From contig JAEOSZ010000066.1 of assembly GCA_016840095.1 (NCBI GenBank), forward strand, positions 32,001 through 96,000: a stretch of DNA of 64,000 bases, given 5' to 3'. The DNA comes from Candidatus Heimdallarchaeota archaeon (GTDB lineage Archaea; Asgardarchaeota; Heimdallarchaeia; Heimdallarchaeales; Heimdallarchaeaceae). A program made the translations under genes and the position numbers. A model generated the notes under the pieces. The model was not told the DNA's origin. It saw only the letters and a program-made list of their open reading frames with translations, and ran no database searches. How positions within the stretch are numbered: position 1 is the first letter of the stretch; the number at the start of each line of letters is the position of its first letter. Of the stretch, positions 1-64,000 are shown in pieces.

Positions 1-387
1 TTTGAAGATCATACCTATGATTTAACCAATATTCAACAAATTGAAGAAAAAGAGGATACATTTGATCAGCAACTTGGATCTGTACCAAAAAGACTCTGGA
101 AAGGACCGTTTAGTGGTGGAATACTGTACAAAACAATGGATGATTTAGAATCTCTAAAAGAGAAAAATCTTTCTGAAAATCAGATATCAGATATTCAAGA
201 TTTTTCCAAAATAATGATGTCAAATTATGGAGGTTTAATGTTCGACATTATAAACATGATTGATGATAAAAGAAGTATTCTCGAAATTGCACTAAAATCA
301 TGTTTGATTGAATGGAAGATTATTAATCCAAGAGTAATTGGTAGTTTCTTTGAATTACTTAGGAATCTTGAACTAGTGGAATATTAA
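1..387 (+). CDS. C-terminal part of a protein truncated by the window edge, possibly a DUF4910/M28 aminopeptidase-like protein with a C-terminal winged helix
   Basis: Frame 1 is open from base 1 (FEDHTYDL...). VPKRLWKGP and DIINMIDDKRSILEIA resemble the C-terminal region of that family. Confidence 0.5.
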   Translation, partial: FEDHTYDLTNIQQIEEKEDTFDQQLGSVPKRLWKGPFSGGILYKTMDDLESLKEKNLSENQISDIQDFSKIMMSNYGGLMFDIINMIDDKRSILEIALKSCLIEWKIINPRVIGSFFELLRNLELVEY

Positions 388-515
388 CTGAACATATATA
401 ATGAAGTTACTATCTTCTGAACTGAAAATTAAGTTCAATAAAATCTGTTTTGGAACTTCCTACCTTTAGCAATGTTTTTTTATACATTAAAACAAAAGTT
501 ACTTGTAGATTTAAA

Positions 516-1376
516 ATGGCAAAAGATGAAGTAAAATCCTTGGTGAATTCTGTTAATATGGTAAAAAACATGGTTGAAAGCATCGTTTCAGCTGTTCAAG
601 AAAGATTCAAAGATTATGATAACGTTGTTGTGTCATTAAAAGAAAGGATTGAGAATTTAGAAAACAAAATCACTGCATTAGAACAAGGAGGAACTCCTGT
701 TGGAGCAACAGTTACTCCAGATCTATCACATTTAGGTAAAAGGATAGATGGTCTTAATGAAAGGATTTTGTTAATCGAAGCAACTAGAAGTGTTCAACAA
801 GATCCTGCAGTTGAACCAGCAGATGTTCAGACCTTTAAAGAAATTGCAGAAAAAGAGACAAAGCCAGAACCTGTTGCTGAAATGCCAACAGCACCTTCAG
901 CTCCAGCACCAGTACCTGATGTCATCGCCACAGAACCAGAGCCTGTTGAGGAAAAACAATTTGTTCCTCCAACTGTCGAGGCTCCTTCTATACCAACACC
1001 AACACCACCACCTGCAATTCGTAGTACTGCACCTGAACCTGAAGTAATACCTGAAATTCCAGTAGTTGAAGAAGCTCCAGCTCAACCTGATATTCCAGCT
1101 CCATCCGCATTTCCTAAACCTGCAACTCAAGTTACAGAACCTGCAGAGAGAGATGTCAGCCCAATATCCAGAGAAGTTTCTGGAAGTATTCCTGCACCAC
1201 CCTCTCAAGTTGAAGAATCAACTCATCAACCACAAGCAGTTCAACCTCCTGTACCAAAAGTAGATGATGATGCTGCAGCTCCAGAAGAGAAAAAATCAGC
1301 AGAATTATTCGGTGAGGCTGTCAGTGGAGATAAAGCTGAACTTCTGAAAGCTCTTAAGAAATTGGAAGATCTGTAA
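516..1376 (+). CDS. Coiled-coil plus proline-rich protein with PTAP/PSAP motifs and a C-terminal amphipathic helix
   Basis: ATG at 516 (MAKDEVK) preferred over TTG at 450. N-terminal heptads, a long P/E/A-rich region containing MPTAPSAP, and the terminus DKAELLKALKKLEDL. Confidence 0.8.
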   Translation: MAKDEVKSLVNSVNMVKNMVESIVSAVQERFKDYDNVVVSLKERIENLENKITALEQGGTPVGATVTPDLSHLGKRIDGLNERILLIEATRSVQQDPAVEPADVQTFKEIAEKETKPEPVAEMPTAPSAPAPVPDVIATEPEPVEEKQFVPPTVEAPSIPTPTPPPAIRSTAPEPEVIPEIPVVEEAPAQPDIPAPSAFPKPATQVTEPAERDVSPISREVSGSIPAPPSQVEESTHQPQAVQPPVPKVDDDAAAPEEKKSAELFGEAVSGDKAELLKALKKLEDL

Positions 1377-1423
1377 TAATTGTCTATAGTAAATTTCATA
1401 TAGCAATTACAGATTTTTGCTTA

Positions 1424-2482
1424 ATGGCAACTGTAACACCAGTAGTTATTTACATATTATCTTTTTTTATTCCCTTTATTATAACGTTGGCAGGATTACC
1501 TCTACATATAAAAATAATGCAAAGAAGAGGAATCGTTGGGGTGGATATTCACAAAAAAGAAAAACCTAAGGTTGCAGAAAGAGGAGGAATTGTAATATTA
1601 GTTTCTATAATTCTATCTTCAGTTCTGATGATTATCCTAGTTGATGATAATGAACTAAGATTATCTATAGGTATATTTTGTATTACTGTTACAATTGCTG
1701 GTGTGATAGGTTTAATTGACGATATAGTAAATCTGAGTGCTATTCTAAAACCATTTTTACTTCTTTTTGCTTCAATTCCAATATTTGCATCTAAAAGATA
1801 TACGCCGGAACCAATCCTACCATTTATAGGTAAAACAAGACTGAATATAGCCTATCTTATACTATTGCCTTTCGTAGTTGCTGTTCCAGCAAACTCAGTT
1901 AATATGTTAGATGTATTCAATGGGACTATGGCAGCAACCACAATTATAGTGTTAATCGCAGTTGTCTTCTCCAATTTAATCGTCTTTGGTAATGGTTTAG
2001 ATCCACTTAATGATGCTGGGCTATCAGAATCAGGATTAACCTATATTTTCATCCTAATCATGATTGGTACAGTATTTGCATTTTGGATATTCAATCGTTA
2101 TCCTGCTAAAGTTTTTGGGGGAGATACAGGGAGTCTAGCCATCGGAGGAGCTTTGGGAGCTATTGCAGTTATGGGGAGATTGGAAGTAGTTGTTATCATT
2201 GCTATGATACCTTTCATTATGAATGCATTTGGAATAATTAGTAGTGTTAAAGGTTTATTAGAAAGAAGAGAGATGGCAAGACCAACAAAGATGACAGAAG
2301 ATTGGAAAATTGAATCAACTAGAGATAAAAAGGCACCAATAACTCTAGTAGGGTTAGTTATTCAAAACGGCCCTCTTCATGAGAAAGAAGTCGTTAAAAC
2401 ATTCAATATCCTAACCATAATCAGTGGTATTCTTGCTATAGTTATTGCAGTTTTAACTAATCTATCGGGGGTAGTAACATGA
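1424..2482 (+). CDS. aglH: UDP-GlcNAc:dolichol-phosphate GlcNAc-1-phosphotransferase (AglH/Alg7, MraY superfamily)
   Basis: Multi-TM protein with GVDIHK...VAERGG, GLIDD, NSVNMLDVFNG and NRYPAKVFGGDTG motifs. Confidence 0.88.
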   Translation: MATVTPVVIYILSFFIPFIITLAGLPLHIKIMQRRGIVGVDIHKKEKPKVAERGGIVILVSIILSSVLMIILVDDNELRLSIGIFCITVTIAGVIGLIDDIVNLSAILKPFLLLFASIPIFASKRYTPEPILPFIGKTRLNIAYLILLPFVVAVPANSVNMLDVFNGTMAATTIIVLIAVVFSNLIVFGNGLDPLNDAGLSESGLTYIFILIMIGTVFAFWIFNRYPAKVFGGDTGSLAIGGALGAIAVMGRLEVVVIIAMIPFIMNAFGIISSVKGLLERREMARPTKMTEDWKIESTRDKKAPITLVGLVIQNGPLHEKEVVKTFNILTIISGILAIVIAVLTNLSGVVT

Positions 2483-2808
2483 ATATCTTACACACTACAT
2501 CAAAATTCATAAAGAACATTGGATCAGGATTGAAGGATTATTTCAAGCTTACACCAAGACTTGCAAAGTTAATTGGTTTAGAAATCTTTGTTTTTGGTGC
2601 ATTTGTAGGCATTTGTGTAGTAATCAGTGAGGGTGTAATGAAAATACCTGATTCTCCACAGCCAGGATTAAACTTCCTATTTGCTGCATTGAAAGTAGGT
2701 ATTAGTCTTCTTCTAATTGGTTTATGGTTAGGAGCTTGGTACTATATAACAAAAAGACTAATGAAAAATGATAGTAAAGAAGATAAGGAAAAAGAAGAAA
2801 ATAATTGA
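2479..2808 (+). CDS. Small two-TM membrane protein
   Basis: ATGA overlap with aglH, two hydrophobic segments and a charged tail. Confidence 0.7.
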   Translation: MNILHTTSKFIKNIGSGLKDYFKLTPRLAKLIGLEIFVFGAFVGICVVISEGVMKIPDSPQPGLNFLFAALKVGISLLLIGLWLGAWYYITKRLMKNDSKEDKEKEENN

Positions 2809-2810
2809 AA

Positions 2811-3476
2811 CTATATTTTAGTCTCTAAGAGATACAATCTCTTCTTCAAATTATAGAACCTTTTAGCAAATTCTAAACTAGAGATATCATAGTCCTCAAA
2901 TTGTTGTTCTATAGCAAAAAGCTCACTTTCAACATTCAAAATTTCATCTTCAAGATGCTTTTGTTTTTCTTGTTGTAAAGTTCTATTTGTCAACTGTTGG
3001 GTTTGTTTGTTCTTGATTTCATTCAAGATTTTTTTCTTGTCTTCAAGAATTATAGCCAACTGCTCTTTTTGAGAGATTATAGGAGTAAGTTGTTCTTGAG
3101 AATCAACTGTTTCTATCTCTTTTTCTACACATCTTGCTGGAACTTTTTGGAATAGTCTTAATAATTCTACAATTACTTGGAATAAATGATAACTGTCTCT
3201 CCAACGAGCTAGCATTCTCATTTCGAGAACACCATCAGGTGTCATATTTGGATGGGTGATTGGACTGAGAATCTGAACAACAGGAGGAAATTCAGGAAAA
3301 TTCTCTGGTAATTTTATTTCGACATCAACGAATATTTCTCCTTCATTTGTAATTACTGGAACAAATCCCTTCCAAGTTGTTAAATCACCATCTTTCGGCT
3401 CGAAAGCATAAGCTCTCTCCATTACAAGACTATATTCTTTTGCTAGGACACTATCTGGAACAGGCATAATATACAC
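2811..3476 (-). CDS. ESCRT-I Vps23/TSG101-like protein (UEV domain, coiled coil, steadiness-box-like core)
   Basis: UBC-fold motifs LPENFPEFPP and HPNMTPDG; the catalytic Cys is absent (GVLEM instead of GxICL). Coiled coil followed by the SB/Mod(r)-like tail FEDYDISSLEFAKRFYNLKKR. Confidence 0.8.
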   Translation of the reverse strand: MYIMPVPDSVLAKEYSLVMERAYAFEPKDGDLTTWKGFVPVITNEGEIFVDVEIKLPENFPEFPPVVQILSPITHPNMTPDGVLEMRMLARWRDSYHLFQVIVELLRLFQKVPARCVEKEIETVDSQEQLTPIISQKEQLAIILEDKKKILNEIKNKQTQQLTNRTLQQEKQKHLEDEILNVESELFAIEQQFEDYDISSLEFAKRFYNLKKRLYLLETKI

Positions 3477-3584
3477 CTTACTTTCGATATTCTATTTCAC
3501 AAGGACTTATTTATAGATTCGCTTTCAAATCTTAACCTATAACTCAACTCTAAATTTTTAAATCAACTATTCAGTTTACTCCTA

Positions 3585-5447
3585 ATGACTCGAGTAGCTG
3601 TGATAAATCAAGATAAATGCAGACCAGATAAATGCGGTCAATTGTGTTACAAAGTTTGTCCTTCTGTTAGAGCTGGAAGAGAAACGATAACTTTTGATCC
3701 TCCAAGTAATAAAGCTGTTATCCATGAACCTCTTTGCTCTGGTGTCGCAATCTGTGTGAAGAAATGCCCATTTCATTGTATAACCGTTGTTAATCTTCCA
3801 GAAGAACTGGATAAAGAAGTTACACATAGATATGGGATAAATGGATTTAAATTACATAGATTACCTATGCCAAAAGTGGGCCAAGTAACAGGTCTAGTTG
3901 GGCAGAATGGATCAGGTAAAAGTACTACATTAAATATCTTACAAGGAGCTTTCAAACCAAATCTGGGAAGATTTGAAGAACCACCTGAATGGGATGAAAT
4001 CGTAGAAAATTATAGAGGAACTGAAGCTCAATCATATTTTGAAAAACTTGCAAATGAAGAGCTTAAAATTATCTTGAAACCACAGAATGTAGATAAATTA
4101 CCCAGAGTCATAAAAGGTAACGTTTCCGAATTAATTTCCAAAGTTGATGAACGAGGATTAAAAGATGAAGTCAAAGAGATATTCTCCCTATCTAAAGTCT
4201 GGGATAGAGATATATCAAAATTAAGTGGGGGGGAACTACAAAGATTAGCAATTGCAGCATCTGTAGTAAGAGAAGCAGATGTTTACCTTTTTGATGAACC
4301 AACTTCGTACTTAGATGTTCAAGAAAGAGTTAAAATTGCACAATACATTAATGAGATGAAATCTCCTAACCATACTCTTATTGTAGTTGAACACGATCTA
4401 GCTATGTTAGATTATCTTAGTGATCATGTTCACATGTATTATGGTCAAGCTGGAGCATATGGTATCGTAAGTCATCCCTATTCTGTTAGGGAAGGGATAA
4501 ATATTTTTCTGGATGGATATATTCCATCAGAAAATATGCGTTTCAGACCTGAACCTATAATATTCAAAAAAGCAAGTCTTGAAGAAAAAATTACTTCGTC
4601 TAGGTTAGCATTAAGATATGGAGATATGACTAAAAAGTTTGATTCATTTGAGTTATCAGTTAAGGGAGGAGAATTATACAAAGGAGAAGTAGTTGGCATC
4701 ATTGGACCCAATGGAATTGGTAAAACAACCTTCGTAAAAATGCTTGCAGGAATTCTTGAACCAACTACAATATCTGAACCTACAGAACTACTAGCTCAGA
4801 TGACAACAAGAGACACAGAAGCAACTAATCTGCAAGAGAACAATGAAAAAGCCACAATACATGAGAAATTGATTGTGAGTCATAAACCTCAATATCTCTA
4901 TACTGAGTCTGAACAAACAGTTCTGGATTATCTGAGAGAAATAAACCCTGTAATGCTAACAAGTGGCTGGCACAAATCAGAAATAATTGAGCCTTTAAAA
5001 TTTTCAAAACTCCTAGATTCTAGGCTCTGTAACTTATCTGGAGGGGAGCTTCAAAAAGTCTCTATAGCTGCGTGTTTGGGTAGAAAAGCGCATTTGTATC
5101 TTTTAGATGAGCCTTCAGCTTACATTTCATCAGAAGATAGAGTTAATGTAGCAAAAGTAATCAAAAGAGTAGTATCACACTATGAATTTCCAGCTATTGT
5201 TGTAGAGCATGATGTAATGATGCTTAACTTTACTTCTGATAGACTTATGGTCTTTGATGGTATTCCAGGTGAAAAAGGATCAAGTAAAAGAATCGGTACC
5301 ATACAACATGGCATGAATACTTTCTTGCGAAAAATGGATATAACATTCAGACAAGATCCACGGACACTTCGTCCAAGAGTAAACAAAAAAAACTCCCAAC
5401 TAGATAAGAAACAAAAATCTGAAGGAAACTATTTTGTAACAGCTTAA
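3585..5447 (+). CDS. rli: Ribosome recycling ATPase ABCE1/Rli1
   Basis: N-terminal Fe-S domain, HRYGINGFKL, two NBDs (GQNGSGKS, GPNGIGKT, LSGGELQ twice) and C-terminal RPRVNK...DK.QK. Confidence 0.97.
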   Translation: MTRVAVINQDKCRPDKCGQLCYKVCPSVRAGRETITFDPPSNKAVIHEPLCSGVAICVKKCPFHCITVVNLPEELDKEVTHRYGINGFKLHRLPMPKVGQVTGLVGQNGSGKSTTLNILQGAFKPNLGRFEEPPEWDEIVENYRGTEAQSYFEKLANEELKIILKPQNVDKLPRVIKGNVSELISKVDERGLKDEVKEIFSLSKVWDRDISKLSGGELQRLAIAASVVREADVYLFDEPTSYLDVQERVKIAQYINEMKSPNHTLIVVEHDLAMLDYLSDHVHMYYGQAGAYGIVSHPYSVREGINIFLDGYIPSENMRFRPEPIIFKKASLEEKITSSRLALRYGDMTKKFDSFELSVKGGELYKGEVVGIIGPNGIGKTTFVKMLAGILEPTTISEPTELLAQMTTRDTEATNLQENNEKATIHEKLIVSHKPQYLYTESEQTVLDYLREINPVMLTSGWHKSEIIEPLKFSKLLDSRLCNLSGGELQKVSIAACLGRKAHLYLLDEPSAYISSEDRVNVAKVIKRVVSHYEFPAIVVEHDVMMLNFTSDRLMVFDGIPGEKGSSKRIGTIQHGMNTFLRKMDITFRQDPRTLRPRVNKKNSQLDKKQKSEGNYFVTA

Positions 5448-6340
5448 TTTTTAGTTTTTACTTCCACTGCAATTTCCATTTCCTTTTTCTCAGTTTTCTT
5501 TTGTTCAGTTCTATTGATATTAGTTATCCTTGCTTTGTAAATTTGTTCTGCAATTTGTAAGGTAATTTTCTCTTTCAGAAATCTAAACTTCTCAGTAATC
5601 CAAATAAGAGGAATGAATGATTTAGGTTGAATCAAATTGTACTTTGGCTTAACAATAAGTTTTGCAATTTTTTCAGCCAGTTTATTAACAGAACTTCCAT
5701 TTACAACATTATCATTTAAACCAGATATTTTGTTGAACTCTGTGTCATATGGTCCAGGTAAAACAGTTGATACAGATATTCCATAATTCCTAAGCTCTTG
5801 TCTTATACTATCTCCAAACACTTTTACTGCAGATTTTGTTGCACAATAAACAGCAAAAGGATAGACAGGGAGCATTGCTAGAGATGAGGATATGTTAATT
5901 ATACATCCTTCTCCTTGTTCTTTCATAATTGGTACAATTGCGTGTGTCATTTTAATTAGAGAGAGAACATTTGTCTCAATTAATTGATCAATTTCCTCTT
6001 CAGGTTGGTTCAGAAATAGATTTGCTTTTCCCAATCCAGCGTTATTAATAAGTACATCAATCCTACCATATGTTCTCAAAGTTGAATCAATTATTCTCTC
6101 TCGGTCTTCTCTATCTCTAATATCGCTGACAACAGGTAAAACCTTTACTTTCTGTTTTTTTAACAAACTAGCAGTGTGGTACAATTTTCTCTTTCTTCTT
6201 GCTGTAAGAACAAGTTTTGGCTTGTATTTAACTAGAGCAAGAGCAACTGCTTTTCCTATTCCTGAAGAAGCTCCAGTAATAATGATGACTTTACCTTCAT
6301 CAAAAAAAGCATTATTTGAGTAATGAGCTTTTCTTTGCAT
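5444..6340 (-). CDS. Short-chain dehydrogenase/reductase
   Basis: TGASSGIG, NNAG, catalytic S and YCATK. Confidence 0.93.
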   Translation of the reverse strand: MQRKAHYSNNAFFDEGKVIIITGASSGIGKAVALALVKYKPKLVLTARRKRKLYHTASLLKKQKVKVLPVVSDIRDREDRERIIDSTLRTYGRIDVLINNAGLGKANLFLNQPEEEIDQLIETNVLSLIKMTHAIVPIMKEQGEGCIINISSSLAMLPVYPFAVYCATKSAVKVFGDSIRQELRNYGISVSTVLPGPYDTEFNKISGLNDNVVNGSSVNKLAEKIAKLIVKPKYNLIQPKSFIPLIWITEKFRFLKEKITLQIAEQIYKARITNINRTEQKKTEKKEMEIAVEVKTKN

Positions 6341-6405
6341 ACTATCAGAAATTCTTCTAAATTATCTTATAAAAACTCAAAAAAAGAAAGAAAAAGAAAT
6401 CGACA

Positions 6406-6843
6406 TTATTTTTCCTTTAGATGTTCAAACCATTCAGGCAATTTTATGCTTTCTTTGGAGACACTATCTCCTGGTAGATATGGTTTGATATCCAATACTG
6501 GTGTTCCATCTAGAGCATCAATTCTATCAATGTAAAGTCTGTTATTTTCAACCTTTAGTAACTTGACCTTAGTTAGACCTATGGGGTTTGGTCGTGTTGG
6601 ACTTCTAGAGGAGAAAACACCTGTTTCTATAGAGACTTCTAACCTTGGAGGAGTAGCTAGCATTTGAGATCTATCTTGAGGATTATCTCTCATTGATATC
6701 CACCATAATACGAAAATATGACTAAATTGATCGATATGACGTAATCCAGTAGTGTAAAGTTGTGATAATTCAATATAGCAAGCTTCCTGTTCTATTCTTA
6801 CTATACCAATCTGATGAATTCCAAAAGATGACATTATAATCAA
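6406..6843 (-). CDS. trmO: tRNA m6t6A37 methyltransferase TrmO (TsaA/YaeB) family
   Basis: GVFSSRSPTRPNPIGL and DALDGTPVLDIKPY signature motifs. Confidence 0.9.
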   Translation of the reverse strand: MIIMSSFGIHQIGIVRIEQEACYIELSQLYTTGLRHIDQFSHIFVLWWISMRDNPQDRSQMLATPPRLEVSIETGVFSSRSPTRPNPIGLTKVKLLKVENNRLYIDRIDALDGTPVLDIKPYLPGDSVSKESIKLPEWFEHLKEK

Positions 6844-6904
6844 ACACCAATAATCTAATCATCTTTTGAATTTTTCTTTATCACTTATTTCCTCAATAAC
6901 TGAA

Positions 6905-7588
6905 TTACTCAAAGAAATAGTCTAGGGTGTGTTTTTCTTTTCTTTGTTCAACAACTTTCTCATAAAATTCCTTTTCAATCTTCATATTCGCTTTTTCTAA
7001 AGCATATTTGGGAATGAATTTACGAAAGAGTTTAACATTCAATCTTTGTTCAAGAAATTGAGTTTCATAATACTTTTCCCAAAGGAAATCCCCATCTTCT
7101 ATAAAAGCATCAGTGGGAAAACCATCGGTAATTGAATGCTTTGCGAAATCTCTAACTTGTTCAACAATTGTTTTTTTAGAACTTCCTTTGAACTGAGGAA
7201 ACTCAGAAAGGTCTTTTCTATTAGTTACTACAGAAAAGGAGCTATTACTGAAAACAACAATGATGAATCTATCAAATCTTTTAGCTAGTGATTTAGCAAT
7301 TAAATTACAGGTATCGTGTTCAGGATTGTATTCTCCTACAAGAACCATCTCAGGAAATGGTTTAAGCCTCATATATGCTGACAGAAGATGTACTTCTCTA
7401 AGGACAGCATTGCCTCTCTTTTTAATCATATTTCCTAATTTTGAGCATCCTGTAGTTATTTCAAAAGGTTTAGACTCTAACAAAACTTCTGCCCCTGAAA
7501 TAAAATCTTTAGTCGAATCTTTGTGATATTTTGCAGCATTAAAGTACTCTTCAGCAGATAAACTACAAAAAAACAAGTCTCTAAGCAC
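6905..7588 (-). CDS. DUF4130 / TIGR03915-like putative DNA metabolism protein
   Basis: VLREVH...YMRL, YNPEHD, LWEKYYET...RLN.KL...FIPKY. Overlaps the partner radical SAM gene. Confidence 0.8.
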   Translation of the reverse strand: MLRDLFFCSLSAEEYFNAAKYHKDSTKDFISGAEVLLESKPFEITTGCSKLGNMIKKRGNAVLREVHLLSAYMRLKPFPEMVLVGEYNPEHDTCNLIAKSLAKRFDRFIIVVFSNSSFSVVTNRKDLSEFPQFKGSSKKTIVEQVRDFAKHSITDGFPTDAFIEDGDFLWEKYYETQFLEQRLNVKLFRKFIPKYALEKANMKIEKEFYEKVVEQRKEKHTLDYFFE

Positions 7589-8756
7589 CTCCTTTAGGAA
7601 TTTTAAAAGTATCCAATGTTAGTTGAGTTTTCGAGCCAATCTTTAGAAAAGGTAGAGCTCTCTTCAAGACAATACCTATTGATTTAAGTTGCTGATTTTT
7701 AGTTAGTTTTACTCCCTGTTGTTGTAATTTTAATACTCTCATTGCAGAAGTATGACCTATACCTGGAACTCTCATAAGTTCATCGTAAGTTGCACAATTA
7801 ATATCTACAGGGAAAAGTTCTGTGTTCATCCTAGCTAAGGTCACTTTCGGATCCATCTTGAGAGGGATAAATCCATTATCATTTACAACATTCAAAAGTT
7901 CTTCTGGAGAATATTTGTAGATTCTTCTGAGCCAATCTATCTGGTATAACCTATGTTCTCTTAAGAAAAAAGTTCTAGGAAAACTTTTACTCTTCTCTTC
8001 TAAAGGAAGACAAGTTGAGTAGTATTGTCTTCTAAAATTCCAATCGTCGGTATAGAAATCGAAAACATTGTCCAAAATCTCTTTGTCTGTTTCTTCAGCT
8101 GCTCCAATTACATACTGAGTAGTGTAACCAGCTGGAATTTCTCCTTTTTCTCTCATTTCTGGGAGATATCTTGTTACTTTGATGATGTCGGAGTAAAAAT
8201 CCTTAGTTGAGCAAGTTTCACTGAATCGGGATTTATTAGGTAATTCCACATTGATACTAACACGATCAGCTAATTCACCTATTCTAAGAAGTTCATCTTT
8301 CCCAATACCTGGAAGAACCTTTGCATGTACATAACCATCAAACTTGTACTTATTACGTAAAACAAGGAGAGTTTCATGAATTTTCTCAGCTTGACAATTT
8401 GCGCTTTTTCCAACTCCAGAACTTAGAAACAATCCTTCAATATAATTTCGTAGATAAAAACCAATAGTTAGTCTTGCCAGTTCATCAGGTTTAAAAGAAG
8501 TAATTGAATGCTTGAACTGCTTTCTGTTCTTCGTAGAATTGATACAATAAGCACAATCATGTATGCACTGATTTGTAAACAAAACTTTGAGCAAACTAAT
8601 GCAACGACCATCTGGGAGAAACGAGTGACATATACCTGTCGATACTGCCTTGCCAATTGATCCTGGAGTATGTGCTCTGGGGGACGCTGTAGATGCACAT
8701 AAGTCATACTTTGCAGCTTCACCTAAGATACGTAATTTTTCCAAAACACTCGGCAA
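7581..8756 (-). CDS. Putative DNA modification/repair radical SAM protein (TIGR03916-like) with HhH motif
   Basis: KL.IL.EAAKYD, GICHSF.PDGRCISLLK, CIHDCAYC, NYIEGLFLSSG, REHRLYQ.DWL.R.Y and LMRVPGIG. Confidence 0.92.
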   Translation of the reverse strand: MPSVLEKLRILGEAAKYDLCASTASPRAHTPGSIGKAVSTGICHSFLPDGRCISLLKVLFTNQCIHDCAYCINSTKNRKQFKHSITSFKPDELARLTIGFYLRNYIEGLFLSSGVGKSANCQAEKIHETLLVLRNKYKFDGYVHAKVLPGIGKDELLRIGELADRVSINVELPNKSRFSETCSTKDFYSDIIKVTRYLPEMREKGEIPAGYTTQYVIGAAEETDKEILDNVFDFYTDDWNFRRQYYSTCLPLEEKSKSFPRTFFLREHRLYQIDWLRRIYKYSPEELLNVVNDNGFIPLKMDPKVTLARMNTELFPVDINCATYDELMRVPGIGHTSAMRVLKLQQQGVKLTKNQQLKSIGIVLKRALPFLKIGSKTQLTLDTFKIPKGGA

Positions 8757-8865
8757 TTTTACTCATAAATAATTAGACTTTCAATATAAAAACCCCCAAA
8801 AAGAGTAACTTGGAGAAATAATAAAGAAAATCTTCAAAATCACAACTTTTAAAACTAATTCTTTG

Positions 8866-8911
8866 TTTGGGAACATACCGACGAGATGTCCACCCGGGAA
8901 TCGTTAGGTGA
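8866..8911 (+). promoter_or_regulatory. Candidate structured 5' leader of rpl15e
   Basis: GC-rich patch; stem GACGA (8880-8884) pairs with TCGTT (8901-8905), directly before the SD-like AGGTGA. Confidence 0.35.
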
Positions 8912-8916
8912 TAATT

Positions 8917-9546
8917 ATGACCAAAAGTATGTATAAGTATATTGGTGAGTTTTGGCGCAATCGAGATACTCCAGAGTTTAAGGAGTTGATGCGAAAGCGT
9001 ATTATTCAATGGAGAAGAGAGGGAGCTACTGAAAGAGTTGAAAAGCCAACAAGACTTGATAGAGCTAGAGCACTTGGATATAAGGCTAAACAGGGATACG
9101 TAATTGTTAGAGCAAAAGTTAGGAGAGGAGGAAGGAGAAAAAAGAGACCTGTAAGAGGAAGAAAATCTCGTAATATGGGTGTTAACAAAATAACTCCCAA
9201 GAAAAGTATCAAACTTATTGCCGAAGAAAGAGTTGCAAGAAAATATAGCAACCTTGAAGTTCTAAACTCTTATTGGGTAGGTCAAGATGGTAGACATAAA
9301 TTCTTCGAAATAATATTGATAGATCCTCAACATCCTGTAATTGCAAAAGATCCAAGAACAAGTTGGGTTTCAATTAAAGAATATCGTGGTGACGAAATAT
9401 TTTACCTCAAAAATCCAGTTCATAGAGGAAGAGTTCATAGAGGATTGACAAGTGCAGGTAAAAAATCAAGAGGACTTCGTACAAAAGGTATTGGTGCTGA
9501 AAAAGTCAGACCTTCTTTAAGAAGTCATGGACGAAGAGGCAACTAA
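8917..9546 (+). CDS. rpl15e: 50S ribosomal protein eL15
   Basis: [37 protein letters not shown] and [12 protein letters not shown] at 8917 follows the SD. Confidence 0.97.
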
Positions 9547-9598
9547 CCTTCTTTCTTTTCTTTATTTTTAGAAATATACAAGCAAATTAGGTAATAGG

Positions 9599-10060
9599 AT
9601 GGACATCACAATTAGCAAAATTGAATATAGTTTTTCAATTCATGCTACAGAGGATTTTGATAAAAACTTGGAAGCTTTAACGAATCTTATTCCAGAAGAA
9701 CTTATTCAGGAAACAGAGGTTGTTGTTGAAGAACTTGTAGGAGGATATGATAATCCTATTGAATATGTTTCAATCACTTTTAGTAATAAAAAACTAATAA
9801 ACAGAATTTTAGCCCACTTAGTAAATCAATTTTCAAAGGAACAAAAACAGCAGTTATTTACTGAATTCGAGGAAAGGTTTAACCAAGATAAGAAATCTTT
9901 TCATATTCGAATTGATAAGCAGGCAATGTTATCTAATCACCTTTCTGTGAGTTTAGGAACCAATATTATTAAAATAGAGATTAAATTGAGATCTTATATC
10001 AAAAATGTTGATTTCAAACAGTTTTTGATTGATAATGGTCTATTAATGAAAAACTATTAA
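9599..10060 (+). CDS. DUF54/COG1325 RNA-binding protein (exosome-superoperon associated)
   Basis: IHATED, GGYDNPI and RIDKQA motifs; usual position next to rpl15e. Confidence 0.85.
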   Translation: MDITISKIEYSFSIHATEDFDKNLEALTNLIPEELIQETEVVVEELVGGYDNPIEYVSITFSNKKLINRILAHLVNQFSKEQKQQLFTEFEERFNQDKKSFHIRIDKQAMLSNHLSVSLGTNIIKIEIKLRSYIKNVDFKQFLIDNGLLMKNY

Positions 10061-10117
10061 TTATTTGGCACAGCCACAAAGAATCAACTTATAATTTTAT
10101 ATCACTTATATAAGAGC

Positions 10118-12595
10118 ATGAAAAAGAAGTTAACCTTAGCAATATTATTCTTAATGTTAACATCAGTTTTATTTATTGATTTATCTACCTACAATCTTGC
10201 TAGTTATGAATCTAGCGCAGGTAATGATACAATATCTAGCGTTGATACTCCAGAATTTGATCATATATTTGGTCCTCCTGGTCATGTTGCATTGGCAATA
10301 TCAGAAGAAGATAATCTGATTTTTACAAATGCTCCAGAAGGTTTAGCACTAATACAATTAGATGATTTAACCAATCAAACGGTCTATAAGGATGAGATAG
10401 GTTTAACTGATGTCCAAATTCAGAATATAGAAATTGATAAAGATCTTAAATTGTTGTACATAGGTTCACTACAAGGAGTAGATATTGTTAACTATTCCGT
10501 TACACCACTTTCGGCTACTCCAATTCTAACAGGAGTTGCAACAAATTTTGAATTGGGTGATTTTATAGATGTAGATCCCTATACTCACTATGTATGGATT
10601 GTTACACAGTCTCATGGATTGATTGTTTATGATCCAATCACTGATAGACAATTAGACATTAGCGGATATAATCCTCCTGCTCCAAGTGTAAAAATGCTTA
10701 CAGTTGATGCTAATTCTTCAGAATCTTACGTATTTATTGGTACATCTGTTGGAGTCTTTGAAATCGATATTTCGGAAAATACTACCAGATGGTATACAAA
10801 AAGTGATGGACTTCCTAATGACTATTCTAGACTTGTTAAATACTATCCAATCCTAGGAAAAATCTTTGTCGCAACATTTAATGAAACAACAAACATCTGT
10901 GATGGTATAAGTGTAATTTTTCCAGATAATGATACAATTATAACTTACCCCTATACTCAAACACCATACTATTCTAGATCATTTCTTGATTTAGTGTGTG
11001 ATACTGAAGCGAAATTGGGTTTTGCAGTATCTCCTTATACCACAAATGCAGAATCTGGTCTATTAGTTTTTAATACAACAAGTATGGAAGCTGTAGCTAA
11101 ATCATATTATGGCTCTGGATCAGGATATCCACTAACCACTGTGACAGGAGCACCTTACCCTATCGAAAGCTTGCTTGCATCTATACGATTAGATTCAGTT
11201 ACAAGAAAACTTATCGTTGGAACAGTTCAAAGAATACAAAAAATCGATTATACTGCTCCTAGTACAGCTATTACTGAACAATCAGACATATTAGGTCTAG
11301 CACATAACATGGCAACCGATATTAATTATGATCCAGTTGATGGATACGCATATGTTTCTACTCTATTAGGTTTGGATAGAATCAACACAACAGATCCTAA
11401 TCGATTAAATCCTCTTTCAGTAGAACATCTTATTTCAGGAATTGGTGGTGCTGGAGGAGATACAGCTGGAGAACTGCTTGTAAATGCACGACTTATGTTC
11501 CACCATAGATACATGTATGACATTGATACAAGTACTACTACAAATATTGAATCCATACTTCCATTAAGTGAATATAGATACGTTTCAGATATATCTTCAT
11601 CATACAATGAAAGTTTGATTTATTATTCAATTGCATCTCAAAATGCAGGTGTAGGTGGGAATGGTTCTATGATTGTTTATAACTGGGAACTAGGCACATA
11701 TTATGTTGAAAACTTCACTGAAGAAATTACACAGTTAGAAGTAAATTCCATTTTACAAGATCCAGATAAAGACGTTCTCTATGTGGCTACTAATACAGGA
11801 TTAATCCTCTATAACCTTACAAGTCTCTCAGAAATTAAAAGATTTGGAGATGTTGAGAATTGGGAAATTCAATCACTCGAGTGGATTGAAGGAAAACTCT
11901 GGCTTGGCATGGAACCTTATCCAAATATAAGAATATTTGATCCAATTACTGAAAATATCATTGCTTGGGACAAAGCAGATCAAATCACAGCTCCTTCTAT
12001 TAATGACATCTTCTATCTTGATTCTAGAAATGAAACATACATTCTAGCAAACTCAGGTCTGTATGTATTTAATAGGACTAATCAAGTACTGAAAACTGAA
12101 AATGAAGCAGATGGACTATCTACATTATTAGTTCGTAGAATGGATTACATTCCAACTACTGATGAACCATGGATAGGTAGTTTACAAGGAATCAATATCT
12201 ATGATCCAAATTATGATGATAAAGTTCCTTCAGTTACTATAACATTCCCAAGTACCATAGTGTCCGGTCTGATAAATATAGACATAACTGGCGTGGATTA
12301 TGTTGGAATCAAGGAAATCAAAGTTAGAATGGAAAATGGTTCATGGTTCCAAGAATGGTCTATAGGTTCCAATTTTCTGCGAATAAATCTTGATACAACC
12401 CTGTATGAAAACGGCTATTATGATTTCATTGTTGATGTAACAGACTGGAATGATTTATCAACTCAAAGCACAACTGAAGATATTCTAATCAATAATGTCA
12501 TTGTAAATGAATTTAACACAACAACAATTCTAGTCATTCTACCTGCCATTATTGGTATAGGCGTATTATTCATAAGAAAACGTTTGAAGCGATAA
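10118..12595 (+). CDS. Secreted beta-propeller surface protein with Ig-like domain and C-terminal membrane anchor
   Basis: Signal peptide, Reg_prop-like repeats (DGLPND, GLAHN, DGLST), many N-x-S/T sequons, and an NEF-TM-RKRLKR tail. Confidence 0.8.
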   Translation: MKKKLTLAILFLMLTSVLFIDLSTYNLASYESSAGNDTISSVDTPEFDHIFGPPGHVALAISEEDNLIFTNAPEGLALIQLDDLTNQTVYKDEIGLTDVQIQNIEIDKDLKLLYIGSLQGVDIVNYSVTPLSATPILTGVATNFELGDFIDVDPYTHYVWIVTQSHGLIVYDPITDRQLDISGYNPPAPSVKMLTVDANSSESYVFIGTSVGVFEIDISENTTRWYTKSDGLPNDYSRLVKYYPILGKIFVATFNETTNICDGISVIFPDNDTIITYPYTQTPYYSRSFLDLVCDTEAKLGFAVSPYTTNAESGLLVFNTTSMEAVAKSYYGSGSGYPLTTVTGAPYPIESLLASIRLDSVTRKLIVGTVQRIQKIDYTAPSTAITEQSDILGLAHNMATDINYDPVDGYAYVSTLLGLDRINTTDPNRLNPLSVEHLISGIGGAGGDTAGELLVNARLMFHHRYMYDIDTSTTTNIESILPLSEYRYVSDISSSYNESLIYYSIASQNAGVGGNGSMIVYNWELGTYYVENFTEEITQLEVNSILQDPDKDVLYVATNTGLILYNLTSLSEIKRFGDVENWEIQSLEWIEGKLWLGMEPYPNIRIFDPITENIIAWDKADQITAPSINDIFYLDSRNETYILANSGLYVFNRTNQVLKTENEADGLSTLLVRRMDYIPTTDEPWIGSLQGINIYDPNYDDKVPSVTITFPSTIVSGLINIDITGVDYVGIKEIKVRMENGSWFQEWSIGSNFLRINLDTTLYENGYYDFIVDVTDWNDLSTQSTTEDILINNVIVNEFNTTTILVILPAIIGIGVLFIRKRLKR

Positions 12596-12795
12596 TTTTC
12601 TTCTCTTTCCTTCCTTTTTTTAAAAAACTTGTATTTAAGTAGTTGACAGAAAGTTTTTAAAATGTAGAAACGAGAAAAATAACGAGCACGAGGAATTAGG
12701 ATGGATCGCGAAATTCGCTAAAAAGAAACTTTTTTTTATATATCCTTGTAGCGTGCCTTATATATTTCTGAAAAAACATTTTGGAGTAGATTATA

Positions 12796-15700
12796 GTGGA
12801 TAACGAGAAACAAGTATTTGAGTCAGTTAAAGCTTTACCTTCATTTTCTAAAGACGAGGAAGAAACATTGACTTTCTGGGAAGAAAATAAGGTATTTGAT
12901 AAACTAAGAGAGATGAGAAAAGGAAGCCCGTTATTTAAATGGTTAGAGGGCCCTCCAACTGCAAATGGTCTCCCTCACATTGGACATGCTTTAACTCGAG
13001 CAATCAAAGATGTATTTCTTAGACATAAGTCAATGCACGGATTTGAAGTTGTACCTTGGGTTGCAGGATGGGATTGTCATGGACTTCCTGTCGAACTAGA
13101 AGTAGAAAAAACTCTTGGATTTACAGACAAAAGCCAAATTGAAGAATTTGGAATGGTAAACTTCAATGCAGAATGTAGAAAATCTGTTTTCAAATATGTT
13201 AAAGAATGGCGTGAGATGTCTGAACGCATAGGTTTCTGGGTTGATTTCGAAAACAGATATGCTACTCTAGATGAAAACTATGTTGAAAGCGTTTGGTGGT
13301 CATTGAAGGAGATAGACAAAAAAGGGTTGCTATACTTAGGATATAAAGTAGTTCCCTATTGTCCAAGATGTGGAACTCCACTATCTTCTCATGAAGTAGG
13401 ACAAGGGATGATGGAAACAACAGACCCCTCAGTTTTTGTTAAAATAAAAGCAGAAGGTTTTGAAGATACATACTATCTAGTTTGGACAACTACACCATGG
13501 ACACTAATATCAAATGTTTGTATAACAGTACACCCAGATATTGATTACGTTCAAGTAGAATATAATGGAGAAAAATTGATTCTAGCTGAGAAGAAAGCAG
13601 ATGAACTTCTAGAAACATATGCCGTTCTACAAAAATTCAAAGGAAAAGATCTGGAATATAAAAAATATGAACAACTTTTCCAATATATAGTACCTGAAGA
13701 AGATGCTTTCTATGTAACTCTTGCAAATTATGTAACCACAGATGAAGGAACAGGTATTGTTCATTCCGCCCCAGCTTTTGGAGAGGATGATGCTGAAATT
13801 GGAAAACAGTATGGATTACCTGTAATGAATCCAGTTCTAGAAGATGGAAGTTTCTCAGATGAAATTGTAGATTTTGCAGGTTTATTTGTTAAAGATGCAG
13901 ATCCCAAAATAATGGATAACCTAAAGGAAAGAGGTTTGCTTTTCAAGAAAGGAGTGTATAAACACATATATCCGTTCTGTTATCGTTGTGATGGTCCGCT
14001 TCTGTATTATTCTACAGAAACATGGTACATTGAAATGTCTAAAATGCGAGATAGATTAGTAGCAAACAATGACCTAGTAAGATGGCAACCTGCACATCTC
14101 AAGAAAGGTAGATTTGGAAACTTCATCGAAGAAGTAAGAGATTGGGCACTTTCTCGAAATAGATTTTGGGGAAGCCCACTTCCAATATGGTTATGCGAAG
14201 ACAATCATAAAACAGTTATTGGTAGTAGAAAGGAACTAGAAGAATTATATGGTAAACCTCTAGCTAAAGACTTCAGTTTACATAGACCTTGGGTAGATGA
14301 AATAACCTTTGACTGTCCTGAGTGTCAGAAGAAAGCTGAAAGAGTGCCATATGTTATAGATTGTTGGTATGATGCAGGAAGTGCACCTTTTGCTCAATAT
14401 CATTATCCATTTGAGAATAAAGAATTGTTTGACAAGCATTTCCCATATGATTTCATAACAGAAGCAATAGACCAAACAAGAGGTTGGTTTTACACTCTTC
14501 TAGCAATAAGCACAGTTCTATTCGATAAACCAGCTTATCTAAACTGTTTAACTATGGGACATACATTAGATGCTAAAGGAAAGAAAATGAGTAAAAGCAA
14601 GGGGAACATGATCCGCGCTAATGAAGTTATACCAGAATATGGCGCAGATGCTGTGAGATGGTTCCTATATTCATACCCTACATGGAACAGTGTGAGAGTT
14701 GATCCTGAGCAAATATACGAAACAATGAAGAAATTCATACTTACACTCTGGAACAGTTATAGTTTCTTTGTATCAAATGCTAATGTGGATAATTTTGATC
14801 CTAAAACATTCAATGTTCCGTTAAACGAGAGACCAGAACTCGATAAATGGTTAATAAGTGAAGTTAATTATTTAGCAAAAACCATAGATGATGCATTAGA
14901 AAACATGACTGTACATATAGCAGCTCAAGCTTTTGAGAAATTCGTCATTGATAAATTCAGTAATTGGTATCTTCGACAATCTCGTAGAAGGTTCTGGAGA
15001 GGAGAACTGGACACAGATAAGAAATCTGCTTATGTAACAACATATGAAGTATTAGTAAAACTATCTAAGATGTTAGCTCCTTTCATTCCTTTCATCTCTG
15101 AGAAATTACATCAGAATTTGGTAAGAAGACTAGATTCTGAAGCTGCTTTAAGTGTGCATTTCCTTGATTATCCAACCATAAATAAAAAGGAAGTAGATGC
15201 CAATCTTTCAAGGGATATGAATAAAGTACTTTCGCTAGTTACAGCAGGAAGAAGTATACGATCCTCAGCAAATATAAAATTGAGACAACCTCTTTCTGAA
15301 CTCATATTGATATCTCCTCTTGGAAAGAAGGATTTGATAGAGAAATATGAGGAAGTCTTCAAGGAAGAACTGAATGTAAAGAAGATAACTCTTAGCAAAA
15401 GCTCTGAAGAACTGGTAAATTATACAATAAAACCAAATTTCAAGGTATTAGCTCCCAAAGTCAAATCAGCTGTTAAAGGAATAGGAAAGGAACTAGAAAA
15501 ACTAGATTCTGACAAGACCAAGGAGTATGTTGAAATGTTAGCAAAAGGTGAATCAATAGTTATAACAGCAGATGATACAGAGTTTCAACTCACTCCAGAC
15601 GACCTGGAATACAGAATAGAGGTTCACGAAGGATTTGCAGGTGAAGAAGCTGAAGGATACCTATTGCTTTTCAATTCAACAATTACTGATGACCTTAAAC

Positions 15701-15954
15701 AAGAAGGATATGTTAGAGATATAATCAGACGAGTTCAAACAATGAGAAAAGAACTGGATCTCGAATACACTCAGAAAATTGTTCTCTCTGTCGAAGTAGA
15801 TGAATTTGGAAAAGAAGCTCTAAAGAAATTTAAAGAGTACATCAAAGAGGAAACCCTAAGCAAAGAGATGGAATTCACAAAACCAAAGGAAGGACTGATC
15901 AAAGACTGGAAATTCGATGAGTTTGAGGTAACTATTGGAGTAAAACCTCTCTAA
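12796..15954 (+). CDS. ileS: Isoleucyl-tRNA synthetase (archaeal/eukaryotic type 2)
   Basis: GPPTANGLPHIGH, GWDCHGLP, WTTTPWTL, GTGIVH.AP, DWALSRNRFWG, DQTRGWF and KMSKS. Confidence 0.97.
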   Translation: MDNEKQVFESVKALPSFSKDEEETLTFWEENKVFDKLREMRKGSPLFKWLEGPPTANGLPHIGHALTRAIKDVFLRHKSMHGFEVVPWVAGWDCHGLPVELEVEKTLGFTDKSQIEEFGMVNFNAECRKSVFKYVKEWREMSERIGFWVDFENRYATLDENYVESVWWSLKEIDKKGLLYLGYKVVPYCPRCGTPLSSHEVGQGMMETTDPSVFVKIKAEGFEDTYYLVWTTTPWTLISNVCITVHPDIDYVQVEYNGEKLILAEKKADELLETYAVLQKFKGKDLEYKKYEQLFQYIVPEEDAFYVTLANYVTTDEGTGIVHSAPAFGEDDAEIGKQYGLPVMNPVLEDGSFSDEIVDFAGLFVKDADPKIMDNLKERGLLFKKGVYKHIYPFCYRCDGPLLYYSTETWYIEMSKMRDRLVANNDLVRWQPAHLKKGRFGNFIEEVRDWALSRNRFWGSPLPIWLCEDNHKTVIGSRKELEELYGKPLAKDFSLHRPWVDEITFDCPECQKKAERVPYVIDCWYDAGSAPFAQYHYPFENKELFDKHFPYDFITEAIDQTRGWFYTLLAISTVLFDKPAYLNCLTMGHTLDAKGKKMSKSKGNMIRANEVIPEYGADAVRWFLYSYPTWNSVRVDPEQIYETMKKFILTLWNSYSFFVSNANVDNFDPKTFNVPLNERPELDKWLISEVNYLAKTIDDALENMTVHIAAQAFEKFVIDKFSNWYLRQSRRRFWRGELDTDKKSAYVTTYEVLVKLSKMLAPFIPFISEKLHQNLVRRLDSEAALSVHFLDYPTINKKEVDANLSRDMNKVLSLVTAGRSIRSSANIKLRQPLSELILISPLGKKDLIEKYEEVFKEELNVKKITLSKSSEELVNYTIKPNFKVLAPKVKSAVKGIGKELEKLDSDKTKEYVEMLAKGESIVITADDTEFQLTPDDLEYRIEVHEGFAGEEAEGYLLLFNSTITDDLKQEGYVRDIIRRVQTMRKELDLEYTQKIVLSVEVDEFGKEALKKFKEYIKEETLSKEMEFTKPKEGLIKDWKFDEFEVTIGVKPL

Positions 15955-16017
15955 TATTTCTCTTTTTATTCAAACTCATTAAAAGTAATAAATAAAAACT
16001 TCAAAGTTAACAACAAT

Positions 16018-16077
16018 GTGGCGATGATTAAACCGTCCCAGACTGAAATGTGATGTTCTCACGACGATATGAGCCAC
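16018..16077 (+). ncRNA. Box C/D guide sRNA (predicted LSU rRNA Gm2251 and U2593 region, E. coli numbering)
   Basis: Terminal stem GTGGC/GCCAC; C box ATGATTA (16024), D' CTGA (16043), C' GTGATGT (16050), D ATGA (16069). Guides are complementary to conserved LSU rRNA CUGGGGCGGU and CGUCGUGAGA. Confidence 0.85.
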
Positions 16078-16164
16078 CATAATTTTTTCAATGGTTTTTA
16101 TTGTAGTATAAATAAGATTCAACAAATCATAAAAGTTAATTAGTTTCTGTTACCCCAGATAATT

Positions 16165-17748
16165 GTGATTAATCAAGATCCCAATTTTACGGAGATTCTA
16201 TATCATCAACCTGGTCATCTAAGAAGTGTTAATGTCATCAGGGAATTTGATGGTTATATCTTAACTGGAGGGCAAGATGGAAGAATCTGTATTTGGGATT
16301 TAGATTTAGAGAAAGAACTAGGATGTATTTTTGCGCATAACTCATCTATTTCAGATATTCAGAAGCTGGAAAATCTAAATTTAGTACTATCCACTGCTTT
16401 AGATTTAGATCTAAAAGCATGGTCATTAGTTGATTTTTCTAAAATAGAAAAACAAAAAGCCCACATATCTTCTATTATAGGAGCTAAACCTCTAAACGAT
16501 TTTATAATTTCTATAGGAAGAGATGAACGACTAAGAAAATGGAAAATTGAGAATGGAAATTTCAAACTTCTTGCAAATACGAAAATACTAACTATGCGTC
16601 AAATACTCTCTTTGGATGACAGAATATTGATTTCTTGTCAAGAAGGAGACAAGTTCATTCTGGATACTGAGAACCTCAAAGAAGAAACAACGCTTTTTGT
16701 AAATGATTCCAAAGTTATTAAAGCCATAAAAAAATCTTCAAAATATTTAAAGGAATTTGCAAATAAGGATCCCCATACCATACTTTTTCAATTATCTAGA
16801 AGAAATGGGTTCCCTGCAATATCCAGTACAATAACTAATGATCAATTCATATTGGGGCATGAATTTGGTTTCGTTTCTGTTTGGCAAAGAGATACTCTGA
16901 AATTATCTAAGGTTTTCTTTGTTCATGAAAAACACATTACTGGAATAGAAATATTGGATAATGTTCTCTATACAATTTCATTAGATTCAACAATCTCTAC
17001 GTTTGATATAGAATCACAAAAACCCATTAAATCTTTCAAGTTAAAATCAAAACCATTATCACTACTAAAGACATCAAAAGAAGAATTTGTTGTAGGTTTA
17101 GAAACAGGTGAATTGTTGGTTTTTGACTCACAATTGGTCCATATCAATTCTCAAATGAATATAAAGTTGATATCTGGATCAGCAATAACCTCTGATAGTC
17201 TTGCCTTCGCATTAAATTCAGGAGATATTGTTTTATTAAATAGCGAAAATCTGGAGATTATAAAACAAAAGAAAATCCATGAGAAAAACATTCATGGACT
17301 TTTTTTCTATGATGGTAGATTGATTTCTGTTGGAGATGACAAACGAGTGGTTATATTAGATTCTAACCTAGATATCATCAAAGAAATCGAGTTTGAACAT
17401 AAAATTATCAACTCAAGACAAGTAAAGCATTATATTACTTTAAATTCCAATCATGTTTTAGATCTTCGGAAAGATGAGGTAATCAAGGGGGAAATATCAA
17501 AGGAAACAGAAGATGAGATGAAGAGAATTAATCCGCTAGATTATGAACTAGTAAAAGGGGATATTCGAATTAAAATAAACAACGATATTCTTCGAAAATT
17601 CACAAAAGATGAGCTAAATGAGATGTACAAAGGAAAAATTTGGGAATCACTGGAAAAACTCTCAAAAGCAAAGGTTAATTCATTTTATCTCCAGGAAAAC
17701 GAATTTTTTGTTATCTCAAAAAGATTGAAAACAACAGAAAAAGAATAA
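16165..17748 (+). CDS. WD40-repeat beta-propeller protein
   Basis: GH...LTGGQDGRICIWD, AH...DLDLKAWS, AH...DERLRKWK and further degenerate repeats. Confidence 0.85.
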   Translation: MINQDPNFTEILYHQPGHLRSVNVIREFDGYILTGGQDGRICIWDLDLEKELGCIFAHNSSISDIQKLENLNLVLSTALDLDLKAWSLVDFSKIEKQKAHISSIIGAKPLNDFIISIGRDERLRKWKIENGNFKLLANTKILTMRQILSLDDRILISCQEGDKFILDTENLKEETTLFVNDSKVIKAIKKSSKYLKEFANKDPHTILFQLSRRNGFPAISSTITNDQFILGHEFGFVSVWQRDTLKLSKVFFVHEKHITGIEILDNVLYTISLDSTISTFDIESQKPIKSFKLKSKPLSLLKTSKEEFVVGLETGELLVFDSQLVHINSQMNIKLISGSAITSDSLAFALNSGDIVLLNSENLEIIKQKKIHEKNIHGLFFYDGRLISVGDDKRVVILDSNLDIIKEIEFEHKIINSRQVKHYITLNSNHVLDLRKDEVIKGEISKETEDEMKRINPLDYELVKGDIRIKINNDILRKFTKDELNEMYKGKIWESLEKLSKAKVNSFYLQENEFFVISKRLKTTEKE

Positions 17749-17759
17749 GCAGTTAATTT

Positions 17760-18242
17760 TTACTTAATTTCATATTTCTCAAACTCAACATCAGATGAAT
17801 CCAACCAACCCGAACGTAGAATTGGATCTGAATATTCTTCAACGTAAATAACTTTTCTAATTCCAGCATTTATAATCGCCATTGTGCAATTTCCACAAGG
17901 TCTAGTTGTTGAGTAAAGAGTTGTACCTTCTGAACTTATCCCTGCTGTGGCGGCCTGGATTATTGCATTCAGTTCTGCATGAACAGCTGGACACACCTCA
18001 TTTTTTTCTCCAGATTTTTCGTATAGTTTTGTACAAGTCTTTTTTGTGCAATGATCTATTCCTCTAGGAACTCCATTATAGCCTGTAGATATAATCTGAT
18101 GTTTATCATTTACAAGTACTGCCCCTACTTGTCTTCTAATACATGTAGATCTTGTCTTAGCAATTTCTGCAATTCCTATAAAATACTCATCCCAAGAGGG
18201 TCTATTCAGTTCTTTAATCAAAGAATCATCTGTATTTTTCAT
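17760..18242 (-). CDS. dCMP deaminase (ComEB-like)
   Basis: RPSWDEYF, RSTC.RRQVGA, TGYNG, HAE.NAI and PCGNC. Confidence 0.93.
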   Translation of the reverse strand: MKNTDDSLIKELNRPSWDEYFIGIAEIAKTRSTCIRRQVGAVLVNDKHQIISTGYNGVPRGIDHCTKKTCTKLYEKSGEKNEVCPAVHAELNAIIQAATAGISSEGTTLYSTTRPCGNCTMAIINAGIRKVIYVEEYSDPILRSGWLDSSDVEFEKYEIK

Positions 18243-18289
18243 TCTAAATAAAATTTAATGTTAGATTTAATCAATATTTTTGTCTTGGT

Positions 18290-18616
18290 TTATGATTTCG
18301 AAAGATATTTCTTTGCTTTATTGATTACTCCACTCACATAAGAAGGATGAAGAAGGACATTTTTGTCATCTATTCTTGTAATAAGTGCTAAGATTGTAAG
18401 TAAGGAAGAGAGGGAATCATGCGAGCATCTAATTATTCCACTTTGTAAATTCTCATCAAAGTGTTCAAAATATAAGCCAGCGCTTGATGAACCAGAAATT
18501 CCATAGATCTTTTGATATGTTTGCCAGACTTTGGTCTTAATAGCTTGTAAATTAAAACTTGTTTCTTTAGCTATAATTGTGATAACTACATATCGATCTC
18601 TTGTTATGGTCACCAT
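18290..18616 (-). CDS. rnp2: RNase P protein Pop5/Rpp14
   Basis: RDRYV, YG..G and GIIRC...SGVINKA; adjacent to Rpp30. Confidence 0.85.
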   Translation of the reverse strand: MVTITRDRYVVITIIAKETSFNLQAIKTKVWQTYQKIYGISGSSSAGLYFEHFDENLQSGIIRCSHDSLSSLLTILALITRIDDKNVLLHPSYVSGVINKAKKYLSKS

Positions 18617-18618
18617 AA

Positions 18619-19461
18619 TTAAACCTCCTTTACACCTTCAAAAACTGAAGTATCATGTAATTTTATAATATTAGAAACTAGCTTAGAAAACTGATTCTCA
18701 AAAACAGAGTATTTGCTTTTATTGTATGAAATACCAAAAAGTTCACCTAAATATCTCATTTGAGATCCATTTCGCAAATGCAAAGGAGATAGTGGATTCA
18801 TTGAAAAAGTGAATGGAACATGACTTTGCTTTAGTAATTTTATTAGTTTTCTTCCGTTTCTTAATATAAGGCTAAGTTCCTTATCATCCTTTGAAGTTAA
18901 AAGGGCCGATAATGAGATTTCTAATAGCTTATCATTTTGTTTTATTAGAGAACATAAAGCTGAATCAATTGAGGAAGCATTTTCAAGAAGGTCAACAGAA
19001 ATAAAGTCTATTCTTCTATCTGTGGCAGCCCATTTCAGAATGTTTTTCTTGTTAGAACAAACACAAACTAGCTCATGTTGAAAACGTATTCCTGCTAGAT
19101 TCTTTTTTATTTCTTCTATACTTCTACTAGAAACATTTTTTCTAGTTACAATAATGTGCTGATTTGAATCCATATTTAACAAATATTTCTTAAATTTAAT
19201 TATGGTTTGTTCCAAATTATAACTTGTATCTATAATGGATTCATAGATACTTGTAAGAGAAAATAATTCAAAATCTGATTTGGTGTTTTCTTCAATTAAT
19301 TTATTCCTTTCAGTGATGGTTATTCCATTTACAACTACTATCGGAATATTAATCCTATGAGCAATTTCGATATAGTCCATTATTGAATAGCTGTCATTCA
19401 AAGATACATTACTTTCTATTGAAAGCTGCAATTTCTTAACAGTATTCACCATATCTAACAT
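18619..19461 (-). CDS. rnp3: RNase P protein Rpp30
   Basis: WAATDRRIDFI, LEISL and SPLHLR motifs; operonic with Pop5. Confidence 0.78.
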   Translation of the reverse strand: MLDMVNTVKKLQLSIESNVSLNDSYSIMDYIEIAHRINIPIVVVNGITITERNKLIEENTKSDFELFSLTSIYESIIDTSYNLEQTIIKFKKYLLNMDSNQHIIVTRKNVSSRSIEEIKKNLAGIRFQHELVCVCSNKKNILKWAATDRRIDFISVDLLENASSIDSALCSLIKQNDKLLEISLSALLTSKDDKELSLILRNGRKLIKLLKQSHVPFTFSMNPLSPLHLRNGSQMRYLGELFGISYNKSKYSVFENQFSKLVSNIIKLHDTSVFEGVKEV

Positions 19462-19731
19462 ATTATTTCACTTTTAACTAAACTTTAGTATCACATTTCT
19501 TCAAAAATCTTCCTTCTTAGTAGTTTGTTTTGAAAGATTGTAAATTTGAGTCTGAGGATTTTCAGTAGAAATCCTGCTTCAGTTTCATTTTAATATCAAT
19601 ATTTCACTATTGAAAATAAAATCAGAAAGCCAAAAGTTAATAAAGTATTCGGGTTATCAAACCTCGTCATAAAGCTTCATTTATGCATAATCTTCAAGAA
19701 TGGAGATATATAGAAACAGGAGCAAGTTCGA

Positions 19732-20208
19732 ATGGGTTTATACGAAAGAATTTGGAAAGATCAGAAAAATAGAACACTTCTCATCAGTTCGATAATTGCA
19801 TTGACTTTTATTATTCTAGCATTCATTTTTTCAGGTTGGAATGAATTAAGTGCTCCAAATTGGTTAAAGGGTCTATACCTAGATGATCCAACTGAAAAAT
19901 ACAATGTAGGTTTGACTCTCTTAATAGGATTCTTTGTATCTATATTCTATTTCTTCTTAATGTTAGCTTTAGCAACTTTGAGAGAAATAAGAGCTGGCTT
20001 ACCATCATGGGGTTCATTTGTTAGTTCTTCAATTGCTTCAATACTAATCACATGGATAGTTACCTCAATCAAACCAGGATTAGCTCAAGAAACAAACTAC
20101 ACTCCTGGAATGCAATTGACTATTTTTGGAATACTTATTGGAGTAATTATTCTTTCAATAGTTTATATCTTCTTTACAGAATCTCCAGATGAAGAAAAAA
20201 AGAAATAG
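19732..20208 (+). CDS. Four-TM hypothetical membrane protein
   Basis: Four hydrophobic segments; AGGAG SD upstream. Confidence 0.7.
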   Translation: MGLYERIWKDQKNRTLLISSIIALTFIILAFIFSGWNELSAPNWLKGLYLDDPTEKYNVGLTLLIGFFVSIFYFFLMLALATLREIRAGLPSWGSFVSSSIASILITWIVTSIKPGLAQETNYTPGMQLTIFGILIGVIILSIVYIFFTESPDEEKKK

Positions 20209-20238
20209 TCAAGGGATAAATTTTTCCCTTTTATTTTG

Positions 20239-20655
20239 TTAACTTGAACTAACTTCAGAAACTAATTCTTCTAAGGTTTTGGAACCAACTTTTGAAACTT
20301 TCATGTTTATTTGATATGATGCTTCTGAAATAATATTTCCGCGAACTGCTTTTCTTACACGTTTGCCTTTTCGTGGAACCTTATATCCAACCCCACCTCT
20401 TAGTAGATATTTTCTTCTACTAGCACCTTCAATACTTGATCTGTGGGGGAATCCATCTCTATCACTCCCGCCAGTAATAACAAACTCCCAAGAAGGTAAT
20501 CCAATTACATTGCCTTCAACTTTAGCTCCAAGTTTTAAACCAATTAGAGCAGTTGCCTGAGCATCTCTAACAATCTTGGTGTGGCATTTACCTTTTTGAT
20601 CTCCTATATTTAATTTAAACTCAAGTTGTCCTGCTTTTTGTGACATTTTTTGCAC
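20239..20655 (-). CDS. rps6e: 30S ribosomal protein eS6
   Basis: FKLNIGD, ITGGSDRDGFP, G.R.RKAVRGN and QINMKV. Confidence 0.95.
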   Translation of the reverse strand: MQKMSQKAGQLEFKLNIGDQKGKCHTKIVRDAQATALIGLKLGAKVEGNVIGLPSWEFVITGGSDRDGFPHRSSIEGASRRKYLLRGGVGYKVPRKGKRVRKAVRGNIISEASYQINMKVSKVGSKTLEELVSEVSSS

Positions 20656-20685
20656 TCCATACGTAAGGGACTGTATATCTTATTA

Positions 20686-20871
20686 CTAAACTATAGCCAA
20701 GTGGTATGTTTTTAACAGTTTTTATCTTTAACTTATTTGCTTATGTCTTTCATTGTAGTTTTTCAATTACAAAAAAGCCCTTTTTTATTGATTTTGAACG
20801 ATTTTTGGTTACCAAAAAATGAGTAAGAAAGTTCAGCCAAACTTATATACTCAATAGCTAAACTATAGCCA
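20686..20871. promoter_or_regulatory. Duplicated 14-bp operator-like motif CTAAACTATAGCCA in the divergent rps6e/tfb promoter
   Basis: Exact copies at 20686-20699 and 20858-20871. The second lies in the imperfect palindrome TAGCTA-N5-TAGCCA just downstream of TTATATA (20843-20849). Confidence 0.55.
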
Positions 20872-20891
20872 GACTAACCTAAGGTGTTATT

Positions 20892-21839
20892 ATGGCTCCA
20901 GAACCTATTAACATTACCACTTCTTCTGAAACTTCTCTTCCAAGGTGTCCAGACTGCAATTCGCTAAAACTAACATTCGATTCTACTAGAGGTGAAATAA
21001 GTTGTGGGAGTTGTGGGTTAGTTGTAGAAGATTCATACATTGATCAATCAGCGGAGTGGAGAGCTTACTCAAAAGAACAACATATTAAAAGAGCTAGAAC
21101 AGGAACCCCAAAAAACCTTCTAACTTATGACCACTATGGAACCTTGATTGACTACTCAAACAAGGACATTTTTGGGAATTCAATATCTCCAGAAAAAGCA
21201 AGTCAGATGTTCAGATTAAGAACATTACAACGCAGAGCAGTTCTTCAATATGGAACTGAAAGAAACTTACTACGAGCTTTGAATGAAATTAAAAGAATTA
21301 GTAGTCAATTGAACCTCACAATAAAAGTTAGAGAAACAGCCGCTATGATTTACAGAAAAATTTTAAGAACAGGCTTAGTTAGGGGGAGATCAACTGAAGC
21401 TCTTGTCTCAGCATCTCTCTATCTTTCATGTAGGCTGCACAAACAACCAGAAACTCTGGAAGATGTAGCAGATAAAACTAGATTAAGTAAGAAGAAACTT
21501 GCTAAGAATTTTAGACTTCTTCTCAAGCATTTAGACTTAAAAATGCCTCTTGCAAGTCCTGAAAGTAGCATTGCAAAGTTCGCTTCTATACTAAACTTCT
21601 CTACTAAAATCCTAAATGATGCTCAGTTGATTCTAACAAAAGCAAAAGCTGCAAAAATAACTGTTGGGAAGAATCCAAATTCCCTTGCTGCAGCTGCATT
21701 ATATATTGCTGCCCTACAAAATAAGACTAAATGTCCTCAGAATGAAATTGCTAAAACATGTCAAATCACTGAAGTTACATTAAGAAATAGGTACAAAGAG
21801 TTTATTCGTGTGCTTGATTTAAAAGTTAGTTTAAATTAA
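20892..21839 (+). CDS. tfb: Transcription initiation factor IIB
   Basis: CPDC...CGSC zinc ribbon, EWRAY, RGRS...SASLY, GKNP..LAAAALY and TEVTLRNRYKE. Confidence 0.96.
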   Translation: MAPEPINITTSSETSLPRCPDCNSLKLTFDSTRGEISCGSCGLVVEDSYIDQSAEWRAYSKEQHIKRARTGTPKNLLTYDHYGTLIDYSNKDIFGNSISPEKASQMFRLRTLQRRAVLQYGTERNLLRALNEIKRISSQLNLTIKVRETAAMIYRKILRTGLVRGRSTEALVSASLYLSCRLHKQPETLEDVADKTRLSKKKLAKNFRLLLKHLDLKMPLASPESSIAKFASILNFSTKILNDAQLILTKAKAAKITVGKNPNSLAAAALYIAALQNKTKCPQNEIAKTCQITEVTLRNRYKEFIRVLDLKVSLN

Positions 21840-22291
21840 CTAGTTCTAATCACTTTTTCAATTGTAATTCCAGTTACTTCTGTAATTGAACTTAAACTGG
21901 ATTCAATTTCATCAACTTCAATTGTCAAATCTTTTTCTTGTAGGAAACCTTCCCAGAAACATCTATTTTCAACTAAACACAATCCTGTACTATATACCAC
22001 TTTTGTAGCTATTTTGGAAATATTGTTCATAATTTTTGCAACGATTTCAGGTGTTAGTGGATAGATTTGAATACTCAATTTATATACATCAGAAGCTACT
22101 GGAAAGAAATAAATCGCACGAGCATTCATCGAATAAATGCTTAATATGTTACTTGTTTGTGTAACATCAGAAAGAGCTCCTAAAATTTCCTCTTTTACTT
22201 TTACATCTTCAGCAGACTCATATATTGTTGAATGTGTCAGTTCTTCCATATGTTTCACCGGATTGAAGTTTTTAGTTAAATTCTGATTCAA
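21836..22291 (-). CDS. Hypothetical protein, possible ACT-like C-terminal domain
   Basis: Full-length ORF between known genes; alternating beta/alpha pattern. Confidence 0.55.
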   Translation of the reverse strand: MNQNLTKNFNPVKHMEELTHSTIYESAEDVKVKEEILGALSDVTQTSNILSIYSMNARAIYFFPVASDVYKLSIQIYPLTPEIVAKIMNNISKIATKVVYSTGLCLVENRCFWEGFLQEKDLTIEVDEIESSLSSITEVTGITIEKVIRTS

Positions 22292-22374
22292 CTAGTATAT
22301 ATAAATCAATAGTTTTTGCATTTAAACTCTTTCATCGAGAAAGACTAATAAAAAACTGCTGATAACTATTTACA

Positions 22375-22947
22375 ATGGATGTTCATTTTATCACTCACAA
22401 TCCTTCAAAGTATGAAGAAGCTTCAAATGTTGCTCAAGAATTTAATTTATCAATTAAGTGGTATGATCACGAATATGAGGAATTACAAGAAGATTCACTT
22501 GAGATCATTGCTCGTAAAAGCTGTCTAAGTATAATGCAAACGAAACCTGAACTTAAAGAACTTCATTTCTTCCTTGAAGATGCAGGACTCTTCATAAAAT
22601 CTCTAAATGGTTTTCCTGGACCCTATTCTTCTTATGTGTTTAACACTATTGGAAACAATGGAATACTAGATTTGATGAAAGATAAAGAAGACAGAGAAGC
22701 TTACTTTAAATCAGTAACTGCATACTACGATGGAAGTACTATAGAAACATTTGTTGGAGTAACAAAGGGGATTATAACTAAATCATTGATAGGTGAAGGG
22801 GGGTTTGGTTTTGACCCAATTTTCAGACCAGATGACAATAATCAAACCTTTGCTGAAATGACACTAGCAACCAAGAATTTATATTCTCACCGTCAAAAGT
22901 CACTTCGAATATTATTCACCTCCTTAACCGCCTTCGCAAAGCAATAA
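22375..22947 (+). CDS. rdgB: Non-canonical purine NTP pyrophosphatase (Ham1/RdgB)
   Basis: FITHN..K, EDAGL...LNGFPGPYS, GFGFDPIF and KN.YSHR. Confidence 0.95.
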   Translation: MDVHFITHNPSKYEEASNVAQEFNLSIKWYDHEYEELQEDSLEIIARKSCLSIMQTKPELKELHFFLEDAGLFIKSLNGFPGPYSSYVFNTIGNNGILDLMKDKEDREAYFKSVTAYYDGSTIETFVGVTKGIITKSLIGEGGFGFDPIFRPDDNNQTFAEMTLATKNLYSHRQKSLRILFTSLTAFAKQ

Positions 22948-22959
22948 CCGGTGAAATTA

Positions 22960-23412
22960 ATGGCAAGAATGCACGCAAGAAAAAGAGGAAAAGCGAGTTC
23001 AACTCGTCCTTATAGAAATCAACCTCCAGAATGGATGACACACGATAAGGAATTCATAGTCAAAAAAATTGAAGAGCTTAGAAGACAAGGACAATCTTCT
23101 GCAATGATTGGAAATATCCTACGTGATCAATATGGGGTTACAAATGTAAGGGAAGTCTTAGGTACAAAAATGCATAAAATTGTAGAAGACTTAAATTTAC
23201 AACCAAAATATCCTGAAGATTTAGTCAATCTTGTTAGACAGGCTTCAAATTTAAGGAAACATTTGGAGGAAAATAGAAAAGACCTTCACAGTAAAAGAGG
23301 ATTACAATTAATTGAATCAAAAATTCGAAGGCTAGCCAAATACTATAAAAAGAAAGGTGTTTTCCCACAAAACTGGAAATATGACCCCAATACTGCGGGA
23401 CTTTTACTCTAA
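22960..23412 (+). CDS. rps15: 30S ribosomal protein uS15 (S15/S13e)
   Basis: MARMHARKRG, ILRDQYG, PEDL and ESKIRRL.KYYK. Confidence 0.97.
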   Translation: MARMHARKRGKASSTRPYRNQPPEWMTHDKEFIVKKIEELRRQGQSSAMIGNILRDQYGVTNVREVLGTKMHKIVEDLNLQPKYPEDLVNLVRQASNLRKHLEENRKDLHSKRGLQLIESKIRRLAKYYKKKGVFPQNWKYDPNTAGLLL

Positions 23413-23470
23413 GATACGATATTCTTTTATCTTTTTATTTTTATTTTATTTTGTAAGATAGTGGTTACTT

Positions 23471-24946
23471 ATGTCATCTATGGAAGTTCCATTTGAGAAA
23501 ATTCAATCTTTAAAGGACGAAGCAGGTAAGATTTCGGAACTAATAAAGGGTTTAGAAGAGAACCTAGTAATTATCTACAAAGCGAATCCAGATAATCTAT
23601 GTGCAGTAGGCATTCTAGTTTCCTGTTTGAGAGAAATTGGTTTGGGGTGCCATTCAATATCTATTGATAATAGTTCAGATTTAGAAAAGCGAATAAAGAA
23701 AATAAACTACTCAACCCATGTGTTCGTAGGTTTTCAGATAAAAGAACTACCTAGTAATTTTCTCAAAGATGATTCAAAGAAGATAATTCTTGTAAACCAT
23801 AAATTATCGATTGATAAAAGATTGAAGATTCCATGGGAAACAATCTTAAGTCTTTCATTAAAAGAACTTGAAATACCATTAGATGCTTTATCTAATTCAG
23901 GATTGGCCTATTTCATCGCTGAAGGCATTACTGAAAACTATCCAAAATTCTCAGGATTAGCCTTGATTGGTGGTTTAGCTAATAAACAAGTTGACTCTAA
24001 GAGCCAGAAATTGATAGGCATCAATAGATTTATTCTTGAAGAAGGAAAAAAAGAAGAAATACTTAAAGAAACCGTAGGAACAAGGATATCTGGAAGAGAG
24101 AGTCTCCCTATTCATTTAGCTTTAAAGTATTCAATAAATCCATATTTTCCAGGTTTAACTGGAAGCGAAGAAGCTTGTACTTCCTTTGTATCTAGATTGG
24201 GAATTTCAATGAAAGATCAAGATGGCAACTGGAGAACCATTTCATCGCTTACAACAGAAGAAACTAAAAAATTGTATGATAGATTGATAGCTCTACTAGT
24301 TGAAGAAAAATCCCAATTCAAGACAGAATCGTTAATCGGTCCAATCTATATTATTCTTACAGAAACAAAAAAAAGCCAGACAAGAAATGCAGAGGAGTAT
24401 TTGTGGTTACTAGATGGAGCATGCAAATTGAGGAAATATGGCTTGGCCCTTGCTGTTATTTTAGGCGATAGAACAAATGTTTACGATGAACTTAAACGAA
24501 AAATGGACAACTATCATGGCAATGCAGCTCAGATAATAGAAAAAATTACACAGGAGAGTTCTATTGTAGAAAATAAGAAACATTATAGAATAATTGAGAA
24601 TCAAGCTATTTTTGACTTAGAATCCGCTCCTCTTGTAATTAAAGCGCTAGTAGAAAGCAATATTATTGCAATTGATAAACCACTACTACTTCATTTGAAA
24701 GAGAAGAACATGAATTATTTGTACATGCATGATTCTCCTAAGCAAATTCAAAAAGGACTTCAATTATATCATGTGATTCAAGATTTTATTAAAAGAAAAA
24801 TACTTCCTGAATCAAGTTTCAAGGGAGAAACTGATTTCTTCAGATTAGTATTAACAGATGAGGATTATTTGACAATACTTGAGGAATTAGAAAAATCACT
24901 TAAGTATCATCATGATGGAACAAAAACAGTTAGTAATTCGGAATAA
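23471..24946 (+). CDS. RecJ/DHH-family GAN/Cdc45 homolog with degenerate nuclease site
   Basis: Occupies the conserved rps15-GAN-pcc1-rps3ae slot and has GRE..P...AL..S..PY.PGLTG. The DxDG motif reads NPDN and the DHH motif reads NHK. Confidence 0.8.
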   Translation: MSSMEVPFEKIQSLKDEAGKISELIKGLEENLVIIYKANPDNLCAVGILVSCLREIGLGCHSISIDNSSDLEKRIKKINYSTHVFVGFQIKELPSNFLKDDSKKIILVNHKLSIDKRLKIPWETILSLSLKELEIPLDALSNSGLAYFIAEGITENYPKFSGLALIGGLANKQVDSKSQKLIGINRFILEEGKKEEILKETVGTRISGRESLPIHLALKYSINPYFPGLTGSEEACTSFVSRLGISMKDQDGNWRTISSLTTEETKKLYDRLIALLVEEKSQFKTESLIGPIYIILTETKKSQTRNAEEYLWLLDGACKLRKYGLALAVILGDRTNVYDELKRKMDNYHGNAAQIIEKITQESSIVENKKHYRIIENQAIFDLESAPLVIKALVESNIIAIDKPLLLHLKEKNMNYLYMHDSPKQIQKGLQLYHVIQDFIKRKILPESSFKGETDFFRLVLTDEDYLTILEELEKSLKYHHDGTKTVSNSE

Positions 24947-24957
24947 AAGGGAAACAT

Positions 24958-25215
24958 ATGATCTCACATGAATCTAGCTTCAAAATTATTATCAAATGCA
25001 AAAATAATGAAATTGCCCAAATCATCGCTAAAAGCTTAGAACCAGAAAACCAACATGTTGATAATAATACCACAATCAGTATGCAAGTTAAAGATTGTAA
25101 ATTGATTGTGCAACTAGAATCTTCTTCATCTGTTTCAACAATAAGAAATACTATCGATGATATAATCAGTACAATAAACACAGTTGAATCAGTCTACAAG
25201 AGTGTTAAGAGCTGA
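24958..25215 (+). CDS. pcc1: KEOPS subunit Pcc1
   Basis: A.IIAKSLEPEN...IRNTIDD; synteny. Confidence 0.88.
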   Translation: MISHESSFKIIIKCKNNEIAQIIAKSLEPENQHVDNNTTISMQVKDCKLIVQLESSSSVSTIRNTIDDIISTINTVESVYKSVKS

Positions 25216-25327
25216 AACTCACCTGTTCTAAATCTCATCTTTTAGCTAATTTCAAAGATTATAATCAAACATAATCTTTAAAACTCAATTAAAGAAGAAG
25301 GAAAACAACAGTTTAGAGGTTAAACCA

Positions 25328-25984
25328 TTGTCATCTCGAAGACCAACTCGAAAATCTAAAGGAAAACCAAAAGTAGTAGACAAATGGAAAGAAAAATCTT
25401 GGTACGATGTAGCTGCTGCAAGTTATATTGTTGATAAATCCTTAGGGGAAACTCCAGCAAGTGAGCCTGAAAAATTATATGGCAGAGTAATTGAAATGGC
25501 TAGACTTGGAGTTGCTGAGGACATCTTTTATGATATTAATCTAAAGATCAGATTTCGAATAACAAGTGTTGAAGGAAATATTTGCAGAACTGAGTTTGAT
25601 GGGCATGAAATAGCTAAAGAACAAATCAGATCTCAGATTCGAAGAAATCGTTCAAAGATTGAAGCAATCCAAAATATTGTTACAAAAGACAGGGCAAGAT
25701 TAAGAGTTTCATCTATCGTTATCACACCTATTAGGTGTGGAACAAGCACACAAAAAGTTGTTAGAAAAGCAATTGAAGACTTAGTGAGAACAACAGCTAG
25801 AGCTCAAACATTTGTAGAATTTGCTCAAAGCATGATTAACGGATCAATTGCTGAAGAGATGAAGAAAGTTGTTAAAAAGATATATCCAGTAGTTATGGTG
25901 GATGTAAGAAAAAGCAAGGTTATAGTACTACCTGGTGCTTCTACTGCTGCACAGCAAGTTGCAGCAACCGGCGTAACAGTTTAG
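25328..25984 (+). CDS. rps3ae: 30S ribosomal protein eS1 (S3Ae)
   Basis: DKWKEKSWYDV, GRVIE, T.FDGHE, RR.RSKI and KKIYP...VRKSKV. Confidence 0.95.
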   Translation: MSSRRPTRKSKGKPKVVDKWKEKSWYDVAAASYIVDKSLGETPASEPEKLYGRVIEMARLGVAEDIFYDINLKIRFRITSVEGNICRTEFDGHEIAKEQIRSQIRRNRSKIEAIQNIVTKDRARLRVSSIVITPIRCGTSTQKVVRKAIEDLVRTTARAQTFVEFAQSMINGSIAEEMKKVVKKIYPVVMVDVRKSKVIVLPGASTAAQQVAATGVTV

Positions 25985-26006
25985 AAGATTAACTCTTCTA
26001 TTTCTT

Positions 26007-27206
26007 TTATTTTACGGCAGAAACAATTTTAACTATATCATTATTTTGCAACTCGTAATCTGCACCTACTCTTCTACCAGATGGGGCTAATGTTCCATGA
26101 ATGAAGTTTTTTGCGAAATCAGTATGAACTTTTCCAGCAAGTTCTTTGGCAGTAGTTCCTTTTGGAACCAAATATGCATCAGGGAGAATATTTCCTGACT
26201 TATCCGTAAATTTTGAAACATCTTCTACAGGAAAAACGACTATCATATTGAATAAATTAAAGATAACATGAGATAGTATTTCTTGTACTCCAGTAGAACC
26301 ATATTTCTGAAGTATATCAGAATTAATCTTTTCTAGAAGTTCTACTTTTTTATCCCCTAGTTTTTCTTGATCTAGTATCTTAAAACTCGGATCTCCAGGA
26401 GTATATGAAAGAGTAGAATTTTCTTGTTCAGTTCTTAAAAAAACTTCAGCTAAAGATGAAGCTGGAAAGACATCACTATTTAGTTCTTCTTTCATTTTAG
26501 AAAAATTCTTGTGTGAAGAAGGCAGATCAATTTTATTAGCTACTATAACTAGAGGTTTTGCTTTTTCTCTTATTGTAGTTATTAATTCATCTAGTTTTTC
26601 ATCCCAAGTATTCGCATCATCATCTATAATTCCAACTTCTCTGATAGATACTTCAATTGTTTGTTTTTTTATTGCTAATCCTGTTAATTTCTCATGTAAA
26701 AGCATTGAAAATTTAATTTTTTCAGCAGAAGCTTTCTTCTTCATGGTAACATAATCTCGATTTATAATTGCCTTTATCCAAGCATCAATTTCTTTCTCAA
26801 GGAATTTAACATCATCCAAAGGATCCCAAGTTCCTTTATCTATTTGGTTCCCTTCAGCATCTAAAGAACCACTTGCATCTACAACATGAATCAGAACATC
26901 AGCTTGTCTTAAATCATCTAGGAATTGGTTACCTAGTCCTCTACCTTCAGAAGCACCAGGAACTAATCCAGCTACATCTAGAAACTGTACAGGAAGATAA
27001 CGAATTCCTTCCTTACAGAGAGAATTTTTAGGTGTATCTTCAACATTAAGTTCTTTACAAACGCATGGACTCCTCACATAAGCTGTTCCTCTATTCGGAT
27101 CTTTTGTTGTAAAAGGATAATCCCCTACCTTTGCGTTCACCATCGTAAGAGCATTAAGAAATGTGCTTTTTCCAGAACTAGGTTTTCCTACTATTCCAAC
27201 TAACAT
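26007..27206 (-). CDS. ychF: Obg-family YchF-like archaeal GTPase/ATPase with TGS domain
   Basis: [37 protein letters not shown] and NKID. ATG at 27206 preferred over the longer ORF start. Confidence 0.9.
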
Positions 27207-27324
27207 TACTAGTCTAATTTCATCCAAAAATAAAGACTTTTTGTATAAATGAGTATTTTTCGAAAAAACCGGCAATATGATACATAATCTCAATCTTTTT
27301 TAGTGTACCAAAGTTCAATAATAT

Positions 27325-27678
27325 ATGTCTGATAGAAGACAATCCAGTGAAGAAGGAGACGATAAGGAAGATTTCCAGAGTCATTTTCCAGCCATATTTA
27401 AAGAAATAATGGAAGGAGAAAACCAAATAGAAGAAGAGGAAAGAAGAACTACTACTGGAACTAAAAAGGTAAGAAAATTCCAAGGTTACACACCTAGTGT
27501 AATAGATTTTATTTGTCGATGTTCAACTGAAGAGGAAGCTAGGGAAATCATTGACTACATGTATAAAAAAGGCGATATTTCTGAAAAAATTGCAAATGAG
27601 TTGAAAAAACAACTAAAAGAAAAAGGTTTAGATTTTTTTGGAGAACACAGAGCTCCAGGTTATTATGAAAGAGCTTGA
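27325..27678 (+). CDS. DUF2095 family protein
   Basis: GY.PSVIDF..RC.TEEEA.EIIDY...G.IS and G...FG..R.PGYY. Confidence 0.85.
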   Translation: MSDRRQSSEEGDDKEDFQSHFPAIFKEIMEGENQIEEEERRTTTGTKKVRKFQGYTPSVIDFICRCSTEEEAREIIDYMYKKGDISEKIANELKKQLKEKGLDFFGEHRAPGYYERA

Positions 27679-27698
27679 AAAAAAAGTTAGAGAAGGTG

Positions 27699-28913
27699 TT
27701 ATTCCTTCTTATATGCAATATCACCGTCAATGAAGGTTACTTTATTTTCAGCGTAGAAATCTTCGAGGGGATGATTAGTCCAGATAACAATATCAGCATC
27801 CTTTCCAGCTTCAAGTGTTCCAACACGATCACTTACTCCAATCATTTCAGCGGCATTGATAGTTATTGCTTTTAATGCTTCATTTACAGGTAATCCTTCT
27901 TTAATTGCCATACAAGGCAGTATTTGGAAGTGTTTTAATCGAGTAAAGGAATCACTTTGAATTGATATTTTTACACCAGCTTTCCACAATATCCTAGGGG
28001 TTTCAAAACTGATATTGCGCAATTCAACTTTTTCAAAACCTACAAGTGATGGACCTACTGATACAGGGACACCTTTTTTAGCAATATAATCTGCAATCTT
28101 ATGACCTTCAGTTGCATGCACAAGCATCATGTCAATATTAAATTCCTCTGCTAGTCTTATTGCTGTTACAATATCATTTGCTTGATGACAATGGAAGTTC
28201 AATGGTATTTCTTTGTTTAAAACTTTGAGTAGCATTTCTTTGTTTAGTTCTCTATCTGGCTCTGAAGGTATCTTATCTAGTTCATCTTTTTCTTCTGCCT
28301 GCTTCTTCTTTGATTCATATTCATCCCATTTCTTTCCATAATTTTGAGCATCTACAAAGGCTTTTCTAAATACTGCTGCTGTCCCCATTCTTGTTGAAGG
28401 TAGTTTCTTATCTGTTCCATATACTCTCTTAGGATTTTCTCCTAATGCAGCTTTCATAGATGATGGGGTCTTTACAATTAAATCATCTACTATTTTACTC
28501 TTACAATATGTTTTGATTATAGTGTCAGTTCCGCCTATAACATTTCCACTTCCTGGACCAGTTTGAATTGTGGTAACTCCACCTATTCGTGCTTCTTCTA
28601 AACCAGGATCTTCTGGGTTGATTGCATCTAATGCTCTCACATGTGCAGTATTTGGGTCTGTCATTTCATTTCCATCAAATCCTGCCCAACCTATACTCCC
28701 ATCAAACAATCCTTGGTGAGTATGGGAATCAATAAAACCAGGAAGAACATGATTTCCAGTTGCATCAATTATCTCGTAGCCTTCTGGAATATTTGCTTCT
28801 CCTTCACTAATGCTTTCTATTTTGCCATCCTTAATCAAAATAGTACCTTTTTCGATTATTTCTGCATCTTTGTTTACTGTATAAATTTTACCATTAGTAA
28901 TTGCGTAGTTCAT
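27699..28913 (-). CDS. Metal-dependent amidohydrolase
   Basis: PGFIDSHTH, MKAALGENPKRVYG, PSTRMG, VHATEGH and GKDADIVIW. Confidence 0.9.
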   Translation of the reverse strand: MNYAITNGKIYTVNKDAEIIEKGTILIKDGKIESISEGEANIPEGYEIIDATGNHVLPGFIDSHTHQGLFDGSIGWAGFDGNEMTDPNTAHVRALDAINPEDPGLEEARIGGVTTIQTGPGSGNVIGGTDTIIKTYCKSKIVDDLIVKTPSSMKAALGENPKRVYGTDKKLPSTRMGTAAVFRKAFVDAQNYGKKWDEYESKKKQAEEKDELDKIPSEPDRELNKEMLLKVLNKEIPLNFHCHQANDIVTAIRLAEEFNIDMMLVHATEGHKIADYIAKKGVPVSVGPSLVGFEKVELRNISFETPRILWKAGVKISIQSDSFTRLKHFQILPCMAIKEGLPVNEALKAITINAAEMIGVSDRVGTLEAGKDADIVIWTNHPLEDFYAENKVTFIDGDIAYKKE

Positions 28914-29020
28914 TCTAATTTTCTTCTTTCAAATAAACTTTTAAACTGATTCCTCTGGATATGGCTTTCCAAACCTCAAAGAGAGGAGGGTTTAAAAATT
29001 GAATTATCTGTTAACCATCA

Positions 29021-29359
29021 GTGAATATAATGACTACAGATTTAACAGAAAAACTGAAAGAATTTGGTAAAGAAATGAAGGATTGGGACAAGAAAAAGAC
29101 AAGTGTCTCAGGAGTAACCATTGTGAAATTACCTACAAAAGGAGATGACATTAATCTTGGTTTAGAAATCAATCCAGAAAGAGAAGATGGAACTCCGCTT
29201 AAGAGAAAGGGTTTATTTATTACTTCTCTTGAACAATGGGAAGCATTTAAGGAAATTTTCTCAAATACTAAGGCATTTGATCTCATTCAAAGTATCAACA
29301 ATTTAAAAACACCAAAAACAGTAGCTCCAGAAGAAGCAGAAGAAGTTTTTGAAGTATAA
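29021..29359 (+). CDS. Hypothetical protein, possible PC4/Sub1-like ssDNA-binding fold
   Basis: KRKGLFITSLEQWEAFKE resembles the PC4 motif KKGISLxxEQW. Confidence 0.6.
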   Translation: MNIMTTDLTEKLKEFGKEMKDWDKKKTSVSGVTIVKLPTKGDDINLGLEINPEREDGTPLKRKGLFITSLEQWEAFKEIFSNTKAFDLIQSINNLKTPKTVAPEEAEEVFEV

Positions 29360-29387
29360 TCAACTATACCCAAGGTGACAAAATAGA

Positions 29388-30689
29388 ATGAAAGTTGTTA
29401 TACTAGCAGCTGGCGAGGGTATAAGGTTACAACCCTTAACTGATTCTAGTCCAAAACCAATGTTGAAAGTTCTTGGAGAACCCATTTTAAAAAGAATAAT
29501 AGATGGTTTTCTCAAATCTGGAATCAAATCATTTGTAATTGTCACACATTATATGGAAGAAAAAATCAGTAATTTCTTAGCTAAGGAATTTCCTTCTATT
29601 GAGTTTACTTTTCTCCATCAAGAGGAGTTGAAGGGAACAGGTAATGCTCTGTTTTTGACAAAAAACGAAATTAGTGATGATTTCTTCATTGCAGTGAACG
29701 GAGATTGTATATTTTCTGAATCTTTAATAAAACAAACAGTTAAAGCAGCTGAAGCTGGCTCTATCTCTGTTGGAGGAAAATATACAAAAGACACAGAAAA
29801 TTTTGGAATCATTATTGTAGATGAGAATGACAAACCCATTAAAATGGTAGAAAAACCAAAAAAAGAAAATATTCCTTCGGGTTATGCAAATATTGGGTTG
29901 TATTCCTTAAGCAGAGAGATATTCAAAATTCTTGGTAATAAACATGAGAATAATGATGTTTCTTCAAGAGGAGAATATGAGATTCCAGATGCAGTTAACT
30001 TGTTATTAACTAACGGTAAATATCCAACAAGTTTAGTGAAACTCAAAGAAAATGATTATTGGTTTGATTTAGGACGACCTTGGTCCTTATTGAAAGCAAA
30101 TGAATATCTTCTATCAATAATTAAAGACAGAAGAGAAGGTACAATAGAAGAAAATGTACACATCAAAGGCAATATAATTCTTAAGAAAGGAGCAATTTTA
30201 AGGAGTGGAACCTATATTGACGGTCCCGCATTCTTTGACGAAGGGGCTGATATTGGTCCCAATTGTTACATCAGGAAATTTTCATTCTTTGGTAAGAAAG
30301 CAAGAATAGGGAATGGATGCGAAGTCAAGAATTCTGTTATTGGCAATAATACACATGCTGCACACCTCTCATATATCGGGGATTCAATCATTGATGATGA
30401 CTGTAATCTAGCAGCTGGAACAATCACCGCTAATTTACGCATTGATAAAAAATCAATTCTTGTGTCTGTTAAAGGAATAAAGGAAGATAGTGGTAGGAGA
30501 AAACTAGGGGTGATCATGGGTAAGGGAGTAGAAACAGGCATAGGTGCTCTATTGATGCCTGGAGTAAAAATAGGTAGTAATTCTTGGATAGGTGCTGGAA
30601 CGATTGTTAAAGAAGATATACCTCCAGATTCAATTTATTTTAGTTCACAGAATTATACTGTAAAAAGGAAAAGAAAAGATGCAGATTAA
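29388..30689 (+). CDS. glmU: Bifunctional sugar-1-phosphate nucleotidyltransferase/acetyltransferase (archaeal GlmU)
   Basis: LAAGEGIRL.PLT...PKPM, SRGEYE, hexapeptide repeats, HLSYIGDS and SGRRKLG. Confidence 0.9.
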   Translation: MKVVILAAGEGIRLQPLTDSSPKPMLKVLGEPILKRIIDGFLKSGIKSFVIVTHYMEEKISNFLAKEFPSIEFTFLHQEELKGTGNALFLTKNEISDDFFIAVNGDCIFSESLIKQTVKAAEAGSISVGGKYTKDTENFGIIIVDENDKPIKMVEKPKKENIPSGYANIGLYSLSREIFKILGNKHENNDVSSRGEYEIPDAVNLLLTNGKYPTSLVKLKENDYWFDLGRPWSLLKANEYLLSIIKDRREGTIEENVHIKGNIILKKGAILRSGTYIDGPAFFDEGADIGPNCYIRKFSFFGKKARIGNGCEVKNSVIGNNTHAAHLSYIGDSIIDDDCNLAAGTITANLRIDKKSILVSVKGIKEDSGRRKLGVIMGKGVETGIGALLMPGVKIGSNSWIGAGTIVKEDIPPDSIYFSSQNYTVKRKRKDAD

Positions 30690-32292
30690 AGAACTGAATG
30701 CAATAAAGAAAAATTGGACCCATGAAAAAATCAAAATCGGTTTAATTTATCCGAATACTTATCGTGTAGCTATGACAAGTTTAGGTGTTCAGCTGTTATA
30801 TTTCTTATTTAATGATGACAAAGATCTCCTTTGTGAACGAATTTTCAAACCTCTAAATCCTAAAATTGCTCCTTATTCATTGGAAAGTCAGAAGAATCTC
30901 AAAGACTTCGATGTTTTAGCAATTTCCTGTCAATTTGAACACGATTACATTCAAGCAATTGATTTGTTGTTTAGAGGTGGAATTAATCCTGATGTTAGGC
31001 AGAGAAAGGATTCAGATCCATTAATCATTTTAGGTGGTCCTTCTATAACTGCAAATCCATTTCCTGTTTTATTTGCTGGAGATATCTTCTTCTTAGGTGA
31101 CATAGAACCAGTCAGCGAAGATTTCATCTCAGCTTTAAAACATCCAAGCAAGAAGAAAAAAACAGAAGCACTAACCTCAGTACAGGGTATTATTGCCTAT
31201 TCTTATCATTTTACAGATGAAGGAAAATGGATAGGTAACAAAGTTAAAAGTGTCAAACTAAAAGATATTTCTAATTCTTTTTATCCTATAAAACAAATTA
31301 TACCTGAAGGCGTAAAAGGCACTAAGAATGAACCTATTTTTGGTAAAGCATATTATTTAGAGACAGATAGAGGATGCTCAGAAAGGTGTAAATTCTGCTT
31401 TGTAGGTCATTGCAGATTTCCCAGAACTTCAAGATCCCTAGATAGTTTAATTGATATTATTGATCATGCTAGTGAAGTGAATGATTTTGACAAGATAGTT
31501 CTTTATGGTAGTGCTATTGCACAATCTGGTACTCTTGAGGAACTGATAGAATATATTGTGGATAGGGGGTATGAAGTATCTTGTTCATCGTTCAGAGCGG
31601 ACTATCTTTCAGAAAAGCTGTTAAAAACGCTTAGAAAAGGAAAACAGCGCACTCTATCTTTAGCTCCTGAAACTGGGGATGAATCTCTCAGAATGGCTCT
31701 GAATAAAAGAATGGATGATGAAACAATTTTCTCTGCCCTTAAGATTGCTTGGGACACAGGTTTTAGACAAATAAAGCTTTATATGATCTATGGATTTCCT
31801 TGTGAAGACGAAAAAATAAGAGACGAAACAAAGAACTTCTTAAGTACAATCAGAAGCAGCTATTTTCCTACAGGACGAATAGGAATTTCCATGAATCAGT
31901 TTATCACAAAAGCGCATACTCCTTTTCAATTTGCACCAATGATAGGAGTTAAGGAATCTAAAGAGGAGCAAAAGTGGTATAAAAGCAATTTATATCAAAT
32001 AAAAAATATTGATCTGTCGCTTTACGCACCAGAGTGGTCAATAATTCAAAGAGTTTTATCCTTACAGAATCATGAGTATTATCCTGTTATTTATCAAATC
32101 GCTAAAGGAAAAAATACTGTTGGAAGTTGGAAAATAGCTCTCAAAGAAATTGATAGTAGTTTAGATATGGAAGCTAAATGGAATTATGGGATTGATCAAC
32201 CACTTCCTTGGGACAACATTGTTCATACTTTAGAAAAGAAAACACTTATTTCTTCTTATTTAAAATATCTCGAAACAATGGAATGCAAGTGA
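30679..32292 (+). CDS. Radical SAM protein with N-terminal B12-binding-like domain (TIGR03960-like)
   Basis: YPNTY..AMTSLG, CERIF, RGCSERCKFC, LAPETG, KLYMIYG.P and K.HTPFQ. Confidence 0.85.
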   Translation: MQIKELNAIKKNWTHEKIKIGLIYPNTYRVAMTSLGVQLLYFLFNDDKDLLCERIFKPLNPKIAPYSLESQKNLKDFDVLAISCQFEHDYIQAIDLLFRGGINPDVRQRKDSDPLIILGGPSITANPFPVLFAGDIFFLGDIEPVSEDFISALKHPSKKKKTEALTSVQGIIAYSYHFTDEGKWIGNKVKSVKLKDISNSFYPIKQIIPEGVKGTKNEPIFGKAYYLETDRGCSERCKFCFVGHCRFPRTSRSLDSLIDIIDHASEVNDFDKIVLYGSAIAQSGTLEELIEYIVDRGYEVSCSSFRADYLSEKLLKTLRKGKQRTLSLAPETGDESLRMALNKRMDDETIFSALKIAWDTGFRQIKLYMIYGFPCEDEKIRDETKNFLSTIRSSYFPTGRIGISMNQFITKAHTPFQFAPMIGVKESKEEQKWYKSNLYQIKNIDLSLYAPEWSIIQRVLSLQNHEYYPVIYQIAKGKNTVGSWKIALKEIDSSLDMEAKWNYGIDQPLPWDNIVHTLEKKTLISSYLKYLETMECK

Positions 32293-32293
32293 T

Positions 32294-32950
32294 ATGACTT
32301 CTGACTTTCCTCAAACTATTCTAGATGCTCAGATTTTTCAAGAAAAAATTGCAAAAAAAGTAATTTTAGAGGACAAATATTCAAAAATTAAGAAAATTGG
32401 AGCTTTCGATATTGCTTATAAAGAAGGTAATGCATTTACAGCAGGAATCGTAATTGACTACGAAAGCGAAGAAATTCTTGAGGAAAAAGTAATAGTTAGC
32501 AAAGTTCCTTTTCCCTATGTTCCAACTTATCTATTCCTTCGAGAAGTCCCTTCATTCATCTCACTATTCTCAGAGATTTCAATAAAACCTGATTTAGTTT
32601 TAATTGATGGACATGGTATCGCTCATCCAAAAAACACAGGATCTGCAACAGTTTTTGGAGTAACAGCTAAAATTCCTTCTATAGGTGTTGCAAAGAAACC
32701 TTTGAGATTTTTCAAATACAAACAAACCGAAAATGAATTTCTAAAACAGATTATACTGAAGGAGAAGTTTGTTGGTTTTAGATATCAACCTAAAACAAAA
32801 TGGAATCCAGTTTTCATATCTCCAGGACACAATGTTTCAGTTAAATCTTCATTTAAATTGATTCAAAATCTTTTCAAAAATCAATTCAAACTACCTTTGC
32901 CTTTACACAAAGCCCACAATTTGGCAACAGAATTTAGAAAAGCAAACTGA
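32294..32950 (+). CDS. nfi: Endonuclease V
   Basis: GAFDIAY, FPYVPTYLFLRE, IDGHGIAHP, PSIGVAK and PVFISPGH. Confidence 0.93.
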   Translation: MTSDFPQTILDAQIFQEKIAKKVILEDKYSKIKKIGAFDIAYKEGNAFTAGIVIDYESEEILEEKVIVSKVPFPYVPTYLFLREVPSFISLFSEISIKPDLVLIDGHGIAHPKNTGSATVFGVTAKIPSIGVAKKPLRFFKYKQTENEFLKQIILKEKFVGFRYQPKTKWNPVFISPGHNVSVKSSFKLIQNLFKNQFKLPLPLHKAHNLATEFRKAN

Positions 32951-33449
32951 ATCTGTATCGTATTATACCTTAAGCTTCTTCTTAGTTATTCATTTTTAAC
33001 AAGCTTTTATTATATCAAAATATCAATTTATGGCAAAAAATTAAACCTATTAAGAAATAACACAATAACAGTCTATCTTGCTTGTTTAGTTACTTATTTA
33101 TGGAAAACTCCTAAAATAGTAGTTTTCCTAAGTATTAGTAGAAAATGGTTCTTTTTACTACCAAAAGATTAAATTTTTCCTAAAACAACATTTTTTTTGA
33201 AAAAAAATTCTACACAAAAATATAAAAAACAAAATACCCCTATTCATGTTGATTTCTTGCTTTTAAAGCATATTGTGCAAATTTTTAAAGTTGCAGTTTA
33301 GGAAACTGTTTTTTTTGTAGTTTTTGTTTGTGGTTTAAAAAAAACGTGAAAACGGCTTATAACGCCACAAATCAGTTTAAAGCGCATGAATTAATTTTAA
33401 ATAACTTTAAAAAGGGAACTTGTCGAGTATTGATTAACCAAGTAAGGAA

Positions 33450-33704
33450 ATGGTTTATGTGGCAATAGCTCTTGAAAATCCTAATATTAATCAAAACAAT
33501 TTAACTGGGTTACCCCCTAGCGCAATTACAATTTTTAAGATAGTAATCGGCAAAGGACCTATTACTAGTAGTGAAATAGTCGATTTATGCAGTTTAGCTC
33601 CAAGAACTGTACGACATGGACTAAAATTGTTAGTCAGAGCTGGTTTAATTCAAAAACTTCCTCATTTACTTGATATGAGATCATGTAAATTTTACGTTGA
33701 TTAA
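33450..33704 (+). CDS. Small archaeal winged-helix (MarR-like) DNA-binding protein
   Basis: LPPSA...GP.T..EI...LAPRTVR.GL..L...P...D.R family pattern. Confidence 0.82.
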   Translation: MVYVAIALENPNINQNNLTGLPPSAITIFKIVIGKGPITSSEIVDLCSLAPRTVRHGLKLLVRAGLIQKLPHLLDMRSCKFYVD

Positions 33705-33766
33705 AGCACAGAAAATTCTTCTTTGCTTTAATTTTTACTTATTTTTAAGAATAGAATAAGAGGGGA

Positions 33767-36031
33767 TTACACCTCTACATCACTTGAATGGAATAGAACA
33801 TCTCGATTAATTGCGGATTTAAAGAGACCCAAGAGCAACTCATTTGTAGTTCTTATAGCTATAGGTACTGAATCGGCTGTTAGGAATGCAAAAACAGCCT
33901 CGTGATTTCCATCTAAAATACCACAATAGACGTCTTTCTTATCATAGTGTTTCAATTTTAATCCTGTAAATCTTTCTGAAAGTGGTCTTAAAATAGATTG
34001 ATGTCTTTTATCAAAATAAGAAACCAAAGTAACTCGCTGTGCTTTAGTATATTGCATCATCTCTTTAAGAAGGTCTTCATCAACTTCTGGTGTAACCAAG
34101 AGGAGCTCATAATTTGATCTCATGGCAATATCTGTTATACTTGCTTTGATGGCCTCATCTCCAACAATGATTGAAGTATCATGTTGACCGTCAAAGGAAT
34201 ATGAAGAAGCAGCACTATCAACTTGTCTCAACTCATCTTCTCTAGTGTTAATAACTTGGTAGAAAGTCATTGCTTTCTCCAGCAGAGAATCCATTTGAAA
34301 GTCTAATATTTCATCTACGTCTTTTATAACAGCAGCTACTTGAGAAACTAGGGTGTTGATTTGTATCTCTTCACCTTCAGAAATCTGTTCAACTATCTGA
34401 TCTTTCTGTTCATCTTTGTAATCCTTCAAATGTTGTTTTAGTTCAGTTAGTTGCATAGCTAATTGATTTCTTTTATCTTCTGATTTTTGTTGAAAGAGTT
34501 CTAAAGAGCCTTGTATTTTTTCTTTCAAATCAAGAGCCATTTTTTCAGAATCTTGCTTTGATTTACTTAATTCTTTAATTGTGTCATCTTGAATCTTATT
34601 GATAATTTTCGTCTTTTCAGTGTCATGTACTTGAAAATCTTTCAATACTTGTTCTTTAGTCTCATTCAGTTGATTCACTACATTTTCTTTTAACTGCCCT
34701 GTAACTTCTGAACAGGAATCAAATGAAGAAGAGGCATAATTTTCTGTTTGATTTTGTAGTAGTTCCAAAAGATTCTTAGGAAGTAAATCAACTTTTTCCA
34801 ATTTAGTACCTGTTAGTTCATTCTTCTTTGTTCGTACAGTTGTTTCTCCAGCTATTTGGAAATGGTCTAGTTTAGAACGTAAAGCATCTCTTACTTCATT
34901 CAAAGATAGTACATGTTGATCTATTAATTGTAATCCGCTCTCGTTCAAATCATTAGCTAAATTACGAACTGTATCTCTAGCATCTTGAAGAGGTGATTCA
35001 ACCTGTTTTTTCCCTTTGCTTAATGCTTCAGCAATTTTTGAAGATAAGAAGTTAGTCTGTCTGTCAATCTGCTCAACACTTCTTCTAAGTTCTTGTGTTT
35101 GTTTGATTTGACCAGAGAAGATATTATTCACTTCTGAAGATAACTCATCGACTACTTTTTTAGATTCTAGTGTCCAAGCACTATAAGCTTCCTGCCAAAT
35201 TTTATTGTAATTATCAAGAAATGATTCTTGAACCTCAGTTAACTCATTAACCAAATCCTTTAGAGCGTTATCTAAATCAGGAGCTAATTTTTCAAGAAAT
35301 TCTTTATGATTTTCTGTATGGGCATCTAAACCATTGTTTATGATTTGTGTTAAGTTTTCAAAAGAACCTTTTATTTTTTCTTCAGTTGCATCTACTAAAA
35401 CATCACTATTGTGCTTTGCTGTATGATGGAACTGTTTAACAAATGCATTAAGTTCTTGCACAAAAGTTTCCAGTTGAGCTGAAAAAACATAAGGCTGATC
35501 CATCACTTGATTCAGATATCCAGTTACTTCTTTTTCTGTTTCTGTTATGAAGGCAGAAGCAGTTGTTTCAGTTTGTTCACTATGCTCTAAATACTGCTGG
35601 AATAGTGCATCAACAACCTGTTTAATTATACCACTGACTACGTGAATGTCAAAAACAGTCCCTTCACCTGTTAATTCCAAGGTCCCTCCAAATTTATTTT
35701 TCTTTTCTTTGTAATCCTCTTTAGTTCCTTTTAACGCAGTAATAACACCATCTAAGGAGTATAAAGCATCTTTTTCAATAACAATGTATTCTTTCAGAAA
35801 AGGAAGCATACCAAAGTATTGGGGAGTTTTTCCTGCTGTTTTCTTCAAGAAACCCAATTCTTCCAAGTTCTTAACTGATTGAATGAGGGTAAGAGGATCT
35901 AAACCTGTTACGACTAGTAACTCACCAATAGTTACTTTGCCTAATCCAAGTGTAGCAGAATACACTTTAATATCAATTTCATTAAAACCTATACGAGTTA
36001 ATAATGGAGGTAGTATTTCTATTCTTGACAT
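33767..36031 (-). CDS. TrmB-like wHTH protein with a long helical/coiled-coil insert and a C-terminal TrmB/PLD-like domain
   Basis: N-terminal GFNE.DIKVY...TIGEL...L.ELGF...Y...P, about 500 aa of amphipathic helices, then C-terminal IVGDEAI...I.....ELLLVTP. Confidence 0.7.
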   Translation of the reverse strand: MSRIEILPPLLTRIGFNEIDIKVYSATLGLGKVTIGELLVVTGLDPLTLIQSVKNLEELGFLKKTAGKTPQYFGMLPFLKEYIVIEKDALYSLDGVITALKGTKEDYKEKKNKFGGTLELTGEGTVFDIHVVSGIIKQVVDALFQQYLEHSEQTETTASAFITETEKEVTGYLNQVMDQPYVFSAQLETFVQELNAFVKQFHHTAKHNSDVLVDATEEKIKGSFENLTQIINNGLDAHTENHKEFLEKLAPDLDNALKDLVNELTEVQESFLDNYNKIWQEAYSAWTLESKKVVDELSSEVNNIFSGQIKQTQELRRSVEQIDRQTNFLSSKIAEALSKGKKQVESPLQDARDTVRNLANDLNESGLQLIDQHVLSLNEVRDALRSKLDHFQIAGETTVRTKKNELTGTKLEKVDLLPKNLLELLQNQTENYASSSFDSCSEVTGQLKENVVNQLNETKEQVLKDFQVHDTEKTKIINKIQDDTIKELSKSKQDSEKMALDLKEKIQGSLELFQQKSEDKRNQLAMQLTELKQHLKDYKDEQKDQIVEQISEGEEIQINTLVSQVAAVIKDVDEILDFQMDSLLEKAMTFYQVINTREDELRQVDSAASSYSFDGQHDTSIIVGDEAIKASITDIAMRSNYELLLVTPEVDEDLLKEMMQYTKAQRVTLVSYFDKRHQSILRPLSERFTGLKLKHYDKKDVYCGILDGNHEAVFAFLTADSVPIAIRTTNELLLGLFKSAINRDVLFHSSDVEV

Positions 36032-36153
36032 TTTTTTCAGCCTTTTTTACTTGTATTAAGTAGCTTTGGTTTACTACATAAATTTTATTGCAATAAAGAA
36101 ATATTTTATCTTACTTAAAAAGAATATACAAAAGGCAAACCTGTTTTTTTGTT

Positions 36154-36807
36154 CTAGTCATCCTCTACCCCATTTCTAGGACAATAGGATTTCAAAAAAC
36201 ATTCGTTACATTTTGGTTTTAGTGCTTTGCAGATAGATCGTCCATGAGAGATTAGCAAATGTGTTATTCGCCCCCATTTTTTCTGAGGAAGAACCTGCAT
36301 CAAGTCCTTTTCAATTTTGTAAGGATCTTTGTTAGCTGTTAAACCAAGTCTAAAAGAAATACGCTTAACATGTGTATCTACTGCTATTCCTTCATGAATT
36401 TTAAACCAGTCATTTAGAAGAACATTAGCTGTTTTTCTGCCAATTCCAGGTAAGCTCGTTAATTCTTTGAGAGATGTTGGTATCTGCGAATTGTATCTCT
36501 TAATCAGCTCCTTTGACATTTCATGGATGAACTTTGCCTTATTTCGATATAAACCAACCTTAGAGATTGCTTTTTCAATTTCTTCAAGAGATGAATTTGC
36601 AAAAGATTCAGGGTCAGGATAAGAAGAAAACAGCTCTTTAGTTATGGAATTTACTTGTTTATCTGTACTTTGAGCACTCAATATAGTAGCTACTAGTAAT
36701 TGATAAGGAGTGTTATAATTAGATAACCCTCCTTTAAACTGAGGATAATGTTCCTCAAGTTTTTCCAAATAAAAGAGGGTCCTTTTCTTAATTGAAGCAC
36801 TCATCAA
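36154..36807 (-). CDS. nth: Endonuclease III
   Basis: LLVATILSAQSTD, LPGIGRKTAN, AVDTHV.R and C-x6-C-x2-C-x5-C. Confidence 0.96.
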   Translation of the reverse strand: MMSASIKKRTLFYLEKLEEHYPQFKGGLSNYNTPYQLLVATILSAQSTDKQVNSITKELFSSYPDPESFANSSLEEIEKAISKVGLYRNKAKFIHEMSKELIKRYNSQIPTSLKELTSLPGIGRKTANVLLNDWFKIHEGIAVDTHVKRISFRLGLTANKDPYKIEKDLMQVLPQKKWGRITHLLISHGRSICKALKPKCNECFLKSYCPRNGVEDD

Positions 36808-36934
36808 TGAAGAGGTAAAATGAAGTAATTTATATGTTTTCCAATAACATATTCTTCAAGATAGAATTTTGTAAAATGTTAATACTTAAAATACTAGTTG
36901 AGAAGAAAGAACAAGCAATTTTAAGGAGATTTTA

Positions 36935-37498
36935 ATGAATACTTTTAAAGAAAGGCAACTAAACAGTAATTGGAAAGAAGTTGGATACATACTTCTCAAA
37001 AGTCTGATATTCACAGGATTTTTCGCAATTTTACATTATCTTTACTATTTAAATCCCAATCCTTTCTTCCAAGCAATATCTGGAAGAGATGAATCAGTTT
37101 TTCAGCATTTGAAAATGGGATTTTTTGGATACTTATTATTAATAGGAGTAGACTTCCTTATTAAAAGAAAGAAAATCGAGAATAGAAGTTCATTCACGTT
37201 TTCTAGGTTATTGACCAGTTTACTTGTACCATGGATAATTTTTGTTATCTGGTACTTGGTACCAGCAATAATTGGATTACCTTTATCCTTTGGTTGGGAA
37301 TTAGCCTGGGCAATGATTGTTGTATTTATTACCGGTATTATGGGAGCTATAATTGACAAAAATACCGAGAAACTGGAATTCAACTTATCAGTAAAAATAA
37401 TTATTATTGGAATAGCATTGATTTCAGCTTTTATCTTTATATGGTTTTCATTTGGAGAAGGTCCATGGATTGATGTTTTCACACTACATGAACATTGA
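36935..37498 (+). CDS. Membrane protein (DUF6512-like)
   Basis: LHYLY and ESVFQHLKM motifs; about 5 TM segments. Confidence 0.6.
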   Translation: MNTFKERQLNSNWKEVGYILLKSLIFTGFFAILHYLYYLNPNPFFQAISGRDESVFQHLKMGFFGYLLLIGVDFLIKRKKIENRSSFTFSRLLTSLLVPWIIFVIWYLVPAIIGLPLSFGWELAWAMIVVFITGIMGAIIDKNTEKLEFNLSVKIIIIGIALISAFIFIWFSFGEGPWIDVFTLHEH

Positions 37499-37645
37499 AT
37501 GAAAACATATTTTTCTTTTTTTACAATTACTACAAAACTGAACTATAAGATGTAGAACAACGGCAGAATCATATACGTAAAGAAATATCAAATAGTTTAA
37601 ATAGTATCCGAGAGTATAAATAAATTGTATAAAGGGGAATATAGA

Positions 37646-38215
37646 ATGGGTGCAGGACAACGGAAAATCTTCAAGATAACCTTACTTGGTGATGGTGCCG
37701 TAGGTAAGACAAGTCTCCGAAAAACCTATCTAGGAGAAGGTTTCAAAGACGGCTATTCCATGACCATAGGTGCAGATTTCGCTGTTAAGCGTTTAAGAAT
37801 TGATGATCAAGATTTTGTTGCACAAATCTGGGATCTTGCAGGCCAACAAAGGTTCTCTGCTGTTCGTGAGGTTTACTATCGAGGAACATCTGGTTGTTTA
37901 TTGGTGTTTGATATTTCAAGGCGTTCTAGTTTTGAGAATATTCCATCGTGGATTGCAGAACTTCTCAAGAACAATAGTAATAGAGTCGTACCAATTGTAT
38001 TGATTGGTAACAAGAGCGATCTTCGTGCTACAGCTAAAGATCCTATTATGCGCGAACAATCAGAAGAATATGCTCGTAACCTCTCTGCTTGGTCAGGATT
38101 TACAGTTCCATATATTGAAACATCTGCAAAAACAGGTGAAAATGTCGATGAGGCATTTAAGACTCTTCTAAAGAACATTGTTTTGTTCTACGAAAAATTA
38201 TATGCACAACAATAA
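37646..38215 (+). CDS. Rab-like small GTPase (Ras superfamily)
   Basis: GDGAVGKT, TIGADF, IWDLAGQQRF, YYRG, NKSD and ETSAK; no C-terminal prenylation Cys. ATG at 37646. Confidence 0.95.
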   Translation: MGAGQRKIFKITLLGDGAVGKTSLRKTYLGEGFKDGYSMTIGADFAVKRLRIDDQDFVAQIWDLAGQQRFSAVREVYYRGTSGCLLVFDISRRSSFENIPSWIAELLKNNSNRVVPIVLIGNKSDLRATAKDPIMREQSEEYARNLSAWSGFTVPYIETSAKTGENVDEAFKTLLKNIVLFYEKLYAQQ

Positions 38216-38241
38216 GGAAATTATTCCTTTTCTTTATTTTA

Positions 38242-39039
38242 TTATTGATTATTAACTCGTATATTCATAGTATCTTCATCAAATTCGGGATGAAGCGAAA
38301 CGGTTCCATCTTCGTTTACATTTAGAATCTTCATCTGCTCTAATTCAGAAATGTACTTTCTTGTTTGAGATAGAGAGACGCCGAGTACAAAAGAAAGTTG
38401 AATTGGGGCTATAACACCCATCCTTCTTAGCAAATTTATAATGTTGAATCTTGGATCAGAAGTGACTATTCTTTCTAGAACACTTTTCTGTTTCATCCAT
38501 TTTTCCATTTCTTTTGTGATTTTCTCCATCTTATCTTCGAGTTCCTTCTTTTCTGCTTCTATAGCAACAATTTGATCAGATAATTCATAAATCAGAGATT
38601 CTCTTTCCTCTAGAAGAAGATTAAGCATATCTTTTTCCCTTTGAAAATCTTCTATAACTCTTGTATCAACACTTCCATTTTCAGAGGAATCACTTGGTTT
38701 CTTCTGAATTTTCCTTCTATCTTGCTGATATGGTGATACCGAAAACATACTTGATAAGAAATTAAAAAGCCTAAAGAATTCTGATTTCATTTCTGAAATT
38801 ATGACTTCTGAAGAATTTTCTAGAAGTTCATTTACATATCGTATTGCAGGATCTAGTTCTAGAGTTGATTCCTGTTTCTTTTTCTTAGTTTTTTCTACTT
38901 TCCCTTCCTTCTTAGGAGCTTTGAGATTTTCTTTTAGTTCTTCAACTTCTTCAGAAAGTTTGGTGATTTCTGATGCTATTTCATGAAATTCGTCTTCTTC
39001 TACAGGTTCTTTCTCTTCGTAATTTTCCATCAAAATCAT
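38242..39039 (-). CDS. Coiled-coil protein with C-terminal winged helix
   Basis: Acidic N-terminus, long heptads, then DPRF.I...L...LSFVLGVSLSQTRKYISELEQM. Confidence 0.7.
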   Translation of the reverse strand: MILMENYEEKEPVEEDEFHEIASEITKLSEEVEELKENLKAPKKEGKVEKTKKKKQESTLELDPAIRYVNELLENSSEVIISEMKSEFFRLFNFLSSMFSVSPYQQDRRKIQKKPSDSSENGSVDTRVIEDFQREKDMLNLLLEERESLIYELSDQIVAIEAEKKELEDKMEKITKEMEKWMKQKSVLERIVTSDPRFNIINLLRRMGVIAPIQLSFVLGVSLSQTRKYISELEQMKILNVNEDGTVSLHPEFDEDTMNIRVNNQ

Positions 39040-39870
39040 CTATATTTTTGCGGTTGATTCTATCTTAAAGCCTTCAATTTCGGATGGAGTAAGATCTAGG
39101 TTTTCGCTTACGAATGCTACACCCATCAATTTGGTAATAGCAAAAGTATCCTTTATTCTACTACCAACAGTGCTTCTTGAGAAGTAGAATATCCCTTGAG
39201 CTGCATTCATAATTATTCTTTCAGCAACAGGATCAAGAACACCTTGTGGTAATAGGAAGAAATGTATGCCACCTATTTTTGTTATGGATGTTATAATTGA
39301 TTTTAGAAAAGTAATCAAATCATTTGAATCTTCGTCTAATCTGTCTTCCTTCATCCATAATAAATCATCAAAAACACTGAAGCATTGTTTCTTTTGATTT
39401 TCTTTAACATGAACCATTCTATCAATAACTCTCTTGACATAAGTTTTTCTTCGTACTTCTATTTTGCCTAGTTTGAGAGAAGAAGTCATTGAAGAACTTG
39501 ATAGATCAAACATATTCTCAAAATACCAATTTTTACCTTCGAAGGGTTTTACATCCCATTCATAAGCTTTGAATGAGTTTAGAACATGACCATAAGGACG
39601 ACTACTATGAACATAAAAAATAACATTTTCACTATTCTGAGCCCAATTAAGAAGGATTCTTTGAATAAACAGTGTTGGTATAACAGTTTCAGAAGGATAA
39701 CTCACCAAAATCAGAGAACCAGAAGGCAATCCTTTTCGTGACGACATTTCCATGCCCAATTTCTGATCAAGTGATCTGATACCAGTTTGAAATAGATCTC
39801 CTCTTTCATCCTTTGATGAATTTGTTTTTCCTATACGATTTATACCCCCAGGTGGTGAGTCCATACCCAT
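39040..39870 (-). CDS. KaiC/RAD55-like RecA-fold protein with degenerate Walker A
   Basis: TGIRSLD..L...GLPSGSLILV start, FDDL at the Walker B position, and ITKLMG...I.GFKIES tail; no GxxGxGK. Confidence 0.75.
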   Translation of the reverse strand: MGMDSPPGGINRIGKTNSSKDERGDLFQTGIRSLDQKLGMEMSSRKGLPSGSLILVSYPSETVIPTLFIQRILLNWAQNSENVIFYVHSSRPYGHVLNSFKAYEWDVKPFEGKNWYFENMFDLSSSSMTSSLKLGKIEVRRKTYVKRVIDRMVHVKENQKKQCFSVFDDLLWMKEDRLDEDSNDLITFLKSIITSITKIGGIHFFLLPQGVLDPVAERIIMNAAQGIFYFSRSTVGSRIKDTFAITKLMGVAFVSENLDLTPSEIEGFKIESTAKI

Positions 39871-39899
39871 TGAACATTCCTCAATTAGTGTTTAATTTG

Positions 39900-40424
39900 C
39901 TAAAATTGCTCCAATTCCCTTAGCGCAAGTTCCAAATCAGATATGAATTCATCTTGAACTTTCTTTTCTTCTTCAACAACAACAGGTTGAGGAGTAACTA
40001 CAGGCTGAACTTCAGGAGCAGGAACAGGTTTTGCTTCAACATCCAGAATATTTCGGATCTTTTCAGCAGCAATTTTCATAGTTCTTCTTACCATTCCAAG
40101 AGCTACTCCTGTATCAGTAATTAAACACAAAACTGTACTTCCGCAACTTGCTACTAAAATTAAACCATCTGAAAATTCAGAGATAATAATATCTAATACA
40201 GCTAATCCAACATTTGTTCCTTGTTGTTCACTAGCTAAATAAACTGCACTTGCTATTGCTCCAAGAGCTTCTGTTTCAAACTCATCGAAAGCAAATCTTG
40301 AAGAGTAAGCTAGTGTTAATCCTGTCTTATCAGCTAATATTACATGATTAATATTAGCATCACTTGTTATAATTTCATGAAGTATTGTATTTATTTGGTC
40401 AGCACCATACAAGCATATCACCAA
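39900..40424 (-). CDS. Roadblock/LC7 (MglB-like) protein with Pro-rich linker and C-terminal helix
   Basis: ILADKTGL, LGAIASAV, I.SEF..G.I and LGMVR..MK; the exact start codon is uncertain. Confidence 0.88.
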   Translation of the reverse strand: MVICLYGADQINTILHEIITSDANINHVILADKTGLTLAYSSRFAFDEFETEALGAIASAVYLASEQQGTNVGLAVLDIIISEFSDGLILVASCGSTVLCLITDTGVALGMVRRTMKIAAEKIRNILDVEAKPVPAPEVQPVVTPQPVVVEEEKKVQDEFISDLELALRELEQF

Positions 40425-40543
40425 GTATTTACGACATCTCTTAATGTTTATTTATTGTTTAAACTATTTAAAGATTAATACAGCTGTAGTCGTACTAGCT
40501 TTTATCAAACAAACTTTAAAAAGGTGTTGTAAAATTAAGCTCC

Positions 40544-41221
40544 ATGACTAGAATAACCTATCCAATAATTATTCTAAATTTTAAAAATTATGAAGAGACA
40601 ATTGGGGAAAGAGGATTAAAACTTTCAAAAATTGCAGATGAAGTTGCTAAAGAACTTGGTGTTTCAATTGCAGTTTGCCCACAAACTGTTGACTTAAGAA
40701 AAACTGTTGAAGAAGTAATCATTCCAGTCTTAGCGCAACATGTAGATTCAAATGATTTTGGAAGTTATACAGGAAATAATATCATGCAAGCTATAATAGA
40801 AACTGGAGCAATTGGATCTCTTGTAAATCACTCTGAACATAGATTGAAGTTAGCAGATATAGAAAAGATTGTTCAAAAAGCAAATACCTTAGATTTCTTC
40901 ACATGTGTATGCTCTAATAATCTACAAACAAGCAAGGCCATTGCTGCTTTAAATCCTATTGCATGTGCAATGGAACCACCTGAACTAATTGGAAGTGGAG
41001 TATCTGTAACTACACAACCTCAATTGGTTAAGGATACAATCAAGGCAATATTAGATATCAACTCGAATGTTCAACCTTTGGTTGGTGCAGGTGTATCAAC
41101 AAATCAAGATGTTCTAGAAGCAATTCAATTAGGAGCCAAAGGAGTTCTTTTAGCTTCGGGTTTTGTGAAAGCTAAAGAACCAAAAGAAGTATTATTAAAA
41201 ATGGCACAAGCAATTTTATAA
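40544..41221 (+). CDS. tpiA: Triosephosphate isomerase (archaeal type)
   Basis: NFKNY, AQHVD, NHSEHR, EPPELIG, GAGV and GVLLASG. Confidence 0.96.
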   Translation: MTRITYPIIILNFKNYEETIGERGLKLSKIADEVAKELGVSIAVCPQTVDLRKTVEEVIIPVLAQHVDSNDFGSYTGNNIMQAIIETGAIGSLVNHSEHRLKLADIEKIVQKANTLDFFTCVCSNNLQTSKAIAALNPIACAMEPPELIGSGVSVTTQPQLVKDTIKAILDINSNVQPLVGAGVSTNQDVLEAIQLGAKGVLLASGFVKAKEPKEVLLKMAQAIL

Positions 41222-41260
41222 TTTATTAAAAAAAGTTGTAGGGAATCAATCAGTTCCTTA

Positions 41261-41728
41261 CTAGTTTCTTTTCCACATTGTTTTTTCGCCTTGTTGTATC
41301 TGTGTAAGGATACCGGCTTCAGCCATTTGTTCTAAGGATTTAACGAATTCTTCCTTTGAAATTGGAGAACTTCCCTGCTTCAATGCTGCAAATTGGCAAG
41401 CTGCAAAAATTGCATCTTCAAACATAAATTTAGAAGAACTATAGGATTCAAGTATAATATCCATATTAGGAATATCGTGTTCTTTAACTGAAACCTTTTC
41501 CTCTTTTTTTACTTCTTTTGTATAAGTTTTTTTCTCAGGAGCAACAGTTTCCCCAATCATCTTTTTCAAACTTTTCCCTCCAGATTGTTCTCCAAAACCG
41601 TATAATTCAGCTAACCAGTGAATTGCATGATTAACAAATGAATCAACAGATTCAAAATTATTCTCACTAACAAGTTTCTCTATATATTCATACAGCTTCT
41701 CAGGTATTTTTGCATCAAAAGATTTCAT
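41261..41728 (-). CDS. Hypothetical protein with N-terminal ribbon-helix-helix and possible C-terminal winged helix
   Basis: KIPEKLYEYIEKLV....FESVDSFVNHAI is a CopG-like pattern. Confidence 0.65.
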   Translation of the reverse strand: MKSFDAKIPEKLYEYIEKLVSENNFESVDSFVNHAIHWLAELYGFGEQSGGKSLKKMIGETVAPEKKTYTKEVKKEEKVSVKEHDIPNMDIILESYSSSKFMFEDAIFAACQFAALKQGSSPISKEEFVKSLEQMAEAGILTQIQQGEKTMWKRN

Positions 41729-41841
41729 ACATCATCAATCCTATTGAATTTATTCAACGATAAAATATTCTTTGTTGTGTTTTAAACTGTTTTTATCTAG
41801 GTTATGGGACTGCAAGAAATAAATGAATAAAATGTTGATAA

Positions 41842-41911
41842 AGGCGTCCTGCTGTTTTCCTATCATGTGTGTGAAGAGCACATCTAAGCCGTCTCAACCA
41901 GTCATTCGCCT
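41842..41911 (-). ncRNA. Box C/D-like sRNA with non-canonical compensated boxes (two K-turns)
   Basis: Minus strand reads AGGCG a ATGACTG [guide] TAGA TGTG-loop-CACA c ATGATAG [guide] AGGA CGCCT. Each box pair keeps the tandem GA and gains Watson-Crick stem-II pairs. Confidence 0.7.
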
Positions 41912-41967
41912 AACAATATTAAGAAGAAAATGAAGTATAAGTTTTTCTGTAAGAGTTTTATTATCTA

Positions 41968-42135
41968 CTATGAAGTTTTACGACCACGCTTGTATTGAGT
42001 GAAACCACACTTCCCACAAGTTTGACGATCTGGATGTTCTGCCATATATACTGCATCACCACAACGCTCACAAATCTTCTTTGTTCTAACTACCTTTTCG
42101 CCTTCTATTTTGTATCTCTTATGTGCATTGCTCAT
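41968..42135 (-). CDS. rps27ae: 30S ribosomal protein eS31 (S27ae), not ubiquitin-fused; missing from the ORF track
   Basis: Manual translation MSNAHKRYKIEGEKVVRTKKICERCGDAVYMAEHPDRQTCGKCGFTQYKRGRKTS*; follows rps24e. Confidence 0.95.
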   Translation of the reverse strand: MSNAHKRYKIEGEKVVRTKKICERCGDAVYMAEHPDRQTCGKCGFTQYKRGRKTS

Positions 42136-42146
42136 ATTTTTTACAC

Positions 42147-42443
42147 CTATTCTTTCTTATCTTCTAAAACTCCAGATCTTTTTAGTAAGTGCTTTCTTTC
42201 GACTTCAATAGCCCGTTCTGAAGTATTGTAAGCATGAATTGTAGCGCGAGTGATGCCAATTCCAAACATTGTTTGCATTTTAATTAATACAACTTGGTTT
42301 TTCTCTTTGTTAACCTCTGCAGCAACTCTTGCAAGAACAGCATCTCTTGTAGGAACAGGTTCCCCTTGATGATCTATCTCTACATCAAGTTCCATCCTAT
42401 CAAGTAGTTTATTTTCTGTTTTCTTATCGATTTTAATTTTCAT
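42147..42443 (-). CDS. rps24e: 30S ribosomal protein eS24
   Basis: NKLLDR.E, H.G..VPTR, T.FG and Y.......E.KHLL.R. Confidence 0.95.
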   Translation of the reverse strand: MKIKIDKKTENKLLDRMELDVEIDHQGEPVPTRDAVLARVAAEVNKEKNQVVLIKMQTMFGIGITRATIHAYNTSERAIEVERKHLLKRSGVLEDKKE

Positions 42444-42984
42444 TGATTTTCACCATTTTCTGAATTAATTTCTTCACTTTTTTCTTCATTTCTTCTGTGA
42501 CTGTAACTACTACTAGTCCTTCATTTGGTTGTCCATATAAGACTTTTGAATTATAAGGAGTTTCCAGTATAGCTGGAAGCACCAGTAAATCCTCTTCACC
42601 AGTTATTTTTATAATAATTTTGATATCATCCTTTTTTAGAACATCTGTAATTATTTTCCATGCTTCTAATGTAATTGTTCCTACGGGATTTGTTACTTTT
42701 ACTTCAAAGAAATCGGTTATGTCGACTATATCAACTTTTTTTCTTTGAACATGATCATCGATAATTGCTAAATTGGGAATGAGCTTTTTCTCTAAAAGAG
42801 TTCGAGTACTTTCATCTCCAACTGTTATAATTTTACAAATATCCTTGTTGGTTTCTATTAAACTAACAAATTCATCTATTTCTTCATCAGTAGATAGAAC
42901 AATATCTAATGGGGCTTTAAAATAACGCCTTTCATCTTCAGGTAAGATGTAATAACCCTTATTGGAAAAATCCACTATTTTCAC
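42433..42984 (-). CDS. GTP-dependent dephospho-CoA kinase (DUF359)
   Basis: TVGD, NP.GTI, GEEDLLVLP and YGQPNEG; synteny. Confidence 0.92.
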   Translation of the reverse strand: MKIVDFSNKGYYILPEDERRYFKAPLDIVLSTDEEIDEFVSLIETNKDICKIITVGDESTRTLLEKKLIPNLAIIDDHVQRKKVDIVDITDFFEVKVTNPVGTITLEAWKIITDVLKKDDIKIIIKITGEEDLLVLPAILETPYNSKVLYGQPNEGLVVVTVTEEMKKKVKKLIQKMVKINEN

Positions 42985-43169
42985 CGTACTCGTAGTGCAT
43001 AGTGTCCCTTTTTGTTGATTTTCATTCTTTGAGAAACTTCACTATCTTCAGGATTTAGGATGAATATCTCTCCAGTATACTCAGAAGAGAGATCTTGTGT
43101 TTTACAATTTTGGCACATATTAGCAGTTTTTTCAGCAATTAGATGACATACTCGACATGCTTTTGACAT
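42981..43169 (-). CDS. spt4: Transcription elongation factor Spt4 (RpoE'')
   Basis: KACRVC...CQNC, PE.SEV and G.YALRVR. Confidence 0.93.
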   Translation of the reverse strand: MSKACRVCHLIAEKTANMCQNCKTQDLSSEYTGEIFILNPEDSEVSQRMKINKKGHYALRVR

Positions 43170-43170
43170 A

Positions 43171-43743
43171 CTATGCAGCCTCCTCAGCTTTCTTTGGATT
43201 CTTCAAATCTTTCTTCCATTCTTCTATCCAATCAATTGCTCCAAGAGAATCTTGACGCATAGTTAAACCAACTCGAATAGCTGTTTTGCCTATACTAACA
43301 GCAATTACTCTAGCTCGAACCCTTGTATTAACCAGCAAATCTCGTTTGGATTTATCCCCTCTTAGAACAGCATTCTTAGGGATGTATCTAAAATAGTCAT
43401 CTGCAATTTGAGACACATGACATAAAGCATCAATAGTTCCTATTCTAACAAATGCTCCAAAGTCAACACATTCAACTACTTCACCAGTTACAACTTCACC
43501 TATCTCTGGTAAATAGCATAATAAACCAAAATCAGTTTCATAATATGCCCCCCCATCTCCTGAAATCAGTTTACCTTGATATATTTTTTCAATTTCTGTA
43601 ACTGCTACAATGAATCCTAAATCAGGATCGATTTTACCTTCAAAGTTTTCTCTTGCAATTTCTACTAAAACTTGTGAAAGATCTTCATCGAATCTATTTG
43701 GAGGTACTCTGAGTGTATCCTTTACCTTGACGCTATAATACAA
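43171..43743 (-). CDS. rpoE1: RNA polymerase subunit E' (Rpo7)
   Basis: RVPP, GDGGAYY, FGAFVRIG..DALCHVSQI and GLTMRQ..LG. Confidence 0.96.
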   Translation of the reverse strand: MYYSVKVKDTLRVPPNRFDEDLSQVLVEIARENFEGKIDPDLGFIVAVTEIEKIYQGKLISGDGGAYYETDFGLLCYLPEIGEVVTGEVVECVDFGAFVRIGTIDALCHVSQIADDYFRYIPKNAVLRGDKSKRDLLVNTRVRARVIAVSIGKTAIRVGLTMRQDSLGAIDWIEEWKKDLKNPKKAEEAA

Positions 43744-44014
43744 GACGATATCATCTCTCTTTTTTCTACATTGCTCGTTCTTATCTATCGCTTTTAAATA
43801 TAGTTATATCAAATATTTTTACACATTTATTAGTGATCATCTAAGAAATTAGCAATGAAGAAGTGTTTTTTACATTTCAAAAAATAAAAGCTAGCTGAAC
43901 GTAAAGTTTTTGATGTATAACAGTTGCTGGAATATCAGTCTTGAATAAATAAGCATTAAAAATTACGATTTACATTCATTTAAGCAATAGGACACAATAA
44001 TTGAGGAAGAATTA

Positions 44015-45331
44015 ATGAGCGAACAAGGTTCTCAAGAAAAAGAAGAAAACAAAGCAGCTACTTCAAAACCTGAAGTAAGTGAAAAGGAAAAGAAAGTCAT
44101 CAGACAGCCAGAAGTTAATATTGGAACAATAGGTCATGTTGATAATGGAAAGTCAACTTTAGTCCAAGCTCTGACAGGCAAATTCCCTGATGATCACTCT
44201 GAGGAACTAAAAAGAGGAATTTCAATAAGATTAGGTTATGCAGATACAGAGTTTCGTAAATGCCCAAAGTGCCCTGAACCTGAGGCTTTCACAATCGAGG
44301 AAACATGTCCGAAATGTGGAACACCTTCTGAATTTCTACGCAGAGTTTCCTTTGTTGATTGTCCAGGACATGAAGTACTGATGGCAACATTATTGTCAGG
44401 TGCAACACTTATGAATGGAGCAATTCTCTTAATAGCTGCTAATTCGAGATGCCCTCAACCTCAGACTAGAGAACACCTTGCTGCAATGGAGATTCTTCAA
44501 ATTCCAAATATTGTAATCGCTCAAAATAAAATTGAACTTGTTTCTGAGGAAGAAGCTCAGAGAAATTATAAGGAAATTCAAGACTTTGTCAAAGGGACTA
44601 TTGCTGAAAATGCACCTATTGTACCTATCAGTGCTATGCACAAAGCCAACTTAGATGTTTTAATTTCTGAAATTGAAAAGAACATCCCTACACCAGATTT
44701 AGATGTAGATAGCCCTCTTGAGATGCATGTTGCAAGATCTTTTGATATTAACAGACCAGGAACTAAGATTAGTAAACTAAAAGGTGGAGCTCTTGGAGGA
44801 ACCATAATCAGAGGGCAACTTAATGTAGATGAAGAAATAGAAATTGTACCAGGCATTGCTGTGAAGAAATCTAACAAAACTGTTTACACACCAATTAAAA
44901 CAAAAATCAAAAGTGTTGCTATAGGAGAACAAGGTCTGGTTGAAAGTGCTCATTCTGGCGGTTTAGTTTCAGTTGGAACAGAGCTAGATCCTTCATTGGT
45001 TAAGGCAGACAAAATGGCTGGAAATATAATTACTACACCAGGTCATGCTCCTGATATCATTTCTGACCTCAAGCTTAAAGTTCTTCTAATGGAACATGTT
45101 GTTGGTTCTGAAGAAATTACAAAGGTTCAACCTTTAGCACAAGGTGAAACATTGATGCTAAATGTAGGTACTGCAAAAACTGCAGGAGTAATAACTGAGA
45201 TTAAAGGAACAGAAGCTCTAATAAAATTAAACCGTGAAGTAGCTGCAAGAGAACAGAGTAAGGTAGCAATATCTAGAAGAATATCTGGCAGATTTCGTCT
45301 AATAGGGGTTGGCGAAATACAAAAACAGTGA
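44015..45331 (+). CDS. eif2g: Translation initiation factor 2 gamma subunit
   Basis: QPEVNIG.IGHVD.GKST, HSEELKRGISIRLGYAD, zinc knuckle, PQPQTREH, QNKIE and RSFDINRPG. Confidence 0.97.
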   Translation: MSEQGSQEKEENKAATSKPEVSEKEKKVIRQPEVNIGTIGHVDNGKSTLVQALTGKFPDDHSEELKRGISIRLGYADTEFRKCPKCPEPEAFTIEETCPKCGTPSEFLRRVSFVDCPGHEVLMATLLSGATLMNGAILLIAANSRCPQPQTREHLAAMEILQIPNIVIAQNKIELVSEEEAQRNYKEIQDFVKGTIAENAPIVPISAMHKANLDVLISEIEKNIPTPDLDVDSPLEMHVARSFDINRPGTKISKLKGGALGGTIIRGQLNVDEEIEIVPGIAVKKSNKTVYTPIKTKIKSVAIGEQGLVESAHSGGLVSVGTELDPSLVKADKMAGNIITTPGHAPDIISDLKLKVLLMEHVVGSEEITKVQPLAQGETLMLNVGTAKTAGVITEIKGTEALIKLNREVAAREQSKVAISRRISGRFRLIGVGEIQKQ

Positions 45332-45337
45332 AAATAG

Positions 45338-45727
45338 ATGTTAGTCATTTTAGATTCCAGTATGCTGATGCTTCCTCTAGAAAAAAAATTAAACATTACT
45401 TTTGAGATTGAAAGATTGGTACAGAAAAAGCTTGAAATTGTTGTACCACAAGTTGTTTTAGATGAGCTAAAGAAGCTGCTGAATAACGAAAAGCAATCAA
45501 CCATTCTAAAAGCAAAACTAGCGTTAGACCTTGCTAGTAAATTTTCAGTTCTTGAATCAGAAACAGGCTATTTTGCTGACGAAGAAATCTTACGTATAGC
45601 AGTGGAAAAAGATGCAATAGTAGCTACAAATGACTCAGAGCTGCGAATGAAGTTACGAGCGAGGGGAATTGCTGTTATTTCATTACGTGGGAAGAATAAG
45701 CTTTCTCTGTTTGGAGATATCAAATAG
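45338..45727 (+). CDS. PIN-domain nuclease (Fcf1/Utp24-like)
   Basis: ILDSS, V..EL, ADE.I and VATND.ELR; conserved position after aIF2-gamma. Confidence 0.88.
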   Translation: MLVILDSSMLMLPLEKKLNITFEIERLVQKKLEIVVPQVVLDELKKLLNNEKQSTILKAKLALDLASKFSVLESETGYFADEEILRIAVEKDAIVATNDSELRMKLRARGIAVISLRGKNKLSLFGDIK

Positions 45728-45859
45728 AGCTGAATTGAAACTGAACAGTATTTATCAAAAGTCTTAATTAGATTATGTTATTGTTTTTTTTGTCCATACT
45801 AAAAGTAAGGAATGGATTAGAACATAAAAGAAACTATCACAGTATATGGGGTTGTTTAA

Positions 45860-46423
45860 TTGAAAATCGAAGGTTTGTTTCCGGAAATTAATGAAATTAA
45901 GAACGTAGATTTGAGAAGTAAAGTTGAGCATTCTCTTGAAAAAGCAATAAAACAAGGCGGATGGAATGAGCAAGATCTTCATAGAATTCCTTTTACTTTG
46001 CTAATTCCTGATTTGGTTAATGAAGATCTCTCCGTAAAAATCTCAATAATTGAACATATTAGAGTAGTTACACAAATGTGTATAGCTACTTATGAAAAAT
46101 ATGACCAACTTGGTCTTGGAGATAAGTTGAATAGAGACGAACTAATTGCAGGTGGATTATTGCATGATGTTGGCAAATTTATTGAATATGAAAGAGACGA
46201 AAATGGATGCATTATTCAAACAGCAGAAGGCAAATTCATACGTCATCCTGCTATGGGTTTGGAATTAGTTTATGAATTCGATCTTCCATTAATTGTAAGA
46301 CAAGCCATTGTTTTTCATAGTAAAGAAGGCGATAAAATCTCTAGATTAAAAGAAGTGGAGATTATCCATCGTTGTGATTTCTTGTGTTTTGCTCCTATAA
46401 AACAAATATTTGAAGAAAATTGA
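45860..46423 (+). CDS. HD-domain metal-dependent phosphohydrolase
   Basis: IPFTLL, EH...V, LLHDVGK, RHP..G, HS.EG and E..H.CD. Confidence 0.88.
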   Translation: MKIEGLFPEINEIKNVDLRSKVEHSLEKAIKQGGWNEQDLHRIPFTLLIPDLVNEDLSVKISIIEHIRVVTQMCIATYEKYDQLGLGDKLNRDELIAGGLLHDVGKFIEYERDENGCIIQTAEGKFIRHPAMGLELVYEFDLPLIVRQAIVFHSKEGDKISRLKEVEIIHRCDFLCFAPIKQIFEEN

Positions 46424-46441
46424 GGAAAAGGTGTTCACAAA

Positions 46442-47569
46442 GTGAAAAAATACAAAGTTGCAGTTCTACCAGGTGATGGTGTAGGAATTGATGTTACAGA
46501 AGCAGCAATGAAGGTCTTAGAGGCCGTTGGATTCAGTGATATAGCTGAATATACATATGGAGATATTGGTTGGGAATTTTGGTGTAAAGAAGGAAATCCC
46601 TTACCAGATAGAACAATAGATCTCTTGAAGAATTCTGATTGTTGTTTGTTTTCAGCTATAACATCTAAACCAAAAGAAGAAGCTGAGAAAGAATTAATAC
46701 CTGAATTACAAGGGAAGGGATTAATCTACTTCAGTCCTATTGTAAGATTAAGACAGTTGTTTGATCTTTATGTAAATTTACGTCCATGTAAAGCCTATTC
46801 AGGAAATCCTCTAAATTACAGAGATGATATTGATCTTGTAGTTTTTCGTGAAAATACTGAAGGACTCTATGTTGGAATAGAATGGCATCCTGTTCCACAA
46901 GAAGTTATGAAAACAATTGTGGAAAATCACCCAAAGGCAAAAAGGTTTGAGAATGCAAATCTTAATGACATAGCCATTTCTACAAGAATATTCACACGAG
47001 AAGGTGTTCAACGAATCTTAAAAGCCAGCATGGACTATGCTAAAGAATTCAACTATCCAACAGTAACAGTAGTTGAAAAACCAAATGTAATTAGAGAAAC
47101 AAGTGGATTAATGGTTAGAGAAGCAAGAAAACTGATACAAAATTATGACAACATTGATCTCTGGGAAACCAACATAGATGCTATGGCAATGTGGTTGGTA
47201 AAGAATCCTCAAGATTATGGTGTAATGGTAGCTTCAAACATGTTTGGTGATATTATTTCAGACTTAGCTGCTCAACTTATTGGAGGATTAGGGTTTGCTT
47301 GCTCTGGAAACATTGGAGAAAAATTCGCAGTTTTTGAACCAACCCATGGATCAGCACCAAAGTATGTAGGAATGAATAAAGTCAATCCAATCGCACAGAT
47401 TCTTGCTGCAAAAATGATGCTTGATTGGCTAGGTGAAAAAGATATGGCCGAGAAAATCGAGGAGGCTGTTGCTGCAGTAGTCGCTGAAGGTAAATATCGA
47501 ACTTATGATATGGGTGGCAATACTACTACATCAGAAATGGCTGATGCCATCTGCGAAAAAATAGGTTAA
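46442..47569 (+). CDS. Isocitrate/homoisocitrate/isopropylmalate dehydrogenase family enzyme
   Basis: LPGDGVG, LRQ.FDLYVNLRP, RENTEGLY, NMFGDI.SD and FEPTHGSAPKY. Confidence 0.92.
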   Translation: MKKYKVAVLPGDGVGIDVTEAAMKVLEAVGFSDIAEYTYGDIGWEFWCKEGNPLPDRTIDLLKNSDCCLFSAITSKPKEEAEKELIPELQGKGLIYFSPIVRLRQLFDLYVNLRPCKAYSGNPLNYRDDIDLVVFRENTEGLYVGIEWHPVPQEVMKTIVENHPKAKRFENANLNDIAISTRIFTREGVQRILKASMDYAKEFNYPTVTVVEKPNVIRETSGLMVREARKLIQNYDNIDLWETNIDAMAMWLVKNPQDYGVMVASNMFGDIISDLAAQLIGGLGFACSGNIGEKFAVFEPTHGSAPKYVGMNKVNPIAQILAAKMMLDWLGEKDMAEKIEEAVAAVVAEGKYRTYDMGGNTTTSEMADAICEKIG

Positions 47570-47605
47570 AACCAACCTATCCCTTCATTTTTTTGTTTAT
47601 TTTTG
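47561..47605 (+). terminator. Hairpin plus T-rich tract after the dehydrogenase gene (possible internal terminator or processing site)
   Basis: ATAGGTT-aaaacc-AACCTAT followed by T runs. Confidence 0.35.
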
Positions 47606-47661
47606 ATTAAGAACACATTCAAAAAAAATACATAGAGATATCCTTATTACCATCTTTCTAA

Positions 47662-48948
47662 TTGGTGAAATTGAGTGAAATGGCTAGCTTCACACTAATT
47701 GAAAAAATTATTAGAAATCACACAAATGTTTCAGATAATGAGATTTACCCAGGAAATATCGTATGGGTCGATCTAGATTTAGTCACAGCAAGAGATTATG
47801 CTGGACCTCAAGTTATAGATCTTTTTCAAAAACATTATACAGGGAATAAAACATTCAATAACAAGAAAATCATTTTTACTCCAGATTGTTATCCTTATGG
47901 AAATGACCCCAAACATGCCAAAGATCAAGAAAAAATACGTGTTTTTGCAAAAGAACATGATATTGAAGTAACTGATTTAGGATCAGGTATTGGTTCCCAT
48001 CTACTATTTCGAAGAGGATTTTCAAAACCAGGGGATATTGCTATTGGAGCTGATAGTCACTACAATATCTTAGGTGCTTTAGGTATATTAGGTCAAGGGG
48101 CAGGAGATGTTATGCTTGCCTTTGCTATGAAAACAGGAAAATCTTGGATCAAAATACCTGAAACAATAAAAGTAATTCTGAAAGGTGACTACAAATGGCC
48201 AACTACAGCAAAAGATTTAGCTCTCTTTGTTCTCAAAGAACTTCATGAATATGGGATCACTGGAAAAGCTGTAGAATTTTATGGTACCATTATCGATAAG
48301 TTAACAATTGAAGAAAGAGTTACCTTATGTTCTCTTATTACAGAAGCTTCTGGTGTTATCGGATTTATAGCAGCTGATCAAACAACTTCAGATTATTATT
48401 CCGAAATCGGTTTTGATGTTGAGAAGATTTCAGCTGATGTTGATGCAATTTATGCTTCAGAATTGATTATAGACATTCAAGATTTAGGACAATATATAGC
48501 ATGCCCACCTCATCCTCATAATGTTAAAAAAATTGAGGAAGTTGTTGGAACACCAATAAATTCTATTGTTATTGGTTCTTGTACTAATGGTAGTGCAGCT
48601 GATATTCATGAAGCTGCTATTATACTCAAAGGACAAAAAGTCAGCCCAAACGTGAGATTTGGTATTGTTCCTGCTACAAGAGAGGATTTTGTATCAATCA
48701 ATTTAGAGGGAGATATGACTACGATTTTAGAAGCTGGTGGAAATTTCTTTGGAGCTGGATGTTCAACATGTGCAAAGGGTCAATATGGTTTAACTGGGGG
48801 CAAAACAGCTGTAACTTTAACCACAGGCAATAGAAATACTCAAGGTAAAATAGGTCCAGCAGATGTTTACCTTGCAAGCCCTGTTGTAGCAGCTGCAGCT
48901 GCAATAAACGGGAAAATAGTTTCTCCAAAAGAGGTGATTGAAAAATGA
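47662..48948 (+). CDS. Aconitase-family (LeuC/HacA-like) large subunit with variant active site
   Basis: DSH, GSCTNG, CSTC and NRN present; the conserved DH motif reads DC. Confidence 0.88.
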   Translation: MVKLSEMASFTLIEKIIRNHTNVSDNEIYPGNIVWVDLDLVTARDYAGPQVIDLFQKHYTGNKTFNNKKIIFTPDCYPYGNDPKHAKDQEKIRVFAKEHDIEVTDLGSGIGSHLLFRRGFSKPGDIAIGADSHYNILGALGILGQGAGDVMLAFAMKTGKSWIKIPETIKVILKGDYKWPTTAKDLALFVLKELHEYGITGKAVEFYGTIIDKLTIEERVTLCSLITEASGVIGFIAADQTTSDYYSEIGFDVEKISADVDAIYASELIIDIQDLGQYIACPPHPHNVKKIEEVVGTPINSIVIGSCTNGSAADIHEAAIILKGQKVSPNVRFGIVPATREDFVSINLEGDMTTILEAGGNFFGAGCSTCAKGQYGLTGGKTAVTLTTGNRNTQGKIGPADVYLASPVVAAAAAINGKIVSPKEVIEK

Positions 48949-49451
48949 GTGAAGATAAAGTCAAAGCTCAAGCAAAAGTAGTTATGGTTGATGATATTGA
49001 TACTGATCAAATATTTCATCAATCTTTATTAACGATTCACGATCCTGAAGAAATAAAACCACATATTTTTGGTAATTTGAAAGGATATGAAAACTTCGGG
49101 AAAGAAGAGAATACAGGAAAAATACTTTTGGTTGGTAAGAATTTTGGTAAAGGATCGACAAGGCAGCAAGCTGTTACAGGTTTTCTAGCCCATGGAATTA
49201 AAGCTATAATTGGTGAGTCTTTTGGTCCCATTTACTACAGTAATGCTGTAAATTCAGGATTACTTCTGGTTGAAGCTCCAGAAATTTCTCAATTTGATGT
49301 TAAAGAAGATGATGAACTTGAGATAGATATAAATCAATCAAGGATTACAAATTTGAAAAATAATAATAGCATAAAATGTGCTAAAATACCCCAACCAGTT
49401 TTAGATATTATGAAAGCAGGTGGACTTCTAAAACTTGGAGAAAAATTGTAA
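48945..49451 (+). CDS. Aconitase-family (LeuD/HacB-like) small subunit with variant motif
   Basis: DDIDTDQI and NFGKGSTRQQA (canonical GCGSSREHA); ATGA overlap with the large subunit. Confidence 0.88.
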   Translation: MSEDKVKAQAKVVMVDDIDTDQIFHQSLLTIHDPEEIKPHIFGNLKGYENFGKEENTGKILLVGKNFGKGSTRQQAVTGFLAHGIKAIIGESFGPIYYSNAVNSGLLLVEAPEISQFDVKEDDELEIDINQSRITNLKNNNSIKCAKIPQPVLDIMKAGGLLKLGEKL

Positions 49452-49454
49452 TGT

Positions 49455-51314
49455 GTGAGAGAAATGAGTGGAAAAACATTTTCAGAAAAACTTTTTTCTT
49501 TAAAATCAAACAAAGATGTTAATGCAGGTGATATCGTTTATGCTGAACCAGATTTAACCCTATCACATGATAATTCAGCATCAATAGAGAAAACTTTTCA
49601 AAAAATGGGTGGATCAAAAATCAAATATCCGGAGCGATTAGTAATTGTTCTTGATCATGATTCTCCTCCCACAAGTGCTAAAATAGCAAATGATCATAAG
49701 AATATTAGAGAATTAGTTAGAAAACAAAATATCATTAACTTCTATGATGAGGGAAAAGGAATTTGTCACCAGCTAATGTCGAATCATGCAAAACCCAATA
49801 TGCTAGTTGTAGGTTCAGATTCACATACTTGTACAAGTGGAGCATTTTCAACTTTTGCTGCTGGAATTGATAGAACTGAAACAGCAGGATTATGGTTAAC
49901 AGGAAAGACTTGGTTTAGAGTTCCTGAAACTATTAAAGTTGTGTTAAACGGAAAATTACCTCTAGGTGTTTATGCTAAAGATATAGCATTATGGTTAATG
50001 AATAAAGTAGGGGCTTCTGGAGCTACATATTATGCAATAGAGTTTCATGGTGATGGTGTCGAAACTTTGTCAATATCTGAAAGAATGACACTAGCTAATC
50101 TAGCTTCTGAAATGGGTGCAAAAACAGCAATATTCCCACCAGATCAGATCTTAATCAACTGGTTAAAAAACAAGTATGCTTCAATCAAGATAATAGAAAA
50201 TGAACTGATTTGGTCAGACGACGATGCAATATTTCAATCAGAAATTACATTGGATTTGGATAGTCTTGAACCATTAGTTGCTATTCCACATCAAGTAGAC
50301 AATGTTCAATTCGTAAAAAAACTTGAGGAAATAAGTATAGATCAAGTTTTTCTTGGTACTTGTACAAATGCTCGTTTAGACGATCTGGAAATTGCAGCAG
50401 GGATTATTAAAGATAAAAAAGTAAAGGAAGGAGTAGTATTTCTTGTAGCTCCTGCATCAAATAAAGTCTACCTCGAAGCATTAGAAAAAGGTGTAATCAA
50501 AACACTAGTTGAAGCAGGAGCAACTATACTTTCATGCAGTTGTGGTCCTTGTTTAGGAAAAGGTCAAGGGATACCTGCAGATGACTGGATTGTTTTATCT
50601 ACAGCTAATAGGAATTTTCTAGGTAGAATGGGAAATAAAAATGCGAAGATATTCTTAGCTTCTCCCGCTACAATTGCAGCATCTGCAATCGAGGGAAAAA
50701 TCACAGATCCTAGAATCTTCTTGACTTCAGAATCAATAGATTATGAAACTAAAATTAAGTTACAATCCAGAGACGTAGAATCTCAAGTATTTGAAATTAC
50801 TCAACAAGATGACAGGTCGTTTCAGAATATCTGGGATTATAGTGACATAGATGATTTCAATACAGATTTAATGTTTGCTGGTGGTCTTACATATGATATT
50901 AAATCTTCAGATGGAGAAAAGATTGTTCCTCATTTATTCAAGGGTTTAGATGAAAAATTTGCGGATAGAGTTAAAGAAGAAGACATAGTTGTTGGAGGAA
51001 ATAATTTTGGATGCGGTTCATCTAGAGAACATCCTGCTGTAGGTCTTGCTGCAGCTGGTGTGAAAGCTGTTATTGTAAAATCAGTATCCAGAATTTTCTA
51101 TAGATCAGCAATTAACCAAGGATTACCAATAATTGTGCATCAAGAATTTGTTGAAAAATTTGATAGGAATCTACAAACAACTATAGATTTAGAAAATGGA
51201 CAAATTGTCAATGGTAACCAGATTTACACATTTCCAAAACTACCTAATGAATTACTACAAATATTTACAGCTGGAGGACTTATCAAGTATTATAGCAAAA
51301 AATACTCGAAATAG
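49455..51314 (+). CDS. Fused large+small homoaconitase/isopropylmalate-isomerase-like dehydratase
   Basis: LDH, GICHQ, DSHT, GTCTN, CGPC and NRNF.GRMG, followed by a swivel domain with NTD and NFGCGSSREH. Confidence 0.92.
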   Translation: MREMSGKTFSEKLFSLKSNKDVNAGDIVYAEPDLTLSHDNSASIEKTFQKMGGSKIKYPERLVIVLDHDSPPTSAKIANDHKNIRELVRKQNIINFYDEGKGICHQLMSNHAKPNMLVVGSDSHTCTSGAFSTFAAGIDRTETAGLWLTGKTWFRVPETIKVVLNGKLPLGVYAKDIALWLMNKVGASGATYYAIEFHGDGVETLSISERMTLANLASEMGAKTAIFPPDQILINWLKNKYASIKIIENELIWSDDDAIFQSEITLDLDSLEPLVAIPHQVDNVQFVKKLEEISIDQVFLGTCTNARLDDLEIAAGIIKDKKVKEGVVFLVAPASNKVYLEALEKGVIKTLVEAGATILSCSCGPCLGKGQGIPADDWIVLSTANRNFLGRMGNKNAKIFLASPATIAASAIEGKITDPRIFLTSESIDYETKIKLQSRDVESQVFEITQQDDRSFQNIWDYSDIDDFNTDLMFAGGLTYDIKSSDGEKIVPHLFKGLDEKFADRVKEEDIVVGGNNFGCGSSREHPAVGLAAAGVKAVIVKSVSRIFYRSAINQGLPIIVHQEFVEKFDRNLQTTIDLENGQIVNGNQIYTFPKLPNELLQIFTAGGLIKYYSKKYSK

Positions 51315-51324
51315 GGAGATAAAG

Positions 51325-52638
51325 ATGAGATTATATGAACATGAAGCAAAGCAGATTTTTAGTCAGTACGACATTCAAATACCTAAGCAAATAGCAGTTA
51401 TAGAAAAAATAGAGGATTTGGAAGAATTATCTATAGATTTTCCAATCATGATAAAAGCCATGGTTTTGATTGGGGGCAGAGGAAAAGCTGGAGGGATAAA
51501 AAAAGCAGAAACCATTGAAGAAGCTAAACAAATAATCAAAGAGATGCTTGAACTAACTATACATGGTTACCCCATCGAGAAAATTTTACTTGAAAAAACA
51601 GTTACAATTGCAAATGAGATCTATTTAGCCATAACTACTGATCCAGCCACGTTTGATATTGTTTTAGTAACCTCAGCAAAGGGAGGTATTGATATTGAAG
51701 AGGTTGCTAAAACTGAACCTGAAGAGATATTTAAGAAATTCTTGAAGCATAATGAGAAGTCATTGCCCTCTGAGATTGGTAAAGAAGCTGTAGAATTTCT
51801 ATTAAGAAAGAATCAAGAATTAAAATCAGTTACCGAAAAACTACAAAGAACAATAGATCGACTATATTCCGCTTTTCAAGGAGCAGAAGCAAAAATCTGT
51901 GAGATTAACCCACTGATAGTTACCAAAGATAACGAAATAATTGCAGCAGATGCAAAGTTTGTTATTGATGATAACAGTTTGTACAGACAGACTCCTCTGT
52001 TGAAATCTATTGAAATAAATCCTGAAAGCAAAAGGCATGATGTCTCTGAGCAGACACAATATGAAGCTAAAGCATATCAAATTGGTTTTCCTTTTCTTGA
52101 TTTGCTTGCCAATCCTGAGAATTTCAAAAAAGATGAAGAGAAATTATATGTTGGATTAGTTCCTGGAGGAGCTGGTTATGGAATATTTTCCATAGATGAA
52201 ATTGTTAATGTTGGAAATCGGTATTTTGACGGTAAAGTAGTTCCGATTAACTTTATGGATAGTGGTGGTGGTCCCTCTATAAGTAAGGTAGCTGATATGT
52301 TTCATCTCCTAATGGATCATCCAGCTACTGATTTGATTATTACAAGTCGTTTTGGAGGTATATCAAGCTGTGATGTCTTCATTCAGGGATTAATTATGTC
52401 TTTAAGAGATAGATTTATTGCAAAAAAACGTATGATTCCTGTTTTTGGTAGAATGGTTGGAACTGATTTAGCTGCAGCAAAAGCATTTCTAGAAAAAGCT
52501 AAACGTGAAACACCCGATCCATTAGAAGACCTACATATCGTAGTTGGAAATCAAAAAATAATGGCTGATGTCATTAAAGATGGTATTGAGTATGGATTCA
52601 AAGCGAAAAAACAAAACATTGGTTTGGAGGGTGATTAA
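51325..52638 (+). CDS. ATP-grasp acyl-CoA synthetase beta subunit (SucC / citryl-CoA synthetase / ACL-like)
   Basis: MRLYEHEAK after a GGAG SD, GGRGKAGG, GGIDIEEVA, EINPL, ADAK...DDN...RQ, NF.D.GGG and FGGI..CD. Confidence 0.9.
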   Translation: MRLYEHEAKQIFSQYDIQIPKQIAVIEKIEDLEELSIDFPIMIKAMVLIGGRGKAGGIKKAETIEEAKQIIKEMLELTIHGYPIEKILLEKTVTIANEIYLAITTDPATFDIVLVTSAKGGIDIEEVAKTEPEEIFKKFLKHNEKSLPSEIGKEAVEFLLRKNQELKSVTEKLQRTIDRLYSAFQGAEAKICEINPLIVTKDNEIIAADAKFVIDDNSLYRQTPLLKSIEINPESKRHDVSEQTQYEAKAYQIGFPFLDLLANPENFKKDEEKLYVGLVPGGAGYGIFSIDEIVNVGNRYFDGKVVPINFMDSGGGPSISKVADMFHLLMDHPATDLIITSRFGGISSCDVFIQGLIMSLRDRFIAKKRMIPVFGRMVGTDLAAAKAFLEKAKRETPDPLEDLHIVVGNQKIMADVIKDGIEYGFKAKKQNIGLEGD

Positions 52639-54783
52639 ATGGCACAAATAGAAAAACTCGCAGTTGATCAAGGGCTTCTTTATTATTTTATTAAACAAGT
52701 GCGTCCAGAACTTGCACAGAAAATATCAGAACAAAAAACAATTGAAACAATGATTGTAGGGTTAGGAAGACAAGGTACTAGACATGCACAACTCATGATG
52801 GAATATGGAACTAATGTTACATGTGGGTTAGCACCAGGTAGAGGTGGAACTACTGTTCATGAGACAATTCCTGTTTACAATACAGCAAAAGAAGCTTTAC
52901 AAAACCACCCAAATATAGCTGTTGCAAGCATATGGAAACACTATTCCTCAGCTAAAGAAGCAACTATAGAAATTATCCGTGCTGGTATCCCTATAGTTGT
53001 TTTAATCTCAGAATTTATTCCTCTAAAGGATGTTAGAGACATTCTTGTAGAAGCTAGAAAACACAAAACAATCTTATTTGGAGGAAATACTCCAGGAATT
53101 ATATTCCCACCTGAAGGAATAAAGGTCGGTATGCTTCCTGACATCTTTCAAGCTCAAGAAGAAGAAACAAAGATTGGTCCCAAAGGTGTCACAATATTGT
53201 CCAGAAGCGGTGCTATCCTTTACCATTTATCAGATGCTCTTGCTAGTGCTGGTATTGCACAAAATGGAGTACTTGGAGTTGGTGGAGATGGTGCAATAGG
53301 TTCCCGATTTGTAGATTTGGTTTCGAGAATAATGAGTTATGAACACACAGAATTAGTTGTAATTGCAGGTGAGATAGGTGGTATGCAAGAGGAATTACTT
53401 GCAGAAGATATGATCGCACATCCAAAGAATTATCCAAAACCTCTAGTTGCTCTTATTTCAGGAGCTAACGCACCAGTTGGCAAAACTATGGGGCACGCTG
53501 GAGCTGTAATTTCTCCTGGACAAGTTTATGGTACTTACCAATCTAAAAGAGAATCTCTAGAAAAAGCTGGAGTAACAGTTATCAATCACCAAAGAGATCT
53601 AATTGAAGCTGTAAAATCAAAATTGAACAAGACATATTTTGATATTGAAAAATATTATGAAAAAATGAGAAAGAAATGGGATGCCAGACCACCAGTAGAA
53701 ACCTGGGGAACATTAATAACCAATGTGATGCCAAACAACTTGATTATTCGAGGTTATCCATTACAAGAGATAATTGCAAAAAAGGGTCTTCTTGAAACCT
53801 CACATTTGTTGATAAAAGGTGAATTTCCAAATGAAGTTCAACTTAAAGATCTTGAAAACATCGCAAAAGAAGCTATCAAACAAGAACTCAAAGATTATAG
53901 TTCAATTACTATAAGTTCTGATATCTCTAAAAGTCTTGGAACCTTTATGTTATTCGATGAGCAACTAGCTGAATTTGTTATGTCTAATTCTGAAGAAACA
54001 AAAATTGCAGCTTATACCCTAGGAAGGGTTTTGAAATATTTCTCTTGTATTCTTGGAAACTTAGATGATTTAGAGGTTTCTTCAACTATAAATTCATCTT
54101 TCTCAGAGATGATATACAAGGGGTTAACTGGAGAGTCAAATCCTGATTCTGATAAAATTAGATTATTAGAAGCAATGATTACAGCTTGTGTTGATCATGG
54201 TGTCACACCACCATCAGCTCAAACAACCCTAATATTGGCATCAACTAGAGCAAATTACGAGGTGGCAGTAGCAGGTGGTTTACAAGCTATAACTGATGTT
54301 CATGGTGGAGCGGGTCAAAAAGCAGCTAAATTCTTCTTATCAATCATAGATAAATCGGAAAAAGAAAACAAAGAACTTGAAGAATCTACCTTCGAAATGA
54401 TAAAAGAAACCATCAAAACAGGGAAACGAATAGAAGGATTAGGTCACCGTATCCATACAAAAGATCCTAGAAGAGATGTGTTATGGAATCTTGCAGAAAA
54501 AGCAGGATATGCAAAAGGTTGTGTTGAAGTTTCAAAAATGATAAGTTCGGTTTTCCATCGAGTAAGAGGAATGAATCTTCCCATCAATGTGGATGGAGTG
54601 ATTGCTGCAATTACAGCTGATATGGGATTAAATCCAAAATTAGCAAAAGTAATCTTTGTATTAGGTAGAACAGCTGGATTAGCTGCACATTATTTCGAAG
54701 AAGTAAATACTCAACCTCAAATGAGAAGAATAGAATTCAGCAAAGCTACATACAAAGGACAACCTTTTCGAGAAGTTAAATGA
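52639..54783 (+). CDS. SucD-like alpha subunit fused to a citryl-CoA lyase (citrate synthase fold); ATP-citrate-lyase-like
   Basis: GGNTPG, SRSG, GEIGG..E and phospho-His MGHAGA, then DHG..PPS, HGGA, GHR.H..DPR and NVDG. Confidence 0.9.
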   Translation: MAQIEKLAVDQGLLYYFIKQVRPELAQKISEQKTIETMIVGLGRQGTRHAQLMMEYGTNVTCGLAPGRGGTTVHETIPVYNTAKEALQNHPNIAVASIWKHYSSAKEATIEIIRAGIPIVVLISEFIPLKDVRDILVEARKHKTILFGGNTPGIIFPPEGIKVGMLPDIFQAQEEETKIGPKGVTILSRSGAILYHLSDALASAGIAQNGVLGVGGDGAIGSRFVDLVSRIMSYEHTELVVIAGEIGGMQEELLAEDMIAHPKNYPKPLVALISGANAPVGKTMGHAGAVISPGQVYGTYQSKRESLEKAGVTVINHQRDLIEAVKSKLNKTYFDIEKYYEKMRKKWDARPPVETWGTLITNVMPNNLIIRGYPLQEIIAKKGLLETSHLLIKGEFPNEVQLKDLENIAKEAIKQELKDYSSITISSDISKSLGTFMLFDEQLAEFVMSNSEETKIAAYTLGRVLKYFSCILGNLDDLEVSSTINSSFSEMIYKGLTGESNPDSDKIRLLEAMITACVDHGVTPPSAQTTLILASTRANYEVAVAGGLQAITDVHGGAGQKAAKFFLSIIDKSEKENKELEESTFEMIKETIKTGKRIEGLGHRIHTKDPRRDVLWNLAEKAGYAKGCVEVSKMISSVFHRVRGMNLPINVDGVIAAITADMGLNPKLAKVIFVLGRTAGLAAHYFEEVNTQPQMRRIEFSKATYKGQPFREVK

Positions 54784-54792
54784 ATTGTATAA

Positions 54793-55614
54793 ATGGAGAA
54801 AGTGATGAAAGATTTAGTATTTGAGATAATTGGAGACATTCTAATAATCAGAGAAGATACGGATGAAATCTCTTTGAAAGAATTTGCAGAAGAAAAAATC
54901 CAAAAACATCCATTTATCAAATCTGTTTTACTTCAAACTTCTAAAATTCAAGGACAGGAGCGAAAAAGAGATCTAAAATATGTTATGGGGGAGAAAAAAT
55001 CGGAAACAACCCATAAAGAACATGGAAATTCCTTCTTAGTTGATTTATCAGAAGTATTTTTTTCCCCACGTTTGAGCTATGAGAGACAAAGAGTTGCAGA
55101 TTCAGTTGAGAAAAATGAAATAATTCTAAACTTCTTTTCAGGAGTTGGTCCTTTCAGTATTGCTATAGCTTCAAAATGCAAATCATGTGTTATACACAGC
55201 ATTGAAATAAATAAAGCAGCATATGATTATCTTATCAGAAACATCGAATTAAACAAGTGCCAACATGAAGTTATTCCATATCTAGGAGATGCTTTTGATA
55301 TAGTTCCAAAAATGTTTATAGGTAGCGTTAACAGAGTTTTACTTCCTCTACCTTTAGATTCAGACAAGGCCCTTCCAATAGCCCATCAATCATTACAAAA
55401 TGGAAGCGGCATTATTCATTGGCAAATTACTGAGAAAACCAGTTTAAAGAAAATCGACAAGAATATTATAAATAACAGAATCAAAAATATCCCTTATTTT
55501 TCTAACAACTCTATAAATTATGAAATTACTGAATTAAGATTGATAAGATGGTTAGGACCAAAGATAGCACATATTGCCGTAGATTTGAGTTTCATAGCTC
55601 GTGAACACTACTGA
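54793..55614 (+). CDS. Trm5/Tyw2-family tRNA-modifying SAM-dependent transferase
   Basis: FEIIGDI, HKEHG..F.VD...VFFSPRL..ER.R, F.GVGPFSI, EIN and N..LN. Confidence 0.88.
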   Translation: MEKVMKDLVFEIIGDILIIREDTDEISLKEFAEEKIQKHPFIKSVLLQTSKIQGQERKRDLKYVMGEKKSETTHKEHGNSFLVDLSEVFFSPRLSYERQRVADSVEKNEIILNFFSGVGPFSIAIASKCKSCVIHSIEINKAAYDYLIRNIELNKCQHEVIPYLGDAFDIVPKMFIGSVNRVLLPLPLDSDKALPIAHQSLQNGSGIIHWQITEKTSLKKIDKNIINNRIKNIPYFSNNSINYEITELRLIRWLGPKIAHIAVDLSFIAREHY

Positions 55615-56023
55615 CATAATCTGCAAATTCTTCAAGTTCTTTAAAGTGTTTTTCAGAAGTAAAAATAAACTCATTTGAACTATCTATATCATATAAGATC
55701 TGTAAGATATCCTGAAGAAATACTTTCTTACTACTAATCAAGATATCAAAATTAGCAATTAAGCATACAGTATTCTTTAAAGCATTCAAAGCATCAAAAA
55801 ATGTATTCATAACACTGTCCTTATCATTCCTAGATTCAACCGTAATATAAGGAATATTTACTTCTTCAAAATTTGTAGTTAAAGAGAAGTGGTCATCAAT
55901 TAATATTATTGATACAAGTTTTGAGTGTCCTTTGGCCCTTAAAATAGTTCCTAATCCCACAAGAAATGCTTTTTCTCTGTCACCAAAATAATAGTGGACT
56001 AAGGAAAGATTAGTCATAAACAT
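55592..56023 (-). CDS. Degenerate CobA/BtuR-type corrinoid adenosyltransferase-like protein
   Basis: LVHYYFGD...GL...RAKGH and ELEEFADYVS match the CobA/BtuR termini, but the GKGKT P-loop is lost. Confidence 0.5.
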   Translation of the reverse strand: MFMTNLSLVHYYFGDREKAFLVGLGTILRAKGHSKLVSIILIDDHFSLTTNFEEVNIPYITVESRNDKDSVMNTFFDALNALKNTVCLIANFDILISSKKVFLQDILQILYDIDSSNEFIFTSEKHFKELEEFADYVSSVHEL

Positions 56024-56030
56024 CTACTTA

Positions 56031-57437
56031 CTAATTTGATTGGCTTCGTAACTTTGTTAAATATCGTTTATAACCATCTAGAGTGTCTTCAACTCTTAGC
56101 ATGTGTCTTTCAGCTTTAATACGCAATTCCTGCCATTCTTCTTCATCTATTTTTTCTGAATTAAGAGCATGTTCAAGCTGCTGTATTCTCTCTACTGCTT
56201 TTTGTCTTCTTGTTTCTAGATGTTTAATTACATTTTCAATATCTTCAAACTGAACTGGTGCTGCATCAACCTCGCCTGCCTCTTCTTCAATAATTTTAGT
56301 AAGAGCGGACTTTTCATCTGTTTCAATATCTTTATCCTTTGATACATGAGCAATTGTTTCTTTTATTGTTGATACAAAATCAGCTGCTGTCTCTCTATGT
56401 TCAGGTGTTGACAATACATTGCTTAATCGGGAAACAGAAGTACGAAATTCTTGAACTTCAACAATTTCCTCTTCACTTAAACCTTCTTCAGTAATTATTC
56501 CTTCTTCAATAGTAGGAGTGCTTATTGGTGTAGTTTCCCCTTCTTCATCACTTATAGACATGAGTTTTTCTGTTAGTGGGGATATTACACTATCGTCTCC
56601 AGGATCTAGAGCAGATAATAAGTTAGCTAGTTCTTTCAGAGCTTCTTGTTCAGATTCAATATTTTGCATGAAAGGTTCTTGCTCAAATTCATATTGGGAT
56701 GCAAGTTCTATACCTTCAATCAAATCCTTAGCATCATCAACCATAGCTTTGTCAGGTTTTTTAGTTACTTCTTCAACCGCTTCTAATGGTTCAGGTTCAA
56801 TAGGAACTGATTCAACTTCAACTTCTTCAATAATTTCAGGTTCTGTAAGTTCCTCAATTTCTGGTTTTTCAGTTTCGGTTTCAAGTTGTTCCTCAAAAAC
56901 TTCAACATTAGTTTGAGGTTGTTTCTTTTCCTCTGTTATTTTGATAGGTTTTTGTTTAGATGGTTCAGGTTCAATGATTTGAATGCCATCTTTTTGGAGT
57001 TGAATCAATGCTGAAGTTTGATGTTTTATTTTCTTGATTTCTTCACTTATAGAATTGATTTGAAACTCCAAAGTCTCAAGTTTTGCATTAACAAACTGTA
57101 GTTTATCTTCTTCAGTTCCACTGAATCTATGATACTCAATTTGCAGCATATTAGCATATGTTATAACATTATAAACTGTATCAATCATTTCTGGCAATTC
57201 TCGAAACCAAGGTCCTGCACTATCGAATTTCAGAAGAACATCCTTTGCTGTTGAGAAATGTTTTTCGTATTCTTTCTGTTGTTCTGGAGGAAGACATGTC
57301 TTAACAAATGAAGAAAGTGTTGCTAAATTTGTGATAAGATGTGCTTTGACATCCTCCTCTTCTTCTGGGTTGAATCTACCTTTCAAAACACCCCAGAACA
57401 TTTTTTTGATTTCTTCAATTGCTTTTTCAAGACTCAT
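56031..57437 (-). CDS. Hypothetical protein: helical N-domain, coiled coil, acidic low-complexity linker and C-terminal coiled coil
   Basis: 468-aa ORF with an E/P-rich middle and heptad patterns. Confidence 0.75.
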   Translation of the reverse strand: MSLEKAIEEIKKMFWGVLKGRFNPEEEEDVKAHLITNLATLSSFVKTCLPPEQQKEYEKHFSTAKDVLLKFDSAGPWFRELPEMIDTVYNVITYANMLQIEYHRFSGTEEDKLQFVNAKLETLEFQINSISEEIKKIKHQTSALIQLQKDGIQIIEPEPSKQKPIKITEEKKQPQTNVEVFEEQLETETEKPEIEELTEPEIIEEVEVESVPIEPEPLEAVEEVTKKPDKAMVDDAKDLIEGIELASQYEFEQEPFMQNIESEQEALKELANLLSALDPGDDSVISPLTEKLMSISDEEGETTPISTPTIEEGIITEEGLSEEEIVEVQEFRTSVSRLSNVLSTPEHRETAADFVSTIKETIAHVSKDKDIETDEKSALTKIIEEEAGEVDAAPVQFEDIENVIKHLETRRQKAVERIQQLEHALNSEKIDEEEWQELRIKAERHMLRVEDTLDGYKRYLTKLRSQSN

Positions 57438-57439
57438 GA

Positions 57440-58453
57440 TTAAAACCCTAGATTAATCGTTCTTCGTTTTGTGAAATCGGGAAGTAATGAAGGTTCCACA
57501 TAAACTTTATCTGTTTTCAAGTCATCCTTCAATTGAATAACTACATCGAGTTTATCTTTTGAATCAACATTCCAGAAGTACAAGGAAGGTTTTATTCCAG
57601 ATCGGGAATACTCATCCAATACTGAAAATGAACCTACTAAATGTTGATATTCAGGGGTGTTCTTTGCTGGAAATATTTCGCTCCAAGGATTAACATGAAT
57701 TATTATGTTGTTAGTGATTTTTGCTAATTCTGTGATATTTTGACCAAAGAACTCATTAGCACCTGTAATAAAACCTGTTTCTCTATCTGCTTTAAGTACA
57801 ATTGAGATATCGATATTTTTGATTCCTTTCACAGAATCTGTAATTTCCTTCAAAGTTTGGTTAACATAAGTAGACCTCTCGTCATTCCAATTTATCATTA
57901 AGTCTCTTGATTCAAGATATTCAAAACTAAAATCTCTTTCAATGTTCCACTTGCTAGCAAACAATCTTCTGCACCTATCACAGAAACAGGTCTTTTTACT
58001 AGCTAACATTAGGTCATCTAAGATTAAACCTTCAATAGGATATTGGGCAACTTCTGATGCTATAGCTGCTGAGTATTTAACCATATTTTCTTGGCTGGGG
58101 CAAGCGTATGAATCGATTTTTGCTCCATCACTGCTGTTTAGTTGAAAATCAGCGTTTTGTGAAAGAAAATTGTCGCCATGAACATAAGTGATTGCATCCA
58201 CTTTAATTCCCATGTTATCTGCAATGGTACAAAATGAATGAAAGAATACACCATTGATATTATCTTTTGGAGCGCTAATGCTTTGGTAAAAAGTATATCC
58301 TGATCTTCCTTTTGCTACCAAAGAAATTACATCCAGAATATGTCCATAATGATCTAAGAAATCATCGGGGTTTGTTTGAATTACAGTTGGATCAACAACC
58401 AATATTGCTCCACTTTCTAGTATTTCCTGAAGTATATCTGTCACCATAATCAC
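57440..58453 (-). CDS. Glycoside-hydrolase-like TIM-barrel protein with CxCxxC motif
   Basis: ACPS...Y.IEGLILDD...CFCDRCRRLF pattern, as in GHL10/GH42-like proteins. Confidence 0.6.
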   Translation of the reverse strand: MIMVTDILQEILESGAILVVDPTVIQTNPDDFLDHYGHILDVISLVAKGRSGYTFYQSISAPKDNINGVFFHSFCTIADNMGIKVDAITYVHGDNFLSQNADFQLNSSDGAKIDSYACPSQENMVKYSAAIASEVAQYPIEGLILDDLMLASKKTCFCDRCRRLFASKWNIERDFSFEYLESRDLMINWNDERSTYVNQTLKEITDSVKGIKNIDISIVLKADRETGFITGANEFFGQNITELAKITNNIIIHVNPWSEIFPAKNTPEYQHLVGSFSVLDEYSRSGIKPSLYFWNVDSKDKLDVVIQLKDDLKTDKVYVEPSLLPDFTKRRTINLGF

Positions 58454-58599
58454 GATGCTATTTTTAATATGATAAACTCATTTCGCCTTATTAAAAGTTT
58501 GTTAGAGGATTATCTCTCTTTTCGTTAAAAGGAGAAGTAGAAAAATGAAAAAAGATATACTTATCTTGAAATTATAAATCTTAAAATTATAGAAATTAA

Positions 58600-59037
58600 T
58601 CATTCAGGATTAAGTAGAAGTAATTTAAACTCATCATCAAGTGATCTAGTTAATGCTTCTTCAGTTTCAATAATTACGAACTCACCTGTTACTGTAATTT
58701 TATTGCCAGGTAATAAATGCCCACCAAAAGTATGTCCCTTCGGATCACCAACTAGCATATGTAAATGAGCTATGTACTCTCCTGTTTCAGCATTCCTTGC
58801 AATATTGCCAGTACAATTTAGTATTTCAGCATTGAAATTATAATCGTTTTTGAGATAGGTTTTCTTATCTAAATCAAAATATCCCAATGAGGGATTGCCA
58901 ACAGCTCCTATTCCAAGAACTGCACCAGAGACTATTTTGTGCTCTTTACAATAAGAGATTACACATTCAAGTATGTCGTCACCTTTCTCTAGTTTAAGAT
59001 AGTGTACTTCTTTCAATTTGCTAGTTATTGATTTCAT
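58600..59037 (-). CDS. PPC/DUF296 domain protein
   Basis: L.KGDDI, GIGAV, GNI, HLH and FGGHL. Confidence 0.92.
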   Translation of the reverse strand: MKSITSKLKEVHYLKLEKGDDILECVISYCKEHKIVSGAVLGIGAVGNPSLGYFDLDKKTYLKNDYNFNAEILNCTGNIARNAETGEYIAHLHMLVGDPKGHTFGGHLLPGNKITVTGEFVIIETEEALTRSLDDEFKLLLLNPE

Positions 59038-59236
59038 GAAATAAACAATAATTGGTAATAAATAAAATTAGCGGGGCAGATAAATCATCTGTTGATTTTA
59101 TTAATTGAAATAAATGTTATAAATCAGACACATATTCTGAATCAATCAATACAGATAGTAAAGATATATAATTGGTATCTTTTATTAATAGCTAAATACA
59201 GTAATTGTGCTTTATAGAATACAGTGAAATAGAAAA

Positions 59237-62014
59237 GTGGGTATATTTCAAGTGAAAAATGACAAAGGTCTCATGAGTTTTATTCAGGATTCAAAGAAAG
59301 TGGATTCAAAAAGTAAAGATGAAGAAGATAGCAAATCACACTCTAAAACAAATAAAGATGAAACAGAATCCAACACATCACGAAATTACAGTAGAGGTTT
59401 TAACAATAATCAAAAAGAAGAAACTTCTGAAAAAAAAGGGAGTAAGTATGTTAATCTTGCTCCAGAGAATTTATCCCCATCTTATCTTATTGATGTGAAA
59501 TATGATGGTAAAAAAGAACAAGCTTATGTGAAACTGTATAATCCTGAACAAAAGAAGGTTTTTAGGTGGTATGATACAACAAATCATTTACCTTATTTAC
59601 TCACAACAGTAAACAAAACTGAAGTTGACAAAATTCTTTCAAATGAAAAGGAGTTTGTGGGTTGTGAGGTTGTTAAGAAGTACAGTTTGCTTAATGAAAA
59701 AGAATTAACTTTAACAAAAGTATTTGCTGCAAATCCTTTAGTTATTGGTGGTAGAGAGAATAGTTATAGAGAAAGAATCAGTCCTTCTTTTGAGGCTAAT
59801 ATCAGATATCATTTGAATTATATTTATGATAATAAACTAGTTCCAGGATTATTTTATGAAGTTAAAAACAATAAACTCAAAATAGTAGAACCTAAGATTT
59901 CTAATGATTTAAAGAATAATATACTTAAGATATTTGAGGGACAATCATCTGAAATCTTGCAACTTGTAGAACAATATCTTCCAATTTTCTTTGCCCCCAT
60001 TCCAAGGATAAAAAGATGTTCAGTTGATATTGAAGTGGAAAGTGAGAAAAACAAAATTCCAGATCCTCATGCAGGTAAACAAAAGGTCATTTCTATTTCA
60101 ATAACTAACCAAGACAATGAAACTGTAGTTTATGTTCTAAACGAAGATAAAATAGCGATAAATCAAACCAAGGTTTCAACTAATTTTATAGAATTTGAGA
60201 ATGAGAAAAATCTGCTAATAGCTGTTTTCGAGGAGATGAGCAAATATCCTATCGTCGTTACTTTTAATGGGGATAACTTTGATTTCTTGTATCTAGATAA
60301 CAGAGCAAAAAGATTGGAAATTGAAGAGGAATTAAATCCATTCGTAAGAACACGATCTCAGGATATCTATTTGACTCACTCAATACATTTAGATCTCTAT
60401 AGATTCTTTAGACAGCCAGCTATTCGAATCTATGCTTTTGGAGGGGTTTATGATAGAGTTACTCTAGACGAGCTTGGAAAAACTATTTTGAATAAAGAAA
60501 AACTCAAACTAGACAAAGACATTTGGGATTTGAGTCTGGAAGAACTCATTGAATACAATGGAAGAGACTCAGAAATTACTTATGAATTAACTAGTTACAA
60601 TAATGATCAAGTTATTGATTTAATAGTAATGCTTTCTCGAATTACAAAAATGCCAATAGATGACTTCACTCGAGCTAGTATAAGCATATGGATTCAAAAT
60701 TGGATGTATTTTGAACATAGAATTAGAAATTATCTGATTCCTAGAAGAGAAGACATACTCCAATTGAAGGGGGATACTTCAACTGAAGCCATTATTAAAG
60801 GAAAGAAGTACCAAGGAGCAATTGTTATAGAACCTCAAGTTGGTGTTTGGTGGGATGTTCATGTTCTAGATTTTGCAAGTCTATATCCTTCTCTAATAAA
60901 AACTAGAAATCTTTCTTATGAAACTCTAAATTGCAGTCATGCAGAATGTAAGAAGAACAAAATACCAGAAACAAACCATTGGATTTGTGATAAACATGTT
61001 GGAATGAGTTCTATGCTAATAGGATTCATCAGAGATATCCGTGTTTACTGGTTTAAAGACAGAGCAAAAGACCCATCTTTAAGTGAAGATGAAAGAAAGC
61101 TTAGTGATGTAACACAGTCCTCTTTGAAGGTTTTACTCAATGCATCATATGGAGTCTTCGGTTCAGATAATTTTGCCTTATATTGTCCTCCAGTAGCCGA
61201 ATCTACTGCAGCACTTGCCCGTGAAGCTATCTCAAAAACTAAGCAATATAGTGAAGAAAAACTAGGCTTACAGGTTTTGTATGGAGACACAGATAGTATA
61301 TTCATTCATAAGCCAACTCCTGAGAACATTAAGGAATTAGAAGAATGGAGTATGAATACATTCCAAATTGAATTGGGAACCGATTATGTTTTTCGTTATT
61401 GTGGTCTTTCAGATAGAAAGAAGAACTATTTTGGTATCACAACTAAGGGATATCCTATTGTTAAGGGGCTTATGGGTAAGAAAAAAAATACCCCAACATT
61501 AGCAAAAAAACCTTTTGAAAAAGCTCTTGAAATCCTTACTGAAGTGCAAAATCCACAAGACTTAGAAGATGCAAAGAAAAAGATAGTAAAGACAATACAA
61601 TTTGTTAACCAGAGTATATCTAAAAGAAATTTTGAACTTGAGGATTTAGCTATTAGTGTTACTCTTTCTAAAAAGATTGATCAATACGATAGCTGGACGC
61701 AACCATTACAAGCTGCAGTTCAACTAATTCTAGCATATCCAGAAGGCGAAAAACCAACTGTAGGTAGCTTAATTAGCTTTATCAAAACCAAACCATTCAA
61801 AATACAAACTCAATCTATCAAATTATCTGATAAACTAAGTAGAGGTGGTGAATGTTCAGTAAAACCTCTTCAATTGGCTGAAAAATCTGACGTGGATATA
61901 CCTAAAGTTAAAGAACTACTTAAATCTACATTATTACAACTGCTGGATACCATAGGTATTTCCTGGGAAGAATCAATTGAAGGACAAAAATCACTTGATT
62001 CTTGGTTTAGTTAA
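59237..62014 (+). CDS. polB1: Family B DNA polymerase (PolB1 type)
   Basis: YDG...AY.KLY.P...WYD.T.HLPY N-domain, DIEV, FNGDNFD, DFASLYPS, K...NASYG, YGDTDS, KKNY and C-terminal PIP QKSLDSWF. Confidence 0.95.
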   Translation: MGIFQVKNDKGLMSFIQDSKKVDSKSKDEEDSKSHSKTNKDETESNTSRNYSRGFNNNQKEETSEKKGSKYVNLAPENLSPSYLIDVKYDGKKEQAYVKLYNPEQKKVFRWYDTTNHLPYLLTTVNKTEVDKILSNEKEFVGCEVVKKYSLLNEKELTLTKVFAANPLVIGGRENSYRERISPSFEANIRYHLNYIYDNKLVPGLFYEVKNNKLKIVEPKISNDLKNNILKIFEGQSSEILQLVEQYLPIFFAPIPRIKRCSVDIEVESEKNKIPDPHAGKQKVISISITNQDNETVVYVLNEDKIAINQTKVSTNFIEFENEKNLLIAVFEEMSKYPIVVTFNGDNFDFLYLDNRAKRLEIEEELNPFVRTRSQDIYLTHSIHLDLYRFFRQPAIRIYAFGGVYDRVTLDELGKTILNKEKLKLDKDIWDLSLEELIEYNGRDSEITYELTSYNNDQVIDLIVMLSRITKMPIDDFTRASISIWIQNWMYFEHRIRNYLIPRREDILQLKGDTSTEAIIKGKKYQGAIVIEPQVGVWWDVHVLDFASLYPSLIKTRNLSYETLNCSHAECKKNKIPETNHWICDKHVGMSSMLIGFIRDIRVYWFKDRAKDPSLSEDERKLSDVTQSSLKVLLNASYGVFGSDNFALYCPPVAESTAALAREAISKTKQYSEEKLGLQVLYGDTDSIFIHKPTPENIKELEEWSMNTFQIELGTDYVFRYCGLSDRKKNYFGITTKGYPIVKGLMGKKKNTPTLAKKPFEKALEILTEVQNPQDLEDAKKKIVKTIQFVNQSISKRNFELEDLAISVTLSKKIDQYDSWTQPLQAAVQLILAYPEGEKPTVGSLISFIKTKPFKIQTQSIKLSDKLSRGGECSVKPLQLAEKSDVDIPKVKELLKSTLLQLLDTIGISWEESIEGQKSLDSWFS

Positions 62015-62019
62015 GTGGG

Positions 62020-62742
62020 GTGTTTTCACTGCCAGAAGCTACAATGATTAGAATTTCACAAAAATCCCTCAATATTGAGAGTCTGAATGATTTATACTCA
62101 GCTCTTGAGGAAGAACCTGTAACCATAAAAAGATTATTTGACCCTCGTTTCTCTAGATCCGGAGATGATTTAGTTATTGAAGGAGATATTGACAAAATTC
62201 TAGATAAGTTAACTCAAGATCTTCCTCGAATTATTTCTATTAGATTCAAAACAAATGATCTCAATACAATATTAGAATCGAAGTCAGCATTGAATATTGA
62301 ACATGGAGATACTAAGATATTCTTTGGTACATCACTCGTTGATTATGAACATCTATACTCTAGGCTTCGGATAAATGATAAACCAAAGATACTATCTCTT
62401 CTTTTCAGAACCCAATTAGGAGGAAAATTTCTTTCACTAATGCCAGTGAAAATAAAAGGGGTTGTTGTAACAAATAAAGTTAGTAACACTGTCGAATTTA
62501 TTCTTCCCTCACAAAGGATTATTACTTTGCGAAGCTGGTTAGATGTCTTGAAATCTAATTCCAACGTAGATTTTGATACGCTAGTAGATATATTTCGAAA
62601 GACTGATCCAAATATGCGAAAGGAGATGGAAGATTCAATGAATTGGATTAATCTTCAGCTTCCAGAAATAGTAGCTAAATCCTCAGTAATAGAAAATATC
62701 GACATAGTTAGAGCCTATCAGAGTACTTTAAACTTAATGTAG
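62020..62742 (+). CDS. Hypothetical protein co-transcribed with polB1
   Basis: 240-aa ORF starting 5 bp after the polB stop. Confidence 0.7.
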   Translation: MFSLPEATMIRISQKSLNIESLNDLYSALEEEPVTIKRLFDPRFSRSGDDLVIEGDIDKILDKLTQDLPRIISIRFKTNDLNTILESKSALNIEHGDTKIFFGTSLVDYEHLYSRLRINDKPKILSLLFRTQLGGKFLSLMPVKIKGVVVTNKVSNTVEFILPSQRIITLRSWLDVLKSNSNVDFDTLVDIFRKTDPNMRKEMEDSMNWINLQLPEIVAKSSVIENIDIVRAYQSTLNLM

Positions 62743-62816
62743 GCTTGAAGTTTACTGACACGAAGAGTTAAAGTTAAAAACATTCCTACTTTTTATGCTC
62801 TGAAGGAGACAAATCA

Positions 62817-63500
62817 ATGAAAATGAAAAGTAAAATTCTCTTGATAGCAACTCTAACATCCTTATTGTTCTATGTTCAATTTGCTAATAGTTATGTCCCA
62901 GGACAAACATTGGTAATTGATCAAGTAATTATGGAAGATACTATAGTAGTAGACACTAACCTTAAAGTTGGAATTTTTGTTAAGAATTTCTTTAACTATA
63001 CAATTACAAATATCACAGTGTCATTAAATTTAACAAATGATGCTCCTTTTGTATTCAATTCAAGTTTACTAGGTCAAATTACTAATGGCAATGTAACACT
63101 CAATACAACCATTCAATCTCCTTCTGAATTTGGGTACTCACCAGTAAACATCACATATGGATTTATGACAACTGAATACTTAGAATATAATGTAACAATG
63201 CTGGAACCAGGAAAGAGTATGATCTTCTACTATAATTTGACCTCTGATACAAGTACAAGAAAAACAATTCCCTTTGTAGAAATGACATATTATGACAATT
63301 GGGAAGATCTTCAAGAAATAAATGGTCAAAATAATATCTTGGTTGAATTCATACCAGCAGAAGAAGTGCGAGATCCAGATTTACCACAATGGGATACAGG
63401 AAATCCAATATCAACAGCTTGGGCATGGGTTATTTTTGCTTTAGTACCAGCAGTAACTGCAGGTTTATCCGCATTCTTACTATATTTCAAGAGGAGATAA
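62817..63500 (+). CDS. Secreted, C-terminally anchored Ig-like (BatD/TRAP-beta-like) glycoprotein
   Basis: Signal peptide, V.N...ITNITV and LEPGKS...Y motifs, many sequons, TM followed by KRR. Confidence 0.65.
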   Translation: MKMKSKILLIATLTSLLFYVQFANSYVPGQTLVIDQVIMEDTIVVDTNLKVGIFVKNFFNYTITNITVSLNLTNDAPFVFNSSLLGQITNGNVTLNTTIQSPSEFGYSPVNITYGFMTTEYLEYNVTMLEPGKSMIFYYNLTSDTSTRKTIPFVEMTYYDNWEDLQEINGQNNILVEFIPAEEVRDPDLPQWDTGNPISTAWAWVIFALVPAVTAGLSAFLLYFKRR

Positions 63501-63531
63501 CAAACAACTTCTCTTTCCTACTCTTTCAATT

Positions 63532-63999
63532 TTATTTTGAATACTGATAAAATCCCTCTCCAGATTTTCTTCCCAGTTTTCCTTGTTTAACCAAATTCTT
63601 TAGTAGTGAACTTGGTTTGTATTGATCTCCATCTTGATTTGTTATATATTCTCCAATCTCTAACATAATATCAAGACCAATATAATCTGAAAGCTCAAAA
63701 GGTCCCATCGGATGATTAAGCCCAAGTTTTACAGCTGTATCTATGTCTTCTTTTTTTGCTACTTGAGATTCGATAAGTTTATAGGATTCATTTAGGAAAA
63801 CCCACAACAATCTATTAACGATAAATCCTGGAGTTTCATTCGAAATAACTGGAGTTTTATCTAGTTTTTCGCAGAAATCATTTATCCTTCCAATTGTTTC
63901 ATCATTGGTTTTTTCTCCTTTAATTACTTCTACTAATTTCATTAACATAGGTGGATTAAAGAAGTGAAGTCCTATGAACAAATCTTGTCTTTTAGTTGC
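63532..63999 (-). CDS. hbd: 3-hydroxyacyl-CoA dehydrogenase (C-terminal part; continues beyond the window)
   Basis: GLHFFNPP..MKLVEV, PGFIVNRL, HPMGPFEL.D.IGLD and LGRKSGEGFY. Confidence 0.93.
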   Translation of the reverse strand, partial: ATKRQDLFIGLHFFNPPMLMKLVEVIKGEKTNDETIGRINDFCEKLDKTPVISNETPGFIVNRLLWVFLNESYKLIESQVAKKEDIDTAVKLGLNHPMGPFELSDYIGLDIMLEIGEYITNQDGDQYKPSSLLKNLVKQGKLGRKSGEGFYQYSK

Positions 64000-64000
64000 A

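Follow-up and report, generated by a model that had tools for sequence, protein, structure and literature searches.

Whether the 60 nt lying between two protein-coding genes of an uncultured Asgard archaeon encode a guide RNA for ribosomal RNA modification, and which nucleotides of the 23S rRNA such a guide would address, is the question raised by positions 16018-16077 (forward strand) of the window, i.e., the whole 64,000-nt stretch of Candidatus Heimdallarchaeota DNA analysed here. A sequence-only reading had proposed an unannotated box C/D sRNA at this locus, with a D' guide directed to a "universal" Gm2251 in the P loop and a D guide directed to Um2593. We consider it highly probable that the locus encodes a C/D sRNA with, probably, its own promoter, whose D' guide would address G2251 and whose D guide would address U2460 in helix 89 and maybe also U2593 in helix 93 (E. 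coli numbering throughout). Direct support comes from the anatomy of the sRNA, its conservation, the covariation of its terminal stem, the complementarity of its guides to 23S rRNAs of the same genus, one compensatory change between guide and target, and the protein machinery of the genome.

The 60-nt sRNA reads GUGGC-g-AUGAUUA-AACCGUCCCAGA-CUGA-aau-GUGAUGU-UCUCACGACGAU-AUGA-GCCAC, and its parts are as follows:

16018-16022, forward strand, 5' half of the terminal stem, GUGGC, forming 5 bp with 16073-16077
16024-16030, forward strand, C box AUGAUUA, a RUGAUGA variant with U at position 6
16031-16042, forward strand, D' guide AACCGUCCCAGA, antisense to the 23S P loop (helix 80), with the G2251 equivalent at N+5
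16043-16046, forward strand, D' box CUGA, read from the sequence
16047-16049, forward strand, D'-C' spacer AAU, 3 nt here and 3-8 nt of variable sequence among homologues
16050-16056, forward strand, C' box GUGAUGU, read from the sequence; the D' and C' boxes are conserved in congeners
16057-16068, forward strand, D guide UCUCACGACGAU, antisense to the 5' strand of helix 89 and to helix 93
16069-16072, forward strand, D box AUGA, a CUGA variant with A at position 1; AUGA in 22 of the 23 genus copies
16073-16077, forward strand, 3' half of the terminal stem, GCCAC, pairing with 16018-16022

The sequence was found to be as the sequence-only reading had described it, and its claim of a genuine unannotated C/D sRNA, without an Rfam match, held. 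Both guide spacers are exactly 12 nt long, as they are in every genus copy; spacers of 13 nt occur in genomes G039 (D' side) and G021 (D side). The RUGAU of the C box is invariant across the aligned genus copies, and the D' box is CAGA or CGGA in some congeners, degenerate D' boxes being usual. In the geometry of a K-turn, the 4b.4n pair consists of C-box position 6 and D-box position 1. Here, the C and D boxes deviate at one position each and the two deviant positions pair with each other (U6-A1), within a K-turn that can be read from the sequence as GUGGC / 3-nt loop GAU / G.A, A.G, U.U, U-A / GCCAC. The earlier suggestion of a compensatory U-A pair replacing G-C is structurally right, and the exchange was seen in 22 of the 23 genus copies. 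This box variant is not new, however, as it is already in the published Pyrobaculum set, where sR118, sR32 and sR120 have AUGAUUA, AUGAUUG or GUGAUUU as C box, each with AUGA as D box, like the window's sRNA. Searching the whole 64-kb window with Rfam 15 at the gathering threshold matched no family, which places the sRNA outside every catalogued Rfam C/D family. C/D sRNAs have little secondary structure and are not expected to fold stably alone, so that the single-sequence fold, which was no better than that of shuffles (z = -0.3), is uninformative.

The sRNA occupies a 210-nt gap between the isoleucyl-tRNA synthetase gene ileS (12796-15954) and a WD40-repeat gene, in the following setting:

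15987-15999, forward strand, putative TATA/BRE-like promoter AATAAATAAAAAC, centred ~26 nt upstream of the sRNA 5' end
16083-16088, forward strand, run of six T, read from the sequence as a possible archaeal terminator
16165-17748, forward strand, WD40 beta-propeller protein of 527 aa, encoded directly downstream of the sRNA

The A/T-rich block AATAAATAAAAAC is kept at a fixed distance in 23 of 23 genus copies while the surrounding flank varies; it fits an archaeal TATA box and may serve as the promoter of the sRNA. The six-T run is present in close relatives only, and models of sigma-70 promoters and intrinsic terminators are not applicable to archaea. An arrangement with the WD40 gene 3' of the sRNA was seen in four genera. 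The best Pfam similarities of the WD40 protein are to the propellers of WDR3, Utp21 and Prp19, all so far under the cut-offs that no function is implied.

Conservation is the strong evidence for the sRNA. It was found in 23 of the 25 genomes of the same genus, and a covariance model built from 19 copies matched 27 of 30 genomes of the same family (the window's own genome excluded), with weak matches in two further families of the order and, under strict filters, none in four other families of the class. In a sister genus, two complete genomes hold extra, weaker matches to the model (G041:C1:1990533-1990598 and G042:C1:2147872-2147937; E ~1e-5 to 1e-4), which may be paralogous or merely similar C/D sRNAs. 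Across relatives, boxes and guides hardly vary, while the flanks cannot be aligned; over the same genome set, amino-acid identity drops to 56-67% for the neighbouring IleRS and to 32-50% for the WD40 protein. Indels of 1, 2 and 5 nt in the D'-C' spacer of homologues are not multiples of three and exclude a coding frame. The terminal stem reads GUGCC/GGCAC, GGAGC/GCUCC and GGGGG/CCCCC in distant homologues, with all 5 pairs changed on both sides among homologues and 92% of cells paired, a value equalled by 0 of 500 shuffles; the alignment used here was fitted to the covariance model, which favours structure, and slid controls were far lower.

Chance matches were gauged in two ways. A strict pattern (four boxes, 11-13-nt spacers and a stem of at least 4 bp), which is no census of C/D sRNAs and gives no frequency for the U-A box variant, had two matches across the 3.4-Mb genome and none once the genome was reversed. 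Shuffled guides found an equally good rRNA site in 35 of 500 cases for the D' guide (7%) and in 50 of 500 for the D guide (10%); because shuffles do this well, guide complementarity, which alone is only mildly unusual, is not used as our main argument. We regard it as very improbable that the element is no guide at all and serves instead a neighbouring gene, WD40 or ileS, as a conserved cis-regulatory or untranslated-region element, or is a chance motif: although the WD40 gene lies downstream in four genera and the single sequence folds no better than its shuffles (z = -0.3), stable folding alone is not to be expected of a C/D sRNA, the genome has two instances of the four-box architecture with 12-nt spacers and its reverse has none, the pattern of conservation is that of guides and boxes, and the same pair of guides recurs in a thaumarchaeotal sRNA described below.

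If the element is a C/D guide RNA, its targets have to be sought in relatives. The organism's rRNA had been noted to lie outside the window, and the whole assembly, a metagenome-assembled genome (MAG) of 165 contigs and 3.4 Mb that is 89% complete, also lacks 23S and 16S genes. Five congeneric species supplied the 23S target sequences, the window's own 23S being unassembled, and E. coli numbering was checked against rrlH, which gave G2251 (D' guide), U2593 (D guide, helix 93) and U2460 (helix 89) as N+5 partners. For the D' guide, the proposed target was borne out: AACCGUCCCAGA pairs with ACUGGGGCGGUA of the same-genus 23S over 10 bp, with one G.U and with G2251 at N+5, and is antisense to CUGGGGCGG with the second G at N+5. 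Same-register variants in the family keep 10-11 bp with the P loop, except in G001, which has one internal mismatch. Other changes of the D' guide are C/U swaps opposite the G run, which leave every pair intact and shift the wobble from G2253 to G2252, and the 13-nt spacer of G039 shifts the predicted P-loop site to G2250. The prediction of Gm at the G2251 equivalent by the D' guide is supported.

Calling this Gm universal, as the sequence-only reading did, was an overstatement, since Grosjean et al. 2008 (PMC2584109) listed nothing at 2251, hence no Gm, in Haloarcula marismortui and placed its Gm1950 at E. coli 1909, in helix 69. We dropped the equation of H. marismortui Gm1950 with G2251 on the strength of that placement. 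Table 1 of a review (PMC11542601) equates this Gm1950 with E. coli Gm2251, contrary to PMC2584109, while the remaining position offsets in the table agree with Grosjean et al.

Guides against the same nucleotide have been predicted in other archaea. Dennis et al. 2015 (PMC4644070) predicted methylation of G2520, which corresponds to E. coli G2251, in three archaea, the guides being Pyrobaculum calidifontis (Pca) sR36, Thermoproteus tenax (Tte) sR7 and Methanopyrus kandleri (Mka) sR13. Pca sR36 contains the 9-mer CCGUCCCAG, identical to that of the window's D' guide, in the same register, one nt from CUGA, and with its U.G wobble likewise opposite G2253; CCGUCCCAG is present too in Thermoproteus sR107 and Ignicoccus sR410. 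The P-loop guide sequence is not new, having been published for distant archaea (Dennis et al. 2015, PMC4644070). Pca, Tte and Mka are hyperthermophilic Thermoproteota or Methanopyri, and the window's organism an Asgard archaeon; in the former, the P loop is matched by the D guide, next to another second guide (U2544), and in the window's sRNA by the D' guide.

A scan of species-representative genomes with the pattern ACCGTCCCAGNCTGA returned, among the matches listed, mostly chance bacterial ones; five archaeal matches were examined, and the same P-loop guide was found, among the matches listed, in C/D sRNAs of a Thaumarchaeota MAG, two Micrarchaeota MAGs and an Ainarchaeum MAG. The first of these is the following:

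WALT01000015.1, locus L109:1448-1514, unannotated C/D sRNA of the Thaumarchaeota MAG, 43.8 bits against the covariance model

Its layout and both of its guides, D' CAACCGUCCCAGU-CUGA and D CCUCGCGACGAU, are as in the window's gene, whereas its boxes and stem differ (C box AUGAAGC, D box CGGA, stem GGGGG/CCCCC), and the guides are known from the gene alone, the corresponding 23S being unassembled. This suggests that the two-guide combination of a P-loop guide with CCUCGCGACGAU is old or has arisen twice.

In all P-loop guides seen, one of the four G's of the P loop faces a U; this G is G2253 or, in some genera, G2252. For the window's sRNA, this feature is:

16036-16037, forward strand, U opposite a P-loop G, also present in homologues and in Pca sR36, Tte sR107 and Iho sR410

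The fully complementary 9-mer, CCGCCCCAG, is absent from the 489 sRNA sequences of Dennis et al. 2015, supplementary file 1. Because the genome scan pattern ACCGTCCCAGNCTGA itself required the P-loop U, the DPANN and Thaumarchaeota P-loop guides are not independent evidence for this wobble U.

The same P-loop nucleotide is modified by eukaryotic snoRNAs and by bacterial RlmB, a likeness of target site and not of compared sequences; yeast Gm2619 was assigned to snR67 by the sequence-only reading. According to PMC11542601, Arabidopsis Gm2620 is RNA-guided, with yeast Gm2619 and human Gm4196 as its equivalents, and RlmB is the protein-only enzyme for this nucleotide in E. coli. Since P-loop guides are found across archaea, the Asgard case points to no special link with eukaryotes. 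In the window's genome, fibrillarin and Nop5 are encoded by adjacent genes and L7Ae is encoded as well. No RlmB was found in this 89%-complete genome, where the best SpoU protein scored 57 bits vs an RlmB cut-off of 160, and the sole clear SpoU-family protein is of the TrmJ/YjtD type (189.5 bits); a protein-only route to Gm2251 was not found among its genes.

For the D guide, the proposed Um2593 stood in part. The guide does pair with helix 93 over 10 bp and places U2593 at N+5, but the genus sequence is CGUUGUGAGA and not the consensus CGUCGUGAGA, so that one pair is G.U, and the site is not the sole predicted target, since helix 89 is equally good. The helix 93 duplex (E. coli 2589-2600) has a predicted energy of -15.4 kcal/mol with 9 Watson-Crick pairs and 1 G.U, and the duplex with GUUGUCGUGGGU in the 5' strand of helix 89 (E. 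coli 2456-2467) one of -15.1 kcal/mol with 8 Watson-Crick pairs and 3 G.U, placing U2460 at N+5. The two rRNA stretches resemble each other, so the guide that pairs with helix 89 may pair with helix 93 too. The same two-site ambiguity is already in the published predictions, as Dennis et al. 2015 (PMC4644070) listed both U2734 (= U2460) and U2867 (= U2593) for the D guide of Tte sR17, and U2867 for Pca sR17 and Mka sR68. The sR17 D guides (Tte and Pca) and the Mka sR68 D' guide have the core CUCGCGACG or CUCACGACG, akin to the CUCACGACG of the window. The Pyrobaculum sR17 D guide, CCUCGCGACGGA, is homologous to the window's D guide, and helix 93 is its perfect 10-bp match, in line with the published prediction; position 8 is G in the Crenarchaeota (target C) and A in the window's sRNA (target U), and the partner guide differs.

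Variation within the family separates the two sites. Both rRNA target segments are unchanged in the family and it is the guide that varies. The helix 89 duplex is kept in every family variant (-12.3 to -18.4 kcal/mol), with guide positions 9-11 always pyrimidines opposite the GGG of helix 89. The helix 93 pairing is lost in six variants (G005, G036, G032, G041, G042 and G039; -6 to -9.9 kcal/mol), mostly by mismatches within the duplex; four of the six have C10 opposite A2598 and five A3 opposite C2591, with the pairing of G036 and G032 lost also at the far end of the guide. In G019, from a second family, target C2463 goes with guide G8, vs U2463 with A8 in the window's lineage, a guide-target change that, on the sequences compared, is compensatory. 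The weak homologue in G021, from a third family, likewise has a guide G opposite C2463 and, one position out of register, forms 10 bp with helix 89, with no fit to helix 93. Retention in all variants, together with the guide-target changes in G019 and G021, points to helix 89 as the target conserved across the order. By the same comparisons, the D guide would not have Um2593 as its unique target, and the conserved target is probably another.

We find it doubtful that the D guide targets helix 93 (Um2593) only and matches helix 89 simply because the two rRNA segments are similar. In the window's genome, the helix 93 duplex is the one with the fewest wobbles (10 bp, one G.U); guide G3 and U10 form Watson-Crick pairs there and wobbles with helix 89, U10 is kept in the Thaumarchaeota copy and in Pyrobaculum sR17, and U2867 (= U2593) is the prediction of Dennis et al. 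2015 for Pca sR17, Tte sR17 and Mka sR68. Yet six family variants lose helix 93 while keeping helix 89, the G021 guide fits helix 89 alone, and the G019 guide changes together with C2463 of helix 89. It is possible, and we put it forward tentatively, that a single 12-nt guide has been selected to serve both U2460 and U2593; such a dual guide would be ancient (Asgard, Thaumarchaeota and Thermoproteales) and would have disappeared from some Asgard genera with the change of position 10 to C. We retain helix 89 as the favoured target of the D guide, with helix 93 as a possible second one in the window's lineage.

The 23S genes of the family have a further peculiarity near this site. An AU-rich insertion of 344-401 nt interrupts the C2452/A2453 junction, in the loop of the peptidyl transferase centre, in 8 of the 8 family 23S genes with both flanks located (L004:4051-4430 in the G002 23S; likewise L002, L005, L007, L073, L074, L077 and L078), and its 3' end lies 3 nt upstream of the helix 89 target. 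The helix that closes the insertion covaries (UGCGC/GCGCA, UACAC/GUGUA, UGCGU/ACGCA and UGUGC/GCACA), which makes it probably an rRNA intron. G019 is without an insertion at C2452/A2453 and has another insertion inside helix 89.

Taken as a guide RNA with these targets, the sRNA would be transcribed, probably from its own promoter, and would fold with a K-turn at its C/D boxes and a K-loop at its C'/D' boxes. It would assemble with L7Ae, Nop5 and fibrillarin, and the resulting RNP would pair, close to the peptidyl transferase centre, with domain V of the nascent 23S, where fibrillarin would methylate the ribose opposite the fifth guide nucleotide. Through the D' guide, fibrillarin would in this way reach the guanosine of the P loop that corresponds to E. 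coli G2251, and pairing of the D guide with the 5' strand of helix 89 would lead to methylation of the U2460 equivalent; in the window's lineage, the D guide may also pair with helix 93 at the U2593 equivalent. We give little credence to the view that the RNP is mainly a folding chaperone that holds helix 80 together with helix 89/93, with methylation secondary or absent at one site. Its targets are ~200-340 nt apart and all in the region of the peptidyl transferase centre, which makes some helper role in folding possible, and Dennis et al. 2015 (PMC4644070) propose such a role for dual guides with distant but spatially close sites; against this, most lineages keep the register and with it the identity of the nucleotides at N+5, a sign that the position to be methylated is important.

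Judged from its sequence and from those of its relatives, the gene is a genuine, previously uncatalogued C/D sRNA of a well-known type, and our understanding of C/D RNPs is unchanged by it. What it provides is a well-supported guide RNA annotation for an uncultured Asgard lineage. Together with the crenarchaeal, DPANN and Thaumarchaeota guides, it indicates that RNA-guided P-loop methylation, as predicted, is widespread in archaea and no speciality shared by Asgard archaea and eukaryotes. Finally, its D guide offers a concrete case in which to ask if a single guide of an archaeon can act on two sites close to the peptidyl transferase centre.

Follow-up and report, generated by a model that had tools for sequence, protein, structure and literature searches.

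Can a box C/D guide RNA be built when none of its four boxes keeps the consensus letters? The question is raised by 70 nt on the minus strand (41911-41842) of the window, i.e. the whole 64,000-nt stretch of Heimdallarchaeota DNA analysed here, which is part of contig C49 of a 3.44-Mb source assembly (33% G+C, 165 contigs, 89% complete). A reading of the sequence alone had seen there a C/D-like small RNA whose boxes all deviate and yet pair again. Comparison with related genomes leads us to regard the element as a genuine small guide RNA without prior annotation, belonging to one Heimdall (Asgard) family; as the consensus boxes RUGAUGA/CUGA are not found in it, we class it as a variant among the box C/D guide RNAs and not as a canonical member. 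It is probably a single-guide sRNA with its own transcription, for which 2'-O-methylation (Gm) is predicted at the equivalent of G1061 in helix 34 of the small subunit (SSU) rRNA.

Sequence and layout of the RNA

Read 5' to 3', the RNA is AGGCG-A-AUGACUG-GUUGAGACGGCU-UAGA-UGUGcucuucaCACA-C-AUGAUAG-GAAAACAGC-AGGA-CGCCU, where the UGUGcucuucaCACA segment forms the hairpin UGUG(cucuuca)CACA. The boxes, the hairpin and the terminal stem described in the sequence-only reading are all present, and together with the flanking elements they are arranged as follows:

41968..42135, minus strand: rps27ae gene (open reading frame, 55 aa), the conserved upstream neighbour, syntenic in four genera of the family
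41935..41948, minus strand: BRE/TATA-like element AGAAAAAC-TTATAC, the hexamer starting 29 nt upstream of the 5' end of the RNA
41907..41911, minus strand: 5' strand of the terminal (C) stem, AGGCG; GGC invariant, the outer A-U pair in some genomes only
41899..41905, minus strand: variant box C, AUGACUG; K-turn loop AAU, then G.A, A.G, C-G and U-A
41887..41898, minus strand: D' guide GUUGAGACGGCU, 12 nt; core UGAGACGGC invariant across four genera
41883..41886, minus strand: variant box D', UAGA; G28 and A29 invariant
41868..41882, minus strand: hairpin UGUG-cucuuca-CACA closing the internal K-turn; 96% of its helix pair positions paired in the alignment
41860..41866, minus strand: variant box C', AUGAUAG (AGGAUA(G/U) in many relatives); G48, A49, U50 and A51 invariant
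41851..41859, minus strand: D spacer GAAAACAGC, 9 nt; an orphan in the source genome
41847..41850, minus strand: variant box D, AGGA (AUGA in genus g13); A62, G64 and A65 invariant
41842..41846, minus strand: 3' strand of the terminal stem, CGCCU, pairing with 41911-41907
41829..41832, minus strand: first downstream oligo-T run, a possible archaeal terminator

All structural features of the box C/D guide sRNA class are thus found, save the consensus box letters. The absence of any CUGA, which the sequence-only reading had pointed out, holds for the source genome; most relatives read ACUGA, which places a CUGA string inside the C box. Rfam gave no match at gathering thresholds in the whole window and a spurious miRNA match only at E<=10 around the locus, and a tRNA search of the window found none. 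The small open reading frames that overlap the RNA were ruled out as coding by indels of 1-4 nt among the homologs.

Distribution and conservation

The element is recovered by blastn in all 24 other genomes of the same genus (g1), and the most distant matches narrow to the RNA proper (positions 48-118 of the 161-nt query). When rps27ae was followed through the order, the RNA was found directly downstream of it in g10, g11 and g13 as well, so that four of the family's five genera have it (g13 with two closed genomes), and it was absent from this position in the families f2, f3 and f4. For the remaining genus, g12 (genome G044), neither the RNA (by covariance model) nor rps27ae was found; since the gene is missing too, the assembly may have a gap there. 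With a covariance model derived from 30 sequences, exactly one copy, lying downstream of rps27ae, was detected in 29 of the 30 genomes of the family, and none in 52 genomes drawn from six sister families of the class. An exact copy of the 32-nt 5' half is carried by 23 species-level genomes, of which 18 are titled Heimdallarchaeota, four bear generic archaeon/Promethearchaeati titles and one is titled Thorarchaeota. The sequence-only reading had named a lack of conservation in sister genomes among the things that would speak against it; such conservation is seen in the RNA's own family, one genome excepted, and not in the six sister families searched.

In three genomes of family f4, a tRNA gene follows rps27ae at the place taken elsewhere by the sRNA, and in two of these an intron-like insert seems to follow the anticodon region of the tRNA.

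Two K-turns with exchanged pairs

Each of the four boxes has its GA unchanged throughout the alignment of 30 sequences. Also invariant are the stem nucleotides G2 G3 C4 / G67 C68 C69, the loop nucleotide U8 and, with it, A7, G9, A10 and U12 of box C, and the stem GGCG/CGCC is paired in all 27 distinct sequences. In archaeal C/D K-turns, the pair 3b:3n is mostly U:U, 4b:4n is a 'strongly conserved' G:C, and G:C or A:U at -1b:-1n is common and nearly class-specific (PMC5689011). Neither the RUGAUGA/CUGA boxes nor U.U at 3b:3n with G-C at 4b:4n are present here. Instead, 3b:3n, the first pair past the tandem G.A, is C-G in 25 and A-U in two of the 27 distinct sequences, and 4b:4n is U-A in all of them; neither is ever broken. 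The same is true of -1b:-1n, the innermost pair of the terminal stem, with G-C in 24 sequences and A-U in three (g11, g13). Position 5 of box C covaries with position 2 of box D, being C in g1, g10 and g11 and A in g13, where C11->A comes together with G63->U and the boxes read AUGAAUG with AUGA; this covariation is supportive and, stemming from few events (one genus for 3b:3n, two for -1b:-1n), not statistically strong. The proposal of a double-K-turn C/D sRNA with all four boxes off consensus is hereby borne out, as the tandem G.A pairs, presumably of sheared geometry, are kept and the two positions next to them are Watson-Crick paired. The replacement pairs had been extended to a third one, G13-C61, which is paired in only 10 of the 27 distinct sequences and so is no conserved trait.

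A similar picture is obtained for the internal C'/D' motif. A27-U50 is paired in 25 of the 27 distinct sequences (U.U in the other two) and the next pair is U-A in all 27, so that two of the three internal pairs proposed earlier stand; the third, G52.U25, is paired in only 17 and is likewise no conserved trait. The UGUG/CACA hairpin that closes this K-turn is present in g1 and g10, and the part of the proposal that concerns it does not extend to g13, where an 8-nt loop makes the motif an ordinary K-loop. Between the two K-motifs lie spacers of guide length, 12 nt on the D' side and, in the source genome, 9 nt on the D side.

Could so aberrant an element be a chance resemblance or a decaying relic without function? 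Its minimum free energy (MFE) fold is no better than that of shuffled sequences (z = 0.46), and a relaxed K-turn scan of the genome, described below, is noisy. However, the z-score says little here, K-turns lying outside the MFE model, and the RNA occurs once in each of 29 of 30 genomes of the family, its 5' half never changes, partners in its pairs have changed together, and the promoter motif ahead of it is kept, all of which speaks for a maintained RNA. Owing to this pattern of conservation we regard the relic explanation as effectively refuted.

The D' guide and helix 34

As no rRNA of the source genome was found in the assembly, targets were read from the SSU and large subunit (LSU) rRNA genes of genomes of the same genus. 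Positions 1-11 of the D' guide form 10 contiguous Watson-Crick pairs and a terminal G.U with the SSU segment GGCCGUCUCAA (three genomes), which in an alignment to rrsH corresponds to E. coli 1057-1067 in helix 34. Guide positions 1 and 11 vary among the genera, so that 9-10 Watson-Crick pairs are kept. By the N+5 rule, guide position 5 lies opposite G1061 (G1002 in the SSU rRNA of the genus), with which it forms a Watson-Crick C-G pair. The guide therefore satisfies the definition of Lui et al., according to which at least nine contiguous Watson-Crick pairs surround N+5 (PMC6009581). Helix 34 had been offered only as a tentative, imperfect target, and it emerges strengthened, with the match lying in the rRNA of the lineage itself and in the correct register. 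A run of 10 contiguous Watson-Crick pairs anywhere in SSU and LSU rRNA is reached by 0.7% of shuffled guides and by 0.6% of random genomic 11-mers, so that the statistic taken alone (p about 0.007) is modest. The 9- and 10-mer targets have no other occurrence in the 3.44-Mb assembly, and a weaker second match of the guide lies in the LSU rRNA (CCGUCUCGA, eight Watson-Crick pairs and one G.U). Most likely, judging from pairing and register, the D' guide directs sugar methylation of one helix 34 guanosine.

The family's five genera share one and the same target segment, and because guide and target are both invariant there, no co-variation between them can be observed within the family. In families f2-f4, which lack the RNA, the segment differs (GGCCCGCUCCA, GGCCCGCUGCA, GGCCCGUUCAA, GGCCCAUUGCA, GGCCCAUUUUA, GGCCAGCUUAA). 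Pattern searches of f2, f3 and f4 for orthologs with guides matching their own helix 34 returned no match apart from two in one genome (G035), the better of which was ruled out as an ortholog by a 14-nt spacer, the lack of a terminal stem and the lack of a credible D box.

Between the families of the order, by contrast, this stretch of helix 34 is unusually variable, with seven different sequences at the equivalents of E. coli 1060-1066.

The D spacer

The second guide proposed earlier, directed against the LSU A-loop (GCUGUU), found no support: the D spacer of the source genome has no complement of at least 8 nt in the rRNAs of the genus, and it is short and variable, its length ranging from 9 to 13 nt among relatives and its sequence changing even within the genus. 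In the source genome it is probably non-functional as a guide. In a subclade represented by six genomes, the D spacer is a conserved 13-mer, UAAAAGCGGGAAA, in which AAAAGCGGG forms nine Watson-Crick pairs with SSU CCCGCUUUU (genus position 1332), and which may be a newly acquired second guide. The D guide of g11, AAACUGCCA, also forms nine Watson-Crick pairs, in this case with LSU UGGCAGUUU, and the D spacer of one further genome (G004) matches only the LSU rRNA of another genome. These matches are suggestive at most, and the D side may represent a guide undergoing turnover.

The locus and its transcription

The RNA begins 56 nt past the stop codon of rps27ae and ends 113 nt ahead of the start of a 155-aa gene. 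The motif AGAAAAA(T/C)-TT(T)A(T/A)AC, which begins the stretch 27-30 nt ahead of the stem, is kept in g1, g10 and g11 amid variable sequence, and g13 has the similar AAAAGTTTATTA. This is the expected look of a BRE/TATA pair in an archaeal promoter, and we infer that it acts as a promoter from which the RNA is independently transcribed. A run of at least four T at 5-20 nt downstream, at which transcription may terminate, is found in 21 of the 30 homologs.

The position between two genes that are both syntenic in several genera also allows one to see the element as a cis-regulatory K-turn, bound by L7Ae in the 3' UTR of the rps27ae mRNA or in the leader of the 155-aa gene, and L7Ae-bound K-turns are indeed known from archaeal mRNAs (PMC5539422, PMC6298567). 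Yet a UTR element would need neither two K-motifs at C/D spacing nor an invariant 10-nt rRNA antisense, the RNA is preceded, at the right distance, by a conserved BRE/TATA-like motif of its own, and the flanks are poorly conserved on both sides; a cis element is accordingly a very improbable explanation, and a trans-acting guide is preferred.

Other guides in the genome

The sequence-only reading had extrapolated to a relaxed box code throughout the lineage and to a hidden sRNA repertoire that a genome-wide search by K-turn geometry should uncover. A strict scan of this kind gave 28 matches against five in reversed-sequence controls, the reversed genome being a poor control for TGATGA-type motifs owing to codon bias. 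A relaxed scan with a target requirement gave 16 against eight at 10 bp or more and was too noisy to size any hidden repertoire.

The C/D sRNA at 16018-16077 (plus strand) of the window has the order GUGGC-GAUGAUUA-AACCGUCCCAGA-CUGA-...-GUGAUGU-UCUCACGACGAU-AUGA-GCCAC (AUGAUUA/AUGA) and U-A in place of G-C at 4b:4n; with the rRNAs of the genus, its D' guide forms 10 bp (one G.U) at LSU CUGGGGCGGU and its D guide likewise 10 bp (one G.U) at LSU CGUUGUGAGA. Good rRNA targets are also found for the guides at C29:31382 (AUGAUGA/CUGA) and C163:11307-11375 (AUGAGGA/CUGA). A C/D sRNA with canonical boxes (AUGAUGU / CUGA / UUGAUGA / CUGA) lies at C122:140549-140603 (plus strand), and its guides match the SSU rRNA over 11 bp and 9 bp at sites 74 nt apart (genus SSU 1355 and 1429).

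A further unannotated RNA of C/D type, at C14:1220-1279 (minus strand), is conserved in g1, g10 and g11. It has the D box AUGA, a C box reading RUGAAUU, AUGAUUU or AUGACUA, A-U, U.U or C.U at 3b:3n and U-A at 4b:4n. Its guides are both conserved and have no rRNA match of at least 9 bp; the RNA may target a tRNA or another RNA.

Of the relaxed code, what persists is the exchange of G-C for U-A (D box AUGA), which is seen again in the g13 ortholog of the 70-nt RNA and in two or more other sRNAs, whereas a lineage-wide rule is at odds with the guides with canonical boxes in the same genome. Across the family, U-A at 4b:4n recurs as an alternative and 3b:3n is held loosely, and the 70-nt RNA is the extreme case and not the rule.

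Protein partners and proposed mechanism

Fibrillarin (PF01269, 308.9 bits) and Nop5 (PF01798, 225.4 bits) are encoded next to each other on contig C1, and the genome contains two genes of the L7Ae family (PF01248) and a single Nop-domain gene. L7Ae depends on three features, the box C uridine, the terminal stem and the tandem G.A pairs (PMC7994747), and each of them is present and invariant in the RNA. We propose that L7Ae would bind the terminal K-turn (stem GGCG/CGCC, loop AAU, then G.A, A.G, C-G, U-A) and also the internal K-turn or K-loop formed by UAGA and AUGAUAG, upon which the one Nop5 and fibrillarin could assemble. The 12-nt D' guide would then pair with helix 34 at E. coli 1058-1067, and fibrillarin would 2'-O-methylate the nucleotide opposite guide position 5, G1061 (G1002 of the genus). 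With its D-side spacer degenerate in the source genome, the RNA would act as a single-guide sRNA. Folding of the variant K-turn should remain dependent on protein, as in ordinary C/D K-turns, since by published rules a Watson-Crick pair at 3b:3n blocks ion-induced folding (PMC4382518).

A stem II made of C-G and U-A leaves room for a chaperone-like role without methylation. An RNP of L7Ae, possibly with Nop5, might serve as a folding chaperone or timing device for helix 34 in the pre-rRNA, with stem II or the target context blocking the methyl transfer. Such an RNP would equally have guide, target and both K-turns conserved, catalysis itself being a prediction; it would suit the loss of pair identities at 3b:3n and 4b:4n whose strong conservation has been reported (PMC5689011), and conserved guide-target pairings in which the interaction and not the methyl group matters are on record for Pyrobaculum (PMC6009581). 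Nevertheless, N+5 is a Watson-Crick C-G pair, the spacing of 12 nt is exactly that of methylating guides, other guides of this genome with U-A at 4b:4n have well-registered rRNA targets, and one Nop5 and one fibrillarin gene serve them all. We thus hold a non-methylating RNA to be unlikely and favour the methylation guide.

The RNA could also be an adaptor for a different modification of helix 34, for example cytidine acetylation as with yeast snR4, given that the CCG at E. coli 1059-1061 lies within the duplex. Counted from the yeast positions Um1269, Gm1271 and ac4C1280, the last would fall at E. coli 1060, so that the CCG under the guide may be the equivalent of the eukaryotic acetylation site guided by snR4; we treat this as a lead only. 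Eukaryotes acetylate helix 34 by means of this atypical C/D snoRNA, with a preference for CCG, and acetylation guides of the SNORD13 type use separate antisense elements, so that the substrate stays unpaired in a loop around the target C (PMC9670809). Unlike these, the present guide pairs the whole CCG in one continuous duplex and has the geometry of a methylation guide; methylation is therefore favoured, and for acetylation we see hardly any chance.

Comparison with known systems

The RNA resembles archaeal box C/D sRNAs such as those of Pyrobaculum and Pyrococcus (Lui et al. 2018, PMC6009581) in its length of about 70 nt, its terminal stem, the C/D K-turn with an internal C'/D' motif, the 12-nt spacer and an antisense that forms at least nine Watson-Crick pairs, N+5 included, at a conserved rRNA site. 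One conserved and one orphan guide, a gene adjoining that of a ribosomal protein and encoded L7Ae, Nop5 and fibrillarin are likewise shared. It differs from them in its boxes (AUGACUG / AGGA / AUGAUAG / UAGA, not RUGAUGA / CUGA), in having C-G (A-U in g13) and not U.U at 3b:3n and U-A and not G-C at 4b:4n (PMC5689011), in an internal motif that is a true K-turn with a 4-bp hairpin in two genera, and in having no Rfam family. Since 3-11% of known sRNAs are reported to have non-canonical K-motifs (PMC6009581), the deviation of its boxes has precedent in kind. The guides at 16018 and on C14, C122 and C163 have the same architecture and rRNA-complementary guides, but they keep U.U, A-U or G.U at 3b:3n and the D box CUGA or AUGA, never AGGA, and in each of them at least one box conforms to the consensus.

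In the K-turn of the U4 snRNA 5' stem-loop, which binds 15.5K/Snu13, stem II past the tandem G.A likewise consists of two Watson-Crick pairs. Unlike the 70-nt RNA, U4 has C:G at -1b:-1n, recruits Prp31 and not Nop5 and fibrillarin, and contains neither a guide nor a second K-motif. One might nonetheless speculate that the U4-like stem II did not arise by neutral drift and marks a distinct C/D RNP, an archaeal counterpart of the atypical eukaryotic helix 34 snoRNAs, which would bind the helix 34 CCG without methylating it or would control another modification there; we regard this as improbable.

Full-text searches of the literature found no treatment of Asgard C/D sRNAs, and guide RNAs of this class are barely catalogued in Asgard archaea. 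The 70-nt RNA is a natural example, with phylogenetic support, of a C/D K-turn that has exchanged its two hallmark pairs, U.U and G-C, for other pairs in an RNA whose guide remains strongly constrained. Genuine guides may accordingly escape search tools that look for RUGAUGA/CUGA or require 'at least one U of the U.U pair', and the RNA offers a ready substrate for asking what Nop5 and fibrillarin read in stem II. For the ribosome, the prediction is a Gm in helix 34, adjacent to the decoding region, that is specific to this lineage.

The rRNA genes consulted for this analysis show peculiarities of their own. The LSU rRNA of the genus, in two genomes, is about 3.4 kb long as compared with 2,987 positions in the archaeal model, pointing to large insertions or expansion segments, and three SSU genes from sister families span 1.55-1.79 kb, which suggests introns or insertions.

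What the first reader, a model, noticed from the sequence alone, without database searches (positions are those of the whole stretch)
45860..54783. Seven-gene tricarboxylate operon: dehydrogenase, two different aconitases, an ACL-like pair and an HD hydrolase
Seen: a co-oriented, mostly tightly packed run of HD protein, beta-decarboxylating dehydrogenase, split aconitase (large/small), fused aconitase, ATP-grasp beta subunit and SucD-citryl-CoA-lyase fusion. There is no citrate, homocitrate or isopropylmalate synthase in the cluster. Known: these chemistries link 2-oxoacid + CO2 to iso-acid, to tertiary hydroxy-acid, to acyl-CoA + oxoacid. Inference: a self-contained pathway in which the ATP-dependent lyase replaces the synthase. 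It could be a reductive TCA branch (2-oxoglutarate to citrate to acetyl-CoA + oxaloacetate) or a homolog acting on homocitrate/methylcitrate (e.g. 2-oxoadipate to homocitrate to 2-oxoglutarate + acetyl-CoA in amino-acid fermentation). LeuC/HacA-type dehydratases rather than AcnA hint at a non-citrate substrate.
Basis: partly seen in the sequence, partly recalled or inferred. Interest (0 to 1): 0.85.

Follow-up and report, generated by a model that had tools for sequence, protein, structure and literature searches.

The report
Unorthodox citrate-to-oxoglutarate operon, Asgard archaeon
A Heimdall-group (Asgard) archaeon from marine sediment has no ordinary citrate synthase, aconitase or isocitrate dehydrogenase; in their place it carries one seven-gene block of unusual, biochemically untested look-alikes, probably an ATP-linked link between acetyl-CoA plus oxaloacetate and 2-oxoglutarate.

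Summary
The seven co-oriented genes are real. All seven recur in the same order in 22 related Heimdall loci.

They are not Leu/Lys biosynthesis genes. The cassette holds the genome's only aconitase-, Iso_dh- and citrate-synthase-family genes. Its genus has no LeuA/homocitrate-synthase family gene, and no LysW or DapA was found in 9 genomes. Sister families of the same order carry canonical citrate synthase, AcnA and IDH instead.

The "ACL-like pair" is not a canonical ATP-citrate lyase. It is a separate family in which succinyl-CoA-synthetase-like subunits are fused to a full-length citryl-CoA-lyase/citrate-synthase domain. Catalytic residues are intact.

The dehydrogenase carries the E. coli IDH NADP determinants. 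One hydratase is canonical LeuCD/HacAB-type. The other belongs to a widespread, uncharacterised subfamily that lacks the usual catalytic His.

The HD protein travels with this module across Asgard, Thermoplasmatota, Acetothermia and Aminicenantes.

Best reading (about 0.6): an ATP-coupled citrate ⇌ isocitrate ⇌ 2-oxoglutarate arm. Its direction, and the roles of the HD protein and the second hydratase, are unresolved. A homocitrate reading is disfavoured but not excluded.

This scan has found the same module before in other genomes. The literature already lists "ACL" in Asgard archaea and fused CCS–CCL genes in Planctomycetes.

The parts
45860..46423 (+). HD/HDIG metalloprotein (187 aa). A conserved companion of the module; its role is unknown.
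   Evidence: Pfam HD 40 bits and TIGR00277 HDIG. H66, H102-D103, H129, H153 and D173 are invariant in 39 homologues. The AF2 model has pLDDT 96 but only generic HD-fold matches. Orthologues lie next to module genes in five lineages.
46442..47569 (+). Beta-decarboxylating dehydrogenase (375 aa), predicted NADP-dependent isocitrate dehydrogenase of the HICDH/NAD-IDH-like subfamily.
   Evidence: Iso_dh 300 bits, but below every NCBIfam equivalog cut-off. Best PDB hits are NAD-IDH 6lky and T. thermophilus HICDH. It shares S113, R119, R129, R153, Y160, K230, D283, D307, D311 and the NADP determinants K344, Y345, V351, Y391 with E. coli Icd; Asn115 is Ile. It is the only Iso_dh gene in the genome.
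47680..48948 (+). Large subunit of the 'type B' aconitase-family hydro-lyase (422 aa from the ATG; the ORF opens at TTG 47662).
   Evidence: Aconitase Pfam 220 bits, below the hacA_fam/IPMI_arch cut-offs. The three Cys ligands are kept. The His101 equivalent is Arg (ARD), GICHQ becomes GIGSH, DSHT becomes DSHYN, and NRNFxGR becomes NRNTQGK. The same signature appears in nearly all informative sequences among the 120 best database homologues.
48945..49451 (+). Small subunit of the type B hydro-lyase (168 aa); overlaps the large-subunit gene by 4 nt.
   Evidence: Aconitase_C 60 bits; LEUD_arch 114.6 against cut-off 108.95. It reads GKGSTRQQA where the canonical motif is GCGSSREH, and its specificity loop is FHQSLLT.
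49455..51314 (+). Fused LeuC-LeuD 'type A' hydro-lyase (619 aa) with canonical catalytic motifs; the likely aconitase.
   Evidence: hacA_fam 497 bits (cut-off 385.7), IPMI_arch 498, LEUD_arch 129; below the HacA, LeuC and PRK07229 equivalog cut-offs. Motifs SHD, GICHQ, DSHT, CTN, CGPC, NRNFLGR and GCGSSREH are all present. It is 52%/43% identical to the split LeuC/LeuD of the Aminicenantes cassette.
51325..52638 (+). SucC-like ATP-grasp beta subunit (437 aa) of the citryl-CoA-synthetase-like enzyme ('family X').
   Evidence: ATP-grasp_2 150 bits; ACL-type Citrate_synth_N only 52 bits (cut-off 83); SCS-beta models 239 bits (cut-off 370). Against PDB chains, SCS beta scores 176 bits, CCS large subunit 80, and ACL beta gives no hit. 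Family-specific loops are PGGAGYG, FMDSGGGP and RFGGISSCD. The family forms its own clade beside SCS.
52639..54783 (+). SucD-like alpha subunit fused to a full-length citryl-CoA-lyase/citrate-synthase domain (714 aa).
   Evidence: CoA_binding, Ligase_CoA and Citrate_synt domains, the last covering profile positions 11-352 of 357. The phospho-His motif MGHAGA is present. The C-terminal domain is nearest to H. thermophilus CCL 6hxp (126 bits) and keeps DHG, HGGA, GHRIH, DPR, NVDG and GR. It is the only Citrate_synt gene in the genome.
47570..47661 (+). Longest intergenic gap of the cassette, with T-runs; a possible internal terminator/promoter.
   Evidence: Read directly from the sequence. Not tested.

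Best explanation
The cassette is this lineage's version of the citrate arm of the TCA cycle, built entirely from non-canonical enzymes.

Proposed steps:
- The two-subunit enzyme (SucC-like beta; SucD-like alpha fused to a CCL/citrate-synthase domain) interconverts citrate + ATP + CoA with acetyl-CoA + oxaloacetate + ADP + Pi. The route runs through a phospho-histidine and enzyme-bound citryl-CoA.
- The LeuCD/HacAB-type Fe-S hydro-lyases do the aconitase job. Type A does so for certain. Type B either handles one of the two half-reactions or a side reaction.
- The NADP-type dehydrogenase interconverts isocitrate and 2-oxoglutarate + CO2.
- The HDIG protein is a conserved accessory component of unknown role.

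Shown here: gene content, conservation, catalytic motifs, family placement and phyletic complementarity.

Inferred: the substrates, the division of labour between the two hydratases, and the direction. The direction could be ATP-consuming citrate cleavage, for example from glutamate-derived 2-oxoglutarate, or ATP-conserving citrate synthesis.
For: 1. Sole copies. The genome's only Aconitase, Iso_dh and Citrate_synt family genes lie in the cassette.

2. No biosynthetic context.
- No HMGL-like/LeuA-family gene was found in the genome or in 24 genus relatives.
- No LysW or DapA was found in 9 genus genomes.

3. Complementarity within the order.
- Genus g1 has only the fusion (one ~713-aa hit each), only the two cassette hydratases, and the cassette dehydrogenase (81-91% identity).
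- Families f3/f4 have 370-450-aa citrate synthases, ~900-aa AcnA and distant IDH paralogues, sometimes with CS and IDH adjacent. They mostly lack the cassette.

4. The rest of the cycle is present: SucCD, an SDH/FRD flavoprotein, class I fumarase, seven 2-oxoacid:ferredoxin oxidoreductase alpha-type genes and two GDH genes.

5. Catalytic residues are intact.
- The lyase domain keeps the CCL/CS catalytic and oxaloacetate-binding motifs and is closest to a solved CCL.
- The alpha subunit keeps the phospho-His.

6. The dehydrogenase shares the isocitrate-binding set, Ser113, and the NADP determinants K344/Y345/V351/Y391 with E. coli IDH.

7. Context of relatives of the pair.
- CitF (Loki, Odin), fumarase (Odin), PrpD (Acetothermia) and aconitase ('Euryarchaeota' MAG).
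- An Aminicenantes bacterium has the same set with a separate bona fide CCL (274 bits against cut-off 212). Its dehydrogenase is 63% identical, type A 52%, type B 41% and HD 46%.
Against: - No enzyme of this family has been assayed, and every equivalog model fails.
- The beta subunit's substrate loops are neither ACL-like nor CCS-like, so citrate binding is inferred, not seen.
- Asn115, which in E. coli IDH contacts the gamma-carboxylate, is Ile here.
- The type B hydratase lacks the His101 equivalent, and its need in a plain aconitase step is unexplained.
- In Loki-like family f5 the pair coexists with canonical ACL (19/21 and 10/21 genomes). In G035 it coexists with canonical CS and AcnA. 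The pair is therefore not always a simple replacement.
- The genome is a MAG, 89% complete with 7.8% contamination, so absences are provisional.
Confidence: 0.6

Rival explanations
1. The module works one carbon longer: 2-oxoadipate + CO2 <-> homoisocitrate <-> homocitrate <-> acetyl-CoA + 2-oxoglutarate. That would be a reversed or ATP-linked front end of the alpha-aminoadipate pathway, used for example in lysine catabolism.
For: - The hydratases and the dehydrogenase fall in the HacA/LeuC and HICDH/IPMDH-like subfamilies.
- T. thermophilus HICDH is among the best PDB hits.
- Asn115 of IDH is replaced.
- The pair coexists with canonical citrate enzymes in some genomes.
- An earlier follow-up of this scan favoured this reading (e1-5454108; unchecked).
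Against: - The lyase domain is of the citrate-synthase fold with the oxaloacetate-binding set intact. From established knowledge, known homocitrate synthases belong to the LeuA/DRE-TIM family, which is not found in the genus.
- No LysW was found in 9 genus genomes.
- The small-subunit loops lack the Arg of methanogen HacB 'YLRT' (the motif is recalled from Drevland et al. 2007).
- The dehydrogenase has Val, not the Arg85 of TtHICDH, at the discriminating position.
- The dehydrogenase has NADP-IDH-type coenzyme residues.
- The cassette is complementary to CS/AcnA/IDH, not to any lysine pathway.
Confidence: 0.1
2. Only part of the cassette is the TCA arm: dehydrogenase, type A hydratase and the ligase/lyase. 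The HD protein and the type B hydratase carry out a different, undescribed reaction on a related acid, such as a repair, salvage or branch step, and merely share regulation with the arm.
For: - Type B has a remodelled active site (Arg for the catalytic His).
- Type B forms a broad subfamily that also occurs as a stand-alone large subunit in unrelated bacterial contexts.
- HD orthologues occur next to type B without the ligase nearby (L064, L094).
- HD occurs in 11 Asgard genomes where the pair was not found.
Against: - HD is also directly coupled to the ligase genes, with 4-bp overlaps in Thermoplasmatota and Acetothermia.
- HD is also coupled to the dehydrogenase (window; G265).
- Types A and B are both kept in the Heimdall and the Aminicenantes cassettes. 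This fits two steps of one pathway.
Confidence: 0.17
3. The module handles 2-methylcitrate/propionyl-CoA, or another alkyl-citrate, rather than citrate.
For: - From established knowledge, the citrate-synthase family includes 2-methylcitrate synthases.
- NCBI names relatives 'citrate/2-methylcitrate synthase'.
- A PrpD-family gene follows the pair in Acetothermia.
- Acyl-CoA metabolism genes flank the pair in Loki and Hermod.
Against: - No methylisocitrate lyase lies in or near the cassette.
- A beta-decarboxylating dehydrogenase has no place in the methylcitrate cycle.
- Complementarity with CS/AcnA/IDH points to the ordinary citrate arm.
Confidence: 0.05

Closest known systems
Citryl-CoA synthetase CcsAB plus citryl-CoA lyase Ccl of Hydrogenobacter thermophilus (PDB 6hxq, 6hxp)
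   Same: An SCS-like alpha/beta ligase with a phospho-His, plus a CCL-type lyase. The C-terminal domain's best solved match is Ccl (126 bits). The same two-step chemistry is expected.
   Different: Here the lyase is fused to the alpha subunit and keeps about 85 extra citrate-synthase residues. The ligase subunits score lower against CCS (107 and 80 bits) than against SCS (182 and 176 bits). The lyase domain is below the NCBIfam CCL cut-offs (202 against 245; 200 against 212).
Type I ATP-citrate lyase (Chlorobium AclBA 6hxj, Methanothrix 6hxi, human ACLY); also present in other Asgard families
   Same: The same two-gene architecture (beta ATP-grasp; alpha = CoA-binding + phospho-His + CS-fold lyase) and the same expected overall reaction.
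   Different: - Sequence: alpha scores 103/68 bits against ACL alpha, and there is no PDB ACL-beta hit.
- The ACL ATP-grasp Pfam is below cut-off (52 against 83).
- The loop reads RFGGISSCD where ACL has GGIANFT.
- The family is a separate clade from 6 Asgard AclB sequences.
- Canonical ACL beta was found in 77 of 301 Asgard genomes but in 0 of 28 of this family.
Postulated 'type II ACL' (Magnetococcus Mmc1_3638/3639, tubeworm symbionts) and the Planctomycete CCS/CCL genes with a fused ccsB-ccl form (PMC3522073, PMC6783814, PMC5459899)
   Same: Genes annotated as SCS alpha/beta plus a citrate-synthase-superfamily protein, split or fused, are read there as a third kind of ATP-dependent citrate cleavage.
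   Different: Those sequences could not be fetched, so identity with this family is untested. Those papers do not describe the HD protein, the two LeuCD-type hydratases or the dehydrogenase as partners.
Succinyl-CoA synthetase SucCD
   Same: Nearest solved and modelled relatives of both ligase parts. A normal SucCD also exists in this genome on another contig.
   Different: Only 31-34% identical. Below the SCS cut-offs (239 against 370; 211 against 353). Has family-specific insertions and changed substrate-proximal loops. Fused to a lyase.
Archaeal isopropylmalate isomerase and homoaconitase (M. jannaschii LeuCD 4kp1/4nqy, HacAB 4kp2)
   Same: Best solved matches of the hydratases. Type A passes the hacA_fam and IPMI_arch subfamily cut-offs.
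   Different: No LeuA/homocitrate synthase partner exists in the genus. Type A is a fusion. Type B has Arg for the catalytic His and other changes. Neither passes an equivalog model.
E. coli NADP-isocitrate dehydrogenase Icd and T. thermophilus homoisocitrate dehydrogenase
   Same: 35% identity to Icd, with the substrate, metal and NADP residues shared. 219 bits to TtHICDH.
   Different: Ile at Asn115. An extra 20-30-residue insertion (about residues 148-175). A shorter, IPMDH-like chain. Below all equivalog cut-offs.

Membership tests
Type I ATP-citrate lyase (AclA/AclB) | Beta subunit with the ACL-type ATP-grasp/citrate-binding domain (Pfam PF24948; GGIANFT loop) | tested here: not met
   PF24948 scores 51.7 bits against cut-off 83. 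The loop reads RFGGISSCD. Identity to Asgard AclB is 27%, and only over the ATP-grasp half. The family forms a separate clade.
Type I ATP-citrate lyase (AclA/AclB) | Alpha subunit = CoA-binding + phospho-His ligase domain + C-terminal CS-fold lyase | tested here: met
   Domain order; MGHAGA; catalytic H/H/D of the lyase.
Type I ATP-citrate lyase (AclA/AclB) | ATP- and CoA-dependent cleavage of citrate to acetyl-CoA + oxaloacetate | not testable with these tools
   Needs an enzyme assay.
CCS/CCL two-enzyme system | Stand-alone citryl-CoA lyase of about 260 aa passing the CCL models | tested here: not met
   The lyase is fused, about 355 aa long, and scores 202/200 bits against cut-offs 245/212. 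The Aminicenantes counterpart does pass (274 against 212).
CCS/CCL two-enzyme system | SCS-like heterodimeric ligase with a phospho-His, next to the lyase | tested here: met
Succinyl-CoA synthetase | Passes the SucC/SucD family models; loops NGAGLA and FGGI(V/T)RCD | tested here: not met
   Scores are 239 against 370 and 211 against 353. The loops read PGGAGYG and FGGISSCD.
Aconitase (AcnA/AcnB/mitochondrial) | Single chain of 750-900 aa passing the aconitase equivalog models | tested here: not met
   Best AcnA-type scores are 80-140 bits against cut-offs of 686-945.
LeuC/HacA archaeal subfamily (TIGR01343, TIGR02086) | Passes the subfamily cut-off; three Cys ligands; HD, IHQ, DSHT, NRNFxGR motifs | tested here: met
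   Met for type A (497/498 bits; motifs). Type B fails (324/324 bits against 385.7/410; His replaced by Arg and the other changes).
Leu or Lys (AAA) biosynthetic enzyme set | Partner 2-oxoacid:acetyl-CoA condensing enzyme of the LeuA/HCS family in the genome | tested here: not met
   PF00682 was not found in G000 or in 24 genus relatives. LysW was not found in 9 genomes.
Isocitrate dehydrogenase (NADP) | Isocitrate/metal ligands plus NADP determinants K344, Y345, V351, Y391, R395 and gamma-carboxylate contacts S113, N115 (E. coli numbering) | tested here: inconclusive
   All substrate/metal ligands, S113, K344, Y345, V351 and Y391 are present. N115 is Ile, and there is no R395 equivalent. All IDH equivalog models are below cut-off.
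HD-domain phosphohydrolase (HDIG) | H...HD...H...H...D metal ligands and the HD fold | tested here: met
   The substrate is unknown.

The most novel reading that the evidence does not exclude
The cassette is a complete alternative 'citrate arm' that arose independently of CS/ACL, AcnA and classical IDH. In it, an SCS-derived citryl-CoA ligase/lyase conserves or spends ATP. A His-less aconitase subfamily (type B) and an HDIG metalloprotein are obligatory components that catalyse or control a step no one has described. Candidates are a separate half-reaction of the citrate/isocitrate isomerisation, or a phospho-dependent control of the ligase or the dehydrogenase. In energy-starved sediment archaea the arm may run as an ATP-yielding citrate synthase.
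Probability: 0.2. Interest if true: 0.8.

Novelty: new variant of a known kind. Interest (0 to 1): 0.55.

Why it matters
Asgard metabolic reconstructions, and arguments about the origin of the eukaryotic TCA cycle and ACLY, rest on automatic labels such as 'ACL', 'homoaconitase' and 'isopropylmalate dehydrogenase'. In this Heimdall genus those labels hide what is probably the whole citrate arm of the cycle.

The 'ACL' here is a different family from the canonical ACL found in other Asgard lineages. Knowing whether it cleaves citrate at the cost of ATP or makes citrate while gaining ATP would change the predicted energy and carbon budget of abundant sediment archaea.

The two uncharacterised partners, the type B hydratase and the HDIG protein, are widespread in uncultured anaerobes. 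They are easy targets for enzymology.

Tried and rejected
- RNA evidence for co-transcription: no RNA holder was listed. Only marine-sediment DNA runs hold the stretch.
- HD function by structure: the model is very confident, but the only matches are generic HD folds (YhaM, PF0395-like, HDDC2, PgpH, YqeK). The Atlas gave only 'HD domain-containing protein' clusters.
- Complex prediction was not run. I do not claim that HD binds a partner, and a pass would not have been decisive.
- 'Type II ACL' and Planctomycete sequences could not be obtained, so their identity with this family is untested.
- The first tree run with the mixture model was killed. The quick LG+G4 tree has long branches and few SCS/CCS references, so the placement beside SCS is provisional.
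- LeuC-like genes of sister family f3, which looked like type B by their Pfam hit pattern, turned out to be nearer type A / ordinary LeuCD.
- Contexts of bacterial stand-alone type B genes were uninformative.
- CitF and haem-copper oxidase subunit I were not found in this genome.
- Leucine or lysine biosynthesis as the cassette's role was rejected.

Full report
**What is there**

Between 45860 and 54783 the + strand carries seven ORFs. Pfam and NCBIfam read them as follows:
- an HD/HDIG protein;
- an Iso_dh-family dehydrogenase;
- a split LeuC/LeuD-like pair;
- a fused LeuC-LeuD protein;
- a SucC-like ATP-grasp subunit;
- a 714-aa protein that joins SucD-like CoA-binding and ligase domains to a nearly full-length citrate-synthase-family domain.

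Two starts need correction. The SucC-like gene begins at the ATG at 51325, behind a GGAG-type site, not at 51196. The LeuC-like gene probably begins at the ATG at 47680. Gaps are 18, 92, -4, 3, 10 and 0 nt. The 92-nt gap after the dehydrogenase contains T-runs and may split the block into two transcripts.

The neighbours are unrelated housekeeping genes: aIF2-gamma and a PIN protein upstream, and a Taw21/Trm5b-like methyltransferase 9 nt downstream. The window lies on contig C49 of a 3.44-Mb Asgard (Heimdall-group) MAG from marine sediment, 89% complete and 7.8% contaminated.

**Conservation**

All seven genes occur in the same order in 22 Heimdall loci from species-representative genomes, and three more loci are cut by contig ends. 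Three loci have different flanks, so this is more than general synteny. Two other genera of the family keep the block (L072, L073). Pieces of it recur far away:
- A different Asgard class has HD-LeuC-LeuD and DH-SucC-SucD/CCL about 4 kb apart (L064).
- A Loki-like complete genome has an HD-DH pair (L092).
- Thermoplasmatota and Acetothermia have HD-SucC-SucD/CCL with 4-bp overlaps. In Acetothermia a PrpD-family dehydratase follows.
- A 'Euryarchaeota' MAG has HD-SucC-SucD/CCL-aconitase.
- In Loki and Odin the pair sits beside CitF, and in Odin also beside class I fumarase.

The most telling case is an Aminicenantes bacterium. Its gene order is SucC-like, SucD-like, a separate CCL that passes the NCBIfam CCL cut-offs, HD, LeuC, LeuD, dehydrogenase, and a second aconitase-family gene. 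Identities to the window are:
- dehydrogenase: 63%;
- LeuC/LeuD against the fused type A gene: 52%/43%;
- second hydratase against the split gene: 41%;
- HD: 46%;
- ligase and lyase: only 30-37%.

So the same accessory set is attached to two different citrate-activating systems.

**Not Leu/Lys biosynthesis, but the citrate arm**

- In this genome the cassette holds the only Aconitase, Iso_dh and Citrate_synt family genes.
- No HMGL-like (LeuA/homocitrate/citramalate synthase) gene was found here or in 24 genomes of the genus.
- Neither LysW nor DapA was found in nine genus genomes.
- Within the order there is a clean complementarity. Genus g1 has one ~713-aa citrate-synthase-family hit per genome (the fusion), only the two cassette hydratases, and the cassette dehydrogenase at 81-91% identity.
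- Families f3 and f4 have ordinary 370-450-aa citrate synthases, ~900-aa AcnA-type aconitases and distant IDH paralogues, in two cases with CS and IDH adjacent. They mostly lack the cassette. One f3 genome (G035) has both sets.
- The rest of the cycle is encoded elsewhere: SucCD, an SDH/FRD flavoprotein, class I fumarase, several 2-oxoacid:ferredoxin oxidoreductases and two glutamate dehydrogenases.
- No haem-copper oxidase and no CitF were found.

**The ligase/lyase**

- The alpha subunit has the phospho-histidine motif MGHAGA.
- Its C-terminal domain keeps the citrate-synthase/CCL catalytic set: DHG, HGGA, GHRIH...DPR, NVDG and GR.
- That domain is closest to the solved H. thermophilus citryl-CoA lyase (126 bits). 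Citrate synthases score 45-64 bits and the ACL lyase module 41-44 bits.
- Both ligase parts score far better against SCS (182 and 176 bits) than against CCS (107 and 80) or ACL (103 for alpha; no hit for beta).
- The ACL-specific ATP-grasp Pfam stays under its cut-off.
- Members of the family from Asgard, Thermoplasmatota and Acetothermia are 53-69% identical to each other. They are only 31-32% identical to SCS beta, 29% to the Aminicenantes CCS-like beta and 27% to Asgard AclB.
- A quick ML tree puts them in one clade (SH-aLRT 100) beside three SCS sequences (92) and away from six canonical Asgard AclB sequences. This comes with long-branch caveats.
- The family has its own substrate-proximal loops. 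PGGAGYG replaces NGAGLA of SCS and AGGGAS of ACL. RFGGISSCD replaces FGGITRCD and GGIANFT.
- Canonical ACL beta occurs in 77 of 301 sampled Asgard genomes but in none of the 28 of this family. In the Loki-like family f5 both systems coexist.

The literature already reports 'ACL' in Asgard archaea (PMC11976288; bioRxiv 2022.10.25.513756; bioRxiv 385732). It also reports a postulated type II ACL and Planctomycete SCS-like/CCL genes with a fused form (PMC3522073, PMC6783814, PMC5459899). None of these systems is reported there as assayed as a purified enzyme. I could not fetch those sequences to test whether they are the same family.

**The dehydrogenase**

It falls below every equivalog model. 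Its best solved relatives are an NAD-IDH and T. thermophilus HICDH. Aligned with E. coli Icd (35% identity), it shares:
- all substrate and metal ligands, and Ser113;
- the NADP determinants K344, Y345, V351 and Y391, in a motif HGSAPKYVGxNKVNP that is almost that of Icd.

HICDH and NAD-IDH read APDIAG at that motif. Asn115 is Ile, and the Arg85 that marks TtHICDH is Val. The coenzyme site therefore looks IDH-like and the substrate site is ambiguous.

**The two hydratases**

- Type A (the fused gene) has every canonical LeuC/aconitase motif and passes the hacA_fam/IPMI_arch subfamily cut-offs.
- Type B (the split gene) keeps the three cluster cysteines, the catalytic Ser and the Arg of the small subunit. 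It has Arg in place of the His101 equivalent (ARD), GIG(S/T)H for GICHQ, DSHxN for DSHT and NRNxxGK for NRNFxGR.
- This is not a decaying copy. Among the 120 best database homologues, nearly every sequence in which these motif regions could be read carries the same signature. They come from Heimdall, Kari, Hod, Thor and Borr archaea and from Firmicutes, Acidobacteria, Anaerolineae and Riflebacteria.
- In some bacteria the type B large subunit stands alone in unrelated contexts.
- Heimdall and Aminicenantes both keep types A and B. This suggests that both are needed, perhaps one for each half-reaction. From established knowledge, that division is known for homocitrate in fungi and Thermus. Here it is inference.

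**The HD protein**

- It is a compact HDIG protein with invariant H, HD, H, H and D ligands.
- The model is very confident (pLDDT 96) but matches only generic HD folds.
- Its gene neighbours change between lineages: the dehydrogenase, type B, the ligase, or CCL and type A. It stays with the module in every case.
- In the sample of 301 Asgard genomes, 37 have both HD and the pair, 5 have only the pair, 11 have only HD and 248 have neither. Both are confined to the same five or six families. These genomes are related, so this is not a statistical test.
- Its function is unknown.

**Verdict**

- The suggestion of a non-citrate substrate is not favoured. It is not excluded either, because nothing in this family has been assayed.
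- Direction is open. The genus appears to be a Leu/Lys auxotroph with two GDH genes and no oxidase found. This would fit either reductive use of glutamate-derived 2-oxoglutarate or an ATP-conserving citrate synthesis.
- This scan has met the same module before in other genomes (e1-1480610, e1-1420468, e1-5454108, e1-1361306). My results agree with the first two and argue against the homocitrate reading of the third.

Noticed in passing
window 54793-55614 (+): A Taw21/Trm5b-like tRNA methyltransferase gene follows the cassette after only 9 nt. It stays there in most Heimdall loci and may be co-transcribed, although it is functionally unrelated.
   Followed up: partly
L078:3653-5236 (Aminicenantes): The CCS-like beta subunit is 527 aa and ends in a Cys-rich tail with two CxxCxxxC-type motifs, i.e. 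a ferredoxin-like Fe-S domain fused to an ATP-grasp CoA ligase.
   Followed up: no
L029:12160-13701 (Loki) and L074:4889-6427 (Odin): A CitF-family citrate CoA-transferase gene lies beside the ligase/lyase pair, without citD or citE in view. CitF together with the CCL domain could form an ATP-independent citrate lyase. CitF together with the ligase could form an acetate-forming, ATP-yielding CoA-transfer cycle.
   Followed up: no
L064:13851-15341, L079:7763-9043, L080:4648-6024: PLP-dependent enzyme genes (PALP or Beta_elim_lyase) lie next to HD orthologues in three unrelated lineages.
   Followed up: no
G000 and genus g1 (whole genomes): No LeuA-family gene was found in G000 and 24 genus relatives, and no LysW or DapA in the 9 genus genomes searched. 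The genus looks auxotrophic for leucine and lysine.
   Followed up: partly
L081 and L082 (Asgard family f25), first ~1470 bases: Canonical AclB genes in this family are preceded by an ORF of at least 489 aa, cut by the locus end, whose sequence looks aconitase-like by eye. If so, the canonical ACL keeps canonical company.
   Followed up: no
L090:9001-10251, L091:9001-10236, L079:11399-12661: Type B hydratase large subunits occur in bacteria as single genes with no LeuD-like gene nearby.
   Followed up: partly
window 41842-41911, 37646-40424, 33767-36031: Other first-reader notes on this window were listed by the scan index: a C/D-like sRNA, a Rab-like GTPase with a roadblock operon, and a long TrmB-like protein. 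I did not examine them.
   Followed up: no
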